Below are positions 1 to 56,985 of a DNA stretch of 56,985 nt, piece by piece. This DNA is from a virus (taxonomy: Duplodnaviria > Caudoviricetes). Within the stretch, counting starts at the first letter, position 1, and the number at the start of each line of letters is the position of its first letter. The stretch is taken from positions 1-56,985 of IMG/VR virus record IMGVR_UViG_3300024334_000003, one strand, 5' to 3'. Under the pieces are notes generated by a model that was not told the origin of the DNA, made no database searches, and saw only the letters and a list, made by a program, of their open reading frames with translations. Made by a program: the position numbers and the translations under genes.

Positions 1-159
1 ACTTCTAGCGATTATTGCCCAGTACAATAGTCAAAAAAAAAAAGAAGAAACTTCACAATCTCCCTTGGTTTCGGAGGTGGGTTCATTGGATTCAAGTTCA
101 CCTACATCTCTGGGTGGAGAACAAGACACTGCACTTTCGGATTTTCTTACGGCACCGAG
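1..159. repeat. Terminal overlap, copy 1 (circular closure)
   Basis: Identical to 56828-56985 except an A11 run here versus A10 there. Confidence 0.97.
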
Positions 160-3100
160 GATAGGTAACAAAAGGGTTCCGCAGTTTGAGGCGGACATCC
201 TGAATGATTATGCCACGTCTTTTGACAACGCATACCTACAAACGATTTACGAAAAGTTTGATGTATCCAAGTTCACAGATATTGTCAACTATGAAAATAG
301 TCAAGGTAGCTATCAGGACTTTCTAAACGCTTTCAACCAATCAAGCACCGAGGACGAAAAGTTCACAGCTAAAAAAGAACTTGTAGATTTCTTGATTGAA
401 GAGGGTGACCCTGACTTTGAAATCAATAGAAGGGTTTTAGGTGGTGTAACTGATGAGGTTTACAGAGACCTTACTGGAAACCCAGAGCTTGAGGGGGAGG
501 ACATCTTAACCCCTATTCCGCTTAAGAATCAGGTATCTAAATCTCTTCAAGACTTAGGAGCTGGTGTCGCCACTAGGTCTGGTGCTAAGCTTAGGGAAAA
601 CCTACCTCAATCCATTCTCGAAGACCCTAAAAAAGTAAGTGATTACGAGAGATACCTGTATGATAATTACGGACTCTCAGTTGACCTGAACGAAGACAAA
701 TACATCGGCGGTGTAGAGGTCGTTGAGGGTGGTGCATTTGCTGGGTTTGGGCGTTCGGTATCCAAGGCGTGGAAAGAGACCATGGCTGGTGGCAACTTCA
801 TACTTGGCGATGCGGTCGCTTCAATGTTTGGTGACGACAACTGGTTCACACAATGGGCCATTCGTGCTGGTGAAGAGGGGAGTGCGCAGGCTGAGGAAAT
901 TGCAAAGGAACTTCCTATTTCGTTAGAGAGACTTGCAGCTAAGACAGACAAGGTGTTGTCTCTTAAGGGAGATGATGGAGAGCTTGACGACTTAATTAAT
1001 GATTACCTCAGAATGGGGGGTGAATCTGTTCCTATGATGGGTGGCGCAATCGTTGCAGGGGTACTCACTAGAGGGGCAGCATCAAGAAGCACAGGGCTTT
1101 CGCAACTTAGAACCTCACTTAAAGGGTTGAGTCGAGCTGAGCAAATTGCAAAGACCAGACAGTTTATGGCTGCTGGTAAAACTATATCTCAGGCAAAGAA
1201 GATTGTCAAAACAAGCCAGACCGCAGGTGCATTTACCGCTACCAGTGCTATGGGTATGGGTACTCAGTACAATGCTGTAAGGGACGAGGAGTGGTTCCAA
1301 GAAATGAGTGGAGCTGAGAAGTCTGCATACACTTCAATCATGGGTGTTGCCGAGGGATTGCCAGCCTTAGTCGCCGCAAACATTAGCGCAAGAGCATTAG
1401 GTAGGCTTTCTAAAGTTGGTAAGGAGAACTTTGTTAAGGGTCTTCTAAAGGCAACTGGTATTGGTATGATTGAGGAGGGTGTTACCGAAGGTGTTACTGC
1501 GGGCATTCAGTACATTACAAGCACATCATTCAACCCCAACGTGGAGTTTGATTTTGATGACATGATGGCTGACGTAAAGGACGGTGTGTACGGTGGTATC
1601 GCGCTTGGCGGTGGTGTTTCCGTTACGGCTCAAATTCCCGGTGCTATCTACGCGGGAGCTATGGCTGTAACATCGCTGCCTTCAGTTCGTGACGCTATTC
1701 AAATCGAGAAGCTCACTAAGGAGTACGATACAGCTCCAGACCAAGCCACGAGACAAGAGATTGGCAGGAAGTTGGAGGCGGCTGTAATGGGTAGGGCTAC
1801 TCGAAACCGGAACAGAAGAAAGTTCTACGAAGACCTACACGAAAACAATAACGAGGCTTGGTCTCAGTTGACTGGCATCCAGAAGAAGATTATCCAACTG
1901 GGATTACAGTTTGAAAGAACTGAAAAGGGTGAGACGAGAGATGGCTTTAAAGCAGAGATGGTTGCGTTGCTTGAGGAAAGAACCAAGCTTGAGAAGGAGC
2001 TTGGCATGGAGTATGACCTCGATATAAACAAAGAGTTTAATCGTGTCAGTGGTAGAATTTCTAAGATTGATAGGTACTACAATGACTACGGCTCTCTGTT
2101 TGAGGGTGACTCAGAATCCACTACTGTAACTGGAGAAAATGCAGACTCTGTTCTTGATGCCATTAATGAGGTGACGTTCAATAGGATTGACCAAGTTGAA
2201 AAGCTAAGCACCGGGGTGAGCATGAAGCGTGCTTTAAAGAATGTTGTAACTGTAGCTAAAGCACTATCCAAGACAGGTAAGTTTGAAGGCATTGTAATTC
2301 ACAAAACAGACACATCATTTATGAACGCGACAGGACAAGCTCTTGGTCGCGGAATGTGGACAGGTAAGGGTAAGATTCACATCTATGCCCCAGCTGCAAT
2401 GGAGAACACATCTTTTCACGAGGCATTTCACGACCTTGTTCTTGAGTCCTTGGGGGAGGAGGCGTTACAAAAGCTATCTGTTTCTCTGTACAAGGGCTTG
2501 TCTGGAGACCTTCGAAAGAAGTACAACAACTTCCTTGCTGGTCAGAGAGGCGTTAATAGAAGGCAGGTTCAAGAGATGGAGGGTGACCCCATGACCGCTG
2601 AGGAGTTCTTGGTTGAGCTTCTTGGAGACATTACAACTGGTGATGTAGGCATTGAGGTAAAGAAAGGTTTGGTAAATCAGTTCAAAGACTTTGTTGCTAA
2701 GGCTGTCAATACCATTCCGGGTGTTGAGGTAGACATGACGGAAGCCGACCCTAGGCTCGATGACCTTGTTACAGCTATTCAAAAAATGACTGGTCAGTTG
2801 GCGGCAGGCGAGGCGGTAACAGCTACCGAAGACTTGCGTGATGCGTCTGTTCGTGCTGGGTATAACGCTATGATGGTGGAGCTTGAGGACATGAGTTCCA
2901 AGGCTCAAGGAATCTACGCTAGGAATAGGGATGTAGAGGAGGTTACTGATGCGGGTCGATGGGCTGCTTCTATGGCTGAGGCCACGGACAGAATGAAGGA
3001 GCTCAAGATGAAGATGGTTCTTCAGGTCGATGCTCTATCGGAGGCGGACGCACAGAAAATCATAGACGACGGAGGTAAGCTGTTCATGACTAAGGATGGG

Positions 3101-6100
3101 CTTGGTGGGGCGTACCTTAAATCTGATGGATACATGGGTGGGTTGTTTAAGAACCCTGACTCACAGTTAAGGGCAATCAGCGCACCTCTTCAAGCCATCA
3201 GAGCAAGGGAGGGAGGTAAGTTTTACGATGCTTTTGCAACAAAGCTTGAGAGTCTTTACGTGAGCAATGGATGGAAGCCAGTTGCTAGGCTTGATTTCAA
3301 TGAGGAGTTTGCACCAGAGGGTTGGAATGACCCTGACTCACCGCTCATAGATAAGCCGGACGTTGTGTTCTTTGTTAAGGGTGAGGGAAAGGTTGGGGAC
3401 GGTATCCGCATGGATGAATACGACGATGCGTTCAACTATGCAGAAGGTCTTGCCAACGGTAAGGCACAGGCATTCATTAGAGAGCTTCAAAACAAGCCCG
3501 GATTAGAGGACTTTCTCACCAAAGCTAACCTCACCGAGACTGAACTTGAGGAGAGAAAGAAGGAACTCTTGCTTCCGGAAAGTCAACGTCAAAAAAGAAA
3601 GCCTATTGTCGTAGAGGCTCTCAAGAACTACGCTGCCCAAGAAATCAATCAGGAGCAGTTCATTGAGATTATCAGGAGGGAGTCACCAATTACTCCGTTC
3701 CCCACTGTTCCCGAGGTTCCAAGCATACTAGATGTTGGTAGTGCCCTTACATCCAATAAGCTGAACGCTGGAATCATTGACGTAAACAAGACCATACCTC
3801 AGGGGTACTATGTTGCGCTTCGTTTGGACATACCTGCATACGACAATTACGATGTGTGGGTTGTTTCCATTCACCAAGGCTCTACCAATGACGTGAGGTC
3901 TCCCAATATGGGGGGCTCTATTGGGTATGGTCAAACGGGACTGATTAGTAATGTTGAGTTCCTTGCCATGCCGAAGGCTGCATTTCAAATTGCTACACAG
4001 AAAGGGAAGGCTCCTATCGCTCGGATGTTCGGCGATTGGAAAAATCACGATTCGCAAGAGTTACGTCAGCGTGCGGTAGACATCATGGCTGGCGACCAGT
4101 ACAACGTCTCAGACCACCCTGTAGGAAAGCACGAGGGATGGGTGCAGGTGGGCATGAATCCCTTCCGTCACAGCTGGTTCTATGACAAGAGGGACGGCAA
4201 CCCGATTGTGTCTGCATCTGAGGTTATTCAGATTGGTGCCCTCGTCCTTGCTAAGGATGTAGAGAAGGTTCCCGTTACCGACGAGAGATTTAGCATAGCC
4301 ACAGAAGACGGTGCGACGATTAAGTTTCAGCACATCCTTCCGGGTCAAGATGGCATGGACACCAAGGTGTCTTTTAGCAACAAGGCACAGAAGTTTGGTC
4401 GCATCTCAAACAGATACGCTGTAGAAGATGGTGAGTTTGAAGAAAGTGCTAATGCTGTACTTCACAACGCTGTGTTTGATGAGGTGCTTAATGAGAGTCA
4501 GGTGATAGTATCATCTCCAGACCACATGCTTGTTGGTACTGTTTTTCTTGACGAAGAAGTTTTGGCTGAAGGTGGCGGCGGATTGTTTTATCCAGTTCGA
4601 ACAAAGAACACATGGGCGTTTGGACAAAAGGGAGATGCTAACGCATTTAAAAACACCGTCAACAAGATGAGAGGTGAGTCTCCTGACGGTAAGGTTCACG
4701 TATTACTTGTCAGTGGGACTGATGATAAAGTGAAGAGCAACATCACCACGATGGAAGCAGGGCTTAATCTTATGGATAGGCTAGTTGGAGAGGGTATCCT
4801 TACACAAAATCAAATTGACAAACTTATCGTGGACTCTTTGAACGACATCATTGATGCATTGCCAGCAAAGAAGGAAGGCAGGTACGGTGAGAAGGTTAAG
4901 TTTAAGGGCAAGAGGGCAGACATTCGTGCGGCTGTGGAGGCAAGTCTTCGCAGAACCGACAACACATCCTTTGAATTAAGGAGAGCTTACATGGATAAGC
5001 TGTTCGCTAACCTCGGGCGCATGTCCGTGATTAGGGAAAACCCTAAGTCTCTTGATAAGGTAAAAGAAATTACGGGAGTAAGTAAGCTGACAAAATCTCA
5101 AGTTGGAAGCACACTCAAGAGGACGCTTGTTCTCTCTATGATTGAGGGTCATCTTCAAGGTGTCCCAAAAGACGTGGTGTATGCTTCGATTGAAGTTGAC
5201 TCAGACCTTGAGGTTGATATGATGCCGGGCAATGAGGCATTCCCTGCTGCTGTGGTCATGAGAGATGCTGGTGGAAATAAAAAGACACCAAAGATTCACT
5301 TGTTCGCAGACAAACCTCATGTCAACGATGTGATGCTTGACAACGAAACAGGTCTAAGTAGGGCAGACTTCATGGAAGCTAAACTTGCTGACGGTGAGTA
5401 TGCTAAGAAGGACGGTGTTCGAAGAAGTGAGGCAAACGAACGTAAGGCTATTGATGGTAGATGGAAGGGCAGTATGGGTTTGCTTCAGGCGGCCTACGGT
5501 TTTGGTAAAACTAGACCCAAGGCTCAAGCTATTGTTGACTCAGAGTCTAAGGCTCAGGGTAGTTTCCTGAAGAAAGTTTCTCAGATGATTGACAAGGTGT
5601 ACCCATCACCTATTATCAGTCGAGATAAGCGCAGAAAGAATCCCGTCACAGGACTGGATGAATCTCAACAGCTAGATGCTTTTGCTTACGCCAAGAGTGA
5701 GGTTATTAAAACCCTGATGGACATGGGTATGTCTAAGGAGGGGGCCGACATGATGTTCAAGAAAGCTGTAGCTTATAAGCAGGGGCGTTCTCAGGGAAAG
5801 AGAGAGGGTATGCGCGTGGCCATGGCTAACGCAGCCGAGACTCGTAAGATGGGGACTAAGGCGAAGAACCTACAGAAAGCTCTCATTCAACTGAAGGATA
5901 AGTCCAAGACCTTTAATGAGTTCTTGACTAAAGCTATTGAGCTGATTGATGGACGCATGAAGGAAGATGCAAAGACTCCTTTTACCCGTTCTCAAATTAC
6001 AGGAATGGTTAAGGCTATCCGACAGGCTCATAAGACCAGCGGAAAGAAGATTGAAGAGCAGGGCATGGAGGCTATGCAAACTTTCATCGACAAAATCTCT

Positions 6101-9100
6101 GTCATCTTTGACAAGAGAGACTCTAGGGCTGAGCTGCAACGATATCTAGATGGTATCAAGCACGCTCAAAAGTTGCAGAAGCGAATTAAAAGAATGGCTA
6201 AGCCAAAGGGTAGAAGCGGTGCGGCAAAAAACGTAACGACCTACGCTAAGATTGCAAACGGTTTGGCTTCAATCAATCCTGCACTTCTACCACAGAACGA
6301 GCTGGAGGGATTCGTCAGCACACTGATGTCAACCATCAGCTCGATGTCCAAGGCTAAGGCGGTCTTTGAACCGGAGATTGAAGCCTATGTTGGGGTGTCT
6401 TTCGCTAAGACCGAGGCGGTAGTTCTATACAATAAACTCAGCAACTATCAAGCAATGGAGGAGCTGGGTCGGCAGGCTGTGTTTATGGCTCGCGCTCAAC
6501 TACGTGCAGCAAAGAACAATACTACTGTAGAAGAAGAGTACAAGAAACTGGTTCAGAATTACGAGAGAAGTAGGTTGTCCTCTAGTCGTAGAGCCATACT
6601 TAAATTCATTGATGACAACCCAACAATCCAACACCCAGATACAGGTGATACTGTTGTGCTTAATGCAAGCAACCCGGCGCACGTTGATTTGATTACTCAA
6701 ATTTTGGCTGAGCAGGCTGCTACAAAAGAGGAGTTGCAAAAAGATGCCATCATCAATGATGTATTACTCCCAAGAATTGTAGCTAATATCGACAAGCTTC
6801 TGGAGGACACACAGATTGCGGACATCCTTGGTATCTATAGCGTTGCAGACTTGGACTTTGATAAACTCAGAGCAAGACTCAACAAACTAAAAAGACATCA
6901 CATCATCAACCTTGATTACAGGCTTGACGATTACCTCATCAATGATTCGGTATATGGTATCGGGTACATGCACGCCCTAGTTCAAGGTAACATCGACATG
7001 CCTAGCGAGCTTGAAAAACTTGTGAAGCGTAAAGGATTGAAGGCGAGAAAAGGTGCTCTTTTTGGTATGCTAGATACTGTCAACTCCTATCTGTCTAATG
7101 TGATTCCAACAGACAGGATAACCTTCGCGAAGCTTAGGGTTGCTATTGGTTTGGCACAGCTAACCAATGACTTTGCTAATGCGGATTTCATTCACAGTCA
7201 GGTGGTTGAGTTGTTAGAGAATGAGATTAACAGAATTACCGAAAAGGGGGGAAGCGTAACAACCAGAATGGACAGAGCTATCATGCAGCTGTACTCTATG
7301 GCTAAGCAGATGCCTGAGTTTGAGGGCGAGCGTGGTCAAGCTGAGGCGGCTTGGTACTTGGAGCTTCGAAACTCTATGCGTAGAACGATTGATTACTACT
7401 CTGAACAGCAGTCTTTTTCTAATGAGGAGATTGATGAGTTTGAAGATGCATTCAATTACATGTTTGGTCAGGCTGAAACTCTTTCAGAAATGATTGCTCG
7501 GGTTGAGTCTGAACGTAAGGACGTAGTAGAGATGGTTCAGTTTACGTCGGACATTCACTCCAGCCTAATGCCAGCGTTTAGAAACTACGTCGAGAGGTAC
7601 CTTGGAAAGGAGCTGGTTGTCGAGGACAACTACACTGCGTTTGAGGTTATTCCTGAAACTGGAGCAAGGGATGTAGATGATATGCTAAGCCTTCGAATTT
7701 CACTCAATGATGCATTGGCAAGCAGCTCACTATCGCAAACTAAAAAGGTAGCCGGAAGTAGCTTCGAGAGAAATCCTCGTTCACTCAAGGGTAAGAATAG
7801 AATTGGTCTTGACTTTCTATCTGCTAATGAGAGAACGCTGAGAGACAACATCATATTATCCAACACCGTTGGTTCAGTTGTCCGGTCAAGCTATGTCCTA
7901 AACAGCGACGCAATGAAAGCCTTCATCCCGAACGCTAAAGTTCGCATGGAGCTTGAGAGGAAAATCATGCTGTATGTGCAGCAAGATACTGGTAAGGTTC
8001 CTCCAGTGTTCCAACCTACATTCAAGGCTATTGGTTTTAGATTTATCAATCCCATCAACCTGCTTCGTAATGCGGTCATCGTAAGGGCATTCGGTAGCTT
8101 CGGTATTCAAACTCTAAAGCAGAGCACGGTTCTTACGTCGGTCATGTTTCAGACCAAGAACCCAATTCAATCTATCCCATATCTGCTTACAACCCTATCG
8201 GAGATGGTTTACTTCTCCTTGAAGACTCTAGCGGGTAAAGACGCTAAGCTTGCTCTTGATGATGGCAGGTACAAACTACTTCAAAACTCTCCTGTATTCC
8301 AGAGGGACTACGAGGCGGGCAACATCGACCCATACACAGGAAGGATGAGCCTTGATGAGGGTAGTCTTCAAAAGGTCGTCAGGACTATGAGTGATATAAG
8401 CTTGAAGAACCTTAAGGGTACTGACAAGGTTGCGGCTGTAGCATCGTGGTTCACATTCTATGGCGATGCCTTGATTACCGAAGGTGTCGTTGAAAGCTTT
8501 GACCAGATTGATTGGGATGCCGAAGCTGTTGCCCCAAACTCTACAGCATTGAGCTATGCTGACGCAATGGTGAATAAAGACCAAGCGGCATCTACTCCAA
8601 GAGAGGCAGCTGATTTGTACATGCAGGAGAAAGGTGTGAAATCTATCATTGCCTACCTCGCACAAAACATTCTTCTTCCGTTCTCAAGATTCGCCGTAAA
8701 TAAGAAGCGAAGCATCTCTTCGGATGCAATGAGAATCTACAAGGGTGATGCGCAAGCTAAAAAAGAGGGTGGTGTTGCTATGCTTGGACACGCTGCCGAA
8801 CTTACTCTATTTGCTTACATCGGAAAGGTTTTGATTCCTGCAATCTCTAGCATCTTTATCGACGATGACGAAGACGAGATGCCAAAAGATTCGAGATGGA
8901 GAGACATTTTATCTCAGGTTGTTGTCGATGCGAACCCGCTCCCTCCAATGGGAATCTTTGACAATCAAGTCAAGGGTGCTTTGAACAAGTTCCTATTCTA
9001 TCCCTACGATGTAATGATGGAAGGTGATTTTGATTTAGGTGACGATGATGGATACGAAAGATGGACAAGGCTAGGTAAAGGTGTTCCGATGTACTATAAG

Positions 9101-9799
9101 TCTGCGCCAAAGGATGTAACTCAAGGGTTCACTAGATTCCTTGGCCCGTATGGAGACTTCCTTGACGATGCTAGAACGATTGCAGAAAACCTTGCGCTAC
9201 CACCCAACCGTGTGGTGTCGAGCAACGGTACGGAGTACTTCGTTAGACCAGAAGACAAGGAAGCAATGGAATTGCACTACTACATGAAGACTTTCCTGTT
9301 TGCTGGTCAGATGTTCGGGCTGTCTAGTAAAGAGATTGATGTTCTTGTACGTGAGATGGATGACCTACCAAGAGACAGGAGGTTGTCCAACGAGGAGGCA
9401 CTCGCTGCATACGAGGTGATTGCAGAAAAGTATGGCAACACCCTTGAAGGTGAGGTCATAGGCGAGGAGAGAATCATGAAGGTCATCGAAGACAAAGAAT
9501 CTGTGTTTGATAAGAAGCGTGCTGCTGACAGCTTCCGCTCTTCTGTCAAGCCATTGGTGGCGGAGCAGGTGATGAGGGATGAATACCCAGAGGGCTACAA
9601 GTCATATATCAGAGAGGCTCGCAAGCTACCTAAGCAACTTAAGAACGCTAGAGATTACTACGCCTACCTCAGGGGGAAGAGTCAAGACATGGAGCCGCAA
9701 GAGTTTGAAAAGTTCAAGACATTCATTGACTCTTATCTGGCCATCGTCAGACCTTCGTTCTACGTTGAGGAGCAATACATAGAATCCGTAGAAGAATGA
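65..9799 (+). CDS. Giant virion/ejection polyvalent protein; true start probably ATG 56766 across the junction (about 3286 aa). Contains a zincin metallopeptidase, a GNAT-like domain and further unassigned domains
   Basis: 3244-aa ORF open back through base 1; HEAFH at 2417-2431 with downstream EEFLVE; YDAF..LESLY..GWKPVARLDFNEEFAP.GW..PDVVF segment; last gene of the ejection-protein cluster. Confidence 0.75.
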   Translation: MVSEVGSLDSSSPTSLGGEQDTALSDFLTAPRIGNKRVPQFEADILNDYATSFDNAYLQTIYEKFDVSKFTDIVNYENSQGSYQDFLNAFNQSSTEDEKFTAKKELVDFLIEEGDPDFEINRRVLGGVTDEVYRDLTGNPELEGEDILTPIPLKNQVSKSLQDLGAGVATRSGAKLRENLPQSILEDPKKVSDYERYLYDNYGLSVDLNEDKYIGGVEVVEGGAFAGFGRSVSKAWKETMAGGNFILGDAVASMFGDDNWFTQWAIRAGEEGSAQAEEIAKELPISLERLAAKTDKVLSLKGDDGELDDLINDYLRMGGESVPMMGGAIVAGVLTRGAASRSTGLSQLRTSLKGLSRAEQIAKTRQFMAAGKTISQAKKIVKTSQTAGAFTATSAMGMGTQYNAVRDEEWFQEMSGAEKSAYTSIMGVAEGLPALVAANISARALGRLSKVGKENFVKGLLKATGIGMIEEGVTEGVTAGIQYITSTSFNPNVEFDFDDMMADVKDGVYGGIALGGGVSVTAQIPGAIYAGAMAVTSLPSVRDAIQIEKLTKEYDTAPDQATRQEIGRKLEAAVMGRATRNRNRRKFYEDLHENNNEAWSQLTGIQKKIIQLGLQFERTEKGETRDGFKAEMVALLEERTKLEKELGMEYDLDINKEFNRVSGRISKIDRYYNDYGSLFEGDSESTTVTGENADSVLDAINEVTFNRIDQVEKLSTGVSMKRALKNVVTVAKALSKTGKFEGIVIHKTDTSFMNATGQALGRGMWTGKGKIHIYAPAAMENTSFHEAFHDLVLESLGEEALQKLSVSLYKGLSGDLRKKYNNFLAGQRGVNRRQVQEMEGDPMTAEEFLVELLGDITTGDVGIEVKKGLVNQFKDFVAKAVNTIPGVEVDMTEADPRLDDLVTAIQKMTGQLAAGEAVTATEDLRDASVRAGYNAMMVELEDMSSKAQGIYARNRDVEEVTDAGRWAASMAEATDRMKELKMKMVLQVDALSEADAQKIIDDGGKLFMTKDGLGGAYLKSDGYMGGLFKNPDSQLRAISAPLQAIRAREGGKFYDAFATKLESLYVSNGWKPVARLDFNEEFAPEGWNDPDSPLIDKPDVVFFVKGEGKVGDGIRMDEYDDAFNYAEGLANGKAQAFIRELQNKPGLEDFLTKANLTETELEERKKELLLPESQRQKRKPIVVEALKNYAAQEINQEQFIEIIRRESPITPFPTVPEVPSILDVGSALTSNKLNAGIIDVNKTIPQGYYVALRLDIPAYDNYDVWVVSIHQGSTNDVRSPNMGGSIGYGQTGLISNVEFLAMPKAAFQIATQKGKAPIARMFGDWKNHDSQELRQRAVDIMAGDQYNVSDHPVGKHEGWVQVGMNPFRHSWFYDKRDGNPIVSASEVIQIGALVLAKDVEKVPVTDERFSIATEDGATIKFQHILPGQDGMDTKVSFSNKAQKFGRISNRYAVEDGEFEESANAVLHNAVFDEVLNESQVIVSSPDHMLVGTVFLDEEVLAEGGGGLFYPVRTKNTWAFGQKGDANAFKNTVNKMRGESPDGKVHVLLVSGTDDKVKSNITTMEAGLNLMDRLVGEGILTQNQIDKLIVDSLNDIIDALPAKKEGRYGEKVKFKGKRADIRAAVEASLRRTDNTSFELRRAYMDKLFANLGRMSVIRENPKSLDKVKEITGVSKLTKSQVGSTLKRTLVLSMIEGHLQGVPKDVVYASIEVDSDLEVDMMPGNEAFPAAVVMRDAGGNKKTPKIHLFADKPHVNDVMLDNETGLSRADFMEAKLADGEYAKKDGVRRSEANERKAIDGRWKGSMGLLQAAYGFGKTRPKAQAIVDSESKAQGSFLKKVSQMIDKVYPSPIISRDKRRKNPVTGLDESQQLDAFAYAKSEVIKTLMDMGMSKEGADMMFKKAVAYKQGRSQGKREGMRVAMANAAETRKMGTKAKNLQKALIQLKDKSKTFNEFLTKAIELIDGRMKEDAKTPFTRSQITGMVKAIRQAHKTSGKKIEEQGMEAMQTFIDKISVIFDKRDSRAELQRYLDGIKHAQKLQKRIKRMAKPKGRSGAAKNVTTYAKIANGLASINPALLPQNELEGFVSTLMSTISSMSKAKAVFEPEIEAYVGVSFAKTEAVVLYNKLSNYQAMEELGRQAVFMARAQLRAAKNNTTVEEEYKKLVQNYERSRLSSSRRAILKFIDDNPTIQHPDTGDTVVLNASNPAHVDLITQILAEQAATKEELQKDAIINDVLLPRIVANIDKLLEDTQIADILGIYSVADLDFDKLRARLNKLKRHHIINLDYRLDDYLINDSVYGIGYMHALVQGNIDMPSELEKLVKRKGLKARKGALFGMLDTVNSYLSNVIPTDRITFAKLRVAIGLAQLTNDFANADFIHSQVVELLENEINRITEKGGSVTTRMDRAIMQLYSMAKQMPEFEGERGQAEAAWYLELRNSMRRTIDYYSEQQSFSNEEIDEFEDAFNYMFGQAETLSEMIARVESERKDVVEMVQFTSDIHSSLMPAFRNYVERYLGKELVVEDNYTAFEVIPETGARDVDDMLSLRISLNDALASSSLSQTKKVAGSSFERNPRSLKGKNRIGLDFLSANERTLRDNIILSNTVGSVVRSSYVLNSDAMKAFIPNAKVRMELERKIMLYVQQDTGKVPPVFQPTFKAIGFRFINPINLLRNAVIVRAFGSFGIQTLKQSTVLTSVMFQTKNPIQSIPYLLTTLSEMVYFSLKTLAGKDAKLALDDGRYKLLQNSPVFQRDYEAGNIDPYTGRMSLDEGSLQKVVRTMSDISLKNLKGTDKVAAVASWFTFYGDALITEGVVESFDQIDWDAEAVAPNSTALSYADAMVNKDQAASTPREAADLYMQEKGVKSIIAYLAQNILLPFSRFAVNKKRSISSDAMRIYKGDAQAKKEGGVAMLGHAAELTLFAYIGKVLIPAISSIFIDDDEDEMPKDSRWRDILSQVVVDANPLPPMGIFDNQVKGALNKFLFYPYDVMMEGDFDLGDDDGYERWTRLGKGVPMYYKSAPKDVTQGFTRFLGPYGDFLDDARTIAENLALPPNRVVSSNGTEYFVRPEDKEAMELHYYMKTFLFAGQMFGLSSKEIDVLVREMDDLPRDRRLSNEEALAAYEVIAEKYGNTLEGEVIGEERIMKVIEDKESVFDKKRAADSFRSSVKPLVAEQVMRDEYPEGYKSYIREARKLPKQLKNARDYYAYLRGKSQDMEPQEFEKFKTFIDSYLAIVRPSFYVEEQYIESVEE

Positions 9800-10266
9800 A
9801 GCTAGAAGTGATGAGGTTTAGCAGCCAAGAGCGGGACACGCTGGGGCTGTTGTTTGATGTGAGCAACGGGACAGAGTTCCGTGAGTTTCTTTGCTTCACC
9901 CTTGAGGACGAAGACAGAAAGGAGAAGGTCATGCATGAGACACGAATCCCTGCGGGAACATACAAGCTAAGGCTAAAGACTTGGGGTGGATACCATGACA
10001 GGTACACCAAAAGGTTTGGCGACATGCACAAGGGTATGCTTGAGGTATTGGATGTGCCTAACTTCGAACACATTCTGATTCATTGCGGCAACGATGAGGA
10101 CGATACTAGCGGGTGCCTCTTGCTTGGCAATACCCAGACGGAGAACATCGCGTCCACTGGATTTGTCGGTGGCTCGACCGCAGCATACAAAAGAGTTTAC
10201 CCTCCCATCGCAGCTGCACTGGAGTGTGAGGAATGTACAATTACATACACCGATTACGATGGATGA
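9796..10266 (+). CDS. DUF5675-family protein, putative endolysin
   Basis: CFTLED..RIPAGTY..VPNFEHILIHCGN..DTSGCLLLG pattern; adjacent to holin. Confidence 0.8.
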   Translation: MKLEVMRFSSQERDTLGLLFDVSNGTEFREFLCFTLEDEDRKEKVMHETRIPAGTYKLRLKTWGGYHDRYTKRFGDMHKGMLEVLDVPNFEHILIHCGNDEDDTSGCLLLGNTQTENIASTGFVGGSTAAYKRVYPPIAAALECEECTITYTDYDG

Positions 10267-10699
10267 TAAAAAGAAAATCAAAGACACTGGTCTAGGCAAG
10301 TGGCTTGCTAAAGCTGCGCCTAATGTACTCAGCACTGTAGGGGATTTACTTCCCGATAAAGGAGCACTTGGCATAGTCAAGAACTTGCTTGATAAAGAGC
10401 CGGGTGTTTCACCAGAGGAGGCTAAGGCTCGTGTTGATGCGGAGATTGCTTACCAAAACAATGTGACCGAGCGTTGGAAAGCCGACATGAGCAGCGATGT
10501 AAAGCTCGCTAAGTACATTAGGCCAGTAACACTGATTGCCTTGATGGTAATGTTTGTAATGACCATGGTGCTAGACTCTATGGATAACCTTCCATTCAAC
10601 GTGAAGGACAGCTACGTGTCTCTCCTTGAGATACTTATGCTTACATCATTTGGTGCTTACTTTGCAGGACGAACCATTGAGAAATCCAGAACAAAATGA
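10259..10699 (+). CDS. Holin (3TM/GTA-holin-like); start at ATG 10259 (MDDKKK)
   Basis: VTERWKADM.SD..LAK.IRP then two hydrophobic helices and a YFAGRTIEK end. Confidence 0.75.
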   Translation: MDDKKKIKDTGLGKWLAKAAPNVLSTVGDLLPDKGALGIVKNLLDKEPGVSPEEAKARVDAEIAYQNNVTERWKADMSSDVKLAKYIRPVTLIALMVMFVMTMVLDSMDNLPFNVKDSYVSLLEILMLTSFGAYFAGRTIEKSRTK

Positions 10700-10827
10700 G
10701 CGAAGAAGAATTTGATATCAGCTTTCTTGACCCGAAGAAACTTAAGGAGTCAGAAGACAAGATTGAATCGGGGGAAATCACCTGTAACATTGAAAGTCCA
10801 GAGGATTGCGAGTCATGTAGTGGCTAA
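10696..10827 (+). CDS. 43-aa acidic peptide ending C-x7-C-x2-C-SG, resembling the RNR alpha-subunit tail; not in the ORF track
   Basis: ATG overlaps the holin stop (ATGA); MSEEEFDISFLDPKKLKESEDKIESGEITCNIESPEDCESCSG; stop lies just before the terminator. Confidence 0.75.
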   Translation: MSEEEFDISFLDPKKLKESEDKIESGEITCNIESPEDCESCSG

Positions 10828-10858
10828 CAAAAACCCCCACTCCGAAGAGCAGGGGTCT
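10826..10858 (-). terminator. Intrinsic terminator where the two arms converge
   Basis: Minus strand ACCCCUGCUC-UUCG-GAGUGGGGGU followed by a U run; C(UUCG)G tetraloop. Confidence 0.85.
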
Positions 10859-10916
10859 GAAAGGTAACCAAAATTCGCTATGCACTATCCGGCGTAACGC
10901 AATGCAATATACATCT

Positions 10917-11402
10917 TTATGGCATTCGCCAGAGCTCTGACACCTTGCATTTGTAAGCGTCAACGTGCTCAACAAAGCGTCCATCTCTATCCCCCTTGCG
11001 TACGCGCTTCGCTTTACTAAGAAAATCTTTCTTGGTTATCCAGCCTAGTGCCCACACCCTGAAGCTATTGTCTGTCTTGACGATAGATGTAAAGATGTAT
11101 GTATCACAGTCCTGATGCAGACTAGTGTCTGCAATATGGCAATCGAAGTAAGGTGATGGTAGTTTGGTTCTGCGCTTGGTCTTGATGTCGGCTGTAAGGA
11201 CGTTGCCTTTGGGTGCCCATAATAAATCGTAGTCGTAAGTGTCTTCAAGGCTCTGTTTCAGGTGCTCTGAAACCGATTGCTCTGCAATGAATGCCTCTAG
11301 ATTTGCTTCACCCTCTGTGATACTGTTGTTCAATGCGCCCATTTCTTCTGCGCGTTCTTCCGCTCTGGTAATCATGCTAGATGTTACCGAGAGCTCAACC
11401 AT
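10917..11402 (-). CDS. Putative PD-(D/E)xK nuclease; probable start 11402
   Basis: AEQ..YDYDL..DIKTKR pattern; start overlaps the upstream stop. Confidence 0.55.
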   Translation of the reverse strand: MVELSVTSSMITRAEERAEEMGALNNSITEGEANLEAFIAEQSVSEHLKQSLEDTYDYDLLWAPKGNVLTADIKTKRRTKLPSPYFDCHIADTSLHQDCDTYIFTSIVKTDNSFRVWALGWITKKDFLSKAKRVRKGDRDGRFVEHVDAYKCKVSELWRMP

Positions 11403-11688
11403 ACGAGATGAATACAGGAGTCTTGTCTCCAACGTACGAGCCAACGACATTAAACTCCATAAACTCAACAGCATCCTCAATAGTCATACCGTCTCTATGG
11501 ATTAGGATTGCAACACAGGTGTCGTAATCGTACACAGCTACGACGTTTGCCCCTTGCGTGTGACCAATCAAAGCTTCTTCGAAGCCATCAGCCAATAGTG
11601 CATCGTTCTCTGCTAACACCTCGATAAGGTAGTCTCTTTTAAACTTATTGAGACCAGCGATAAACTCTTTAGTGGGTCGTGTGTTCAT
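11395..11688 (-). CDS. Conserved phage hypothetical protein
   Basis: ADGFEEALIG..VAVYD..EDAVEFMEFNV.GSYVG..TPVF; overlaps neighbours in operon style. Confidence 0.8.
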   Translation of the reverse strand: MNTRPTKEFIAGLNKFKRDYLIEVLAENDALLADGFEEALIGHTQGANVVAVYDYDTCVAILIHRDGMTIEDAVEFMEFNVVGSYVGDKTPVFISYG

Positions 11689-11921
11689 TTCAAATCCATT
11701 ACTCGTAAGAACATCTCCCCGCTCTGCTCATCAAACGTCTTGATTGCTTTGTAAATCTTTCGAGACTCTCTTTTCACAGCTTCCCGCTCACCCTTCGTTG
11801 AATCCGTTCCTAGGCCGCAGTGCAAAGCACAGTCCATCCTAAGGAGTTCGTCCATCTTTTGTTTGTTTGTCCAAGTCGTGAAGCCTAGAATCTTATCAAG
11901 GTCGTTAATAGTGTAATCCAT
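11685..11921 (-). CDS. Hypothetical protein
   Basis: 78-aa ORF coupled to neighbours. Confidence 0.75.
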   Translation of the reverse strand: MDYTINDLDKILGFTTWTNKQKMDELLRMDCALHCGLGTDSTKGEREAVKRESRKIYKAIKTFDEQSGEMFLRVMDLK

Positions 11922-12441
11922 TTAGGTAACTGTTAAGGGCGCGTTGTACATTCGTCTCTTCTCCAATCGGACACTTTTGATGCAGCAATTCCTGTATCCC
12001 ATCAAAGCCACCCTTCCACACGTACTTCTCTTTCACTTCGCGTAGGTATTCCTTCGCTTCGGTGACATCATTCTCTAGTGACTTGATTGTTTTTCTAAGG
12101 TTGAACACCTCGTCCTTGAGTTCTTTGTTGCTCATGTCAAACACTGGGTCGAAGCTACCGAAGTACACTGCCTTTGCGCTTTCGTAAGAACCCTTTAGCC
12201 TTTTATCATTTAGAATGTATCCGTCAAATCGTTTCTTGTAATGAACGATAGTGCAGTGAGTCTTACCTAAGTACTCAGCAATAGCCACCGTAGTGTAGCC
12301 TTTGTCCAGTAAAATCTTGGAGAAAATCATACGGGCATTTACGTTCTCTCTGTTTCGGCATGTTGTAATCAGCTCAACATGAAGAATACTTTCAATGGCT
12401 TCATGAAGAACGCCAAACTCCTTGTTAATAATCTTTTTCAT
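11905..12441 (-). CDS. DnaA C-terminal-like HTH protein with coiled coil
   Basis: R.RENVNARMIF..GYTTVAIAEYLGKTHCTIVHY. Confidence 0.7.
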   Translation of the reverse strand: MKKIINKEFGVLHEAIESILHVELITTCRNRENVNARMIFSKILLDKGYTTVAIAEYLGKTHCTIVHYKKRFDGYILNDKRLKGSYESAKAVYFGSFDPVFDMSNKELKDEVFNLRKTIKSLENDVTEAKEYLREVKEKYVWKGGFDGIQELLHQKCPIGEETNVQRALNSYLNGLHY

Positions 12442-13022
12442 TGTGTTAAAATCGGAAGAGAAAGATAGTCAGAGATGTCATAAACAGCCAACCATCCGCT
12501 GTCTTTTTTCGATTCATTAACAATGTCCCAAGGGAGAATCCAACCACGAGCATTTACCGGCATGCCCTTACCCACGTCTCTTTTTGTGTCGCGTGTATTC
12601 AAGTTGCTTGATTCACAGAATCTTAGTAGGGCTTCGCGATTGAAGAGATGTGCGTGAGCCTTGTAGTCACCGAAACTATTCTCATCAACTACAGAATTAG
12701 GTGCGTACTTAACCACATAGACCCAGAACTTTGAAATCGACGCTCGAATCCCACTGTCTTTATCCGCACTTGGGTTTACATACTCAATAAACAAGTTGCC
12801 AGTGGGGTCTCTACGGGTTCCGTATGAAGACCAAGCTGCCGAAGATTTGGTATCCCACTTGACCTCGAAGTAAACCTTATCGTTTAACTCAACGATATCC
12901 CAGCCGGGCTCCTTGCCCTTTGACTGCTCGTATGTCTTTAGGGTTTTGTCCCCCATGAAGTTCATCCAAGCAAGCTCTATCCTGTTGCCGAACTCAAGGT
13001 CTTTACGAAAGCTGCTCGCCAT
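12438..13022 (-). CDS. PD-(D/E)xK-family nuclease
   Basis: FRKDLEFG..E..WDI..FEVKWD..TGNLFIEY..SGI. Confidence 0.65.
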   Translation of the reverse strand: MASSFRKDLEFGNRIELAWMNFMGDKTLKTYEQSKGKEPGWDIVELNDKVYFEVKWDTKSSAAWSSYGTRRDPTGNLFIEYVNPSADKDSGIRASISKFWVYVVKYAPNSVVDENSFGDYKAHAHLFNREALLRFCESSNLNTRDTKRDVGKGMPVNARGWILPWDIVNESKKDSGWLAVYDISDYLSLPILTQ

Positions 13023-13236
13023 CTGATTCTTCTATGTATTCTTTGAGGGCAGACTTCATCGCTTCAAGTTCCAAGATTACCAGCTTCTTGTACTTTCTTA
13101 CGTTGTCTAGCGTTTGTTCCCAACTCGTAGTTGGTGCACCCTTGTTATCATGAAGCTGCTCGTACAGCTCCGTAGTCAACCTCTGTATCTCCTGAGTACA
13201 GTAGCTGTAGAGCTGACTAAGTTTTTGCTTCTCCAT
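13003..13236 (-). CDS. Hypothetical protein
   Basis: 77-aa helical ORF in operon. Confidence 0.7.
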   Translation of the reverse strand: MEKQKLSQLYSYCTQEIQRLTTELYEQLHDNKGAPTTSWEQTLDNVRKYKKLVILELEAMKSALKEYIEESDGEQLS

Positions 13237-13699
13237 TGATGTGGTTTAGTATGATTGTTATCGCGGCATCTATTTGTTTTTTGTTTTTAGGGATGAAAAG
13301 CATGTAGTCATCCATGTCATTGTCTGACATGTACTTTAAAAACAGCTTCCACCTTAAAGGAAAAGTGTGTTGTGACGGAACCCAACCCTTCGTCTCAATA
13401 ATGAAACGATTCTCATGGCTAACAAAGTCTGGAGTGTACTTAATCGAAAGCACCACCTTGTTTGTCGCATCAGTCATAACATCCTTACCCCGTGTAGACT
13501 TATGATAAACTCCGGGATACCTAAACGAGTCCATCAACTGAAATGTCTCGCTCTCGTATCCGAAATCAATCTTTGATTCTTTCAGCCTATCGTAACAATA
13601 GGTCTCAAGAGTTGACTTCAGTTTTACTGAACCCCTATTGAGGTCTTTGCGCTTCCTCCCCTTTGTTGGTCTTGTTAAGTTCTTCCGGCGTTTAGCCAT
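13217..13699 (-). CDS. T7 endonuclease I-like Holliday junction resolvase
   Basis: KSTLE..L..IDFGYE..YTPDF..IIETKG. Confidence 0.75.
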   Translation of the reverse strand: MAKRRKNLTRPTKGRKRKDLNRGSVKLKSTLETYCYDRLKESKIDFGYESETFQLMDSFRYPGVYHKSTRGKDVMTDATNKVVLSIKYTPDFVSHENRFIIETKGWVPSQHTFPLRWKLFLKYMSDNDMDDYMLFIPKNKKQIDAAITIILNHINGEAKT

Positions 13700-13715
13700 G
13701 CCCTAAAAGGTACGG

Positions 13716-15512
13716 TCAGAAGTGCTCTTGTTTGCCAACAAGTTGTTCACCAAGGGATGTGAATAGCTTTTGGTTAGGTGCGTGCATGGAGAATCCGCTC
13801 TGTGTTGAGTTCAATTCAAAAATCATTGGCTGCGCGTAGGGAGTAGGCTTGCCACCAGTGTCCACCTCTCGAACCTTTCGAACGTGCATCTCAATACACC
13901 TGCGCTGGAGAACATCGGGGTGCTGAATCTTTCTGTGTAACGTGATGAAGCAGTCACTACGATTCACCCACTTTCCGCCATGCTCAGTATCCTCTGCGTA
14001 AGGAGCGACTTGCAAACCGTCATCGCCTTTCCTGCGCTGGCTCTCAGTAATGCTGTGAGCGTTTACCCATACAGCTACATCCATGTTGTTGCTGAATGTC
14101 AGAAACTCTGACGCTGCCTCATAGTGATACTCGTGAGGGCCGACCCCACGGTTAGCACTCATCTCAATCTTAAGGCTGTTGTATGGGTCAACAAACAACC
14201 CGTCAATCGGATTCTGTCTGTGCACCTTTTCACAAAACAAGATGATGTCCATGTAACTGTAGGTCTTGCTGTTGTCAATAACAACGAAGTGCTTCTCAAC
14301 CCAGTCCCTAGCCTTCTTACGTTCGATGTGTGTGGTGCTACCAATTTTCTTATTGAGCGCAAACTGAACCAGCTTCATCTTCACAGCAGCAGAACGATTC
14401 TCTGAGCTGTAGATTACCCACCTCCAGTTGTGATGCATTGAACTTGCCACCATCATCCACAAAGCAAAGGTTGTCTTTCCTATGTTGCTGTGTCCATTAA
14501 TCATGACAAACTCCTTCTTGAATACGAAGCTCTCATCCATGAACTGATTGCCTGTGCTAAGACCCAAGGGTATCTTACCGTCCACATACTGCTCAATCCA
14601 ATCGTAGTCGATGTCGTCACTGCTGATAAAGGACATGTCCCCATCGTTCAGCTTCATGTCCCTCTTAATCTTCTCCTCGCTGTTAATGACCTCGCTAATC
14701 GGTAGCTTCTTTCCGTTCGCTATACCGTCGCTGATGGTTAACAAAGCCCCTTCCAAATTGTCAATGTCCCGCTTCTGAATCTCTCTTTCGAGTATCCAAC
14801 GAGCAACATCTTCTTCAACAATACCACTGGCAATGTACCCACCCATCAAACTAGAGGCTTTGACAAGAACGTTGTGCTTCTCTCCTTCCTCCGCCTTGCG
14901 TATCATAGCTGCTGCTATGTTTATCTTATTGAAGTCAGTCCTCCCAGACAAGTCTTTAACAACCTGATTCTGAGAATGCTCCGACATCATGCCACCATAC
15001 CTCTCGTACTCAGCCTTGACAACGATGTCTGGGTCGTATGACTCAAAGCACGCTCGGCTTTCATTCTCTCCGGTGCTGTCTAACTCAAGGCCGTACTGCT
15101 CATCGAAGTATTTAATCAGTGAGCGGTAGTGGTCACGATGTCTCTCCGTGTTTGTTATCTCTACTAGACCCTTAACTCCCTCACCACTGGGTGATGCCCA
15201 GCACGACATGATGTACTTGTCTCCAGCTAAGGCAGACTTAGTTCTTGTTACGTCAACATGGTCAAAGTCTAGGACTACCAAGCCACTGTGAAACTTTAAG
15301 CTGTCATCGCTTCGCTTGTTCTTCTCAAAGACTCCGCTAAAACATACCGCAGGTAGTTCTTGCTTAATAGACTTATCACCTTCCCTTATTAGCTCAACCT
15401 TTGGTTGGCTCTTGCCTTCCTTAATCCTCGTTAGAACTGTATCTAACGATGTTATTACTGCCTCCTGTGTGCGATAGATTGTCGGATAGATGGTTACCTT
15501 TTGATTGTTCAT
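13716..15512 (-). CDS. Primase-helicase (BT4734/VirE N-terminal domain plus DnaB-like helicase)
   Basis: KQELPAVCFSG..SGLVVLDFDH..SPSGEGVK..RACFESYDP; Walker A GHSNIGKT; FVDPYN. Confidence 0.85.
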   Translation of the reverse strand: MNNQKVTIYPTIYRTQEAVITSLDTVLTRIKEGKSQPKVELIREGDKSIKQELPAVCFSGVFEKNKRSDDSLKFHSGLVVLDFDHVDVTRTKSALAGDKYIMSCWASPSGEGVKGLVEITNTERHRDHYRSLIKYFDEQYGLELDSTGENESRACFESYDPDIVVKAEYERYGGMMSEHSQNQVVKDLSGRTDFNKINIAAAMIRKAEEGEKHNVLVKASSLMGGYIASGIVEEDVARWILEREIQKRDIDNLEGALLTISDGIANGKKLPISEVINSEEKIKRDMKLNDGDMSFISSDDIDYDWIEQYVDGKIPLGLSTGNQFMDESFVFKKEFVMINGHSNIGKTTFALWMMVASSMHHNWRWVIYSSENRSAAVKMKLVQFALNKKIGSTTHIERKKARDWVEKHFVVIDNSKTYSYMDIILFCEKVHRQNPIDGLFVDPYNSLKIEMSANRGVGPHEYHYEAASEFLTFSNNMDVAVWVNAHSITESQRRKGDDGLQVAPYAEDTEHGGKWVNRSDCFITLHRKIQHPDVLQRRCIEMHVRKVREVDTGGKPTPYAQPMIFELNSTQSGFSMHAPNQKLFTSLGEQLVGKQEHF

Positions 15513-15795
15513 CGCGCAGCTGTTGTATCTGGTTCTCGTACCACTTCGCTTTCTCCATGTCCTGTTCCGTGCTGTTCCCCGGCTTGTTCCCTGCCCGCAT
15601 GCGGTACTTGAAGGCGTTCATCTCGCAGAACGCGATGTATGAGTCTTTGCCCCAGATATCTATCATCATCTGCCACACTTGCTTGCCCCCCTTCTTGTAG
15701 TGTTCTGGGTTTATAGCGTCTAAGTCTGATTTGGATTCGGTCTTTGAAGGCTTCGAGAGTTTCGATGATGCCTTTGATTGTATCAATTTGCTCAT
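15421..15795 (-). CDS. DUF3310 (SaV-like) protein
   Basis: DAINPEHY..AFCEMNAFKYRMRAG.K..QDMEKAKWY. Confidence 0.75.
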   Translation of the reverse strand: MSKLIQSKASSKLSKPSKTESKSDLDAINPEHYKKGGKQVWQMMIDIWGKDSYIAFCEMNAFKYRMRAGNKPGNSTEQDMEKAKWYENQIQQLRDEQSKGNHLSDNLSHTGGSNNIVRYSSNED

Positions 15796-16120
15796 GAGGA
15801 GAAAGAAAGTTTTGAGCCTCTAAATTTAAGTCCTCCTTCTTAAAGGAGTCTAGCTTTTCCAGCACGATTCGAGAGGCTGTTTCGAAGTACGTTCTGTATT
15901 CAGGGCTTGAGACAAAATACATCTCATGACTCTGCTTGTAATGATAGATAGTTGTCCTGTCTTTATTGAACAGGTTTGAACACACGCTGTGGTGAAAGAA
16001 GGCTGATGTAGCATTGGCAAAAGCTGCCCTTATCTCTACCTGCTGTCGTGTTCTTGAGTTGTTTGGTTCTGCACCGATAGCCTCGATGTAGGCTTGGTAT
16101 GTTTGTCTGAAGATGTCCAT
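15509..16120 (-). CDS. Second DnaA-C-like HTH protein; start ATG 16120
   Basis: SRTRQQVEIRAAF..LFNKDRTTIYHY; the upstream in-frame extension lies inside the tRNA. Confidence 0.6.
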   Translation of the reverse strand: MDIFRQTYQAYIEAIGAEPNNSRTRQQVEIRAAFANATSAFFHHSVCSNLFNKDRTTIYHYKQSHEMYFVSSPEYRTYFETASRIVLEKLDSFKKEDLNLEAQNFLSPHEQIDTIKGIIETLEAFKDRIQIRLRRYKPRTLQEGGQASVADDDRYLGQRLIHRVLRDERLQVPHAGREQAGEQHGTGHGESEVVREPDTTAAR

Positions 16121-16135
16121 TGAAATAAAATTTTG

Positions 16136-16209
16136 TACTCCCGGCAGGACTCGAACCTGCAACATTCACCTTAGAAGGGTGATGCTCTATCCAGTTGAGC
16201 TACGAGAGC
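16136..16209 (-). tRNA. tRNA-Arg(UCU), CCA not encoded
   Basis: GCTCTCG-TAGCTCAACTGGATAGAGC-A-TCACC-CTTCTAA-GGTGA-ATGTT-GCAGG-TTCGAGT-CCTGC-CGGGAGT-A cloverleaf. Confidence 0.95.
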
Positions 16210-16212
16210 ATA

Positions 16213-16278
16213 GCGAGGGGAGCCAGAACAATTCACGAAACTGACTCCCCCCTTGCGGTCACGATGGTCTTGACCACT
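16213..16278 (-). ncRNA. Two-hairpin RNA in the tRNA 5' leader; candidate antisense sRNA
   Basis: GUGGUCA/UGACCGC stem and a 12-bp GGGGGGAGUCAG/CUGGCUCCCCUC stem; G-U pairs work only on the minus strand; loop UUUCGUGAAUUGUU. Confidence 0.5.
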
Positions 16279-16280
16279 AA

Positions 16281-16541
16281 TTAGAATGGCACTTCAGAAG
16301 TGCTTTGCTTATCTACCTTGCGTTGCTGTTCACCTTGACTATTAGGGTCATACACAGAGCAGAAGGCTTTCATCTTTCGATTGTCTTCTCGGTCTGGTAC
16401 AGAGACTACATCAATGTAAACTCTACCCTTTGCAGTTGCGTACTGCTTCAAGTTGTCCAACTCCTCCAGCGTAAATGATACTCGCTGGTTTACTCGTGGG
16501 GATTCAGTGTATCCCACATACACGTTGCTGTTATCAGCCAT
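16281..16541 (-). CDS. Small SSB-like protein
   Basis: 86 aa ending EVPF, downstream of the recombination genes. Confidence 0.5.
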   Translation of the reverse strand: MADNSNVYVGYTESPRVNQRVSFTLEELDNLKQYATAKGRVYIDVVSVPDREDNRKMKAFCSVYDPNSQGEQQRKVDKQSTSEVPF

Positions 16542-16551
16542 GTCTAAAAAA

Positions 16552-16821
16552 TTAAAAGGTTAATGTAAACTGCTTGTACCGGTTGCGGGATTGTACAACT
16601 CCCATAAGTCCTTCAGCGTACAGCCACATTAGGCGTAGCTTAGTTCTGTCCTGCTCGTCCATGGCATCAGCCAGTTCCTTGTAGGGCATCTTCAATTCAG
16701 TGATGGCATAGTATGCTGTAAAGCATCGGTCGGTGAAACCGTCCTTGCCAAAGTCCTTACACTTGGTAACGTCGATACCAAAGTGCAGGTTTGCTCGGTT
16801 GATTAACTCTTGTGCCTTCAT
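16552..16821 (-). CDS. Hypothetical protein
   Basis: 89-aa ORF, TAATG-coupled to the upstream gene. Confidence 0.7.
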   Translation of the reverse strand: MKAQELINRANLHFGIDVTKCKDFGKDGFTDRCFTAYYAITELKMPYKELADAMDEQDRTKLRLMWLYAEGLMGVVQSRNRYKQFTLTF

Positions 16822-17585
16822 TAGATTAATCCTTTGATGTAGAACGTCTCTGTCTCAAGGTTGTTGTCCAAGTATCGAGTAATTCTTTCTACTGCTTTGT
16901 CAAACTTCACCTTGCCATTCTCAATGGTTTCGTCACTGGCTTGGTACACACCGATGACGTAGGGATACGCCTTCTCTTGCGCCACCCAGTAGAACTTATC
17001 CAGACCAAGCACACTACAGTAGATGTAGGCTTGGATGTCGTACCCGTAGTCCCGTACTGCGTAACGGAATGCCGATAGGCTACGAGTAGTCTTGTGGTCG
17101 CTGATGTAGTCCTTGTTCAAGCAGTCCAAGAATCCACGTACAGGAACGCCTGAGATTTCTTTATTGAACTCGTGTTGGTAATCACCGATGAGGTACTCCT
17201 CCATGACACCAGTCACCTTCAATCTCTCAATCATTTCTTGAGCCTTCTTGAAATCGTCCTGACCAATCAGCTTGACTTTCTTCTCTTCGGCCTCCTCTTG
17301 GAAGTCCTTAACCCAAGCCTTGTACTTGTTAGTCATGCGTGGTGCACGACCACCAATCTCTTCACACTTTGCGCTGTCATTAAGCACTAAGAATTGTTTA
17401 TCGAAATCCTCTGGTGTAAACAGAAGGCAGTCGTACATACTTCCAAACGTTAGGGCTTCGCTCTCCTTGAAGAGCTGTCCCCTCATGTACATCTCCCACA
17501 AGCGCATGTCTTGCAGTGCGTACTTCACTGAGCTGTATGATAAGTGACCCTTACCTACGGCTTCTGCTAATTGAACTGACAGCAT
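16821..17585 (-). CDS. RecE/exonuclease VIII-like PD-(D/E)xK exonuclease (DUF3799-like)
   Basis: LSYSSVK..ALTFGS..RGFLDC..DHKTT..YGYDIQAYIY..VAQEK..PY. Confidence 0.8.
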   Translation of the reverse strand: MLSVQLAEAVGKGHLSYSSVKYALQDMRLWEMYMRGQLFKESEALTFGSMYDCLLFTPEDFDKQFLVLNDSAKCEEIGGRAPRMTNKYKAWVKDFQEEAEEKKVKLIGQDDFKKAQEMIERLKVTGVMEEYLIGDYQHEFNKEISGVPVRGFLDCLNKDYISDHKTTRSLSAFRYAVRDYGYDIQAYIYCSVLGLDKFYWVAQEKAYPYVIGVYQASDETIENGKVKFDKAVERITRYLDNNLETETFYIKGLI

Positions 17586-18103
17586 TAGGCTTCGGAGTAT
17601 TCCACTAGTTTGCTGTACTGAGCCTTACTGAACTTGGTCTTGGATTGCTTTTCAATCTTACCCCAAGCGTCCTTCCGGTCTTTAGCGTTCTTGAGGTAGG
17701 TCACCGCCTTTTGGTAGTCCTGCTCAACATCTTCCGGCTTGTCCTGTTTTGCGATAGCCTCTTTGACCTCATTAGCCGAGGCAATGCTGGCATCTATTCC
17801 AATGCCCATCACCGCAAGTGCACGACCAATGGCTGAGGTCTCACAGTTCTCAACAAAGGATGTCTTGTTGATGTTGCTTGAGGATTTCTCTTCGTGAGCA
17901 GTTCCTGTGGCAATGACACGTTGTTCAGTGTCTGCTACGATGGTCTTACATAAAACCTCCGTCCCATCATCAGACAAGGAGCAGTCGGTTGAGATTGTCC
18001 AGTTCTTGTACTGGTCTTCCTGTCGGAAGAATTTGATACGCTCGTTTACTTCGACGTATTGTTTGCCACGGATGTTCGTGGTCTTGAATTTGTGTTGTGA
18101 CAT
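17585..18103 (-). CDS. Rad52/Sak-like single-strand annealing protein
   Basis: KQYVEVNERI..ATGTAHE..VENCETSAIGRALA..GIG; paired with the exonuclease. Confidence 0.7.
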   Translation of the reverse strand: MSQHKFKTTNIRGKQYVEVNERIKFFRQEDQYKNWTISTDCSLSDDGTEVLCKTIVADTEQRVIATGTAHEEKSSSNINKTSFVENCETSAIGRALAVMGIGIDASIASANEVKEAIAKQDKPEDVEQDYQKAVTYLKNAKDRKDAWGKIEKQSKTKFSKAQYSKLVEYSEA

Positions 18104-18122
18104 ATTCTATTTAATAAAGGAT

Positions 18123-18405
18123 TCAACTTCTTTCATTATCCATCCTTGTAGTATCACTACTGGGTGTAGTAGGATTGACAGGAGGAGTAGGGGTGATGCT
18201 ATTAGCATCTTGATTGCTCTCATCATAGGCTTTAACTAAATCTTCGTATTCATCAAGTAGTACACTCTGTTGTCGTATCAAGTTGTTGTAAGCTTCCCTC
18301 TCGACGTGAACCGCTTTTGCAAAGTTCGATGTTTTCCGTGACATTTTCAACAGATTACCGCACATTTTTTTCCACATGTTGATTGCTTCATTCATGAGTC
18401 CCATT
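18123..18405 (-). CDS. Hypothetical protein (start uncertain)
   Basis: 3' part of the 18123..18512 ORF; coiled coil plus Pro/Thr-rich tail. Confidence 0.45.
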
Positions 18406-18610
18406 CTTTTAAAGGGTCTCGCAACCCAAGGTTTTCTGCTTCGTCTGCGGCCAGCATGCATGCCTGCACCATCTGACTCTGGTCTATCCTGCCTTGGTCG
18501 TACCTGCGGCAAGCATCAAGGAACATCCGGCACACTGTCTTACTATCGTGAAGGTCGAAGTGCATTGTCAACATCTCCACACGGCTCATATCTTCTGTTG
18601 TCTTACTCAT
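18392..18610 (-). CDS. Early hypothetical protein
   Basis: MSK start directly downstream of a promoter copy. Confidence 0.75.
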   Translation of the reverse strand: MSKTTEDMSRVEMLTMHFDLHDSKTVCRMFLDACRRYDQGRIDQSQMVQACMLAADEAENLGLRDPLKEWDS

Positions 18611-18626
18611 TGTAAAAGGGGTTATG

Positions 18627-18668
18627 GTTTATACATCTACAACGTTTCGCGTTGCTCTTTTATTGTGT
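18627..18668 (-). promoter_or_regulatory. ECF-like early promoter copy
   Basis: Minus CACAAT-N17-CGTT (plus AACG 18641, ATTGTG 18662). Confidence 0.7.
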
Positions 18669-18924
18669 CCTTCACCGTAATTGACAGCTCGTGCCAATCT
18701 ATTGTCTGAAGGCATCCATCAACGAAGTCCTTGAGGATTCCGTTAGGTAGTTTGCTGTAGGTATCCTCGACCATCATATCGAAGCAATCTCTACACCACT
18801 GGGGACTTGCTCCCGTTAGGTCTTTCGGATTCTCGGTGTCGATGTAGGTCTCTGCTAGACCATCAACAAAACCCCAGACGTTGACCAACCACGTCTCTCT
18901 GTTGCGGAATGATTCGTAACTCAT
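18637..18924 (-). CDS. Conserved phage early protein
   Basis: NRETWLVNVW..TIDWHEL motif. Confidence 0.8.
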   Translation of the reverse strand: MSYESFRNRETWLVNVWGFVDGLAETYIDTENPKDLTGASPQWCRDCFDMMVEDTYSKLPNGILKDFVDGCLQTIDWHELSITVKDTIKEQRETL

Positions 18925-19325
18925 GGTGTTGGTGCTTTAAGAATACCAGTCAACCGGTGATAGTCGCTCAGGATTCCGTTGCGACGAGCCATATCCATGC
19001 CTTGCTCGTAGGTGAAGTACTTGCGGTCGGGTTCTTCCATGTGGTCTTCCTCGGACACATCGTCCCATACGCTGTAGCGCAGAACTCCATCATCACCATA
19101 AACCCAGTACTCATCTCCCTCGCTGAAGGGAAACTTGAGCCTACGCTGGTACTCTGACCAGTCTTGCTTGAATGCCTCCAGCTTCTCATTAATCTTCAGC
19201 TTGTGATACTTCTTGTAGCTGACTTGCATTGGCACTCTCGATGAGTTGGTGTTGCCTGCGTACACTTGACAGAAGGCCATCATTGCCTCGTCTGTCCACT
19301 CGATATTACTATTTACTTTACTCAT
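18921..19325 (-). CDS. Early hypothetical protein
   Basis: MSK start downstream of a promoter copy. Confidence 0.8.
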   Translation of the reverse strand: MSKVNSNIEWTDEAMMAFCQVYAGNTNSSRVPMQVSYKKYHKLKINEKLEAFKQDWSEYQRRLKFPFSEGDEYWVYGDDGVLRYSVWDDVSEEDHMEEPDRKYFTYEQGMDMARRNGILSDYHRLTGILKAPTP

Positions 19326-19341
19326 GATGAAATGTTTTTAG

Positions 19342-19404
19342 GTTTCTATATCTATAACGCCAGAGTATCTGGGTTATTGCACTCCGTTTGTTAACGGATG
19401 TTAA
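19342..19404 (-). promoter_or_regulatory. ECF-like early promoter plus upstream TTAACA-N4-TTAACA box
   Basis: Plus AACG 19356, ATTG 19376, TGTTAACGGATGTTAA 19389-19404. Confidence 0.75.
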
Positions 19405-19884
19405 TTACCAAGATGAGCTGTACTCGAAGTCCATCGAGTGCTTCATATCCTTGGCTTGGATTTGCTGTTGCACAAGCTTCTCTATAACCTTTGCGGTCAT
19501 GCGCAAGTCTTCTAAGTAGTACTCATCAAACTCTGTGCTCCCGTAGAACATCCCACCTTGTGTGGGAAGTAGTTCCTCGGCTCGCTCTGGCGATGCGATG
19601 ACGGCAAGGCATGCGTGTCGCAACTCTTGTAGTTGCTCGATACCTACGTAGTACTTCCCGCAGTCATCATCTCCGTCCTGTACGTTATCAACGAACCACT
19701 TATGGATGGCGTTGGCCTTTCTCCAGCACAGCACCTCCTCGCGGATGCTGGTCACTTCGCCCACGCTTCCGAGGAAGGGTACGCTCTTGTTGTTCATCTT
19801 AGCAGAGACCTTGTAGTCTCTGTCTGGTCGGTGACTCCAGTTCCTCACATAGTGATTCCGAGTCAGGTACATATCTAATCCCAT
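19405..19884 (-). CDS. Conserved phage protein (MGLDMYL..WRKANAIH family)
   Basis: WRKANAIHKWFV.NVQ..DDC..ELLPT..G..YGST.FDEYY. Confidence 0.85.
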   Translation of the reverse strand: MGLDMYLTRNHYVRNWSHRPDRDYKVSAKMNNKSVPFLGSVGEVTSIREEVLCWRKANAIHKWFVDNVQDGDDDCGKYYVGIEQLQELRHACLAVIASPERAEELLPTQGGMFYGSTEFDEYYLEDLRMTAKVIEKLVQQQIQAKDMKHSMDFEYSSSW

Positions 19885-19909
19885 GGTGAATTGTTTTTGG
19901 GGGGTTAAC

Positions 19910-20143
19910 TTAAATGTCCAGTGATTCTAGCTTCCAGAATAACGATATGACATCGTTGAAGTCTGTGAACTTGGTCTCAGAAACTTGGTCTCCGCTCTCT
20001 GAGAACACTACAGCTTCATTGATTCCGTTGAGCGTTGTGATTGACAGCTCAAGCTTTCCGATTTGAATCTTCATGACTCCGGCTTCGGTGGCCTTGTTTT
20101 GTGTCACGCTGAAGTGACGTGGGGTTTTATCGAACATACTCAT
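19910..20143 (-). CDS. Early hypothetical protein
   Basis: Shared AAAAACAATTCA leader; promoter upstream. Confidence 0.8.
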   Translation of the reverse strand: MSMFDKTPRHFSVTQNKATEAGVMKIQIGKLELSITTLNGINEAVVFSESGDQVSETKFTDFNDVISLFWKLESLDI

Positions 20144-20159
20144 ATTGAATTGTTTTTTG

Positions 20160-20201
20160 GTTTCTATAGTTAGAACGGCAGAAACTCGTGAGTTATTGTG
20201 C
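20160..20201 (-). promoter_or_regulatory. ECF-like early promoter copy
   Basis: Plus AACG 20174, ATTGTG 20195; embedded in the 3' end of the upstream gene. Confidence 0.7.
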
Positions 20202-20403
20202 CATCCTCGGATAAACTTCCTTGGTCGATGAGGTGACGAGCAGTACGACCATAGCTACCTTGAAGTGACCAAGCCATGCCAGTTTGGATGAGCACGGAGA
20301 ACAACTCCAATACTTCTTCAACTGTAGATTGTCGCTCCTCGAAGCTGATAATCATGTCGGTCAACTGACCTCTCTCTGGGATTGCGGCTTTACTCTTCAT
20401 CAT
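20170..20403 (-). CDS. Conserved phage early protein; probable start 20403 or 20400
   Basis: LELFSVLIQTGMAWSLQGSYGRTARHLI motif. Confidence 0.75.
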   Translation of the reverse strand: MMKSKAAIPERGQLTDMIISFEERQSTVEEVLELFSVLIQTGMAWSLQGSYGRTARHLIDQGSLSEDGTITHEFLPF

Positions 20404-20641
20404 CTTCCTCAATGGTTTCAAATTCAACTCCCGTGTACTCTTCGATTGCGCCATCTATCCTGTCATGCAGTTCGGTGACAAAATCCTTGAGGTCACTGAG
20501 CATTTCCTTTGCGCTCATGCTTCGCGTGCAACACTGAATCTCGTAGTGCATCTCACGAGCATGTGGTAGTAGCTCGGATACCTCCATGATGGCGGGAGCG
20601 CAGTCCCATCCGTCTTCTGTTGTCTTAATGATTTTACTCAT
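20390..20641 (-). CDS. Early acidic hypothetical protein
   Basis: Shared leader and MSK start. Confidence 0.8.
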   Translation of the reverse strand: MSKIIKTTEDGWDCAPAIMEVSELLPHAREMHYEIQCCTRSMSAKEMLSDLKDFVTELHDRIDGAIEEYTGVEFETIEEDDEE

Positions 20642-20660
20642 GGTGAATTGTTTTTGTGGT

Positions 20661-20723
20661 GTTTCTATAGTTAGAACGCACCTTGTTCTGAGATATTGTC
20701 CGTCGTTTGTTAACGGATGTTAA
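20661..20723 (-). promoter_or_regulatory. ECF-like early promoter plus TTAACA-N4-TTAACA box
   Basis: Plus AACG 20675, ATTGTC 20695, TGTTAACGGATGTTAA 20708-20723. Confidence 0.75.
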
Positions 20724-20877
20724 TTAACTCCATCAAGCTGTACTTAGCATCAAGTGCATCAGCTACTAGCATCTGGGATTCTAGGTCAACTCCTTGGAAG
20801 AAGTTGTATGCTTCCACCAGCTCTTCCTTCGATAGGTTAAGCTCGATGAATGGGTTGTGTGCGTTATCGAACATCAT
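20710..20877 (-). CDS. 55-aa hypothetical protein, not in the ORF track
   Basis: MMFDNAHNPFIELNLSKEELVEAYNFF...; ATGA-coupled to the upstream stop; fills the gap. Confidence 0.6.
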   Translation of the reverse strand: MMFDNAHNPFIELNLSKEELVEAYNFFQGVDLESQMLVADALDAKYSLMELINIR

Positions 20878-22079
20878 GCCGCATGTATTTGGTTCTGGTG
20901 ATTAGTCAAGTTGCTTTCAGCCTGCTCTTGCTCCTCCTCCAGCTTAACCAACTCAGCCCTTTCTTGAACGAGCTGTTCTCTCATGTTGTTGATGCGATTG
21001 ACTTTGTTCTCCACTCGTCGCTTTGCTGTAGCATCTCTGTCTGATAGCCCTCGCAACTTATCAGCATCCTCATACTTGAGTCCAGATGCAATCACGTTCG
21101 CCTCTGGCTTGACCTTAGAGCACTCAACGCACCCGAAAGACTCTGAGCCAACTTTCACTACAGAGAACGTAGTCTGCTCTGGCAGTTCCACGCACTGGGC
21201 ATCGGCCAGCTGTCGAATCTCGTCCTGTGTGAACAGGTCTTGAATCAATGGCATACCTCGCTCGCATTGTCGAATCGCTGACTCTACTGCCCGCAGTTCT
21301 CGGTCGTGTAGCTTATAAGACAGCCCCACGATAACGTCGTACAGCTTGTCCTCGAACGCCACTATCCTCCATGGATTGACTGAATTGGTAGTCAGTTTTT
21401 CTACGACATACACAGGGGAGTCAGTATCTTTTACGACACGTAGTTGGTGACCAATGAAGAGTACACGAGTAAACATGTCAATGTGGTCATCGAACACAGC
21501 ATCGGTGAACTCGTAGCACACCCGCCCATCTTCAAGTCCAGCGCGTAGCGGATTACCCTTGCGTACTGCCTTGAGATATTTGCCTCTCTTGATAGACCTT
21601 TTAACGTCTTCGTTGTGGTCTAGTAGCTCTTGGTTGTCAATGCTCTTTTTGCCTAAGACAAATTCTAAAACTCGGTTTATGTCGTACTCACTAACACGAC
21701 TGCTGTATGATGAATGGCTTGACCCATTGCCGTTCGCCTCCTCCAATACAGCCTCACCTTCCTCACATAGCGATATCGTGTAGTCAGACTTGTTTGGTAC
21801 GACTTCAACGAACCGCTTGCATATAGCCACATCATCCCCACTAATTACAGACAACCTAGCCTTTGCCATAGCCTTGGCGTTCTCCGGTTTTTGGAGCTGA
21901 TAGTAATCTGCTGGGATGAGGCCGAAGCTGTTAGCTGTAAGCTTGATGTACTCGTCTCGGATTGCTCGCTCAATCTTGTAGATGTTTGCAAACGAATCTT
22001 TGCGTAGTCTTACAAGTGCGATGATGGCTGACTTGGAATCAGGCGTGAAGGCAATGTCGTTTTTCTTGGTAACTCTCAT
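20874..22079 (-). CDS. Early hypothetical protein (401 aa, C-terminal coiled coil)
   Basis: Long ORF with shared leader and promoter. Confidence 0.85.
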   Translation of the reverse strand: MRVTKKNDIAFTPDSKSAIIALVRLRKDSFANIYKIERAIRDEYIKLTANSFGLIPADYYQLQKPENAKAMAKARLSVISGDDVAICKRFVEVVPNKSDYTISLCEEGEAVLEEANGNGSSHSSYSSRVSEYDINRVLEFVLGKKSIDNQELLDHNEDVKRSIKRGKYLKAVRKGNPLRAGLEDGRVCYEFTDAVFDDHIDMFTRVLFIGHQLRVVKDTDSPVYVVEKLTTNSVNPWRIVAFEDKLYDVIVGLSYKLHDRELRAVESAIRQCERGMPLIQDLFTQDEIRQLADAQCVELPEQTTFSVVKVGSESFGCVECSKVKPEANVIASGLKYEDADKLRGLSDRDATAKRRVENKVNRINNMREQLVQERAELVKLEEEQEQAESNLTNHQNQIHAA

Positions 22080-22099
22080 ATTGAATTGTTTTTAATGAT

Positions 22100-22163
22100 G
22101 TCTTCTGTAGTAATAACGCGGCAAGTTTGCTGTTATTGTGCGCAGTATGTTAACGGATGTTAA
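22100..22163 (-). promoter_or_regulatory. ECF-like early promoter plus TTAACA-N4-TTAACA box
   Basis: Plus AACG 22115, ATTGTG 22135, TGTTAACGGATGTTAA 22148-22163. Confidence 0.75.
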
Positions 22164-22453
22164 TCCTTCACGTAGTTCTCGTCTAAGGTCACGAAGACCT
22201 TTACCTCCACGCATTCGCCGAATAGTCCTGTCAGGTCACATCCACAGATGTATCGCTCACTTGACGTGCACTCGAACTCGATGCTAACAAAGTCTGGGTA
22301 GTCCTCCTCAGCCGTCGCGTTATACCAACCCACCTCACGCTCAAGGAGGAACTCCTCGTTTGCGTTGAGACCCTCGAAGTCTCCGTTGAAGATTGCAGGA
22401 AGGAAGTGCTTGCCGCAAGTCATGGTGTCTATCTTAATCATTTTCTGTCCCAT
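22160..22453 (-). CDS. Early hypothetical protein
   Basis: 97 aa; LPAIFNGDFEGL..EE. Confidence 0.75.
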   Translation of the reverse strand: MGQKMIKIDTMTCGKHFLPAIFNGDFEGLNANEEFLLEREVGWYNATAEEDYPDFVSIEFECTSSERYICGCDLTGLFGECVEVKVFVTLDENYVKD

Positions 22454-22465
22454 ACTATTTTCTGT

Positions 22466-22801
22466 TTAGTGTCCGGCGGCGCGTCTAGCCTTCCATCCAT
22501 TAGGCTTGTGAAACTTGGTCTTTACAGCCTCACCTTGATACGCCCAAGAGTCCTCAAGCGGAGTCAGGTTCTTTCCATACCAAACCTCATCGACGTTCCA
22601 GCCCTTAGTCCTCTCCATGTATGCAATGAAGTTGTCCACGTGGCTCTCGTTGTTGAACGTCTTGGAGCATGCCCATGTGCCCTTCCCCCATGCACTACCA
22701 GTGTAGAACTGGATGGTGGCGCGGAACTTGCGGTCGGTTCGGACTACTCCAGTCTCTGGGTAGCTTGCGTAGGCAATCGGTGTTGAGTCGTATTTTTTCA
22801 T
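22466..22801 (-). CDS. Early hypothetical protein
   Basis: 111 aa directly downstream of a promoter. Confidence 0.75.
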   Translation of the reverse strand: MKKYDSTPIAYASYPETGVVRTDRKFRATIQFYTGSAWGKGTWACSKTFNNESHVDNFIAYMERTKGWNVDEVWYGKNLTPLEDSWAYQGEAVKTKFHKPNGWKARRAAGH

Positions 22802-22810
22802 GTTTCTCTC

Positions 22811-22874
22811 GTTTCTATAGTAGTAACGCTGGATGTATTCGTTTTATTGTGCGCTACTTGTGAATTAATGTTAA
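22811..22874 (-). promoter_or_regulatory. ECF-like early promoter plus variant box
   Basis: Plus AACG 22825, ATTGTG 22846, TGTGAATTAATGTTAA 22859-22874. Confidence 0.75.
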
Positions 22875-22898
22875 CGCCCCGAAGGGCGGAGGGGAGGC

Positions 22899-23825
22899 TC
22901 ACGCCTCTCCCCCCATGATGAAGTCCACAGCCTTCATTGCCTTGTTCGCGGCAGACAGAGCCATCTTCGGCTTGTCCTTCAACTGCTTGACCCAGTTGTT
23001 GACGTAGGCTTGGCTGTTCACGTGGTCATCCTTTGGCTTGATGCCTGTGAGACCCACGAGGAACTGCGCACCAATCTCAGCCACCAGCTCCTCTTTGCTG
23101 TAGTCCTCAGACCCGAAGGCAGCCACCTTGTTCAGGCGATTCAAGATATCCTCGTGACCAGTGCTGTGCACCAACTCATGAAACAGAGTCTTGTAGTAGT
23201 CATCGTTGGTGACGAAGGTCTCAGGCTTGGGCATCTGGACGTGGTGGCGCATTGGAGCGTAGAACGCGCTGGCTCCGCCGTGACCCAACGTGGGCTTGTG
23301 CTTGGTGGGGTACAGCTCTGCGTACACCTTCTCAGCCTCACCGATTGGATTGAACTGCTCCGCTGGCTCGACCGGAGTCATGGGCTTGCGGCGTGGCTCG
23401 ATGCCTTCGCACTGGGCGATGTTGAACACGTTCCAGAGGCGTGGGCTGAAAAGCTTGTCGAACGCCATGCCTACAGGGATGTCCTGAATCTTGCGGTAGA
23501 ACTTGCCGTCCTCACCCTTGTAGCTGATGTTCCAGAACACAATCTCAGTTCCTGTAGAACCCTTAACCACATTGCCGCCAGCCTTAGCCGCCTGCTTGTA
23601 GGTCAACCATTCGTTGTGCTCGTAGCCATTGGCCGTCTGCTCGATGCAGAGGAACAGCTGGTTGAGACCACGATAGGCTTTCCCCGTGGTGTTATTGATG
23701 GGCATCAAAGCACCCATGCCGTCACCTGCGTTCCAAGGCTTGAACCACTGGAGACCCTTGGTCTGGAGACCTTCGATGATGCGGTCGGTGACCTGCTGGT
23801 AGACGTCTTTCTTCGCTTTGCTCAT
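22899..23825 (-). CDS. ardC: ArdC-like antirestriction protein (ssDNA-binding domain plus zincin); start ATG 23825
   Basis: VYQQVTDRII..WFKPW..N.TTGKAYRGLN..WLTYKQA..GG.V.KG..FNIAQ; FHELVHSTGH..FGSEDYSKEELVAE. Confidence 0.92.
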   Translation of the reverse strand: MSKAKKDVYQQVTDRIIEGLQTKGLQWFKPWNAGDGMGALMPINNTTGKAYRGLNQLFLCIEQTANGYEHNEWLTYKQAAKAGGNVVKGSTGTEIVFWNISYKGEDGKFYRKIQDIPVGMAFDKLFSPRLWNVFNIAQCEGIEPRRKPMTPVEPAEQFNPIGEAEKVYAELYPTKHKPTLGHGGASAFYAPMRHHVQMPKPETFVTNDDYYKTLFHELVHSTGHEDILNRLNKVAAFGSEDYSKEELVAEIGAQFLVGLTGIKPKDDHVNSQAYVNNWVKQLKDKPKMALSAANKAMKAVDFIMGGEA

Positions 23826-23862
23826 GGCTTTCAATTTGTGGGGAGACTGGATTGCCTCCCCT

Positions 23863-23904
23863 GTTTCTATAGTGTTAACGTATCTCGGTTTCTGCTTATT
23901 GTGC
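23863..23904 (-). promoter_or_regulatory. ECF-like early promoter of ardC, followed by a leader hairpin (about 23840-23861)
   Basis: Plus AACG 23877, ATTGTG 23898; GGGGAG..CTCCCC stem between promoter and ATG. Confidence 0.75.
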
Positions 23905-24213
23905 AAGTGCTGAGAAATCTCCCATGCCGATACTGGACTTGAGATTGATGTGCGTTCTCCTGATATCGTTCATCGTGCTCCTTGCGGCTACTAGCTCGTC
24001 TAGGGCTACTGCCTCACGCTCTTGGATATTGCGCTTAGTCTGGTCGCACAAGCACAAGGCTTCAGCGGTTCGCAACTCACTTTCGATGGATTCAAGGCTG
24101 AACTTAGCCATCCCGAATGCAGTCTCAGCAAGGACTCTGGCACTCTTCAAGTGCATCTCAACCATTTCGATAGTCGCTTGCAATCCGTTGTTTTTGTTGG
24201 TTATCTCGTTCAT
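23896..24213 (-). CDS. First gene of the early arm, coiled-coil hypothetical protein
   Basis: 105 aa with A/C-rich leader. Confidence 0.7.
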   Translation of the reverse strand: MNEITNKNNGLQATIEMVEMHLKSARVLAETAFGMAKFSLESIESELRTAEALCLCDQTKRNIQEREAVALDELVAARSTMNDIRRTHINLKSSIGMGDFSALAQ

Positions 24214-24264
24214 AATCAGTGTGTTATGTGGTTTATGTTATCTATTTAGCTATCGCGTTGTTGA

Positions 24265-24320
24265 GTGTATAACGGATATCAATCTTGTTCTAGTATGAGC
24301 TAATTGCCAACAGATGTTAA
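24265..24320 (-). promoter_or_regulatory. Degenerate early promoter plus box
   Basis: Plus AACG 24271, AGTATG 24292, TGCCAACAGATGTTAA 24305-24320 with the same spacings. Confidence 0.5.
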
Positions 24321-24686
24321 TGCCCCATTTGTGGGTAGCGTATAGGAGCAACCGAATGCAGGGGTGGTGATTGTGCCTTGGGTCTTTGGTTCTCGTCCAC
24401 CAATCGGTTGTCTGTAGCTCACGTCTCAGACCATGGATGGAGCAGGCCATCGACCAGACCAGCAGAGCACGCAAGCAAAAAGCTAGAATGTTTGGCGGCA
24501 ACCCGACACGTTTGCAGGGGGTGGGGTCAGCGATTGCGTTTCGGTTTGCGCAGCGTAGCGTCTGTGTGTATGTATAATCCCCCGGGCATACATTACTCAT
24601 CGCTTTTTTCACCTGAAAAGCGTATCAGCATGAGGGTTTTAAATACTACTTTTGTCGGGCAATCGTTTTCAATCTCATAAAGGCAC

Positions 24687-24717
24687 TTGACTTTCTAAAT
24701 TTTTTCGTGTACCTTCG
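24687..24717 (+). promoter_or_regulatory. Bacteroidota primary-sigma promoter opening the plus arm
   Basis: TTGA about 19 nt upstream of TACCTTCG (24710-24717), a variant of TAnnTTTG. Confidence 0.55.
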
Positions 24718-24867
24718 CATAAGCTTAGCAACGGACGCTTCACGTAGAGTGCTAGTAGAGCACTCACGTATAGCTACGACAGCATCCAGCATTTCTGGAA
24801 ACATGGCTATCGTTCTTGTTGAATACTAATAGTGTGCGGGGGAATGCTTTACCCTAAATCCAACCAC

Positions 24868-25989
24868 ATGTCACGCTATAAGTTCCATGCAATCTTTGTC
24901 CTATGGATGCTAACCCTCCTGCTTGTAAGCAAGGCCAACTCTCAGTGTGTCACATTCGGTGAGCCAGAGGATTTAGCTGTAAGAACAATGGGGTTCTTCC
25001 CAGATGAACCAGAATGGAAGACGGTCAACTACGTCGTTCACATTTACTACACTGACAGCATCTCTCACAGCAATCTACCGCTCTATATCGTTAACGATGC
25101 AGCTGCTCATCTGAATGAGGAGTTCGAGGAGGCGATGTATGAGTTTGATTTATTGGCCATAGAGTATCATGACTTTGATGAGTACGAAGATTCCTATGCG
25201 TTGCTCAACACTAATTGCATTCCTTACAATGGGTTTGCTTTTAACTCTATGAATGACTACTTAGAGGATATCGTATGGGACAGAGAAACGGTAATGAACG
25301 TACATGTATTCCCAGCTCTTTGTCAAGGCATACTAGGTTTTGCATGGACAGCGTACACACCTCAAACAACACTAGACGGAGTGTGGGTCAAGACAAGTGT
25401 ATTCGGAAGGCTAGGAGACCACCTATTGGATAATAGAGATGAGAACAAAACACTTATCCATGAGGTCGGTCACTTCCTAAGTTTGCATCACGTCTTTCGG
25501 AACGTAGACAACTGCGGACAAAACCTCGGTGATTGCGAGGAGACAGGAGACTTTGTTTGCGATACCCCGCCAACTAAACTGAACTGGAGTTGCGAGAACC
25601 CAATATGCCCCCCTGCCCTGTACAGCTACACACCGGACAATCACATGGACTACTATGTAGATTCATGCCGGCAACACTTTACTGAAGGTCAGATTGAGCG
25701 GATGCATAGCATGATTGAGATTACTAGGCCGGGCATGACGACGGGAGACCCGTATTGCGCAGGTGACATCAGCGGCGATTTAGTTGTAGGTACTAACGAC
25801 TTAATGCTTATGCTCAGCCATTGGGGTGACTTTAATTGGATTGAGGGAGACCTAAACGGAGATGGCTTCTTTACAGTTAGCGACCTTCAAATTGTACTAG
25901 CTAACTGGGGGCAGATTTGTTTCGGTTCGGAGCTCGACCCCTTCTATAGAGAAGAGCAAGTAAGGAGGAAGTCAGAAAGAAGGTTTTGA
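24868..25989 (+). CDS. Secreted M43 (pappalysin/ulilysin-like) zinc metalloprotease with C-terminal dockerin-like repeats
   Basis: Signal peptide; ILGFA; HEVGHFLSLHH; GDFVCDTPP; Met-turn NHMDY; FTEGQIERM; two GDxxGDxxVxxxDL repeats. Confidence 0.9.
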   Translation: MSRYKFHAIFVLWMLTLLLVSKANSQCVTFGEPEDLAVRTMGFFPDEPEWKTVNYVVHIYYTDSISHSNLPLYIVNDAAAHLNEEFEEAMYEFDLLAIEYHDFDEYEDSYALLNTNCIPYNGFAFNSMNDYLEDIVWDRETVMNVHVFPALCQGILGFAWTAYTPQTTLDGVWVKTSVFGRLGDHLLDNRDENKTLIHEVGHFLSLHHVFRNVDNCGQNLGDCEETGDFVCDTPPTKLNWSCENPICPPALYSYTPDNHMDYYVDSCRQHFTEGQIERMHSMIEITRPGMTTGDPYCAGDISGDLVVGTNDLMLMLSHWGDFNWIEGDLNGDGFFTVSDLQIVLANWGQICFGSELDPFYREEQVRRKSERRF

Positions 25990-26023
25990 GTTAATGTAGT
26001 ATTCATTTTACTACTTTTGTAGC

Positions 26024-26230
26024 ATGGACACATTGACGCAATTTGAGATGATTATCATTGCGGGTTCGATAATTGGAACGTGGATTAAACACAATTCAGA
26101 TTACGCGCACCTGAAGGGGAGAGTGATTGCACTTGAGAATGATAACGGGGAAATGAAGGATGACGTGAAGCAACTGCTCAAAGAAGTCCAAGAACTAAAG
26201 GTTTTGTTGGCCAAAAACCAACTACAATAA
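26024..26230 (+). CDS. Small membrane/coiled-coil protein
   Basis: N-terminal hydrophobic helix; TACTTTTG 4 nt before ATG. Confidence 0.75.
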   Translation: MDTLTQFEMIIIAGSIIGTWIKHNSDYAHLKGRVIALENDNGEMKDDVKQLLKEVQELKVLLAKNQLQ

Positions 26231-26256
26231 CCTACAGCTAATAGCGTTATAGGTCT

Positions 26257-26523
26257 ATGAAAGACCCTATACACCTCTGCGACGTTGTTCTTCACGACGG
26301 CAAAACCAAAAAAGATTACCGCATAAATGATGTGGTTCTTTCTGGCAACGATAAAAGTCTCATCTGGGGAAGTGACGTACACCGAGATAGACTAATACAG
26401 CTCGCGTTCAAGAGTCCTGCTAGAATTAAGAAGCAGAAAGATAACTTAAGACTGAGCGTAAAGTCCATTGACTTCAAGGTTCATGTTGGATACAGCAATC
26501 ACAAATGGGGTCTCACCAAATGA
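26257..26523 (+). CDS. Hypothetical protein
   Basis: 88-aa ORF. Confidence 0.7.
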   Translation: MKDPIHLCDVVLHDGKTKKDYRINDVVLSGNDKSLIWGSDVHRDRLIQLAFKSPARIKKQKDNLRLSVKSIDFKVHVGYSNHKWGLTK

Positions 26524-26536
26524 CTATATTTGCGTT

Positions 26537-26809
26537 ATGCTATACAAGCGCAAAAAGAAAGCCGCAAAGGGTGCCAAGATAAATGGTGACCCAACTAAAA
26601 AGCCGATAACAAAAGAGTCTAATCTAAAGGACATGGCTAAACACATGGGTGATGCTTTTCCCGATGTGTCAATCCCTGATAAGGTAATGAAAGGATACGC
26701 CATGACTTGGCTCCTTACCGGAAGAAGAGACGAGGCATTGAAGGACATCATCTCCAAAGAGAAGGAGCGACAGTCTAAGGGTTTGCCAAAACCTAAGATG
26801 AAATCATGA
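26537..26809 (+). CDS. Basic hypothetical protein; start ATG 26537
   Basis: TATATTTG 4 nt upstream; MLYKRKKKAAKGAK. Confidence 0.7.
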   Translation: MLYKRKKKAAKGAKINGDPTKKPITKESNLKDMAKHMGDAFPDVSIPDKVMKGYAMTWLLTGRRDEALKDIISKEKERQSKGLPKPKMKS

Positions 26810-26994
26810 AGACGGCTAAGAAATCAGAACGCGCAAAGCTGAAGGTTTCTTCTAAGAAGGTTTCAGTCTCTCCCCCTTCTGGATATCACTGGATGGAGGA
26901 GCAGGGTAGATACTACCTTATGAAAGGTGAGTACAAACCGCATCCCGGAGCTGTAGAGAAGGCATCGTTTAAAGTGGCTGACCATGGCAAGTAA
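26806..26994 (+). CDS. Small basic hypothetical protein
   Basis: PPSGYHWM..G.YYLMKG.YKPH; ATGA-coupled. Confidence 0.75.
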   Translation: MKTAKKSERAKLKVSSKKVSVSPPSGYHWMEEQGRYYLMKGEYKPHPGAVEKASFKVADHGK

Positions 26995-27406
26995 GAGGAA
27001 ACAACCGTATAGACTCGGACTCCCGACTAGATACACCGACCCCGGACAGGGTAAAGAAATCAAGGCCACTGTAGAGGAGGATGCCGACAACAAGAAGAAG
27101 ATGTCGGAGGACTACAAGTCTGGCAAGCGCATTAAGCTATCCCTATTCAAGAAGAGGGTAGAGGCTAAGAAGGGGGCTAAAGTAAAAGCCAAACCCTTGA
27201 GTAGCTCTACAATAACAACACTACAAAAGAAAGCCAAGAGTTCCGGAATTTCTTTCGGAACCTTAAAGAAAGTTTACAGAAGGGGTCAAGGTGCTTGGCT
27301 TTCGTCTGGCTCTCGTCGAGGAGCATCCATGGCTGCATGGGCTATGGGTAGAGTCAACAGTTACATCCGTGGCTCTAAGAAGCACGATACAGATTTGAGA
27401 AGATAA
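26984..27406 (+). CDS. Basic protein, DUF5824-like C-terminal domain
   Basis: KAKSSGIS.GTLKKVYRRG.GAW..SGSR..WAMGRVNSY. Confidence 0.7.
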   Translation: MASKRKQPYRLGLPTRYTDPGQGKEIKATVEEDADNKKKMSEDYKSGKRIKLSLFKKRVEAKKGAKVKAKPLSSSTITTLQKKAKSSGISFGTLKKVYRRGQGAWLSSGSRRGASMAAWAMGRVNSYIRGSKKHDTDLRR

Positions 27407-27426
27407 ACAACAGTTATATTTGCGAT

Positions 27427-28011
27427 ATGAAAATGGTTAAAGTTGGGGGCAAGAGCGTCCCGTTTTTTGCAGCCGACGGCAAGGGAGGTAATGACCTCAA
27501 GAAAGCCATGTACGGCATGAAGATGAATAGGGCTGCTCACGGCACCAAGGTCGAGATGGGTGGTGGCGGTAAGATGTACGAGATGATGAGCGGTGGTCTC
27601 GTCAAGCAGTACGACGAAGGCGGAGAAGTGGGAGACCCACCTAGAAAGTTTTTCGTAGCTTCTGGGTTTGACAATCGCGGTGACGACCCATCGGGTAAAC
27701 AGATTGCAGCAGTCTTCATGAGAACAGAAGATGGAGTAAAGCAAATCAATCCGGGAGACCTCATGGAAATCTTCCCTGACGCGGAGAACATGATGCAGGC
27801 ATATCGTATGGCTGGTATCGCTGTGGAGGCCGGTGACAAAGGTGTCACTTTCCCTGAGATGAAACAAGGCTCTTACACCAAATCGTTGTTCGAAGAGTTT
27901 GGTGCCGAAGACATGGACGGCCTCAGAGCTAAACTCAACATCGCCCCCGTTAAGTACGATAGGGAAAGAGACCTCCCTAAGCTCGTTCCCGGTCTTCGAG
28001 GTGGAATGTAA
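27427..28011 (+). CDS. Putative internal virion protein with repeated xxGG motifs
   Basis: TATATTTG 4 nt upstream; AMYGMK/AAHGTK/MGGGGK/MMSGGL/YDEGGE. Confidence 0.7.
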   Translation: MKMVKVGGKSVPFFAADGKGGNDLKKAMYGMKMNRAAHGTKVEMGGGGKMYEMMSGGLVKQYDEGGEVGDPPRKFFVASGFDNRGDDPSGKQIAAVFMRTEDGVKQINPGDLMEIFPDAENMMQAYRMAGIAVEAGDKGVTFPEMKQGSYTKSLFEEFGAEDMDGLRAKLNIAPVKYDRERDLPKLVPGLRGGM

Positions 28012-28503
28012 TCAGTTGAAGGAAACGAACTCGGTTCTATCCCGACCAATACGAAGCGGTCTAGTCGATACGATTAGGCTGCTTCTTTTTTCTGCGTATC
28101 CTGTATCTATGACTCCCTGAATGAAGTTTTCGTTCACGACGATATGTACTCCCTCTCCTACGTTGTTTCCATCCTCGTCTAAGCAAAGGATGGTGTAGAT
28201 ACCTTTCTCAAAAAGAGGTAAGGCTAATACGTCTGCTCCGTGGAATACGGTGTACGTTTCCAGCGAGGTACCCAAGTTCGGGTCTAGTACGTCTCCAAAG
28301 ATTGAGTCTGGATTCATGCCCACGACCCGGATTACGAGAACCTCGTGCGGTATTCCGTTCTGTGGTTTCATACTTAGTAGTAGGGGTGTGCTAAGTGCGT
28401 TCTTCTCTGTTGGTGCGTACACACCGTCGAGGATACTATTAAGGGATTGAGCGTTGCTCACGGTTGCCAATGCGATGGCTAGGATGAAAATGATGTTCTT
28501 CAT
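28012..28503 (-). CDS. Exported protein with signal peptide, moron-like
   Basis: MKNIIFILAIALATVSNA|Q; own ECF-like promoter; opposite to its neighbours. Confidence 0.8.
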   Translation of the reverse strand: MKNIIFILAIALATVSNAQSLNSILDGVYAPTEKNALSTPLLLSMKPQNGIPHEVLVIRVVGMNPDSIFGDVLDPNLGTSLETYTVFHGADVLALPLFEKGIYTILCLDEDGNNVGEGVHIVVNENFIQGVIDTGYAEKRSSLIVSTRPLRIGRDRTEFVSFN

Positions 28504-28521
28504 GACATTGTGTTTGGGGGT

Positions 28522-28562
28522 TTGTCTACATCCTTAACGCTATTAGATTCCGTATATTGTGC
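28522..28562 (-). promoter_or_regulatory. ECF-like early promoter copy within the late arm
   Basis: Plus AACG 28536, ATTGTG 28556 (16-nt spacer). Confidence 0.7.
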
Positions 28563-28564
28563 CC

Positions 28565-29119
28565 ATGCTTGTAAAACGAGAAAAAAAATTTCAAAGGGTA
28601 GCCAGAGTAAGCATGAGAGAGGGCGGTTCAGTTGATTGGCCACCGTCTGGTGCTAAGAGTTTTAATGACATTCTTGAAAGACAAATCTTTAAGGAGTCTA
28701 GGTTTAACCCTTTAGCTGAGTCACCTGCGGGAGCTCGTGGACTAGCTCAGATTATGCCGGGCACCGAAAGCTACATGAAGGAGAAGGGAATGATTCCCGA
28801 AGGTTTCGATGCGTTCAACCCGGATGATTCGAGGTTGGCTCAACGTGCATACATGGAATCCCTTTTGGACAGGAGCTGGAATAAGGGTAGCGAGGAAGTC
28901 AAGATTGCAAAGGCTCTCGCTGCATACAACTTTGGACCTACGGCTGTGGTCCGTACTTTGAACAAAGCGAGAGAAGATGGGGTAGACATCTACGACTCAT
29001 TAGACTGGTTGGAAAGACTTCCTCTTGAGACTAGAGATTACGTCTCTAAGATTCTAGGTTACAACGAAAGGTTCGAGTCAGAGTATTCAGATTCATCCCT
29101 CAAGAGGTCTGAAGATTAA
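28565..29119 (+). CDS. Lytic transglycosylase (SLT domain)
   Basis: ESRFNPLAESPAGARGLAQIMP..ALAAYNFG..ETRDYV. Confidence 0.92.
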   Translation: MLVKREKKFQRVARVSMREGGSVDWPPSGAKSFNDILERQIFKESRFNPLAESPAGARGLAQIMPGTESYMKEKGMIPEGFDAFNPDDSRLAQRAYMESLLDRSWNKGSEEVKIAKALAAYNFGPTAVVRTLNKAREDGVDIYDSLDWLERLPLETRDYVSKILGYNERFESEYSDSSLKRSED

Positions 29120-29534
29120 TAGGCTCTCCGCCCTCCAGCTTCCTGTATATTCGTTGCACAAGCATCCGCCCCGATTGAGACAAACCGAGTCTGTGCTCGT
29201 TACCTGATTTCTCATGGAATAAGGCATTGATGTAAGAATCAATCTCCTTGCCATGATGTATTACTTCTATGTACCCTTTTTGCTTCAAGGGCAACACGGT
29301 CCTTTCATACAGCTTCTTCCTGCTTTTGCCCATGGCCTTCGAGAGATGGTTGATGGTGAAAAACTCGTAGTCGTAACAGAACAAAAGTGCCTCGACTTCG
29401 GCCAGCCCTATATCGAAGTTAAGCTTTACATCTCTTAGTACTAACGATAGTTTCTTGAGGTCGTTACGCTTTACATATCGTTTATTCAATTTGCTAAATT
29501 CACGCCTTCTGCGTGACGGATGGTGTCTACTCAT
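29100..29534 (-). CDS. Winged-helix (MarR-like) DNA-binding protein
   Basis: EVEALLF..FTINHLSKAM..LKQKGYI..LSQSGRMLV. Confidence 0.6.
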   Translation of the reverse strand: MSRHHPSRRRREFSKLNKRYVKRNDLKKLSLVLRDVKLNFDIGLAEVEALLFCYDYEFFTINHLSKAMGKSRKKLYERTVLPLKQKGYIEVIHHGKEIDSYINALFHEKSGNEHRLGLSQSGRMLVQRIYRKLEGGEPINLQTS

Positions 29535-29564
29535 TAGTAGTATATTTGCTGTAAAGTTAATAGC

Positions 29565-30422
29565 ATGGGAACACTTAGTGGAAATAGGATTAAGTCAACG
29601 TATCAAGGCCTTCTGAAAACAACAGATGCCGCGAACCTTACATCCAGTCTAAAGGTAATTGAAGACGGGAGCGGAAACTCTTCCGCACTCTCACTTTCTA
29701 CTACGGAAGTAAAAGTTGCTGGACTGAAGATTGGCAGTGGGCCAACTAGCTTAGCTACCGGAACCGAAACAGATGTCTTGATTATTGCTAGTGATGGTAC
29801 TATCAAGAAGAGGGCATTCCCTTCAGCTTCAACCGTAACGACTAGTACATCAGGAACTGCCAGTCCACAGATTACTGTAGCCCAGTCCACTGGGTCAAGC
29901 AAGACTGTGACGTTCAATTCAGGAGGTGGAATTACTCTTTCTAGAAATTCAGCAACAGACACGATTACCATTGCTGCGGATTCCGCCGTTCCCACCATGT
30001 CTACCCTTACGACCACCGCAGGCGTTCAGGCCAGTGACGGCAGTGTGGTTTACCTCTTGGATGTTAACTCAATTAACGGTGGTACTATTAGCCTGCCTTC
30101 AATCAGTGCTGCTGGTGATAATTTAAAGTTCGTTGTCTCAACAGAGAAGTCTACCGCCATGACAATCAAGTCCGCTAGTGGTGACAAGTTCTTCGGGAAG
30201 GTCACTCTTGACAAAAGCGATGGTAGCTCTAGGGCGATTCAAAATAATGTCAAGTCTGGCTCAAACAACACAATTACTCTTGCGGCAACCAGCGCAAGCA
30301 GTGGAGGAAAAGCTGGGGATGTTATTGAGTGTATCGCTGTTGATACAGAGTTCTGGCTTGTAAATGCTAACCTCACAACAACTGGTGCCGCGACTAGCTG
30401 TGATGTCTTCTCAACCACTTAA
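29565..30422 (+). CDS. Virion structural/fibre-like protein
   Basis: Ser/Thr/Gly-rich; MGTLSGNRIKSTYQGLLK; TATATTTG at 29541. Confidence 0.65.
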   Translation: MGTLSGNRIKSTYQGLLKTTDAANLTSSLKVIEDGSGNSSALSLSTTEVKVAGLKIGSGPTSLATGTETDVLIIASDGTIKKRAFPSASTVTTSTSGTASPQITVAQSTGSSKTVTFNSGGGITLSRNSATDTITIAADSAVPTMSTLTTTAGVQASDGSVVYLLDVNSINGGTISLPSISAAGDNLKFVVSTEKSTAMTIKSASGDKFFGKVTLDKSDGSSRAIQNNVKSGSNNTITLAATSASSGGKAGDVIECIAVDTEFWLVNANLTTTGAATSCDVFSTT

Positions 30423-30426
30423 TACT

Positions 30427-30714
30427 ATGGACGATATTCTAAAGAAAGCAATGTTCTCTGAAATCGCAGGTGTGATGGAGACAATAGAGGAGATTACCAA
30501 GAAGTACAATCACTCCGGGGATTTAGTTTACACGGCTGCCTTTGGGTTTCTTGAAGAAGAAGGCGAGGAGGAAAACCGTTGGAGCTTAACTTACGGAAAC
30601 AACTGTAGAGATTCAGGAGAGTTCGAGGAGTTCATGACACTTCAGTTTCAAGCGTTTCAAGGTGCTGAAGAGGATGAAGACGACGACGGCTTTATGGGTT
30701 TCTACCTAAACTAA
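30427..30714 (+). CDS. Acidic hypothetical protein; start ATG 30427
   Basis: MDDILKK... Confidence 0.7.
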   Translation: MDDILKKAMFSEIAGVMETIEEITKKYNHSGDLVYTAAFGFLEEEGEEENRWSLTYGNNCRDSGEFEEFMTLQFQAFQGAEEDEDDDGFMGFYLN

Positions 30715-30718
30715 AATC

Positions 30719-30955
30719 ATGCAACTTATTAGAAAGATTGTCGTTGGGCCAAACCCCAAGGACGCAATGGCGTATTATGTCGGGATGAAAGCGGGGCAAG
30801 CTAAGGTTTGCGCAATCAAGGAAGACGATGCAGCACTATACAGGTACAACGTAAGAAGGTACCATGTTTATCTAGAGGACAAAGATTCAACGTATATTTG
30901 GAAGACGGTTGAGAACCAACCTATTTTAATTGAGTACGATTGTAATTTTGAATGA
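30719..30955 (+). CDS. Conserved hypothetical protein
   Basis: LIRKIVVG..KDAMAY.VG..WK..PILIEYD. Confidence 0.8.
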   Translation: MQLIRKIVVGPNPKDAMAYYVGMKAGQAKVCAIKEDDAALYRYNVRRYHVYLEDKDSTYIWKTVENQPILIEYDCNFE

Positions 30956-31533
30956 AATCATTAAGACACTTCTTCGTTGAGGTGCCCGAAAAAACTACAG
31001 GCACTATAACGGTAGGAGGCAAAGAGCTTTACATCGACACAAGGTTCAATGAATTTGAGCATCGTGTTTGTCATGGGAAAGTCCTATCCGCCCCTAATTC
31101 TTTTGAGACCGGAGTAAAGAAAGGAGACACCCTGTTCTTTCACCATCATGTAACTATCAGTGACAATCTACGGATAGATGATGGTGTGTACATGGCTGTG
31201 TTGAATTACTCAAACCCTAGAGGTAGTCATGCTATTGCGTATAGAAATTCAGATGGTGAGTTGCGCATGCTCGCCGACTGGGTTTTTCTTGAGCCTGTAG
31301 AATCCTCTAACGAAGAGGAGGTTACCGAGGGTGGTGTAATCATAGTTTCTCATGAAGAGAAAAAAGAGGCAGAGGCTAGGGTCGTTACCCCATCGAAACG
31401 GATGCTCGAACAAGGTGTAAAGAAAGGAGACGTAGTTGGCTTCTTGCCAGACCGTGATTACAAAATGACACTGGATGACGATAGTATTGTGTATCGTATG
31501 ACAGATGATGATATCCTCTATGTCGTCAAGTAA
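30952..31533 (+). CDS. groES: Tandem GroES-like co-chaperonin
   Basis: Two GVKKGD repeats; LADWVFLEP..TEGGVII..DDDIL. Confidence 0.75.
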   Translation: MKSLRHFFVEVPEKTTGTITVGGKELYIDTRFNEFEHRVCHGKVLSAPNSFETGVKKGDTLFFHHHVTISDNLRIDDGVYMAVLNYSNPRGSHAIAYRNSDGELRMLADWVFLEPVESSNEEEVTEGGVIIVSHEEKKEAEARVVTPSKRMLEQGVKKGDVVGFLPDRDYKMTLDDDSIVYRMTDDDILYVVK

Positions 31534-31810
31534 ATTCACAACCATTGGTGCCGCTCAAAGGCTAATGAAGTCTATGGAGATGGCTATAGACAATATGATT
31601 GATGAGGTAAAGCGTCCTGTTGACCCCGAGGCTGGTGGCTCTGCGCGTAAAGCCGAACTACAGTCTATCAAACAAACAGCTATTGATTGCAAGGAGTTGC
31701 TGGTTGAAAGACAGCGGCTTGAGCAAATGGTAAAAGACCTGAAGTCAAACGGAAGCATTGAGCAAGAAAAGGATTACTCTGGCGGATTTGCTGAAAAATT
31801 TAGTAAATAG
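31520..31810 (+). CDS. Terminase small subunit (putative)
   Basis: Helical, about 96 aa, upstream of terL; ends GGFAEKFSK. Confidence 0.6.
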   Translation: MSSSKFTTIGAAQRLMKSMEMAIDNMIDEVKRPVDPEAGGSARKAELQSIKQTAIDCKELLVERQRLEQMVKDLKSNGSIEQEKDYSGGFAEKFSK

Positions 31811-31812
31811 AT

Positions 31813-31998
31813 ATGGCAAAGTTTATCTGTAGCGATTGTAGCCACGAACAAGAAGCAACCAATACCTCGATTAGGATTATAGAGGGGAAGGCTCGTCATG
31901 ATGTCATGTGCGATAAGTGTGGGAGTTACATGGAATTAAAGGAGCCTAAGTCAGGCATGCCTAGCTTTAAGTCTAACCACTGGGGTCAGGTGATGTAA
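31813..31998 (+). CDS. Zinc-ribbon protein
   Basis: CSDC..CDKCG. Confidence 0.75.
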   Translation: MAKFICSDCSHEQEATNTSIRIIEGKARHDVMCDKCGSYMELKEPKSGMPSFKSNHWGQVM

Positions 31999-34112
31999 TG
32001 GACGTCCTATTTAAAATAGATGATTATGAAGAACCGATTGTTAAGATTTGTCCCAACGGTACGCTCGGAGATATCGTGGAGCTTGGTGGGATTCTCATTG
32101 GTCTTCCTGAAGCCCCATCAAAAGGAATCAAAGGAGAAGGTCTGGAGGCAAGTATGCAGATGTGGGAAAGGCTACCTATGCCAGCAGAACTGTCCCGTAT
32201 TCGAAGCATGGATGAGTGGGCCGAAACGCCCAAAGAGTTTCGAGAAAAGTTTCGTCCATTTATCGAGGAAGAGTTTAGAAGGCGTAGGGAAGGTTTTTGG
32301 TTTTACAATAAGGGTGAGCCTACGTTTATCACGGGGCGGCACTACATGCTCCTCCAGTGGACGAAGATTGACATTGGCTACCCCTCATATCTGGGATTCC
32401 AAAGAGATATCTTCCTTCACATGGCTGCGTGCGAAGCTGACCCGCGCTGTATTGGCCAGCTTTACACTAAGTGTCGCCGCTCTGGTTACACTAATATCTG
32501 CTCTTCTGTTCTTCTTGACGAGGCTACTCAAGTTAAAGACAAGCTTCTTGGCATACAGTCGAAGACTGGTAAGGACGCTCAGGAAAACATCTTCATGAAA
32601 AAAGTGGTGTCGATGTTTCGGCACTACCCATTTTTCTTCAAGCCCATTCAAGACGGCACCACAAACCCGCGCATGGAGCTTGCGTTCCGCGAGCCATCTA
32701 AAAGGATAACCAAGAACAATAAAACATCGTATGTTGGTGACGCGCTCAATACAGTGCTTAACTGGAAGAACACTACCAACAATGCTTACGATGGTGAGAA
32801 GCTTCACATGCTGTATATGGATGAGGCGGGCAAATGGGAAAAACCTTCTGACATCCGCGAAGCTTGGCGCATTGAAAGGACTTGTCTTATTGTTGGTCGT
32901 CGTATTGTAGGCAAGGCACTTGTTGGTAGCACCGTAAACCCTATGGATAAAGGCGGTTCCCAGTACAAGCAGATTTGGAAAGACTCAGACCCCGCGAAGA
33001 GGAATGCCAATGGCAGAACTGCCTCTGGACTTTACAGGCTCTTTATTCCGGCATACGAATCGTTAGAGGGGTTTTTTGATATGCATGGTAATCCCATTGT
33101 CGAAGACCCAAGCTCCGAGATTAAAACACTCGATGGAGACTTTATGACCTTTGGTTCTAAGACATTCCTCAAGAACGAAAGAGATGCTCTGAAGAACGAC
33201 GCTAAGGAGCTGAACGAAACCATTAGGCAGTTTCCATTTACTCCAGATGAAGCCTTCAGGGATAGCGTGGAGGGTAGCTTGTTTAACATTGGAAAGATTT
33301 ACGAGCAGGTAGAACATAACGAATCGCTATATCCAAACCCGGTAGTAAGGGGAAACTTTCAATGGAAAGGCGGGGTGCCTGATACTGAGGTTGTTTTCCT
33401 ACCAAACCACCAAGGAAGGTGGTATGTGTCATGGATGCCAGAACAAGGCAAAAGAAGTGTCATGTCAATGGATAGGAATAAGAGGGTTCCACCAAATAGC
33501 GATATGGGTTGTGGTGGTGTTGACTCTTACGACCTAGATGCTACAGTAGATAGCAGGTCGTCGAAAGGTGCATGTCACATCTACAACAAGTTCAACATGG
33601 ATGCCGCCAGTAACATGTTTGTCGCTGAGTACGCAAGCCGCCCGCCAATGGCAAAAATCTTCTACGAGGATGTACTTATGGCTGCTGTGTTTTACGGTTA
33701 CCCATTACTGATAGAGAATAACAAGTATGGTATCGTAAGACACTTTGAAGCAAGGGGCTACGATGGATATGTGATGGACAGGCCAGAACACCTAAGGTCA
33801 ACGTCATCATCTACTAACGTAAAGACTAAGGGCATCCCCTCTAATTCACAGGATGTAATTCAAGCACACGCATCAGCGATAGAAGACTACATACATAAAC
33901 ATGTTGGTTTGAATGAGATGGGTGAGCCCGGTCGCATGTACTTCAATAGGACTCTGGAAGACTGGATTGGATTTAAGATTGACAAGAGAACAAAGTACGA
34001 CCTATCAATTAGCTCTGGTCTTGCGCTATTAGCGGCTCAAAAAGTCAAGCAAAAGAAAGCAGTACCTAAGTTTGAGGATAAGGTTTTCTTTAGAAGATAC
34101 AAGCTGACCTAA
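31998..34112 (+). CDS. terL: Terminase large subunit
   Basis: KCRRSGYT Walker A, LYMDEAGKW Walker B, GST, QFP..EAF, GVDSYD, IENN, YDLSISSG. Confidence 0.92.
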   Translation: MDVLFKIDDYEEPIVKICPNGTLGDIVELGGILIGLPEAPSKGIKGEGLEASMQMWERLPMPAELSRIRSMDEWAETPKEFREKFRPFIEEEFRRRREGFWFYNKGEPTFITGRHYMLLQWTKIDIGYPSYLGFQRDIFLHMAACEADPRCIGQLYTKCRRSGYTNICSSVLLDEATQVKDKLLGIQSKTGKDAQENIFMKKVVSMFRHYPFFFKPIQDGTTNPRMELAFREPSKRITKNNKTSYVGDALNTVLNWKNTTNNAYDGEKLHMLYMDEAGKWEKPSDIREAWRIERTCLIVGRRIVGKALVGSTVNPMDKGGSQYKQIWKDSDPAKRNANGRTASGLYRLFIPAYESLEGFFDMHGNPIVEDPSSEIKTLDGDFMTFGSKTFLKNERDALKNDAKELNETIRQFPFTPDEAFRDSVEGSLFNIGKIYEQVEHNESLYPNPVVRGNFQWKGGVPDTEVVFLPNHQGRWYVSWMPEQGKRSVMSMDRNKRVPPNSDMGCGGVDSYDLDATVDSRSSKGACHIYNKFNMDAASNMFVAEYASRPPMAKIFYEDVLMAAVFYGYPLLIENNKYGIVRHFEARGYDGYVMDRPEHLRSTSSSTNVKTKGIPSNSQDVIQAHASAIEDYIHKHVGLNEMGEPGRMYFNRTLEDWIGFKIDKRTKYDLSISSGLALLAAQKVKQKKAVPKFEDKVFFRRYKLT

Positions 34113-34161
34113 GGCTTGCCGCATATCACTATATTTGCACTTGAGTCCAACAAACTATTTC

Positions 34162-36615
34162 ATGACCCAAGGGAGCAAAAATAACAAATACGGTAATTTC
34201 CCTGACCCCTTTGCGTCACCGCTAGAGAAATCAGACCGTTCTTACGGATTAAGGTATGCGAAAGCTATTGAAAGCCAATGGGGTAAAAGCGACAACTCAG
34301 GTTCCTTACTAAGGCAACGCCTGCATGATTTTGAAAAGAATCGGGACTACGCAAACGGCACGCAAGACACCTCTGTTTATAAGCAGATTCTAAATTCACT
34401 CGACCCTAATAACGGGGACGGGACACTACTTAATCTTGACTGGAGTCCGGTTCCTATCGTGCCTAAGTTTGTTAAGGTGGTTGTCAATAGGATTCTATCT
34501 AGAAAACCGTACCCATCTATTGATGCTATCGACCCCGTAAGTAAGGGCGAAAAGGACGAGGCACGCGCTGCTATCGAATCATCAATCGAGGACAAAGAGC
34601 TTCTCAAGGAAGCAAAGGCTATGGGTCTTCAACCTAATATTGACCCAGACATCCTTCCGGATACAACGGAGGAGGCTGAGATATTCATGGAGCAAAACAT
34701 GAAAACGAATGCGGAGATTGCTGCTCAGTTAGCTACTTCACTCACGTTGGATTGGAATGACTTTGACCAAACTGTTTATCGCAGAGCTGTGGAGGATTTG
34801 GTGGTGTGTGGAATGGGTGTCATCAAAAGAGAGAATGACCCGAACTACGGTATAACCACGAAGTATGTAGACCCATCTACATTCCTACATAGCTACACAG
34901 AAGACCCCACCATGTCTGATATTGTGTACGGTGGTCACATTAAAAGAATCAGCATTCAGGAGTTGAAGCGAATGGCTGGCGATGAACTTACTGAAGGTCA
35001 GTATGAGGAGATTGCTAGAGGAGTGATGGGGAAGAATTACAACGACAAAAGTTTGTTCGGTGTAAAGAGCTACGACAGAGGGGCTGGGGGCTACACCCAT
35101 GGGTACGATGACTACCTAATAGACATTATGGACTTTGAGTTCTTGTCTGTTGATTGCGTGTATTACGAGAGTAAAGAGTCTCAGTTTGGAAACACTGGCT
35201 TCTACTTTAAAGGGGGCGAGTACAAGGAGGCAGCTGGCTCTGTGTATGACAGGAAGCCATACAAGATGGAGAACCAAACCATCTATGGCGGATGCTACGT
35301 CGTCGGGACCAGTATGATTTTCGGATACGGCATGAAGAAGAATGTGCCTAAGAATGTACACGACCTTACGAAGGCTAGGCTTTCTTACAGCGTTGCTTGT
35401 ACAAACATACGGCGCATGCGACCCAAGTCTATTGTCGGTAGCGTTATCGGATTCGCTGACCAATTACAGCTCACACACCTGAAGATTCAACAAGCTGTAG
35501 CTAAGGCTAAGCCGGACGGAATCTTGGTTGACGTTGAAGGACTTGAGAATGTTCAGCTTGGAAGAGGAGGTGATTTGCAGCCATTGGAGATTCAAGACAT
35601 CTACGAGCAGACTGGTGTGTTTTATTACAGGAGTAAGAACCCAGAGGGTGGATTTCAAAATCCTCCTATCCGTTCAATAGAGAACAACATTCGAAACATC
35701 AACGAGTACATCAATCTATACAACCACTACTTGCGTATGATTCGTGATGCGACAGGAATCAACGAGGTTATGGATGCGAGTACACCGAAGGGCGATGCTT
35801 TGGTTGGAGTGAGACAGCAGGCTCTTGCCGCAGGCAACAACGCTTTGTATGACATCACAAACGCGGGTATGTTTTTGTATCGTAGAGTATGTGAGGATAT
35901 TGTTAAGTGCTTGCAGGTTATCCCGCCGGACTCAGTTCTGTATAGGGTTTATGAGAAGGCCGTGGGTGAGAAGAGCATGGGCGTACTCCAAAGTTTTGAG
36001 AATCTACCCATGTACAACTTTGGTGTTATGGTCGTTCAAGAAATGTCTGATGACGACCGCATCTTCCTTGAGCAAAATGTTCAAGCCACCTTAGCGCAAA
36101 AAGAGATTGACCTTGAAGATGCTATGGCAATCAGACAGGTTAAGGATATTGACCAAGCTCAAAGACTACTTGCCGTAAAGAGAAAGAAGCGCATGCAGAT
36201 GCTTCAGCGTCAACAGCAACAGAACATGCAGGCTCAAGCTCAGGCAAATGCACAAGCTTCCCAAGTAGCCGCGCAGACTGAGATGCAAAAAATGCAGGTG
36301 GAGGCTCAGGTGGAGGTTCAGAAAATTCAGCTCAAAGGTCAGGTCGAGGTTCAGGTTGCTGCTGCTCTGCATCAAATGAGAAAGGAGCTTGAGATGATTA
36401 GAGCTCAGGCAAGCCTTGGGTTTAAGGCTGATGACAAAGAGTTTAGACAAAAGATTGAAACCTTGAAAGAAGACCGCAAGGATGCTAGAGTAGAGAAACA
36501 GGCTGTTGAGCAATCAAAGCTTATCTCTCAACGACAAGGCAATCGGGGTGAACTTGAAGGTCAGCAGGCTGGAGTTAATCAAGAAGTAATCAACGAGATT
36601 TTTGGAGATGAGTAA
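34162..36615 (+). CDS. Portal protein; probable start ATG 34162
   Basis: Follows terL; LNLDWSPVPIVPKFV, IRDATGINE, Gln-rich C-terminal coil; TATATTTG at 34130. Confidence 0.85.
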   Translation: MTQGSKNNKYGNFPDPFASPLEKSDRSYGLRYAKAIESQWGKSDNSGSLLRQRLHDFEKNRDYANGTQDTSVYKQILNSLDPNNGDGTLLNLDWSPVPIVPKFVKVVVNRILSRKPYPSIDAIDPVSKGEKDEARAAIESSIEDKELLKEAKAMGLQPNIDPDILPDTTEEAEIFMEQNMKTNAEIAAQLATSLTLDWNDFDQTVYRRAVEDLVVCGMGVIKRENDPNYGITTKYVDPSTFLHSYTEDPTMSDIVYGGHIKRISIQELKRMAGDELTEGQYEEIARGVMGKNYNDKSLFGVKSYDRGAGGYTHGYDDYLIDIMDFEFLSVDCVYYESKESQFGNTGFYFKGGEYKEAAGSVYDRKPYKMENQTIYGGCYVVGTSMIFGYGMKKNVPKNVHDLTKARLSYSVACTNIRRMRPKSIVGSVIGFADQLQLTHLKIQQAVAKAKPDGILVDVEGLENVQLGRGGDLQPLEIQDIYEQTGVFYYRSKNPEGGFQNPPIRSIENNIRNINEYINLYNHYLRMIRDATGINEVMDASTPKGDALVGVRQQALAAGNNALYDITNAGMFLYRRVCEDIVKCLQVIPPDSVLYRVYEKAVGEKSMGVLQSFENLPMYNFGVMVVQEMSDDDRIFLEQNVQATLAQKEIDLEDAMAIRQVKDIDQAQRLLAVKRKKRMQMLQRQQQQNMQAQAQANAQASQVAAQTEMQKMQVEAQVEVQKIQLKGQVEVQVAAALHQMRKELEMIRAQASLGFKADDKEFRQKIETLKEDRKDARVEKQAVEQSKLISQRQGNRGELEGQQAGVNQEVINEIFGDE

Positions 36616-37006
36616 CGCAACAAAGATTAATCTAGATACCTCATCGAGAGTCGATGTGACTTGCAGAAAGGGAGATACTTTCTCTCTTCGGCTGACCGTG
36701 ACTAAGCCTGACGGTACTGCTGGTTTTAAAGTTGGAGACATATTCCTCTTTGAGGTTAGGCATTCTGACACGGGTGACTATGTGAAAAATGCAGCCGACG
36801 TAAACTTTGCGGCCACCGTTACAGCTGATTCAGATGACTTCGCAAATAAGTACATTGATGTTACTTTGGCAGCTACTGTAATGAAGACCATGCCTTCAGG
36901 ACTTTACGTTTATGATGTGGAGCAAAAGGCGGGCATCGACAATGCAGTTACTACTTTAATTTTTGGCACACTGAAAGTCAATGAAGATGTTTCAATAACC
37001 GCGTAA
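36608..37006 (+). CDS. Tail/baseplate-upper-like structural protein
   Basis: RKGDTFSL..GLYVYDVE..TLIFGTLKVNEDVS. Confidence 0.65.
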   Translation: MSNATKINLDTSSRVDVTCRKGDTFSLRLTVTKPDGTAGFKVGDIFLFEVRHSDTGDYVKNAADVNFAATVTADSDDFANKYIDVTLAATVMKTMPSGLYVYDVEQKAGIDNAVTTLIFGTLKVNEDVSITA

Positions 37007-37015
37007 TGAAGCACC

Positions 37016-38770
37016 ATGCCTGTAAGTGTAAACCAGCCTAAAAATGTAAAAGTATCCAGCCAGCACGGTGACATCATTAAGGTGTCTATTGTTAAAGATG
37101 GCCCGGACATTAAAGTCGTTACTTTAAATCAGGTAGCGGACAACTCCATCTCTATTGCTGGTGCCATTGGTGCTGGTCCAGCTGGTGCTACAGGTCCACA
37201 AGGACCGCAAGGTCCACAAGGACCAGCGGGTGCCGATGGTGCCGATGGTGCTCCCGGAGCGGACGGAGCTGACGGTGCCGATGGCGCGGATGGCGCGGAT
37301 GGCGCGGATGGTGCCGACGGTGCCGACGGTAGTGATGCAACAACTGAAACCCTAGACTCTGCAATTACTGTATTCTTACCAGACGGCGGTAACTTCGGAA
37401 AGTTTTCTCACACTGACCAGATAGTAGTAGGTGATGGTAATAAGACTGCCATCGACATAATTAGAGAGGCTCTTGTTCAGTTAGGGCAAATCCAAGCTCC
37501 TACGATAAATGTCACACCTAATAGTGTGGGCTTTAACGACACGCCTATTAGTAATGCTACAGCGCAGATACAAGCTTCTGTAACAAACCCCAATAGCTCT
37601 CAGGGCTCTACGATTACTTTCAAGTTTTACAAAAAGATTGGTAGTGGTGCGTTTAGTTTGATTCACACTCAAACTGGTGTTACTGGAGCATCAGCGAGTT
37701 ACACCCACAGTGAGACCTACAGCTTTGCCTTCGCTACAGAGAACCCAACTAATGAGCACATCACTTGGAAAGTAAGTGCAGAGGAACCTGATAACGGTCA
37801 GGGTGAGGTGTTTAGCTCGGAGGTAGACTACGACCCCGTGTATATCTCACCAAGATTAATAAAGACCAACAACACAAACGGTATTGAGCTTCAGAGAAAG
37901 TCCAATGCATTAGCTACGGTTTCATCAGACGAGACCGACTCCAATCGTCAGCTATACAACGGTGAAAGTAATCTCAAGTTTAAGGTTGAGGTTGAAACGA
38001 GCGGCGTAGCTCTGGATAGCTACGCGGTTTTAGATTCTAACAATGCTCTCGTTGGAAGTATAGTAGACATATCTGGTGAAAGTCTTGACTCTAACGGAAG
38101 AACCAGCACGTTTAGTATTGCTATAGATGATGGCGATGTCGCTATTGGCGATTCTAATACATACAAGGTAAAGATTTGGGATAGTGTAAGACCTTACTCT
38201 AGCTTGAGTTCTACTGAGTGTGACTTTGAATCTGCCTCCTACTCAGTAAATAGGGTTCCTGTTAAACTGGTTCTAAGCTCTACTGCTCTAACCACCTCAA
38301 GTACTGACTCAAATTTTCAGGATATGTACGATGGAGACACTTCCAACAACGGTGTTTCGTGCTACCCTGAAAACATAACTTCTACTGGTGACTTACTTGA
38401 CGCTAATACGTCTCAGTTGAGTGTCAGTATGCTTGTAAATACTTCTCAGCAGACAGGAGATTACGTTTACGTCTTTGTTCCTTCATACTATTTTTCAAAT
38501 GGTAGTGGGGGTTATCAGGATTTAACAGGAGGGGGTAATGTCAATCAAGATTTCTTTGAGGACTTTGGAGGTAACAACTACACGCAAAGAATAGAGAACC
38601 CCCCACAAACAACGGGTGACTTCTGGCTCCTGAAAGAAGCGTTAAATTTGCAAATTCAATTTGGCACAGCCAGCAATAAAATTCCATTTCATGTCTTGAG
38701 GCTCTATGAACCATTGGCTAACGTTGGTTTGAGAGGGAGCTATTACCTAATAAGAAATACGGAATCTTGA
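37016..38770 (+). CDS. Collagen-repeat tail fibre
   Basis: 18 Gly-X-Y triplets then a beta-rich region. Confidence 0.8.
   Translation: MPVSVNQPKNVKVSSQHGDIIKVSIVKDGPDIKVVTLNQVADNSISIAGAIGAGPAGATGPQGPQGPQGPAGADGADGAPGADGADGADGADGADGADGADGADGSDATTETLDSAITVFLPDGGNFGKFSHTDQIVVGDGNKTAIDIIREALVQLGQIQAPTINVTPNSVGFNDTPISNATAQIQASVTNPNSSQGSTITFKFYKKIGSGAFSLIHTQTGVTGASASYTHSETYSFAFATENPTNEHITWKVSAEEPDNGQGEVFSSEVDYDPVYISPRLIKTNNTNGIELQRKSNALATVSSDETDSNRQLYNGESNLKFKVEVETSGVALDSYAVLDSNNALVGSIVDISGESLDSNGRTSTFSIAIDDGDVAIGDSNTYKVKIWDSVRPYSSLSSTECDFESASYSVNRVPVKLVLSSTALTTSSTDSNFQDMYDGDTSNNGVSCYPENITSTGDLLDANTSQLSVSMLVNTSQQTGDYVYVFVPSYYFSNGSGGYQDLTGGGNVNQDFFEDFGGNNYTQRIENPPQTTGDFWLLKEALNLQIQFGTASNKIPFHVLRLYEPLANVGLRGSYYLIRNTES
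37175..37336 (+). repeat. Collagen-like Gly-X-Y coding repeat (GPQ/GAD)
   Basis: 9-bp periodic ggtgccgat/ggcgcggat units. Confidence 0.95.
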
Positions 38771-38771
38771 G

Positions 38772-39308
38772 ATGCCAGAGTTTAACGGACCATTATCACA
38801 TTCATCTGACTCTGCGAAGCTCCTTGAACTTGCCCTTCATCAAACTAGGGGTATTGGTTTATTCGATACTGTAGCTGAAAGAAACTCGTTGTCTTCCGCC
38901 AATAGGTCATCACCCTATTTGGCCTACATGTGCAATGACGACAAGCTATATGTGTATGATGGACCTAGGGAATCCACAGCGGGTCTCGACGATAAGTTCC
39001 AGTCGGTAGGTGATTCGGATTGGACAAACACCTCCAACTGGAAAGAGGTGGGTTCGGGTAGTGGGATTGACAATGTTGTTGAGGACACTTCGCCTGAGCT
39101 TGGTGGAAACCTAGATGTTCTTGCTCACTCTATAGTATCTAGCAGTAACAGAGACATAACCTTTACTCCTAACGGGACTGGTCATGTTAACTTAGATGGC
39201 GTTGTAGAGTTCAAGAGGTTCTCAAGCGGCTCAGAGCCAGAAGCTTTTCTTGGAGGCATGTACGCTGATGAGAACGACAACCTTTACTTCGGAGTTACTT
39301 CGGAGTAA
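38772..39308 (+). CDS. Tail fibre-associated protein
   Basis: VVEDTSPELGGNLDV..ITFTPNGTG fibre motif. Confidence 0.7.
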   Translation: MPEFNGPLSHSSDSAKLLELALHQTRGIGLFDTVAERNSLSSANRSSPYLAYMCNDDKLYVYDGPRESTAGLDDKFQSVGDSDWTNTSNWKEVGSGSGIDNVVEDTSPELGGNLDVLAHSIVSSSNRDITFTPNGTGHVNLDGVVEFKRFSSGSEPEAFLGGMYADENDNLYFGVTSE

Positions 39309-39353
39309 CGTAAAACATCTTATCTTAGCAAAAAATTACAACCCCATATTCTC

Positions 39354-40652
39354 ATGGCAGATTGGAAAAGAGTTCTGTTAGAAACAGACATCACGCAAAC
39401 AGTAACGGATGGAAACACAACCACTGTTCCGTCAGAAGATGCAGTTGAAGCGGCGATTGCCACTGCTGTCAACGGACTGACATCGAATGTTGGTACTGTA
39501 ACATCGGTCACCGCAGGTGATGGTATGACTCAGAGTGGTACTAGCACTGTTGACCCAACCCTCAACGTAGTTGGCGGTGATGGTATTACTGCCAATGCTG
39601 ACGAGATTGAAGTAACCGTTGATGGTACTACTATCGAGCTGTCAGCGTCCAATGGTTCTGGTGCAGTTCGAGCAAAGACAGCAACTGTAGCCGACGGCAG
39701 CGCAGCCCTTGCAACTGGTGACCAGATTTATGATTTCGTTATCGCTCAAGGATACACGGGTGCGGTTGATTCAGGAACGACCAACCAGCTCACTGTTGCC
39801 GATGGTGCAGCGCAGGGTACGCCGACACTGAGTATTGTCACAGCAGCTGTAGCCGACGGCGAAACAGCTCTAGCCACGGGCGACCAGATTTACGATTTCG
39901 TTACTGGAATCACCGATAACCTTTCAGGTGCTGACGGTACTGTAACTTCGGTTACGGTTGATGGTGGTGCCAACATTACTGATACTGGCGGTCCAATTAC
40001 GACCAGTGGCACTATCACTCTAAACCTCGACCAGAACTTGCTCTCTATGGTATCCATGAGCGGTGTCAATGGTGCGACCAGTGGTGATACCGACTTGTCG
40101 GGTGGAGACCTTACGTTCACTGGTGGTATCAGTACTGGTACGGCAATCGGTGGTGATATCTTCTTCAAGGCATCAGGAGTTAATGGAAGCTCCAACATGG
40201 TTGCCAACGCGGTTGAGACAACCATGAAGATTGCAGCACCAACAACCGCTGGAGGTGACTCAGTTGTTACAATCTATGGTGACCTCGTTGTTAATGGTAC
40301 CTCATCATCTATTGATGTACAGACTCTGACTGTTGAAGACAAGACGATTTTGGTTGCCGATGGAGCAAACAGCGTTGGAGCCGCTGACGGTGCTGGACTT
40401 ACCGTAGACACGGTTACGGCTACCCCCGCAAACCATCCTAACTTTATTTGGAAAGACACCAACCTTGGTGTTGCTGGATGGCAGTTCAAAGACCACGGGG
40501 CCGCAGCCTCTGCTGGTAGTGCTCCAATGGGTGTTGCTGCTTTGACTAAAGGAACCGCAGAGCCTGACTCGGCCATCATGCCTACTGGTGCTATGTTTTA
40601 CAATACTGGCGGCGGCTCAGGAACTAAAGGACTTTATCTATACCTTGATTAA
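39354..40652 (+). CDS. Tail fibre protein
   Basis: GTVTSV repeats; GDLVVNGT..LTVEDK; MADWKRVL N-terminus. Confidence 0.75.
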   Translation: MADWKRVLLETDITQTVTDGNTTTVPSEDAVEAAIATAVNGLTSNVGTVTSVTAGDGMTQSGTSTVDPTLNVVGGDGITANADEIEVTVDGTTIELSASNGSGAVRAKTATVADGSAALATGDQIYDFVIAQGYTGAVDSGTTNQLTVADGAAQGTPTLSIVTAAVADGETALATGDQIYDFVTGITDNLSGADGTVTSVTVDGGANITDTGGPITTSGTITLNLDQNLLSMVSMSGVNGATSGDTDLSGGDLTFTGGISTGTAIGGDIFFKASGVNGSSNMVANAVETTMKIAAPTTAGGDSVVTIYGDLVVNGTSSSIDVQTLTVEDKTILVADGANSVGAADGAGLTVDTVTATPANHPNFIWKDTNLGVAGWQFKDHGAAASAGSAPMGVAALTKGTAEPDSAIMPTGAMFYNTGGGSGTKGLYLYLD

Positions 40653-40828
40653 TGGGTTTACTAGGAAGGAAGAAAGAGGTTACTGGTTTTAACCCCAATG
40701 AACCTCTCTCTCAGCAGGAGGTAACCTTTATCTTAAAGACGTTGCACACTTGCACGTTCGAGGGTAAGGATGTACTTTTGCTGGCAGATGTAGTGAACAA
40801 GCTGCATAGTTTTTTGAAGTCACAATAA
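40652..40828 (+). CDS. 58-aa protein, possible fibre chaperone; not in the ORF track
   Basis: TAATG-coupled; MGLLGRKKEV..FEGKDV..VVNKL. Confidence 0.65.
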   Translation: MGLLGRKKEVTGFNPNEPLSQQEVTFILKTLHTCTFEGKDVLLLADVVNKLHSFLKSQ

Positions 40829-40844
40829 ATTAAAGGCGATTACA

Positions 40845-41027
40845 ATGAAATTAGAATTAAGTGAACTTTATTTGGTGAAGACCTCCGTTGAAAATCAAAC
40901 AATCAAAGCGTCTGACTCTCACACTGTTAGTGCTCTTTTGGATAAGATTGGAAAGGAATTTGAGAGGGTGCAAAAACTAGAACAAAAGAAGCAGCCTTCC
41001 GGTAGCGTTATGGAGGCTGCAAAGTAA
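40845..41027 (+). CDS. Small protein, possible fibre chaperone
   Basis: 60 aa; TIKASD..V..LLDKI. Confidence 0.65.
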   Translation: MKLELSELYLVKTSVENQTIKASDSHTVSALLDKIGKEFERVQKLEQKKQPSGSVMEAAK

Positions 41028-41036
41028 TGCAACCTC

Positions 41037-42371
41037 ATGGCGAATTGGAAAAAAGTACTTACTGAGGATGACGGTAATCTAGCCACCACAAACCTAACTC
41101 AGTCGGATGCGGGTAGAAGCTACACTCTAGCTAGTAACGGAGGGAGTAACCTCAATTTTGTTTCTGGAAACTCAAACACCGTACTGCAATTAATTACCGG
41201 GATTACAAACGCGGGCGGCGACCTTCTTGTTGTTAAGTCTAACGAAGCTCGATTCCAAGGTTCATCTGGTAGTCTTCCCGGTAGAATTGCACTATTTGAG
41301 GCAACCGATAATGGCAGTTATAAGGTTGGTCTTTCAGCTCCTAACCTTACACAAGATTATGAGTTAAAGCTACCTACGTCTCTCGGTAATTCTGGAGATG
41401 TACTTCAGACAGACGGCAGTGGCAATCTATCCTTTGCTGCTTCGTCCTCATCTGACACACATCTCGGCAATACCAACTTAACAGCAGACGACAGCAGGAC
41501 TTATGACTGCGATGGAAACGACTTAACCATAGACCCTAACGGAGGTCAGTTTGAAATTAGTGACTCTACTGGCTCTCCTGTTTCACCTGAATTTGCAGTT
41601 GGTCAGGGTCAGGTACACATAAAGACCGTCGCTAATGGTATGTCTATTAACTCCATAGTGTATCCTGACTCTGACGGAACTACCGGTCAGGCACTTACCA
41701 CCAACGGTTCTGGCACACTCTCATTTTCTACGGTGTCAGGAGGAACGATTGATGGTAGCGGTGGCTCAAACCGCATCGCCATCTGGAGCGATTCAGATAC
41801 TCTTACCTCTGACTCTGAGATAACCTACAACGCCACCGGTCACAGAATCGAAGCAGGGTCATTCACAGCTTCCGAGATTTCGGGTAATGCATTTAGCGGA
41901 ATAGTTACCACTAAAGCACTTCAAGCCCAAGAAATAAATGTTGGTTTTGCTGCTACTACGTCAGCTGGTTTGTTTGGAACGGGCTCTAGGTTATTGAAGA
42001 AAGGAGGTTCATTTACAGGGACTCTGACTGCTGGACGAATTATGAGATACTCTCAGGGTCAGGGCACCAATCCCATCACTACAGCTGACCACACAACCTC
42101 GGCTGGCGCAACGACAATGTTGTTTTGTACTACTGACGCGGCAGATGCTCAAGAGTTATTGCTTAATGGTATCATAAAGATGTCAAGCAATCAGGGCTGG
42201 AATAATGCTGCACAGGGAACCCCACTCTACTTAGGGTCTACTAGTGGCCATGTCCAAGCATCACCTCCTACCACTCAGAACTACTACTCAAGAATTGTTG
42301 GATACGTTATCAACGCAAGTAGTGCACTAATCTACTTCAGCCCGTCACAAGAGTGGATTAAAATCAGCTAA
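41037..42371 (+). CDS. Tail fibre protein
   Basis: MANWKKVL; GDVLQTDGSGNLSF and GQALTTNGSGTLSF repeats. Confidence 0.8.
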   Translation: MANWKKVLTEDDGNLATTNLTQSDAGRSYTLASNGGSNLNFVSGNSNTVLQLITGITNAGGDLLVVKSNEARFQGSSGSLPGRIALFEATDNGSYKVGLSAPNLTQDYELKLPTSLGNSGDVLQTDGSGNLSFAASSSSDTHLGNTNLTADDSRTYDCDGNDLTIDPNGGQFEISDSTGSPVSPEFAVGQGQVHIKTVANGMSINSIVYPDSDGTTGQALTTNGSGTLSFSTVSGGTIDGSGGSNRIAIWSDSDTLTSDSEITYNATGHRIEAGSFTASEISGNAFSGIVTTKALQAQEINVGFAATTSAGLFGTGSRLLKKGGSFTGTLTAGRIMRYSQGQGTNPITTADHTTSAGATTMLFCTTDAADAQELLLNGIIKMSSNQGWNNAAQGTPLYLGSTSGHVQASPPTTQNYYSRIVGYVINASSALIYFSPSQEWIKIS

Positions 42372-42373
42372 TC

Positions 42374-43228
42374 ATGGGGGAAATTTCAGGAGTATCAACA
42401 GACGACATTTCAAGCATCAGCGGTTTTTTTGTCACGCAAAGCGGAGGCGGCACAGCTACAGCTACACCGACTATCTCGGTTAGTGGCGGTACGTTCGGGG
42501 CAGTTAATGTGACGGTGACGAACCATTCAACCGCATACACAAACCCAAACTATTCTGTGACTGCGGTGGTGGGCGGCACAACTACGGTTATTGATTCAGT
42601 AGTAGACCGCACGTTAGATACTGGTAAACGCTCTGTAGGTGCTTCCATGAATTTTAACGACACAAATACAACGACAGGAACCAGAACCGTGAGCGTAAGG
42701 GCTCAGGAGTTTGGGGATAATGTTCAAAGCGCAGCGGTGACAGCGACCTATGATGTTTCGTTTATTCAAAGTAGATACCTGCGGATTAGGGGTGTTAGTT
42801 CAGACGGGTCAGACTCCAACAATAGATTAGCAATGACTGACTTAAGTTTTTATACTTCTCAGGGTCAAGGCGGAACGGAATATCCTACTACAAATATGAC
42901 TAGCAACACCTCAGAGACTGGGATTGCGGTCTCTCAAGGTCATGTGTATAGTAATACTTACGCGGCGTTCAAGGCTGTAGATAGTTCTAGCTCCCTATCT
43001 TGGCTTTTGGGTACGAACGCTGCAAATAATTGGTGGCAAATAGAATGGGAGCGAGGAACATATTCAACCATTCCGACAATTAAAAGCGCGAGGATTAAGT
43101 TTCACTCCCAATGCGATGCCAGCCATTTTAAACTTCAGGGAAGTGATACAGGAGCGTTTACAGGAGAGGAGACGGATTACGGAGTGTTTACAATATCCGC
43201 CGAAAACACCTATTTAAACTTTGGCTGA
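42374..43228 (+). CDS. Fibre/receptor-binding protein with discoidin (F5/8-C)-like C-terminus
   Basis: AAFKAVD..W..NWWQIE..FKLQGSD. Confidence 0.6.
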   Translation: MGEISGVSTDDISSISGFFVTQSGGGTATATPTISVSGGTFGAVNVTVTNHSTAYTNPNYSVTAVVGGTTTVIDSVVDRTLDTGKRSVGASMNFNDTNTTTGTRTVSVRAQEFGDNVQSAAVTATYDVSFIQSRYLRIRGVSSDGSDSNNRLAMTDLSFYTSQGQGGTEYPTTNMTSNTSETGIAVSQGHVYSNTYAAFKAVDSSSSLSWLLGTNAANNWWQIEWERGTYSTIPTIKSARIKFHSQCDASHFKLQGSDTGAFTGEETDYGVFTISAENTYLNFG

Positions 43229-43407
43229 TGTACACTAAGAAATCAATTAATGCTGCTATAGACGCAACTAGCGCAATGTGCTTTGTTCTTCACGTAACAG
43301 GTGAAGAGTATTGTGATGCTGTTGCTATAGCTATGCAGATTAGTCACGACCAACAGGGTGTTCTATCAGAGTCAGACAAGGAGATGATAACGTCTTTAAT
43401 GCCCTAA
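43228..43407 (+). CDS. 59-aa hypothetical protein, not in the ORF track
   Basis: TGATG-coupled; MYTKKSINAAIDA... Confidence 0.6.
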   Translation: MYTKKSINAAIDATSAMCFVLHVTGEEYCDAVAIAMQISHDQQGVLSESDKEMITSLMP

Positions 43408-43441
43408 AAATCCCACCTCTTCTTTTTATTATCTTTGCTGA

Positions 43442-43762
43442 ATGTCCAGTGCCGCAGACAAAGCCAAGAAGCTAGGTTTTAAGGGAGTCAACAAACCAAA
43501 GTTGACTAAAGGGCATGCAACAAAAAAAGCAGCTGTGGTTAGTACACTTGGCCCCGGTCAAGAGAGCGGTGTGCTTGTTAGGTTTGGCGACCAGAGCATG
43601 GGCAATAACTACAGCTCAAAAGCTAGAGCTGCATTCAGAAGCAGACACGCAAAAAACATTAAGAGGAAAGGTAGTGCTGCATACTGGGCAAACCGATTCC
43701 TTTGGAGCAAGGGTGGTCACAGTAAGACACCACCAAAAAGCCAAAAGAAAACTTACAAATAA
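43442..43762 (+). CDS. Small basic conserved virus protein
   Basis: VRFG..ARAAFRSRH..SAAYWANRFLW; TATCTTTG 4 nt upstream. Confidence 0.8.
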   Translation: MSSAADKAKKLGFKGVNKPKLTKGHATKKAAVVSTLGPGQESGVLVRFGDQSMGNNYSSKARAAFRSRHAKNIKRKGSAAYWANRFLWSKGGHSKTPPKSQKKTYK

Positions 43763-43768
43763 TTCAAT

Positions 43769-44881
43769 ATGAGTAAAGATTTAGAAACCGCAATGGCGGA
43801 GGCTGGGTTTGCAATTAGCGACACACCGCCAGTACAAGAACCTACACAAAATGCTGTGGAAGAAACCGTGGCAGATGCTCCAGTGGAGCCTGTCCAAAAT
43901 GAAGTCGTGGCTGAACCAGCTGCTACTGAAAATACGCAACCTGTTGCAGAGCCTGAAGCTCAACCTTCAGAGTCTCTTCAGGAAGCTGTAAAAGAATCTG
44001 AATCATTCGAAGGCTTGGATGTCGATTCCGAAGTCCTCAAGTATCTAAGCGAAAAGCTTGGGACAGAGGTCTCTGGTTACGACTACTTGTCCGACGTGAT
44101 TTCAAATAAACCCGTTGAAATCGACGAGCGCGTTTCCGCTATCAATGATTTCGTCCGCAAGACGGGTCGTAGTCCAGAAGACTGGTATAAGTATCAGCAG
44201 TTGAACCCATCCGAAATGGATGACCTTACAGCTGTACGAAACCAGATGGTTATTGAACACGGCAATCTCACAACAGATGAGGTGTCTTTGTTGATGGCCA
44301 GTAAATACAAACTGGATGCCGACCGTTTTGAAGAGGGCGATGTCAACCTAGCGAAACTTCAACTCAAGATGGATGCGGAATCCGCACGGAAGTCTATCTC
44401 CGAACTCAGGGACGCTTATCAGCTTCCTGTTGATGAGAACGGAGACACGGAAGTGCAATCTCCTATTACTGAAGACTGGGTGAGAACAATGACTGCTGAG
44501 GTAAAAGACTTTGATGGTTTGGTATTTGAGCTTCCAACGGGTGAGAAATTCACCTATGGAATCAAAGACGACTATCGGTCACAACTCATTAGTAAGAACT
44601 CTCGACTAGAGGAATACTTCGATGACTATGTGAATGACGGAGGTGACTGGAACTTTGAGAAACTCAATGCCCATAGAGCTGTAGTAGACAACATTGATTC
44701 TATTGTAAAGTCTGTGTACCAACAGGGGCTAAGCGATGGTCAAAGAAAGGTTGTGCAAACGGCAGCTAATGTGAGTAACGATACAGCTCAAAGGGACATG
44801 TCTCAAGGTCAATCAGATGGTGTTGCAGAACAACTCAGAAAAGCTTTAGGTGGTAGGGGAACAATGACTTTTAACATCTAA
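43769..44881 (+). CDS. Capsid scaffolding protein (putative)
   Basis: Acidic, low-complexity N-terminus; directly before the capsid gene. Confidence 0.7.
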   Translation: MSKDLETAMAEAGFAISDTPPVQEPTQNAVEETVADAPVEPVQNEVVAEPAATENTQPVAEPEAQPSESLQEAVKESESFEGLDVDSEVLKYLSEKLGTEVSGYDYLSDVISNKPVEIDERVSAINDFVRKTGRSPEDWYKYQQLNPSEMDDLTAVRNQMVIEHGNLTTDEVSLLMASKYKLDADRFEEGDVNLAKLQLKMDAESARKSISELRDAYQLPVDENGDTEVQSPITEDWVRTMTAEVKDFDGLVFELPTGEKFTYGIKDDYRSQLISKNSRLEEYFDDYVNDGGDWNFEKLNAHRAVVDNIDSIVKSVYQQGLSDGQRKVVQTAANVSNDTAQRDMSQGQSDGVAEQLRKALGGRGTMTFNI

Positions 44882-44895
44882 AAAACTTAGAACAA

Positions 44896-46305
44896 ATGGC
44901 CTACGGACAACAAGGGCAAAACACCCGTACAAATGCTCCAGAAGGAGCAACAAACAACGCTTTTAACTTAGGCGCACCAGTAAGCAAGTATGCTTCTTTG
45001 GGCGACTTGGCAAGCGTTCTCGCACCCGATGTGAGAAAAGACCTTATTAAAACTTTTGGAAATCAGGGTATCTCTGGTTTGTTGGAGTTGATGGGGGCTA
45101 CAAAAGCTGTAGGAACTAACGATGAGGTAACCTTCTTCGAGGAGACTCGTCTTCACCCAATTCAAGCTATTACTGCGACGGCAACTGATGCTGGAAAAAC
45201 TCAGGATTTGGTAGCTGGTGACGCTGACGCGGCTAGTGACTATGGTGATGCAGAGGCACTGAAGGTTAGAGTTGGAGACCTCGTACTTCACCCAATCGAC
45301 AAGGCGGTATGCATCGTTACAGATACTACTCCCGGTGATGGTGCTTTCACTATTGCTTCTTTTGCCAACTCAAACTTGTCTGCAATTACTGCTGCGGCAT
45401 ATGAGCTACCTATCGTGGGTAACATGTATGCTCAGGGAACGGACCAGCCGGGACGTTTTATCGAGTCTAACGTCGTGAAGAGAACTAACCCTTTCGCTAT
45501 CGTGAAAGAGACTTACCAAGTAAGTGGTTCTTCTGCAACCAACATTGGTTATATCGACACTGGTGGAGGAGATTACCGATGGTACATCAAAGGTGAGATG
45601 GATGCTCGTCAGCGTTTCCTAGACGCTAGAGAACTCACTATGTTGATGGGAAAGAAGATGGTAAATGCAAGTGGCCCTGCGGGTATCTCTGGTACTGAAG
45701 GGTACTTCGATGCTGTTGCTTCTAGAGGTATCACTTCTGCTGCTGCTACTGACTTGGATTCGGTTACTGACCTTGATGCGTTGATTGCTCTCTTGGATAA
45801 GCAAGGTGCTACTCCTGAGTATGCTGCTATGTTGAATAGCCAGCTCTTCGCTCAAATCAATAACATTCCTTCTGCTGCTGGTTCAGTTGGTAGTTCTGTT
45901 ACTTCTGGTGTTGCGGCGAACTTCGGTGCGTTCCAAAACAATCAGGACGCAGCTATCAACCTCGGTTTCCAGAGTTTCGCTAGAGGCGGATATACTTTCC
46001 ACCTTAAGAAGATGGGTCTCTTGAACAACCCTAACTTGCTCAATAATGCCTCGGGACAGGGTATTGTTAAGGGATGTATGATTCCTTTGACTAACGTTGC
46101 AGACCCTAAGACTGGTCACAGAGCTCCTGCTTTGGAGATGAACTATAAGGCTGCAAACGGATACAACAGAGAGATGGAGCACTGGGTAACTGGTGGTGGT
46201 GTACTTGGTTTCACCAATGACACTTCAGACGTTGCGAAGTTCCACTATCGCTCTGAGTGCTGCTTGGTAACTCGCGCTGCTAACCAGCACGTATTGCTCA
46301 AGTAA
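44896..46305 (+). CDS. Major capsid protein
   Basis: 469 aa after the scaffold, followed by a strong terminator; INLGFQSFARGGYTF..HYRSECCL. Confidence 0.85.
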   Translation: MAYGQQGQNTRTNAPEGATNNAFNLGAPVSKYASLGDLASVLAPDVRKDLIKTFGNQGISGLLELMGATKAVGTNDEVTFFEETRLHPIQAITATATDAGKTQDLVAGDADAASDYGDAEALKVRVGDLVLHPIDKAVCIVTDTTPGDGAFTIASFANSNLSAITAAAYELPIVGNMYAQGTDQPGRFIESNVVKRTNPFAIVKETYQVSGSSATNIGYIDTGGGDYRWYIKGEMDARQRFLDARELTMLMGKKMVNASGPAGISGTEGYFDAVASRGITSAAATDLDSVTDLDALIALLDKQGATPEYAAMLNSQLFAQINNIPSAAGSVGSSVTSGVAANFGAFQNNQDAAINLGFQSFARGGYTFHLKKMGLLNNPNLLNNASGQGIVKGCMIPLTNVADPKTGHRAPALEMNYKAANGYNREMEHWVTGGGVLGFTNDTSDVAKFHYRSECCLVTRAANQHVLLK

Positions 46306-46313
46306 TCTAATTG

Positions 46314-46356
46314 GTAATGCGGGGGAGGGAACTGCTCTCCCCCTCGTTACTTTCTT
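46314..46356 (+). terminator. Intrinsic terminator after the capsid gene
   Basis: GGGGGAGGG/CTCTCCCCC stem extended by GTAATG/CGTTAC, then TTTCTT. Confidence 0.85.
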
Positions 46357-46372
46357 AATTTAATTTTTTAAA

Positions 46373-47179
46373 ATGGAACAGACAAAGAAGCGCGGTGGTA
46401 GACCGCCTCAAAAAACTACCAAGCCATCGGGCACTTCATTTAAGAGGGTTATTCCTAATACGGATAACGCCCCAAAGACTTACGAGGTAATCAGTGGTAA
46501 TAATTTTATCTTAAAGATTTCATCAAAGAATGTTAGGGCCATTGACCCTGAAACCAAAAAGATTCGGGCTCTAAGGTATTGTCCACAGGAAAACTCACCT
46601 TGGGTCGATGAGCAAACTAACCTAGCTCAGGTAGGTCAGGTACTCTTTGACAAGAAGTATCTTACAGTTTACCCAGACCAACCTAATCTCTCCGCGTTTC
46701 TAGATAATCATCCAGACAACAAGGCGAATGGGGGTATCCTGTTTCAACTGATGAACAAGGAAGAAACGTTTGAAGCGGATATAGAGAGTGAGTTCAAGAT
46801 TAATGATGCTATCTCAATCATCAAATCAAGACCGCTAGATGAGCTCTTACCTGTTGCTCTTGCGCTAAACATCAACACCAATCAAAAAGACCTTGCCGTA
46901 AAGCACGCTCTTATTAAGATTGCGAAATCAAACCCAGATAAGTTCTTGGGTACGATTGACAGTCCGATGGTTAACGCTCGCTCCACAGTATCGCAATCTC
47001 TTGACTTTCAGGTAATTGAAGAAAGGAAAGGTGCAGTGGTTTGGTTTGACACAGGAAAGATGATTGTTTCTGTACCTGTGGGGCAGGATGCTGTGGAAGT
47101 AATGACTAGATTTGTAATGACTGATAAAGGTTCAACGGTACTCTCAGAGCTGGAACGCCAGCTAGAGGCTATTGCCTAA
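46373..47179 (+). CDS. Conserved protein downstream of the capsid gene
   Basis: RALRYCPQENSPWVDEQ..FLDNHPDN. Confidence 0.8.
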   Translation: MEQTKKRGGRPPQKTTKPSGTSFKRVIPNTDNAPKTYEVISGNNFILKISSKNVRAIDPETKKIRALRYCPQENSPWVDEQTNLAQVGQVLFDKKYLTVYPDQPNLSAFLDNHPDNKANGGILFQLMNKEETFEADIESEFKINDAISIIKSRPLDELLPVALALNINTNQKDLAVKHALIKIAKSNPDKFLGTIDSPMVNARSTVSQSLDFQVIEERKGAVVWFDTGKMIVSVPVGQDAVEVMTRFVMTDKGSTVLSELERQLEAIA

Positions 47180-47199
47180 TATCAACGTAATCATCAAGG

Positions 47200-47229
47200 G
47201 AAGGGGGGCACATAGCCCCCTTTCTTTTT
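47200..47229 (+). terminator. Intrinsic terminator, followed by a TATATTTG promoter box (47233)
   Basis: GAAGGGGGGC-ACATA-GCCCCCTTTC-TTTTT. Confidence 0.85.
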
Positions 47230-47259
47230 CTGTATATTTGCAGGAGATTCCCCTAATCC

Positions 47260-47997
47260 ATGGCAAGCGTACGAGAAGTTTACAATGCACTGAAAGACAT
47301 CGCTAATAAAGACCAGCGAGGCTTTGTTACACCCGCCCAATTCAATGCGTTTGCTCCAATCGCACAGGCTAACATATTCAATAAACTGTTCACTAAGCTC
47401 AGTGACATTGAAGCCCTGAAGAGAAGGGGTATTGACCCCGGTAGAGATAAGTCTTTGGCTAAGCAAATTAAGGAGGACTTGGCTATGTTCTCAAAGTCGT
47501 CTGGTGCAATCACCAGAACTACTGGCTCTCACTTTGCAAAACCAGATGACCTGTCTAAAATCATCACGGTAAAGACATACGGCTCAATACTAATGGATGT
47601 TTCATCATCTGTTACTGTTCCCGTTGAATACGATGAAGAAAAGCTTGAGTATATCCTAGCTAGTAATCTAAGTAAACCCACTGAGGATAATCCTGTTGCT
47701 TTCTTAGACGATGAAATCATGGTGTTTCCAGAGATGATTAATAAGATTAACGTGCGGTACTACAAACAACCAGAGGGGCTTTTGGCCACCACTGGTGCTA
47801 GAACTGTATCTATGCCCACGTTTGGATTCACGGTCGTAAATAACAAAGAGACTTACGCCGCTGCAAGTAGTGTAGACTTTGAACTTCCTGAGCATTACAT
47901 TCCTGAGATTATCGAGGAGATGGCTAGGCTTATCGGTGTTACACTGCGTGACGCTAATATCTACAACTACGCAGAGACTCAATCGCAAAAGAGATAA
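47260..47997 (+). CDS. Head-tail adaptor/tail ring protein
   Basis: NKDQRGFVTPAQFN..YYKQP..DFELPE; position before the tail gene. Confidence 0.65.
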   Translation: MASVREVYNALKDIANKDQRGFVTPAQFNAFAPIAQANIFNKLFTKLSDIEALKRRGIDPGRDKSLAKQIKEDLAMFSKSSGAITRTTGSHFAKPDDLSKIITVKTYGSILMDVSSSVTVPVEYDEEKLEYILASNLSKPTEDNPVAFLDDEIMVFPEMINKINVRYYKQPEGLLATTGARTVSMPTFGFTVVNNKETYAAASSVDFELPEHYIPEIIEEMARLIGVTLRDANIYNYAETQSQKR

Positions 47998-48000
47998 CAC

Positions 48001-48822
48001 ATGGCAAGGAACCTCGTCACCGTAGAGCAGGTAGTAAATGACTTTGTTTTAACTATTGATTCTGATGATTACGTTAGCAACGCTTCTGATGTTGTTATCA
48101 GGAACCTTGCCCTGCGTGGAATCAGGGAGATGGGTTTTGACATGCTGAAGCGGGTTCGCTCAGTAAAACTAAAACGAAACACAAACGACACCGTTGACCT
48201 TCCAGACGATTTTGTAAGCCTGATTAAGGTTGGTGTTGTGGGTAGCGATGGATTAATTCGAGTCTTTGCAGAGAACAAAAACATTAACTACTCTCAGGCA
48301 TACGCCGATATCAATGGGACAAAGGCAGCTACTACAGCTGATGCCATAGACTCTAATGGAGATGGTTTGTTTGACCGGGTGGACGATAAAGGAACTACAG
48401 CTAGTGGTGTTTTTGGTGACGAAGATTTCATTACGTTTAGTAACTACGTTTTTCAGGGAGGGGTTGGACAGATTTACGGACTAGGTGGTGGGTTTTACGA
48501 AGGTCAATACAGGTTTAATGAAGACCAAAACCGAATAGAACTTTCATCAGGTTCCGGTGATGAGGTTGTCATTGAGTATATCGCAGATGAGGCGCGTTCT
48601 TCCAACCCTACAGTTCACGTTGAGGCTGAAGAAGCTCTACGCTCTTACATGTACTACAGGTTAATCGAAAGAAAGACAAGTGTACCATTAGGTGAGAAGG
48701 GGAGAGCAAGACAAGAGTACTACAACGAGAGGAGAAAGGCGAACGCCCGACTCAAAGCATTCAGCAAAGAGGATGCACTTCAAATCATTCGTAAGAACTT
48801 CAAGCAATCACCTAAGTACTAA
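48001..48822 (+). CDS. Tail ring/tubular protein
   Basis: RGIREMGFD..LPDDFV..IEYIAD..VHVEAEEALRSY. Confidence 0.65.
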   Translation: MARNLVTVEQVVNDFVLTIDSDDYVSNASDVVIRNLALRGIREMGFDMLKRVRSVKLKRNTNDTVDLPDDFVSLIKVGVVGSDGLIRVFAENKNINYSQAYADINGTKAATTADAIDSNGDGLFDRVDDKGTTASGVFGDEDFITFSNYVFQGGVGQIYGLGGGFYEGQYRFNEDQNRIELSSGSGDEVVIEYIADEARSSNPTVHVEAEEALRSYMYYRLIERKTSVPLGEKGRARQEYYNERRKANARLKAFSKEDALQIIRKNFKQSPKY

Positions 48823-51800
48823 TGGCTATTGAGAAGCTTGTACCCCAGTATCTCAATAAGGATGAGGACGAAAGACTCGTAAAGCCTTTTGAGATGACCG
48901 ATGCGCTCAACATCCGCGTTTCACATGAGGATGACGGGCAACAAGGTGTTGTGAAAAACGTTGAGGGAAACACCGCTATAGCTGCGAGAACTGTACCAGA
49001 CAATATCCCAACCTCTGGTACAAACAGAGTCATTGGATGTGTTTCCTCTGACGCAGAAAAGAGTATCTACTTCTTTCTTTACAACTCATCCGGGAATCAC
49101 GGTATCTATTTGTATGATTCTTCTGATGATACCTACAGAAAGGTGTATGAGGATACCGTTTTAAACTTTTCCCAGAATGGTTTTGTGAAGGCTGATATTG
49201 TTGTGAATCAATTTCAAGAGCACCTGCTCTACTTCACAGACAACAGAAACGAGCCGAGAAAGATTAACGCTACTAAGGCAGTCCTCGGGCAATACAGCTC
49301 TACATTTACGGGTGGAACAGACCAAGCTAAATCGAAGTTCCTTACTGTCGCTAAAGCACCACCTCAAGATGTAATTACGTTTGCCTACCAGACCAATCAG
49401 AATCTGGGTGTAAACAACCTCAAAGAGTCTTGCTTTCAGTTCGCGTATCAATACGTCTATGATGATGGTGAGGTATCTGCGCTTTCTGCGTACTCCTCAT
49501 TAGCTGTAAGTAAGTCACACACAGCGTTTAACTCTAGAGAGTTTGGCTCACTAGAAAAAAGAAACAACGAGCTTAAGATAACAATTACTAATTCCGACGG
49601 CCCGGTTGAAAAGATTAGGTTGTTCGGAAGAAAGAACAACGAGGGAGCATTCGTTCTCATTAAAGAACTTGACAATGTTGAGCCAGTGAGCATAGGCACG
49701 CTGACCCAAGATTTTATCTTTAGGAACGATGGAGCTTACACTTTTCTTTCCGATGAAGAGGTAAACAAGTCTTTCGATGCGGTACCTAGAAGGGCTGGTG
49801 CTCAATGCGTTTCTGACGGCAGGTTAATTTATGGGAACTACCTAGAGGGGTTTGACAACATCGAGACAGATGTCTACAACTACCCAGTGTACAACCCCGA
49901 GAGTTCGCTTGGTGGAGACTACGACTTCACTGTTGACGACAACGATGCTATCGTAAGGTCAAACAACGCCTTCTACAGTAGTTTTGGAGGCTCGTACAAC
50001 ACGGACTTTGCCGAGGCTTTCTTTGCCCCGCTAAATGGCACTAGCTCAGCTAGTCCAGCTGAGTTGGATTTTGCAGCAAATCATCTTGATGGTCTTAGTT
50101 TTACAGACCCTGACAACACCAGCGATACCAGCTTCACTACGACTGGGATTCATTTTGATGTGGACCTTTCGGAGTTCCCTGAAGGGGGTTTCCCTGAGGA
50201 CATGTCTCCTTCTATTGACTTCAATGTAAATCTGTCTACGAGCAAGATTGGAATCATGTGCTCTGGGGATAATGACAGTGCTATTAACGTTCCGGCTAGT
50301 ACGTTTCAAAACGGACAGTTGGTGCACTCACAGAACTGCACGATTCTTCACCCTGACAACACGAATGGAGCACTGTCAAACTTCGCTCCAAATAGCGACA
50401 TCATATTCAATAAGCAGTTCAATGTATCTGGTGTAACAAACTTAGATGACTTTAGGAATGCTTTGATTGATGGTGTTGTTGGTCAGACTACTGCATTTGT
50501 TGGTGTGTCCCCGGGTCAGACATCGGGCTCTCAGGCTGGAGATGCCTATGGAAACAACCTTTCCTCTAACGATAATAACGCGGGTCAGTTCGGTAGGATG
50601 ACCACCCACATGGCCGCTGTTGGTGGCGCAAACCACGACTTAATCCCGTCAAACGTTAACAACAAGAACCAGTTGTTCGTTGCGTTTGCAGGCGAGTTAA
50701 AGTTTGTCATTCATTCTTCTTCGGTTATCTCGCCAACAAAAGTTAGGTTCTTTGTTAGGATGGCTGGTGTTGACCTTTCATCACAGTTTGTGAAAGGTGT
50801 AGAGAAGGGCTTCGGTTCAACTCAAACAGGGAATCAGTTTGTTGATACTTCAAACCATTCACTAGTTGCAGAAAACTATAGTGGCTACGATGTCTACGAC
50901 ATTGATGAGCACAGTGTCATCATCAACTCAACTCACATCAATGCTGATGGATTTACTGTCGAGGATTACGACAATGGCTCTAGTAGTATTAAGTCCTTGT
51001 TGTTTGATTACGATGCTGTAGGTAATGTTGATGTATTCGGAGAGTCCGATAAGGTTCAAAGCTTTAAGGCTGGTGCAACACACGACTTTGGGGTTGTTTA
51101 TTACGACGAAAGAAACAGAGCGTCTGGTGTTCAGAGGATTGACACCGTAGACGTAGCTCACTTTGGCACTTCCCAAAGGCAGGGTAGGAACGGACCGACT
51201 GCGATTGACATGAGAATCCTGCATGAGCCACCAGAGTGGGCATCAAAATGGGCTCCCGTGTACAGCAAGAACACCAGCTATGACAAGGTTATGCAGGTGA
51301 GTATTGCTGAAGCTTGCCTAGGGAAACAAACGACTTTCTCTGACATACTATCTCCTCAGAACGCTTTGGCAGATAGAGACAGACCAGTCATCGAGTCCAT
51401 CGCAGGTGGAATCAATGGTCAAATCTTCGTGTCTATGAGGCCTACTGAGGGTAAAGCAAACTCGTACAAGGAGTTTAAGGGAGGGCAGTTAGACTATCAG
51501 TATCAAGAGGGGGATGTGATGCGAATCATTGAGTACGTTGGTCCAGATGGTAGTCGTATTAGGCCACTACACGAGTTTGCAATCACCTCTTACAAGTACT
51601 ATGTAGATGATGACAAGAACCCGATTAAGCTGGCGGTTCAGTCTACGTCTGGTGACGGTGGTTCAGCTCAGTCCGATGAAAACAATTTCCGAAGAACGGG
51701 TTGGTTTTTAACTGTTAGGGACAACAACACCCCAAGGTTTAGTAGGGATGAGGTTGCTGTAGGCACGGACTTCTTTTCTCAAGGATGCGTGGTAGAAATC

Positions 51801-54155
51801 TACAGACCTCAAAAGCAACAAGAGAATAGGATTTACTACGAGATAGGTAGGTGCTATGATGTTAAAACAATAGGCGGAAATAGAACCCACGGAGGTGACC
51901 GAAGTAACACCTCATCTCCCGACTTCAGTATTACTGTTGAGGGTGAGCTTTCGTTTATCTCTTCTCAGAGGCTGTACAATGGAGATAGAGTCAACACTGG
52001 TGATAACGCAGACGGTGATGCAGTCAGTTCTACTGGTAGGGTTTTTGTCGAGAGTGTTAAGCCAGAGGGCAATGGTTTGTTTGTGTACGGCGTGCATCCA
52101 TCCAATCCATTTAGCTCTGACACTATAGGTACTACAGCATCTTCAAATAATGTAGATGCCACGGTGGGTAGCGGAAACAGTGTGTTCCCGGGTGTGATTA
52201 CACTTAGAGAGGGTGATGTTTACATGCGTATTAGGGAGCAGCTATTCAACCCTGAGTCTTTATTTGAGCCAGTGTCTGGTACCACTAGAATCTTTGACCC
52301 AACTAAGGTTGATGAGGCTAGATATAGAAAGCAAATTGTAGAGTCCGAATCTGTTAGTGACTTCTTTGATTCAAAAGCCGTTAACGTTGGCAGACCCTTC
52401 GTCGAGACTGTAGAGCAAAAGGAGATTACCCGCGAGTCGGCAGTGACTTACAGCGATAGGTTTGTGTCTGATTCTAGCAGGTTAAATCTTTCTTCGTTCA
52501 ACCCTGCGTTATTTCCTTTCAAGGACTACAACAGTCAGCATGGTATTATTACCTACTTAGTTGATGCAGGGGAGTCCTTTTTCAACCTACAAGAAAACAA
52601 GGTTAGCCTTACACCAGTAGGAAGAACACTGATTCAAAGCACAGGTCAGTCTCAACTAGTCACCTCCACTGATGTGCTGGGTAAAGAGACCTATATGTCT
52701 GGCACATACGGACCGGGAAGAAACCCAGAGTCGGTGGTTGAAAGATTCGGAAGGATTTATTTTTCTGACATGTCCTCAGGAAAAGTTATTGCGGTAACCT
52801 CATCTGGCATTAGTCCTATTAGCGACACTAAAATGGAGTCCTTCTTTGAGACCGCCTTCATGAATGCTTTTGAAAGTACATCAACCCCTAGGCTACCTTC
52901 GGGTATTGACCCAGAGAACAGCGAGTTCATAGTTACTATTGAAAGCACAGATGTCGCGCCACTGGGCTTTGGGGGCACAACCATTGGGGATATCGTTAAA
53001 CCTCCCACCAATCCAGACGTTGCCTCTGCTGACGGAAGGGTGTCAATCGTTGCATCGACCAACACTCTTACTTGGGATAAAGACGAATACCCTTGGGACA
53101 GTGCTCACATTGATGGGGACGACAGGGAGCCAATATGGAACACCACCCATGTTGGGGTTGCGTATGCAGACCTGCTAATGAAAAGAGGCTCTGTTTTCGT
53201 TGACCCAATTCATGTTGATAAGGGTGACAAGGTATCTGTGGATGTGGTCTTGAGTACATCTGGAGAGTTTAGAGGTACCGCCGAGCTGTCATGTAAAGAT
53301 GGTTCAATTAAGTTCTGCACTAAAATAATTGACATTGGGGGTGACGTTGCTTCGGATGCTTCAGATATCGTGGCGGTGGGAAGTGCCGTTACTAACAACG
53401 GAGAAACGATTGCGTACTCTACTACGAAAGAATTTTGGATGTCGAGGTACAGCTTCATACCCGAGATGTATGCTCACATACATAATAGATTCTTTTCTTT
53501 TGAAGGGGGTCAGATGTACAGGCACAACACAAACGCTACTAGAAATAACTTTTACGGTAATCAATTCAACTCTACAATAGATGTGATTTCTAAGCAAACA
53601 CCGTCCATGGTAAAGGCTTATACAGCTATGAGTCTTGAAGGAAACGACACTTGGTCTGGAACTATAGAAAACAACACACAAAACACAGCCATCACGGAAG
53701 CAATGTTTGAGGAGAAGGAAGGTATGTACTACACCAACATCCCTCGTGGTCTTGCTGCAAATGCCAGCGACTCTATTGGTACCGAAAGGATTGTACTAGG
53801 TGTTGTCGCTTCACAGGCAAACAGCAATAAAGAAATCACCTTCACCTCTAGGATTAGCAACCTTCCGTTCGGTATTGGCGATACTGTTAAAACTCTTACA
53901 GGCTCCGCAGAGGGCAATACAACCAAAACTATACAGTCCGTAAAGGACAGAAAGACAATCGTTGTAGACAGCGACCCCGGCAACCTTGTTGGTAGCACGC
54001 TAATGGCTTTATCTTCTGACGTTATTAACGGAGAGGTGTTGAGAGATTACTACGCTAAGTTCAAACTCGTAAATGACAACACGTCTGCGATTGAGCTGTA
54101 CGGAATCAATGCGGTTTATGCAGTTTCTCCATTAGATAATTCACAAAACCAGTAA
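48822..54155 (+). CDS. Tail stabilisation/nozzle protein (P22 gp10-like, crAss muzzle-like)
   Basis: LNKDEDERLV..DALNIRV..LLYFTDNRNEPRKIN..RLIYGNY..GVVYYDERNR..NPESV..W.SRYSF.PE..EKEG. Confidence 0.75.
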   Translation: MAIEKLVPQYLNKDEDERLVKPFEMTDALNIRVSHEDDGQQGVVKNVEGNTAIAARTVPDNIPTSGTNRVIGCVSSDAEKSIYFFLYNSSGNHGIYLYDSSDDTYRKVYEDTVLNFSQNGFVKADIVVNQFQEHLLYFTDNRNEPRKINATKAVLGQYSSTFTGGTDQAKSKFLTVAKAPPQDVITFAYQTNQNLGVNNLKESCFQFAYQYVYDDGEVSALSAYSSLAVSKSHTAFNSREFGSLEKRNNELKITITNSDGPVEKIRLFGRKNNEGAFVLIKELDNVEPVSIGTLTQDFIFRNDGAYTFLSDEEVNKSFDAVPRRAGAQCVSDGRLIYGNYLEGFDNIETDVYNYPVYNPESSLGGDYDFTVDDNDAIVRSNNAFYSSFGGSYNTDFAEAFFAPLNGTSSASPAELDFAANHLDGLSFTDPDNTSDTSFTTTGIHFDVDLSEFPEGGFPEDMSPSIDFNVNLSTSKIGIMCSGDNDSAINVPASTFQNGQLVHSQNCTILHPDNTNGALSNFAPNSDIIFNKQFNVSGVTNLDDFRNALIDGVVGQTTAFVGVSPGQTSGSQAGDAYGNNLSSNDNNAGQFGRMTTHMAAVGGANHDLIPSNVNNKNQLFVAFAGELKFVIHSSSVISPTKVRFFVRMAGVDLSSQFVKGVEKGFGSTQTGNQFVDTSNHSLVAENYSGYDVYDIDEHSVIINSTHINADGFTVEDYDNGSSSIKSLLFDYDAVGNVDVFGESDKVQSFKAGATHDFGVVYYDERNRASGVQRIDTVDVAHFGTSQRQGRNGPTAIDMRILHEPPEWASKWAPVYSKNTSYDKVMQVSIAEACLGKQTTFSDILSPQNALADRDRPVIESIAGGINGQIFVSMRPTEGKANSYKEFKGGQLDYQYQEGDVMRIIEYVGPDGSRIRPLHEFAITSYKYYVDDDKNPIKLAVQSTSGDGGSAQSDENNFRRTGWFLTVRDNNTPRFSRDEVAVGTDFFSQGCVVEIYRPQKQQENRIYYEIGRCYDVKTIGGNRTHGGDRSNTSSPDFSITVEGELSFISSQRLYNGDRVNTGDNADGDAVSSTGRVFVESVKPEGNGLFVYGVHPSNPFSSDTIGTTASSNNVDATVGSGNSVFPGVITLREGDVYMRIREQLFNPESLFEPVSGTTRIFDPTKVDEARYRKQIVESESVSDFFDSKAVNVGRPFVETVEQKEITRESAVTYSDRFVSDSSRLNLSSFNPALFPFKDYNSQHGIITYLVDAGESFFNLQENKVSLTPVGRTLIQSTGQSQLVTSTDVLGKETYMSGTYGPGRNPESVVERFGRIYFSDMSSGKVIAVTSSGISPISDTKMESFFETAFMNAFESTSTPRLPSGIDPENSEFIVTIESTDVAPLGFGGTTIGDIVKPPTNPDVASADGRVSIVASTNTLTWDKDEYPWDSAHIDGDDREPIWNTTHVGVAYADLLMKRGSVFVDPIHVDKGDKVSVDVVLSTSGEFRGTAELSCKDGSIKFCTKIIDIGGDVASDASDIVAVGSAVTNNGETIAYSTTKEFWMSRYSFIPEMYAHIHNRFFSFEGGQMYRHNTNATRNNFYGNQFNSTIDVISKQTPSMVKAYTAMSLEGNDTWSGTIENNTQNTAITEAMFEEKEGMYYTNIPRGLAANASDSIGTERIVLGVVASQANSNKEITFTSRISNLPFGIGDTVKTLTGSAEGNTTKTIQSVKDRKTIVVDSDPGNLVGSTLMALSSDVINGEVLRDYYAKFKLVNDNTSAIELYGINAVYAVSPLDNSQNQ

Positions 54156-54165
54156 ATTTGTAGAC

Positions 54166-55119
54166 ATGGCACTATTCAATGAACCAGAGGGGGCACCCAT
54201 TCCACCACCAAACGACCCGCCACCAAACGACCCGCCACCAAACGACCCGCCATCTTCGTCTGGCTCAAGCACCTACGCTCCTGTAGGTAAAGCCATGGGT
54301 ATGTTAGGCTCTGGTGCGGCTACTATGCTTGGTGGAGTTGTTGATATTTTTGCTGGAAATGCAGGCATTAAAAGAGGTGAGGAATCACTTGGGGTTGCGG
54401 ACGCAGAGCTTAGAAAACTCAAGGCTTCTCAGCCCTCGCTATCAACACCCTCAGAGTACTACGAGGCTGCAAAGAACGCCTATGACCAAAGATTGGTTCA
54501 GATGAGAACCGAGGACATCAACCGTTCCTTAGCTACCACAACGCAGGCAGCAGGTCAGTTCGGGGCCAGAGGTCTTGGGGCTGTGATGCAGGCTCAGCGA
54601 GATGCTCAGTCTCAGATGAGGACGGAAGCCCTCACGCAACAGCAACTTCAAACACAGGCTCTTACAAATCTGGCTGATGCAAGACAGCAGGAAGTTGGTA
54701 GACGAGAAGCACGCTCTACGAGAGACATTGATTATGGCTATGATGCAAAGGCATTAGCCCAAGCTCAGCTCGCTCAAGCTAGACAACAGCGTTCCGCTGG
54801 CATTGCTGGTGCCCTTGGAGGGGCGGCTGAGGCCGCAGTAGGTGGGGTTGCTCTATCTAAAATGATGCCTCCTAAAGTGCCTAAAGTGATGGAGGAGGGC
54901 GGTGAGGTTCAAAAGACACCGGGTGAGTTTAGCCACGAGAAAAATGAGATGTATGTAGTTGATGAAGACGGCAAGTCTATGGGTATTGCCCTTACTGGAG
55001 GTGAGTATGTTATTGCTCCAAAGGATGCTGCTCGGCTACAGAAACTTTCAGGTAAGGGTAAGTCAGGACTTCACAGCTTTGTTAGAAAGCTCGTAACTAG
55101 ATTTGAAAAAGCAGACTAA
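54166..55119 (+). CDS. Internal virion/ejection protein
   Basis: Gly/Ala/Gln-rich with hydrophobic segments; TPGEFSHEKN..TGGEYVI; TAAATTTG 5 nt upstream. Confidence 0.65.
   Translation: MALFNEPEGAPIPPPNDPPPNDPPPNDPPSSSGSSTYAPVGKAMGMLGSGAATMLGGVVDIFAGNAGIKRGEESLGVADAELRKLKASQPSLSTPSEYYEAAKNAYDQRLVQMRTEDINRSLATTTQAAGQFGARGLGAVMQAQRDAQSQMRTEALTQQQLQTQALTNLADARQQEVGRREARSTRDIDYGYDAKALAQAQLAQARQQRSAGIAGALGGAAEAAVGGVALSKMMPPKVPKVMEEGGEVQKTPGEFSHEKNEMYVVDEDGKSMGIALTGGEYVIAPKDAARLQKLSGKGKSGLHSFVRKLVTRFEKAD
54205..54252 (+). repeat. 15-bp tandem repeat x3 encoding PPNDP
   Basis: ccaccaaacgacccg in three perfect copies. Confidence 0.95.
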
Positions 55120-55120
55120 G

Positions 55121-56749
55121 ATGGCAGAAGGAACGAGATTTAAAACTGGTTTTCTCCCAGCACCAATTAGCTACACAGGCATCGGTGCTCAGATTGGAGA
55201 TAGAATAAGCCAAGGCATTCAGGGCATGTCTGATGAGTTTGAAAGAAGAAAAGCTCAGACCAACCAAACCATGGGCTTTACCGACGCGCTCGGTGAGGCT
55301 GTACCCGCTGGAATCACGTCAAAGTACAGGGAGGGTGCTCAGATTTTATTGACTAAGTATCAGAATGCTGCAACAAAAGCTTACAGAACTGGTGTTCAAT
55401 CAGACATTGACGAGTATCAGAGACTTCGTGGTGAGTTTATTGAGTTCAAGAACATTTCTACAGCTAAAAGCGCACTAGATAATCAAACTAGATTGTCAAT
55501 CGCACAAGGCCAATACAAGAACCTATCGGGTGGTATTGCAGAAAGCTTAGATAAATACAACGAATACTCTAAAGCCAACTACAGTTGGAACGAAGCGACT
55601 AGACAGCTTGAGGTCGTGATGGGCAATGGTCAAACAAACTGGAGAGAGTCTAACATCGCGGACATGAACGACGTTTTTGTTCCTTCTACCTTATGGAAGG
55701 GTACCGAATACATGACGGAAAACCTTGGTAACTCTGTATATGAAGACGTACTCAAGGCTCGTGAGGCGACCTATCAAAATCTTACAGACCTTGGGTTTGC
55801 AGACGGCACACTTAACAACGAGGCCATCTATGAAGACATTGACACGAACCTTCAATCTAAGTTTGCCGTAAGGGGTACTGAGATGATGGAGGCTATCGCT
55901 ATTACGGGCTACAAAAATTTACAGAAGCCCGGAGCTATAGAGCTTACGGAAGAAGATTTTGCTGAGGCTGGTGTTCTTTACAACGAGCAAGAAATTTTTG
56001 CTGAGCTACCCAGTGGTAAAAACATTGGTGATGGTAAACTCAACTCTAGTGGAGAGTGGGTATTTGATGTGTCTGATGAGGAGGTTAAAGAAGAGATGGG
56101 GAACATGGGTTCTGTATCTCGACAGTACATCGAAAGAAGAAAGGCTGTTAAGCTGTACATGGAGGAGGCCTCATCAAAGGCATTCAACCTTGTGCAGGTA
56201 AACAATCAGCTTGCTCAAGACCTTTCGGCAAGACGCTCTGAAGCTGCTGCCGCAGCAAGACTTAAGGCTTCTCAAGGGGATGACAAACCAGCAACAGACC
56301 TTATCCCTGTAGCAGACAGTGTTACAATCCCAGCCCACCTTAGTGAAGAGGGCGAGACAGTTCCAGAAAAGCCTAATCAAAGCGTCTATCGTGTTCCCGC
56401 AAGCGTCAAAGGCAGAGAATTTAAGTTTGCTGTAAGAGCGGGGGATGAAGAGGCGGCTCAAACAACACTCGTTAATAATGTTGTTTTCAGCCCTCAGGGT
56501 GAGCTCATAGGTTATGATATTGCTACTGGTCCGGGGCTTATTGAAGGTGTTACTCAAGACATTGAAGGCCTTGACCTAAGCACAGAAACTGTATATGCAT
56601 TCGACCCAAGGTTCGAGCTAATCAATAGTAAGTTTCGTTCTGTTGGCCAAGCGAAAGGCAGAAGAATCGGTAGGGAAATTCTAGAAGAGGCAGCTACAAA
56701 AGTGATACTACAGGAGTTCTTGTCTCAACAGGAGAAGGGTCAGGAATAA
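55121..56749 (+). CDS. Internal virion/ejection protein; start ATG 55121
   Basis: Helical, about 540 aa, in the ejection cluster. Confidence 0.65.
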   Translation: MAEGTRFKTGFLPAPISYTGIGAQIGDRISQGIQGMSDEFERRKAQTNQTMGFTDALGEAVPAGITSKYREGAQILLTKYQNAATKAYRTGVQSDIDEYQRLRGEFIEFKNISTAKSALDNQTRLSIAQGQYKNLSGGIAESLDKYNEYSKANYSWNEATRQLEVVMGNGQTNWRESNIADMNDVFVPSTLWKGTEYMTENLGNSVYEDVLKAREATYQNLTDLGFADGTLNNEAIYEDIDTNLQSKFAVRGTEMMEAIAITGYKNLQKPGAIELTEEDFAEAGVLYNEQEIFAELPSGKNIGDGKLNSSGEWVFDVSDEEVKEEMGNMGSVSRQYIERRKAVKLYMEEASSKAFNLVQVNNQLAQDLSARRSEAAAAARLKASQGDDKPATDLIPVADSVTIPAHLSEEGETVPEKPNQSVYRVPASVKGREFKFAVRAGDEEAAQTTLVNNVVFSPQGELIGYDIATGPGLIEGVTQDIEGLDLSTETVYAFDPRFELINSKFRSVGQAKGRRIGREILEEAATKVILQEFLSQQEKGQE

Positions 56750-56765
56750 TCCGTATTTTTGACGC

Positions 56766-56985
56766 ATGGATGAACAGTTAAAGGCACTGCTTACTGAAGC
56801 GCAGGCTAATGGTGCTTCTGAATCAGAACTTCTAGCGATTATTGCCCAGTACAATAGTCAAAAAAAAAAGAAGAAACTTCACAATCTCCCTTGGTTTCGG
56901 AGGTGGGTTCATTGGATTCAAGTTCACCTACATCTCTGGGTGGAGAACAAGACACTGCACTTTCGGATTTTCTTACGGCACCGAG
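56766..56985 (+). CDS. N-terminus of the giant protein, continuing at base 1
   Basis: TATTTTTG 4 nt before ATG; MDEQLKALLTEAQANGASESELLAIIAQYNSQKKK; in frame with 65..9799 only with A11. Confidence 0.8.
   Translation, partial: MDEQLKALLTEAQANGASESELLAIIAQYNSQKKKKKLHNLPWFRRWVHWIQVHLHLWVENKTLHFRIFLRHR
56828..56985. repeat. Terminal overlap, copy 2
   Basis: Matches 1-159 with one fewer A. Confidence 0.97.

Follow-up and report, generated by a model that had tools for sequence, protein, structure and literature searches.

The locus studied here raises the question of whether a short tripeptide that recurs in a very large phage protein marks the sites at which this protein is cut and its domains are exchanged. 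The window, i.e. the whole 56,985-nt stretch of DNA analyzed (IMG/VR record IMGVR_UViG_3300024334_000003), contains an open reading frame at 2..9799 (+), in which a first-pass annotation had noted a zincin-type HEAFH motif followed by repeated KAQ. This frame reads as 3,265 residues. The two ends of the contig, which was assembled as a circle, overlap by 158 nt; hence the ORF runs off the start of the window and its coordinates have to be corrected. The true start of the gene lies at 56766..56985 (+), where an ATG at nt 56766 opens the first 21 codons; these are followed by the overlap, which is window nt 1-159 again, shorter by a single A within a homopolymer run. The full-length protein has 3,286 aa, and 2..9799 encodes residues 22-3286 plus the stop codon. 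Identical proteins of 3,286 aa (P0002-P0005) support the corrected start; residues are numbered below as in P0002.

The giant gene is the final gene of a same-strand module with terminase, portal, tail fibre and virion structural proteins, and a distant relative in Flavobacterium phage elemo was annotated by its depositors as a structural protein. A place alongside virion and packaging genes is typical of polyvalent phage proteins and would be consistent with delivery together with the DNA. The sequence is best explained as that of an uncultured podophage with relatives among the phages of Flavobacteriia.

All of the motifs that had been noted are present at their positions. KAQ occurs exactly five times in the frame (nt 2900, 3461, 4382, 5519 and 5549) and nowhere else; KFQ starts at nt 4322 and HEAFH occupies 2417..2431 (+), beginning at residue 785 of the TTG-65 ORF. 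From site to site the blocks measure 187, 287 and 379 aa, in agreement with the sizes given before. Composition alone would predict 0.89 KAQ (P = 0.0027, 20,000 shuffles; a post hoc figure). KAQ ranks only 9th among the over-represented tripeptides of the protein, and nine tripeptides reach its p-value, compared with a mean of 4.2 and a maximum of 10 in 100 shuffles. K-x-Q overall occurs in the giant protein about as often as expected (11 found versus about 9.9). The count in the single sequence is hence not beyond chance and not significant after multiple testing. It is this rank, together with the roughly four equally extreme tripeptides in shuffles and the expected level of K-x-Q, that speaks for the repeated KAQ being a chance or compositional effect without function.

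The comparison with relatives gives a different picture. At five junctions K and Q are 91-100% conserved among 54 relatives, while the middle residue varies freely (A/S/P/L/M/Q/K/R/Y/F) and the adjoining columns are only 24-60% conserved. [KR]-x-Q was found in 50/53 aligned relatives at nt 2900, in 54/54 at nt 3461, 4322 and 5549, and in 49/54 at nt 4382. For the same five sites (nt 2900, 3461, 4322, 4382 and 5549) the numbers among 30 independent IMG/VR loci are 25, 27, 30, 24 and 30; the site at nt 5519 is weaker, being kept in 19 of the 30 loci with a column conservation of about 46%. K988, K1175, Q1177, Q1464, K1871 and Q1873 are invariant in 36/36 proteins, and the positional conservation of the sites persists down to ~38% identity. 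The idea of a junction motif survives with these five sites, but its spelling does not: the unit conserved in the alignments is K-x-Q and not KAQ. What lifts the motif above chance is likewise the homologue comparison and not the count within one sequence. A chance origin is already contradicted by these comparative data, and we consider it highly improbable. Both synonymous codons are used freely for K and for Q, which points to selection on the protein and rules out the motif as a DNA recombination signal. In the rest of the phage proteome (34 other ORFs) there is no enrichment of either KAQ (3 versus 2.2 expected) or KxQ (25 versus 28 expected).

The structure model places all K-x-Q sites in or beside low-pLDDT linkers between predicted domains, and only 2-5 residues separate each motif from the predicted helix or strand with which the following domain begins. 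The conserved N-terminal region (22-734; 2..2140 (+)) is Gly-rich, has moderately hydrophobic segments and contains no K-x-Q that is conserved in the aligned relatives. It is followed by block A, the HExxH domain (735-987; 2141..2899 (+)), and by junction 1 (KAQ, 988-990; 2900..2908 (+)), which is conserved, has low pLDDT and carries large cassette insertions on either side in relatives. Block B (2909..3460 (+)), a GNAT-fold acetyltransferase-like cassette, had been called GNAT-like from sequence, and the predicted structure bears this out: Foldseek gave a probability of 1.00 to many GNATs (best E 8.3e-4, TM (target) 0.5-0.6), and VIA aligned 138 residues to 1ghe with a Z of 11.7 and an rmsd of 2.7, with 114 chains at Z >= 8. 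Pfam GNAT did not match the protein of the window, which has zero matches to Pfam, PHROG and NCBIfam models altogether. The fold extends from about 991/997 to 1148/1177, so that two K-x-Q sites, KAQ-988 and KAQ-1175, match its edges, as expected if the motifs bracket domains. Junction 2 (KAQ, 1175-1177; 3461..3469 (+)) has invariant K and Q.

Block C (3470..4321 (+)) is a highly conserved, enzyme-like cassette with a weak resemblance to Phage_L5_gp82. Pfam PF25735 (Phage_L5_gp82) matched 19 of 24 relatives at E <= 0.05 (best 7.4e-4), and P0112 reached 27.4 bits against a cutoff of 27; the copy in the window was unmatched. Among phage polyvalent-type proteins the block is common, and it is the module most widely shared with them. 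K-F-Q (1462-1464; 4322..4330 (+)), where homology matches stop, forms its last beta-strand, and distant relatives read Q-F-Q, K-F-S or F-F-R at this place; KFQ-1462 is thus at least partly structural. A 17-residue spacer of low confidence (4331..4381 (+); pLDDT <50 for model residues 296-304) leads to junction 4 (KAQ, 1482-1484; 4382..4390 (+)) at the N-terminal edge of block D. The latter (4391..5518 (+)) is a fast-evolving cassette, for which fold searching returned only weak YTH/EVE/McrB-N-like matches. It ends at the least conserved of the six sites (KAQ, 1861-1863; 5519..5527 (+)). Junction 6 (KAQ, 1871-1873; 5549..5557 (+)), with invariant K and Q and low pLDDT, marks the start of block E (5558..9799 (+)), a conserved C-terminal region of ~1,413 aa with one hydrophobic segment (2951-2976) and no family match in profile searches. 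A self-processing polyprotein would be expected to repeat a single short motif at most or all of its junctions between domains, as is seen here.

The same sites appear where homology between the giant proteins breaks off. Among 46 non-redundant giants, 105 of 303 breakpoints have a [KR]xQ within <=10 residues, versus 33.7 expected; the values are 90 versus 23.4 for K.Q and 25 versus 3.9 for KAQ. This 3-6x enrichment is to be read with the fact that breakpoint counts are not phylogenetically independent and that local alignments tend to stop at conserved islands. Control motifs stay at about 1x (Q.[KR] 41/31.9, [KR].E 61/57.5, [KR].N 38/38.5 and [DE].Q 39/33.8), a further argument against chance. 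Inserted cassettes bring their own flanks, as in the series KSQ, 193-aa ART-like cassette, KAQ, 83-aa cassette, KVQ. In some relatives block D is swapped for a DUF7178 cassette, which sits between RFQ and KLQ/KSQ. Among close relatives block C was recently swapped, with an identity of 66% compared with 81-90% in the other blocks; the exchanged stretch starts right after KAQ-1175, which is where the identity of P0008 begins to drop. The proposal that the motif is a cassette exchange boundary is hence supported: in homologues K-x-Q sites mark the boundaries of cassette gain, loss and exchange.

The cassettes of the relatives belong to the ART-PolyVal, LPD23, DUF3293/SAM-lyase-like, DUF7178, GNAT and helicase families, which agrees with the class originally suggested. 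With at least two unrelated catalytic or effector-type domains in one chain, the giant protein qualifies as a polyvalent cassette protein as defined by Iyer et al. 2017. We tentatively favor the reading that it is associated with the virion, that its K-x-Q linkers are processing sites and that the HExxH domain is their likely cutter. The constant scaffold would comprise the N-terminal 730 aa, the HExxH zincin-like domain and the C-terminal region of ~1,400 aa, while the variable central array would here hold the GNAT, the L5-gp82-like domain and domain D, each cassette beginning 2-5 residues past a flexible linker that ends in Lys-x-Gln. These linkers are candidate sites of proteolysis, with the cut probably after Gln. 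The embedded HExxH domain would start in cis with the K-x-Q at its own C-terminal end and go on to the remaining sites, either in the capsid or after ejection. The predicted products are 1-990, 991-1177 (GNAT), 1178-1464, a 20-aa spacer, 1485-1863, a 10-aa spacer and 1874-3286, and the released cassettes may serve as effectors. Since all cassettes share this short junction, phages could gain, lose or exchange them and still have the protein processed.

The position of the motif can also be read without any cleavage. In this case K-x-Q would be a junction or N-terminal cap element in a protein that stays a single chain, possibly as a contact for packaging or ejection, a Lys that is acylated by the GNAT, a site of Lys/Gln cross-linking or a structural cap; we know of no partner or modifying enzyme specific for K-x-Q. 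The close spacing to the next helix or strand fits such a role, and so does the location of KFQ-1462 within a strand. However, a cap is unlikely to recur with the same two residues and any middle residue ahead of folds as unrelated as GNAT, block C, block D, block E, the ART-like and the 83-aa cassettes. Furthermore, the paired sites 1462/1482 and 1861/1871, with 10-20 disordered residues between them, look like spacer peptides. An uncut chain is in our view possible, if rather doubtful; it has precedents in the N4 virion RNA polymerase (vRNAP) and phi24B gp47, giant virion HExxH proteins for which the available accounts report no processing.

In the favored reading, cleavage would depend on block A, which had been described as a zincin domain ahead of the cassettes. 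The order of domains is as described, and HExxH is intact in every relative: H827, E828, H831, E889 and E893 are invariant in 36/36, and HExxH is kept in all 114 eligible sequences among 143 distant 50%-identity representatives. Block A occurs in 324 representative clusters. Within <=50 aa past it, 69 of the 114 distant representatives have a [KR]xQ, versus 27.1 expected, with four control motifs near expectation, which is again difficult to reconcile with chance. The invariant Glu889 and Glu893 belong to an E-F-L-V-E motif (2603..2617 (+)), which holds the candidate third zinc ligand. In the AF2 model both the HExxH and the downstream Glu motif fall in predicted helices; the order of elements (H25-43, E50-54, E72-75, E78-82, H90-104, H150-165) is that of a zincin core, i.e. 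an N-terminal helix, a three-stranded sheet and two C-terminal helices, at low confidence (pLDDT only 55-80). With a helical HExxH and a downstream Glu on a later helix, block A has the sequence features of a predicted zincin-like domain. Searches of its sequence against Pfam, NCBIfam, PHROGs and PDB gave no significant match, and curated zincin families were matched by 0 of 24 members of the giant-protein family; sub-threshold matches to DUF5700 (E 4e-4 and 2.7e-3) and Peptidase_M78 (7e-3) were seen in 2 of 10 remote homologues. In the fold searches that covered block A, GNAT matches filled both lists.

The lack of a significant zincin family match in these searches leaves room for another cutter, be it a host protease, an unrecognized phage protease or block C, with the HExxH domain directed at host targets or peptidoglycan. 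Block C may be considered for this role: many of its polar residues are invariant (H1312, H1411, S1412 and D1416 among them), it ends exactly at K-F-Q and it is the most widely shared module. Small block C proteins outside the giant family are, however, mostly without K-x-Q flanks, and limited fold searching gave no match of block C to a protease fold. A Lys at P3, a Gln at P1 and a small or basic P1' resemble the specificity of Ser/Cys proteases. As for the phage, no protease family was detected in the 30 other ORFs scanned, save a secreted M43 metzincin; this enzyme has a signal peptide, and among 5 complete related genomes with the sites retained in their giants it is missing from 3. K-x-Q is not conserved in the major capsid protein (a K-T-Q is kept in 2 of 5 genomes), so that a general head-maturation protease using the motif is unlikely. 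A role in peptidoglycan has been proposed for the metallopeptidase of a polyvalent protein in phi24B. Altogether we regard cleavage by another protease as unlikely, and cutting by the embedded HExxH domain remains the reading that we favor.

One feature of the sites runs counter to the HExxH domain as their cutter: conservation falls on P3 and P1, i.e. on the non-prime side. This pattern is seen more often with Ser/Cys proteases than with zincins.

Several known systems can be compared with the giant protein. Prohead proteases cut at short motifs, T4 gp21 at L/I-x-E and phiKZ gp175 at S/A/G-x-E. As proposed here, a three-residue motif with a free middle position marks the cut in packaged proteins; in contrast to the present case, each protease has a gene of its own and also processes capsid and scaffold proteins. 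A substrate of this type (T4 IP or phiKZ inner-body proteins) was considered and rejected: no head-maturation protease was detected in the 30 other ORFs scanned, the capsid site is unconserved and the motif is confined to the giant protein.

The polyproteins of positive-strand RNA viruses are cut after Gln by 3C/3CL proteases. They share with the giant protein a chain of unrelated domains, a junction Gln ahead of a small residue and a protease, here a candidate one, within the chain. They differ in that the candidate here is of the metallo-type HExxH and not a chymotrypsin-like Cys protease, and is part of a dsDNA phage virion protein; there is no homology. The same analogy is drawn by Iyer et al. 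(PMC5512222).

Phi24B gp47 (2,811 aa; bioRxiv 10.64898/2026.04.10.717836), likened here by its description, is also a large polyvalent protein with a metallopeptidase domain. It was found by proteomics in podophage virions and is a proposed ejection protein. It has other LPD domains, and the available text of the preprint describes neither a junction motif nor processing; the metallopeptidase is proposed there to act on peptidoglycan.

The N4 gp50 virion RNA polymerase (~3,500 aa) is likewise a giant podophage protein that is ejected into the host, and its HExxH subdomain adjoins a large helical C-terminal region to which that of the giant protein can be likened. Its central module is an RNA polymerase and not a set of exchangeable cassettes. 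It is packaged unprocessed according to Iyer et al. (PMC5512222), and the available text of the N4 structure paper reports the HExxH subdomain and leaves proteolysis unmentioned. The sequence comparison between N4 and the giant protein gave no significant match; the only PDB match was mini-vRNAP with an E of 0.22, outside the HExxH region.

The closest comparison is with the polyvalent proteins themselves (Iyer, Burroughs, Anand, de Souza and Aravind 2017, J Bacteriol; PMC5512222), very large phage chains of unrelated enzymatic domains in which a zincin-like HExxH domain is the commonest hub. Relatives of the giant protein carry the derived Pfam families ART-PolyVal and LPD23. Autoprocessing by the zincin was proposed in that work, whose main text, as searched, uses the word 'linker' 0 times, has 'cleavage site' only in the title of a reference and names no such site; here a specific junction motif is defined for one large family. 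For this widespread class of multi-enzyme proteins of phages, the K-x-Q linkers provide the first concrete candidates for sites of cutting.

The giant protein of this phage carries five KAQ tripeptides (nt 2900, 3461, 4382, 5519 and 5549) and no further copy. KFQ is present at nt 4322 and, in the TTG-65 ORF, HEAFH at residue 785; all of these were listed in the first-pass annotation. Residue numbers here are those of P0002, obtained by adding 21 to the printed open frame; the proteins P0002-P0005, each of 3,286 aa and on record from other contigs, are mutually identical to the giant over the searched residues 740-1900. In this numbering the sites are KAQ-988, KAQ-1175, KFQ-1462, KAQ-1482, KAQ-1861 and KAQ-1871, and they delimit a zincin-like HExxH domain (block A, 735-987), a GNAT-fold cassette (block B), a weakly Phage_L5_gp82-like cassette (block C), a fast-evolving cassette (block D) and the C-terminal region (block E). 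The blocks between the sites measure 187, 287 and 379 aa, in agreement with the earlier estimates of about 187, 290 and 380 aa, and the estimate of about one KAQ by chance also holds (0.89 from composition; shuffle P 0.0027). KAQ is only ninth among the over-represented tripeptides of the giant, shuffled sequences yield about four that are equally extreme, and the total number of K-x-Q is at expectation. The KAQ count in this single sequence would not by itself justify the finding.

A search with residues 740-1900 returned 271 giants, 54 of which were aligned. The recurrence claimed for the motif stood up in this alignment, and its form did not: the conserved unit is K-x-Q rather than KAQ. [KR]-x-Q was present in 50 of 53 relatives at 988, in all 54 at 1175, 1462 and 1871, and in 49 of 54 at 1482. 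Column conservation was 0.91-1.00 for the K and the Q and 0.24-0.6 for the flanks, with the middle position free. Six residues (K988, K1175, Q1177, Q1464, K1871 and Q1873) were invariant in a 36-sequence alignment. Thirty independently fetched IMG/VR loci gave a similar picture, with [KR]-x-Q at the same five junctions in 25, 27, 30, 24 and 30 of them; the sixth site (1861) was kept in 19 of the 30. The pooled contexts of the sites read K-[A>F,S,P]-Q-[G/A/K/R/H] with a hydrophobic residue next. K-x-Q could in principle be a recombination signal at the level of the DNA. At the sites, Lys and Gln are each encoded by either of their two codons; the constraint therefore acts on the protein, and a DNA-level signal is ruled out by the varying synonymous codons.

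The position of the sites relative to folded domains was analyzed in AF2 models, which were obtained from 24-sequence alignments for residues 735-1182 (mean pLDDT 65) and 1170-1885 (mean pLDDT 76). Low-confidence stretches occur at every site, as expected from the earlier suggestion that the motifs fall at domain edges. In the first model they comprise model residues 236-263, with KAQ-988 at 254-256, and 440-448, with KAQ-1175 at 441-443; in the second they comprise residues 1-8, 296-304 directly after KFQ, and 693-716 with both C-terminal KAQ. Each K-x-Q is followed after 2-5 residues by the opening helix or strand of the domain downstream, and KFQ-1462 is the final strand of block C itself. 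Block B, which had been called GNAT-like, was assigned a GNAT fold by Foldseek (prob 1.00, TM 0.5-0.6 normalised to the target); the VIA comparison with 1ghe gave Z 11.7 and an rmsd of 2.7 over 138 aligned residues, and 114 chains reached Z >= 8. The GNAT-aligned ranges start directly after KAQ-988 and end at about KAQ-1175. That the K-x-Q sites are domain boundaries is a reading well supported by these predicted structures.

Breaks in the BLAST alignments between the query and 116 relatives lie at about 961-989/992-1012, 1167-1173/1172-1193, 1463-1470, 1479-1522 and 1856-1871, and in distant relatives the BLAST matches differ in block order too. From 46 non-redundant giants we collected 303 breakpoints with at least three partners each and counted motifs within 10 residues. 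[KR]xQ was found near 105 of these 303 phylogenetically non-independent breakpoints (33.7 expected), K.Q near 90 (23.4 expected) and KAQ near 25 (3.9 expected); four control motifs occurred at 0.99-1.29 times expectation. Four insertions or replacements were inspected, and three of them are flanked on both sides, namely a 193-aa and an 83-aa insertion and a DUF7178 replacement. The insertions follow the pattern KSQ, 193-aa ART-like cassette, KAQ, 83-aa cassette and KVQ (in some relatives KVK), and the DUF7178 cassette, which stands in place of block D, has RFQ on one side and KLQ/KSQ on the other. The exception to the junction rule is a 176-aa insertion in a surface loop of block C in one relative (P0020, residues 1433-1609), which has a KSQ at its end only. 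Identity is also mosaic from block to block: within the closest clade, identity is 65-71% for block C compared with 75-94% for the other blocks, and in the relative P0008 the drop in block C begins one residue past KAQ-1175. The breakpoints, insertions and swaps among the homologues thus bear out the idea that the motif marks a cassette exchange boundary, provided that it is read as K-x-Q instead of KAQ. As judged from these alignments, K-x-Q as a cassette junction is well supported.

In one relative an extra cassette (L027:3664-4158) just before the equivalent of KAQ-1175 matches LPD23 (E 8e-13) and contains a second HExxH, so that some giants have two metallopeptidase-like domains.

The candidate protease is block A. 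Its residues H827, E828, H831 and E889/E893 are kept in 36 of 36 aligned relatives, and its secondary structure predicted by AF2 has the element order of the zincin core as described by Iyer et al. (PMC5512222). Against this role, sequence searches with block A reached none of the curated zincin families, and its PDB profile matches were insignificant; two of ten remote homologues gave sub-threshold matches to DUF5700 and M78, and the fold-search lists for the A+B model were filled by GNAT entries. A block A profile found 324 clusters at 50% identity, nearly all within proteins of 2,000-4,000 aa. The 143 new representatives included 114 with a near-complete block A match and downstream sequence, and all 114 retain HExxH. 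In 69 of them [KR]xQ follows within 50 residues after block A (27.1 expected), while the four control motifs gave observed/expected values of 29/25.6, 49/43.3, 27/32.1 and 27/28.3. This automatic count on all 143 supersedes that on a hand-picked set of 66 representatives (43 vs 15.8 expected). Of the indirect arguments for linking the motif to the HExxH domain, this coupling is the best. A complex prediction for block A and a 42-residue linker around KAQ-1175 scored 0.02 (mark 0.32), which is evidence for neither side. The possibility that short block A matches are naturally split genes with their end at K-x-Q was also considered; the 14 inspected were mostly apparent gene fragments and uninformative.

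Another enzyme of the phage might process the giant instead. A scan of 30 other ORFs revealed a single peptidase, a Peptidase_M43 metzincin (24832-25989, plus strand; Pfam E 9e-19) with the HExxHxxxxxH motif, an apparent signal peptide and C-terminal repeats that we take, by eye, to be dockerin-like. Its gene occurs in two of five complete related genomes and is missing in three, whose giants retain the sites. This absence and the signal peptide make it unlikely as the processing enzyme; its role is probably accessory, after export. K-x-Q is not enriched in the remaining phage proteome, and K-T-Q at residue 101 of the capsid protein, a candidate shared site, was rejected as such, being kept in two of five genomes.

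The window of 56,985 nt is the entire phage contig. Its ends (1-159 and 56828-56985) overlap by 158 nt, save for one A in a homopolymer (a run of 11 vs 10). Because of this overlap the giant ORF, which runs off the window start, can be followed to an ATG at nt 56766, giving 3,286 aa. The shorter A-run would put the N-terminus of the gene out of frame, an assembly or homopolymer ambiguity within the coding sequence. The gene is the last of a module whose genes share one strand and include terminase, portal, a collagen-like tail fibre and several 'virion structural protein' PHROGs, one of which is taken to be the capsid protein. The other genome arm encodes primase/helicase, exonuclease and an anti-restriction protein. 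An ORF at 22899-23906 (minus strand) matches a PHROG anti-restriction family (phrog_7245, E 2e-68); it is overlapped by a 310-aa ORF on the opposite strand and lies in a stretch (22001-24000) with a local GC of 0.52 vs about 0.46. With nt 1-20000 as megablast query, phage records gave no match, and isolated phages show no nucleotide-level similarity. The portal shares 27-30% identity with the portals of Cellulophaga phages phi38:1 and phi40:1, of Calle and of Flavobacterium phage elemo. The 3,694-aa structural protein of elemo (L003:3817-14901), only distantly similar to the giant, has HExxH at residue 1543, RFQ at 1683 and near-identical linkers K-x-Q-EDAVQKQ at residues 1085 and 1217; overall K-x-Q is unenriched in it (19 vs 16.9).

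Searches of Pfam, PHROGs and NCBIfam with the whole giant gave no credible family, and two sub-threshold Pfam matches fell outside the region. Of its modules, block C shows the highest conservation and is shared most widely. Phage_L5_gp82 was matched weakly by block C of 19 of 24 relatives and not by the window's own copy. BFVD holds further copies of block C and of block D in phage proteins that are uncharacterised, and there block C is combined with GNAT, ART-PolyVal, lysozyme, zeta-toxin or PcfJ-like domains. Block C is also found in 1,000-1,400-aa proteins of unrelated podophages (L001 and L002; MW202701, Roseobacter phage CRP-9 gp54), encoded directly after the portal and mostly without K-x-Q flanks. 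For C+D, Foldseek against PDB found nothing at E <= 0.001, and a VIA-wide search gave matches only at Z <= 5.9 that barely covered block C. Block D evolves fast, and its YTH/EVE/McrB-N-like matches at Z 4-4.8 are inside the tool's stated noise range. In the ESM Atlas, block C had leads below 0.9 only and block D no usable match. The C-terminal 1,413 residues matched no family, and a tblastn of the C-terminal block was likewise empty. In PDB profile searches the whole-family profile had only one weak match (E 0.0086), in the N-terminal region (window about 790-1180, P0002 262-393), to VP5 of orbiviruses, a membrane-penetration protein, and Gly-rich hydrophobic segments lie nearby (window 1397-1735, residues 466-578). 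This might point to a role at the membrane during ejection.

The most economical explanation of the conserved junctions would be that K-x-Q is cleaved by some protease, and we consider this probable. Cuts at these sites would release fragments of about 990, 187, 287, 379 and 1,413 residues. The full model, in which the embedded HExxH domain would itself be that protease, has in our view slightly less than even chances. More doubtful, and offered tentatively, is a family-wide processing code: the embedded protease would read Lys at P3 and Gln at P1 and free effectors from a fixed scaffold, in the capsid or after ejection, and junction-bearing cassettes could be plugged in and swapped between phages. 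If the sites are uncut, the motif is still under strong and unexplained selection across a large family of phage proteins, which are roughly 3,300 residues long and form at least 271 clusters at 90% identity and 324 at 50%. As a practical rule, K-x-Q can be used to split unannotated 3,000-aa phage proteins, of which there are several hundred, into cassettes, so that a catalogue of candidate anti-defence enzymes could be drawn up, and its junctions suggest that such proteins evolve by cassette exchange.

The searched parts of the literature describe no junction motif, name no site and contain no proven cleavage case for these giants. In the main text of Iyer et al. 2017 the word 'linker' is absent and 'cleavage site' occurs in a reference title only. 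Two known proteins are counter-examples: N4 vRNAP, which has an HExxH and according to the same main text (PMC5512222) is packaged uncut, and phi24B gp47, a virion polyvalent protein whose processing is unreported in the searched text of its source (bioRxiv 10.64898/2026.04.10.717836). The giant fits the polyvalent class of Iyer et al. 2017, for which embedded zincins were proposed in the main text to release the domains of the proteins (PMC5512222), and a defined junction motif makes this self-cleavage hypothesis directly testable. If the family-wide code is true, these giants would be a dsDNA-phage counterpart to the polyproteins of RNA viruses, with a new peptidase family of defined specificity.

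Follow-up and report, generated by a model that had tools for sequence, protein, structure and literature searches.

A terminator-like hairpin ahead of a tRNA-Arg in marine Bacteroidota phages: a candidate riboregulator with a lineage-specific antisense loop

The phage record IMGVR_UViG_3300024334_000003, analysed over its full 56,985 nt (hereafter the window), encodes on its minus strand a small gene followed almost immediately by a tRNA-Arg, and the spacer between the two folds into a stable hairpin whose loop is complementary to the leaders of other genes of the same phage. This arrangement raises the question of whether the hairpin is simply a structural element at a transcript boundary, or whether its loop has become an antisense seed that acts on a set of phage mRNAs, as a first-pass annotation of the sequence had proposed. 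Knowledge of RNA-based regulation among Bacteroidota phages is very sparse.

The spacer extends from the stop codon of an 86-aa ORF (16281-16283, minus strand) to the tRNA-Arg and measured 71 nt (16210-16280, minus strand), one more than the 70 nt first given; the two minus-strand hairpins and the 12-bp stem described with it were recovered, and the fold was a real one (-33 kcal/mol, z -4.46), with none of 200 shuffled sequences folding as well. Hairpin 2 (16215-16252, minus strand), which ends 5 nt short of the tRNA and has a G-rich/C-rich stem, comprises a 5' arm (16241-16252), a 14-nt loop (16227-16240) and a 3' arm (16215-16226), its 12 stacked pairs consisting of 8 G-C, 2 A-U and 2 G-U pairs. 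Folded alone it reached -22.7 kcal/mol (z -4.02) and its opposite strand just -15.3 kcal/mol, and the sense strand was the better folded in all three pairs compared (-22.7/-15.3, -21.6/-12.8 and -19.1/-15.1 kcal/mol). The loop reads UUUCGUGAAUUGUU on the minus strand; its bases 16227-16236 are the exact complement of a 10-mer shared by several leaders, and all 10 are unpaired in the minimum-energy fold. Hairpin 1 (16255-16277, minus strand) is weaker and variable even between close relatives, with four distinct versions inside the closest group.

Hairpin 2 belongs at once to the 3' untranslated region that follows the 86-aa gene and to the 5' leader of the tRNA-Arg (16135-16209, minus strand; anticodon UCU (TCT); detected by ARAGORN and by the Rfam tRNA model at 68.4 bits), and the 5 nt that separate it from the tRNA on the same strand leave no space for a tRNA promoter of its own. 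It has one feature of an intrinsic terminator, a G+C-rich stem right behind a gene. The short loop of such terminators (about 3-8 nt) is missing, the loop here being 14 nt, and no U-rich tract follows the stem, which continues as CGCUAU and then the tRNA; the hairpin was absent among the 18 sites of a terminator scan that required a 3-8-nt loop and a T-rich tail. An Rfam cmscan of 15500-24500 at E <= 1 returned just the tRNA and a weak CRISPR-repeat match, with no match to C4 antisense RNA.

The 10-mer AACAATTCAC has exactly three copies in the 56,985-bp record, namely the loop, as its reverse complement (16227-16236), and the minus-strand leaders at 19886-19895 and 20643-20652. These leaders occupy positions -11 to -2 of the start codons at 19884 (159-aa gene) and 20641 (83-aa gene), ending 1 nt ahead of each AUG, and complementarity to the loop is complete at 10/10 bases, as first reported, with a predicted duplex of -11.6 kcal/mol in both cases. 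The 9-nt pairing claimed for two further genes also held, since one-mismatch copies lie at 20145-20154 and 22081-22090 (minus strand), ahead of the starts of a 77-aa gene (20143) and a 401-aa gene (22079), each with 9/10 bases and a predicted duplex of -8.6 kcal/mol. The leader of a 134-aa gene (19327-19336, minus strand; start 19325) had been credited with 9 of 10 pairs and proved to differ at two of the ten positions, one of them a would-be G-U pair, leaving 8/10 bases and a predicted -6.6 kcal/mol. A late leader at 43769, for which the possibility of pairing had been raised from the outset, likewise differs at two of ten positions and nearly equals it (predicted duplex -6.7 kcal/mol).

Genome-wide, exact copies were those of the loop and the two leaders, and copies with at most one mismatch numbered 6 against 5.33 expected, a value reached by 41 of 100 shuffles and thus no enrichment. 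It is the placement that is notable, with four of the six copies standing immediately ahead of start codons within 2.2 kb and one forming the loop. When shuffled loops were compared with the 17 start regions called upstream, a 10-nt match had p = 0.021 (1000 shuffles) and, in a second run, p = 0.013 (300 shuffles).

Upstream sequences showed that the shared leader follows a three-block promoter kept in relatives, one of whose six copies lies at 20663-20723 (minus strand) and the others at about 19344-19404, 20162-20222, 22103-22163, 22813-22874 and 23865-23925 (all minus strand). At three of these six, a sigma-70 scan picked out a -35-like and a -10-like hexamer set 17 nt apart, and the leader motif lies 15-25 nt downstream of the conserved promoter. 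The target leaders carry no Shine-Dalgarno (SD) sequence and no self-structure (self-fold energy 0.0). Promoters of Bacteroidetes are known by their -7/-33 motifs; a candidate tRNA promoter in or upstream of the loop showed by eye at most partial likeness to these or to the three-block motif, and was dropped. The hairpin and its putative targets may share the same transcripts.

Judged from its sequence affinities, the host is a member of the Bacteroidota. All 141 of 141 terminase matches were to phages of Flavobacterium, Cellulophaga, Bacteroides and similar hosts, or to uncultured records, in agreement with the assignment made at first sight, as are the leaders without SD. Bacteroidota hosts translate without SD pairing and rely on open, A-rich leaders. 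Initiation in Bacteroidetes is described in one account as tuned by mRNA structure and upstream bases and not by SD (PMC6847099). The 86-aa gene itself (16281-16541, minus strand; ORF list) is kept in 12 aligned lineages, and its product had no Pfam or PHROG match and an AlphaFold model of low confidence (pLDDT 59); the label 'SSB-like' once attached to it has a C-terminal ...VPF tail as its sole basis. The hairpin sits among replication genes, with an exonuclease upstream and a primase/helicase downstream. A giant ORF elsewhere in the window (2-9799; 3265 aa, open at the record start) had no PHROG, significant Pfam or PDB sequence match, and these searches gave no support for its being a virion RNA polymerase.

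A DNA search with 15000-19000 against isolated phages matched the tRNA alone (132 records) and gave no close relative, so relatives were gathered via the primase/helicase protein, using the best 80 of 392 metagenome relatives. Of 167 related loci, 68 had a tRNA-Arg on the strand that corresponds to the one in the window. Hairpin position and pairing were kept in about 12 related seawater lineages, each with a different loop that could not be aligned with the others. In W, L005, L012 and L009, hairpin 2 and the tRNA were 100% invariant over 126 alignment columns and the flanks differed; the homologous helix of other lineages carried compensatory changes at 3 of 8 consensus pairs. In 14 of 16 lineages, sequence upstream of the tRNA folded with z <= -2.0; in the other two, the segment analysed cut through the hairpin. 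In most lineages with a G-rich hairpin, its end lay 2-8 nt ahead of the tRNA; in three lineages the distance was 27, 67 or 122 nt, the last (about 122 nt) in L039.

Comparison of hairpin interiors points to where the element came from. Among tRNA-bearing lineages the interior spanned at least 10 nt in 10 of 12; L100 and L120 have loops of 4-5 nt, too small for a seed, and L040-L043 have retained U/C-rich tails behind their hairpins. Behind the gene, 7 of 16 dereplicated relatives without the tRNA carried a G-run hairpin; the interiors measured 13, 5, 4, 6, 12, 4 and 4 nt, and most of the tails were T-rich. Because the form of an ordinary terminator is still present in these distant tRNA-less relatives, hairpin 2 probably has a terminator origin.

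The leaders have a history of their own. In L012, six start regions carried 9-10 loop-complementary bases, all at -11 to -2, and the orthologue of the 19325 leader has the 9-mer. The leader of the 83-aa gene (20641) was retained in L018, L020 and L031; the loop region of L018 offers just 7 bases complementary to its retained motif leader, and the loop of L031 matches another 10-mer of the leader kept there, closer to its 5' end. Relatives that keep the leader and not the loop had been named at the outset as evidence against a regulatory pairing, and this was found in part, in that L018/L020 and L031 retain the motif leader without the matching 10-mer. Matches in further lineages overlap the start codon or sit at varied positions in the leader.

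Whether loops and start regions nevertheless correspond within each genome was assessed by a matched-versus-mismatched permutation over 12 lineage representatives, using the share of start regions with a loop complement of at least k nt. At k = 7 this share was 0.143 in the loop's own genome and 0.073 in other genomes (p 0.0014), with p 0.0005 at k = 6 and 0.009 at k = 8, and each of the 12 settings of start-region span and k gave p between 0.0004 and 0.024. Leaving out single lineages gave p <= 0.013 and removing the window together with L039 gave p 0.039, and alternative representative sets gave p < 0.05 in 60 of 60 cases (median 0.0026). Controls using the sense, reversed and complement-only loops were flat (p 0.12-1.0), including the complement-only control of the same composition (p 0.12-0.32); sense-orientation matches were not enriched (0.027 on the diagonal, 0.025 off it). 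Equal-length neighbouring sequence gave p 0.22-0.63, and coding interiors p 0.19-0.78 in five of six settings and 0.023 in one. Flagged targets recurred by orthologue, with the 401-aa gene flagged in 4 of 8 genomes and an approximately 80-aa gene in 3 of 5; for the 77-aa gene, 3 members out of 10 (from 9 genomes) were flagged. The own-genome excess was about two-fold, in matches mostly of 7-8 nt.

Tests against shuffled loops gave a different result. For the longest complement, low p-values among 23 loop types were confined to the window (0.021), L031 (0.013) and L109 (0.062), the other 20 lying at or above 0.23, and the combined Fisher p was 0.26, or 0.48 without the window. Allowing G-U pairs gave a Fisher p of 0.85 and duplex energy one of 0.08 (with L039 represented by a non-G-run hairpin and the L032 match cut at +6), while counts of start regions with an 8-nt complement gave 0.19 to 0.40. 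The K sub-lineages alone, by exact permutation, yielded p 0.017 at k = 7 and 0.48 at k = 6. As several statistics were tried, the best p-values overstate the evidence. On the loop-leader covariation that the first-pass annotation had proposed to test, the own-genome permutation gives a positive signal (60/60 sets), the shuffle tests are mostly negative (Fisher p 0.26-0.48) and the K-only permutation is mixed; on this divided evidence, loops and start regions may tend to change together across these related phages.

In three RNA libraries from seawater, the phage contigs of greatest depth were those of the 86-aa gene, although contig depth cannot rank genes. Its contigs stop at 16258, 16265 and 16307, and contigs show neither RNA ends nor RNA levels; the stops at 16258 and 16265 both fall at the border of variable and invariant sequence and are explained by assembly branching. 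In one relative, an RNA-library contig spans the gene, hairpins and tRNA, for which DNA carry-over is possible.

The explanation that we put forward, tentatively and as one nearly as apt to be right as wrong, is that a terminator-derived hairpin, jointly with cutting of the tRNA 5' end by RNase P, forms the end of the upstream mRNA, and that its enlarged loop pairs with start regions. The sequence, the fold, its conservation and the statistical association of loops with own-genome start regions are observed, and from them we infer RNase P cutting, 3'-end protection, pairing in the cell, repression and its timing. The ancestor would have been an ordinary intrinsic terminator behind the 86-aa gene, whose long G-rich stem was closed by a 4-6-nt loop and followed by a U-rich tail. 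The tRNA-bearing clade would mostly have lost this tail, transcription would run on into the tRNA, and RNase P cutting at the tRNA 5' end would leave an upstream RNA that ends 4-8 nt past a stable hairpin, an instance of tRNA punctuation. This terminal hairpin should shield the upstream RNA from 3' exonucleases, and the RNase P fragment would correspond to the 3' terminus of the upstream gene's mRNA and not by itself to a free 70-nt RNA. In a less certain step, the loop of this clade would have enlarged to 10-28 nt, in a lineage-specific manner, to expose an antisense seed. The seed would pair with the start regions, free of structure and of SD, that belong to a set of promoter-proximal genes (those at 19884, 20641, 20143 and 22079 in the window), and pairing would reduce translation of these targets as the replication-module transcript accumulates.

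The same hairpin could also serve as structure only, a terminator remnant that shields the mRNA 3' end left by RNase P or dampens read-through into the tRNA, with a drifting loop whose match to the leaders is due to chance, aided by U-rich loops lying opposite A-rich leaders. That stem and position are kept while loops cannot be aligned between lineages is what drift would produce, as are the canonical terminators at the same place in relatives, the U-rich tails persisting in L040-L043, the small loops of L100 and L120, the non-significant shuffle tests for 20 of 23 loop types, and the failure of leader-keeping lineages to keep the loop. Composition, however, would not be expected to yield an own-genome excess specific to strand and start region (complement-only p 0.12-0.32), and a hairpin with a purely protective role is weakened by a large loop, such as 10 of 12 lineages have. 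The loop is also invariant in the sub-lineages of the closest group despite differing flanks, an argument that weighs little for 14 nt (estimated p about 0.1). We regard a purely structural role as a serious possibility, if a somewhat doubtful one.

Two further accounts invoke DNA or copying errors in place of RNA function. The 10-mer could be a double-strand regulator site at promoters, present as an inverted copy in the hairpin, or the hairpin a cruciform or replication signal; the motif does lie 15-25 nt downstream of a conserved promoter and the hairpin stands amid replication genes (exonuclease, primase/helicase). Owing to G-U pairs, however, the sense RNA strand folds markedly better than the other in all three pairs compared, matches across lineages are antisense-only (sense 0.027 vs 0.025) when a DNA site could face either way, and those of other lineages overlap the start codon or vary in leader position, which together make a DNA-level element improbable. 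A neutral relic, produced by repeated inverted copying of the phage's own leader-like sequence (template switching or illegitimate recombination) and decaying without function, would be in keeping with the reverse complements of the window and L031 loops, each of which resembles another part of one promoter-proximal leader, as would be seen if a shared antisense copy had decayed along separate paths in the two lineages. This account requires repeated events in several lineages, antisense every time, from supposed source sequences 3-6 kb distant, and meets a loop that is invariant inside the closest group; we consider it very improbable.

Should the regulatory explanation be true, one short RNA, a by-product of tRNA processing, would switch off a set of phage genes, and the locus would show both a terminator evolving into a regulator and the co-evolution of loops and targets among close, seawater-abundant phages. 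The 10-nt loop and 10-nt leader form a directly testable pair. If structure alone is involved, there is still a clear natural example of tRNA punctuation behind a protective hairpin. More tentatively still, the elements of this widespread marine Bacteroidota podophage family may represent a terminator, behind a replication-module gene, turned RNase P-punctuated riboregulator, in which the stem would stabilise the RNA and a fast-evolving loop seed would track the SD-less starts of small promoter-proximal genes, each lineage with its own loop-leader code, as a protein-free counterpart of T4 RegA/RegB in a phylum whose translation starts rely on leaders free of structure.

Neither Rfam nor the one literature collection searched gave a description of such an element, and none of the papers listed contains the term 'tRNA leader'; its nearest counterparts are found among several known systems. 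With intrinsic terminators it shares a G+C-rich stem right behind a gene, and the full small-loop, U-tailed form occurs in distant relatives; it differs in its 14-nt loop, its CGCUAU tail and a tRNA 5 nt on that needs to be transcribed. In tRNA punctuation, 3' ends made by RNase P are protected by upstream structure, as in mitochondrial punctuation, plant t-elements and MALAT1/mascRNA. RNase P of E. coli is described as processing polycistronic mRNAs too (PMC3858429). Here, likewise, a tRNA lies right behind an mRNA, and the predicted cleavage would set the mRNA 3' end beside a stabilising structure, whereas the established cases are not known to be linked with an antisense seed in the protective structure. 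Bacterial sRNAs also derive from 3' UTRs and tRNA spacers, for example a sponge RNA made from a tRNA operon's 3' external transcribed spacer, and their seeds are usually single-stranded and 5' of the terminator, many being Hfq-dependent. The locus resembles these in that a candidate regulator would arise from a non-coding part of a transcript through housekeeping RNases and carry a stable 3' hairpin, and is unlike them in placing its candidate seed in a hairpin loop, in a host phylum without SD and in a phage-encoded RNA.

The closest functional parallels come from phages. T4 RegA and RegB are described as shutting down many pre-replicative phage mRNAs through a shared start-region feature, RegA by binding A/U-rich unstructured sites around the AUG and RegB by cutting GGAG in SD sequences (PMC3014915). 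These are proteins, unlike the candidate here, and a protein of this type acting on the shared leader would explain leader conservation without a role for the loop. The C4 antisense RNA of phages P1 and P7 is reported to be cut from a longer transcript with host RNase P, and its loops a' and b' to pair with the target mRNA, partly covering the ribosome-binding site; its specificity is attributed to a few loop bases, which vary together with their targets between related phages (PMC5320573, PMC3858429). As described there, C4 is tRNA-like and RNase P makes its 5' end, whereas at the present locus a true downstream tRNA is involved and RNase P would make the 3' end. The two also differ in having no sequence or structure homology (tRNA alone in the Rfam search of 15500-24500), in that C4 provides temperate-phage immunity and nothing here points to lysogeny, and in the several candidate targets here versus one operon. 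What they have in common is a loop complementary to target start regions, here at 10/10 bases twice and at 9 twice, in a pairing that is predicted.

The record was complete (56,985 bp, estimated completeness 99%), with all genes between about 24 kb and 10.9 kb carried on the minus strand. Within this block, a 71-nt spacer separated an 86-aa ORF (16281-16541, minus) from a downstream tRNA-Arg (anticodon UCU; 16135-16209, minus). The spacer folded as two hairpins (-33 kcal/mol, z -4.46), a weak hairpin 1 (about 16255-16277, minus) and hairpin 2 (16215-16252, minus), in which a stem of 12 stacked pairs (8 G-C) closes a 14-nt loop, UUUCGUGAAUUGUU. In isolation, hairpin 2 reached -22.7 kcal/mol (z -4.02) and the opposite strand only -15.3 kcal/mol, because two G-U pairs turn into mismatches there. 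Since the sense fold outdid the opposite strand in two relatives as well as in the window, hairpin 2 is predicted to be a structure of the sense-strand RNA. A search of Rfam with 15500-24500 matched the tRNA alone, and the element therefore lies outside described RNA families.

Relatives gathered with the neighbouring primase/helicase comprised 35 loci, the best 80 of 182 from viral contigs (with alignment) and the best 80 of 392 from metagenomes. A tRNA-Arg was found on the matching strand in 68 of the 167 collected loci, essentially those whose primase was at least about 59% identical. Across the closest group (the window and its nearest relatives, primase 94-99% identical), hairpin 2 and the tRNA (16135-16260) formed 126 alignment columns that were 100% invariant, and hairpin 1, immediately upstream, existed in four versions; one locus of this group carried a C-to-U change with a G-U pair retained. 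Flanking genes of the 94% subgroup differed at many positions despite the invariant block, whose constancy is due to strong selection or else to a recent exchange of this segment. Other lineages carried a homologous hairpin in the same position (G-rich 5' arm, C-rich 3' arm), with stems that differed in sequence, compensatory changes in 3 of 8 consensus pairs and interiors wholly different from lineage to lineage (10 to 28 nt in 10 of 12 lineages; 4-5 nt in loci L100 and L120). The distance to the tRNA was 2-8 nt in most lineages and 27, 67 or 122 nt in three, and a branched structure with one variable hairpin was present instead in two groups of loci (L017-L022 with L097 and L099; L044-L049 with L110-L117). 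Folding z-scores were -2.0 or lower in 14 of 16 lineages, the remaining two windows cutting through the hairpin. At L120:5212-5271, 4.7 kb from the primase, the tRNA-Arg and small-loop hairpin followed a 92-aa hydrophobic ORF rather than the 86-aa gene; this hairpin-tRNA unit may have moved.

Sixteen dereplicated relatives lacked the tRNA. The next gene immediately followed the 86-aa gene in nine of these, and seven carried a long-stem G-run hairpin with interiors of 13, 5, 4, 6, 12, 4 and 4 nt and a mostly T-rich tail, the two longer interiors (13 and 12 nt) pairing internally. Judged by its sequence, this hairpin is an ordinary intrinsic terminator. Interiors of at least 10 nt were found in 10 of 12 tRNA-bearing versus 2 of 7 tRNA-less lineages (one-sided Fisher p about 0.03, calculated by hand). 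Because large interiors go with the tRNA-bearing lineages and terminator forms with the tRNA-less relatives, the hairpin of the tRNA-bearing clade looks like a terminator minus its U-tail and plus a large loop. The tRNA lies 5 nt from hairpin 2, which leaves no room for a promoter of its own, and it is therefore transcribed by read-through of the hairpin. RNase P cleaves tRNA precursors generally at the tRNA 5' end, and such a cut here would place the end of the upstream RNA immediately after the strong hairpin. We hold this structural part, a terminator-derived hairpin that is read through and probably left by RNase P at the end of an RNA, with high confidence. Separately, in tRNA-less relatives (L087:9762-9817; L052, L061, L071:9522-9577; others), the gene after the 86-aa gene opened with a very stable conserved hairpin within the first 55 nt from the AUG (-27 to -28 kcal/mol), which may serve translational control.

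Contigs identical to the window were present in three seawater RNA libraries from different studies. Those of the 86-aa gene were the deepest (14.7, 6.45 and 9.9 versus 2-7 for the other phage contigs listed), a depth that cannot rank genes, and ended at 16307, 16265 and 16258. The latter two positions mark the border between the strain-variable hairpin 1 and the invariant block starting near 16260; these two stops are likely due to assembly branching and are not read as RNA ends. In one relative a single contig connected the 86-aa gene, across hairpins 1 and 2 and the tRNA, to the gene that follows; it may represent unprocessed transcript or DNA.

The first-pass annotation had claimed that the loop of hairpin 2 is antisense to a leader shared by early mRNAs, and the exact complement was borne out. 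The 10-mer AACAATTCAC occurred in exactly three copies in the whole record, one being the reverse complement of loop bases 16227-16236 and the other two occupying positions -11..-2 relative to the starts of the 159-aa gene (19884) and the 83-aa gene (20641). One-mismatch copies preceded the starts at 20143 (77-aa) and 22079 (401-aa), and the leaders of 19325 (134-aa) and the late gene 43769 were two positions off. Predicted loop-leader duplexes were -11.6 kcal/mol for 19884 and 20641, -8.6 for 20143 and 22079, -6.6 for 19325 and -6.7 for 43769, and the target leaders folded without self-structure. Allowing up to one mismatch, the motif was not enriched genome-wide (6 observed versus 5.33 expected); the placement of the 10-nt match in called start regions was uncommon against shuffled loops (p 0.013-0.021). 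The unusual feature is thus where the copies sit, not their number, and given the post hoc choice of the finding the match is modestly unlikely by chance.

Whether relatives keep or change loop and leader together received a divided answer. The motif in 4-6 leaders and the matching loop were both confined to the closest group, in which L012 had 9-10 complementary bases in six start regions. One motif-bearing leader each was retained in L018/L020 and in L031; the L018 structure offered only 7 bases complementary to it, and the L031 loop was complementary over 10 nt to another stretch of the leader retained there, in its 5' part, which was the loop's longest match in 6.5 kb (shuffle p 0.007-0.013). 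When the longest complement of each of 23 loop types was compared with 1000 shuffles, p was 0.021 for the window, 0.013 for L031, 0.062 for L109 and at least 0.23 for the other 20, a non-significant result overall (Fisher p 0.26; 0.48 without the window). Scores of loop-leader pairing that tolerated G-U pairs or used energy were likewise non-significant against shuffles. Counts of start regions with complements of at least 7 nt exceeded shuffles (Fisher p 0.0004, from lineages that are not independent), and at 8 nt gave p 0.19-0.40. As a further observation, at L032:8230-8245 and in L109 a spacer stretch at the 86-aa stop codon, outside the G-hairpin, was complementary over 8-9 nt to a leader common to three promoter-proximal genes of the lineage's own genome.

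A matched-versus-mismatched test, in which every interior from 12 lineage representatives was scored against the start regions of each genome and the assignment permuted, gave an excess for own genomes. The fraction of own-genome start regions that contained a complement was 0.310, versus 0.206 in other genomes, at k=6 (p 0.0005), 0.143 versus 0.073 at k=7 (p 0.0014) and 0.057 versus 0.023 at k=8 (p 0.009). This excess held for each of the 12 pairings of k with a start-region window (p 0.0004-0.024), for all 60 alternative representative sets (median p 0.0026, maximum 0.031), on leave-one-out (p ≤ 0.013; 0.039 without the window and L039) and when the set was restricted to simple hairpins (p about 0.002, or 0.004-0.006 with the window left out). 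Control loops (sense, reversed, complement without reversal) yielded no own-genome excess (p 0.12 to 1.0), nor did equal-length sequence just upstream of the hairpin or downstream of the tRNA (p 0.22-0.63); coding interiors as control targets gave p 0.023, 0.44, 0.36, 0.78, 0.27 and 0.19. Five sub-lineages of the branched group each had a variable hairpin, differing in sequence between them, that was complementary over at least 7 nt to 2-3 of their own start regions (exact permutation among the five, p 0.017 at k=7 and 0.48 at k=6). Flagged targets recurred in orthologue groups, namely the 401-aa gene in 4 of 8 genomes, a roughly 80-aa gene in 3 of 5, the 77-aa gene in 3 of 10 members (9 genomes) and the 159-aa gene in 2 of 3. 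The permutation is a proper covariation test, strand-specific and insensitive to composition and to the bias of U-rich loops towards A-rich leaders, and kinship among the genomes makes it conservative; it was chosen after other statistics had failed, and the effect was about two-fold with most matches short. We regard the result as genuine, though moderate, evidence of antisense co-evolution between hairpin interiors and the start regions of the same genome.

A conserved promoter, about 60 bp long, supplies these leaders as its transcribed end; it has six minus-strand copies between 19.3 and 23.9 kb, each ahead of a gene (about 19344-19404, 20162-20222, 20663-20723, 22103-22163, 22813-22874 and 23865-23925), with a minus-strand variant before 18610. 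Its three blocks comprised a -35-like hexamer, a 17-nt spacer and a -10-like hexamer, followed about 15 nt on by a block with a terminal TATAGAA-like heptamer, and the same architecture preceded orthologous genes in relatives (primase 60-99% identical). A sigma-70 scan detected the hexamers at three of the six copies; the TATAGAA-like block presumably recalls promoters of the SP6/T7 type. The crAss-like phage phi14:2 of Cellulophaga has middle genes that the host polymerase transcribes and that are distinguished by an 'extended tripartite motif' including -35- and -10-like blocks, and its early transcripts have no common motif (10.1101/2020.03.07.982082); the window's promoter-proximal genes may therefore be early or middle.

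A Bacteroidota host is well supported by sequence comparison, with terminase matches to 141 records (best identity 46.5%), all phages of Flavobacterium, Cellulophaga, Bacteroides, Tenacibaculum and the like, or uncultured. An SD-like leader was found in 0 of the window's 68 called genes (leader list read by eye). Bacteroidetes initiation relies on unstructured leaders and upstream bases rather than SD (PMC6847099), which makes occlusion of open leaders by a short antisense stretch mechanistically plausible.

Other features were also noted in the window. Another G-rich/C-rich hairpin, with a stem resembling that of hairpin 2 and a loop of about 10 nt, lay at about 23825-23865 (minus), in the interval separating the first promoter from the start at 23825. 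It sits at the 5' end of the transcript of an anti-restriction-like gene (22899-23906, minus; phrog_7245, E 2e-68) and was kept in L005, L018, L020 and L027. The anti-restriction-like gene and one for a Peptidase_M43 (pappalysin-like) domain protein (24832-25989, plus; Pfam E 9e-19) sit either side of the point where gene direction diverges. Inside a coding region, 19537-19569 (minus) matched a CRISPR repeat model weakly (25.6 bits versus a gathering score of 36, E 0.094), most likely by chance. A giant ORF (2-9799, plus; at least 3265 aa) runs off the record start and had no PHROG, significant Pfam or PDB sequence match; its size and the crAss-like/Flavobacterium-phage kinship of the terminase make it a candidate virion-packaged polymerase worth testing.

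Our best explanation, held tentatively at close to an even chance, combines the terminator-derived hairpin and RNase P punctuation with a loop that would act as an antisense seed. The main rival keeps an identical hairpin and gives the loop no role; a RegA-like protein acting on the shared leader would then explain leader conservation without the loop. The shuffle tests and the leader without a matching loop in L018/L020 sit comfortably with such a roleless loop, and the own-genome antisense excess speaks for the seed; we judge the rival a serious possibility, if a somewhat improbable one. The loop-leader relation proposed in the first-pass annotation thus has comparative support, whereas its early timing, shut-off and released sRNA were unsupported. 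If the antisense seed is true, it adds a regulator to a phage group and host phylum without such a description in the literature searched.

Among known systems, hairpin 2 apparently descends from an intrinsic terminator yet lacks two features that define one, the short loop and the U-tail. In T4, the same job is done by the proteins RegA and RegB (PMC3014915). The nearest case in working principle, of different architecture and without homology, is the C4 antisense RNA of P1/P7, which is RNase P-processed, has loops that base-pair with the ribosome-binding region and mask part of it, and owes its specificity to a few bases differing between phages (PMC5320573, PMC3858429).
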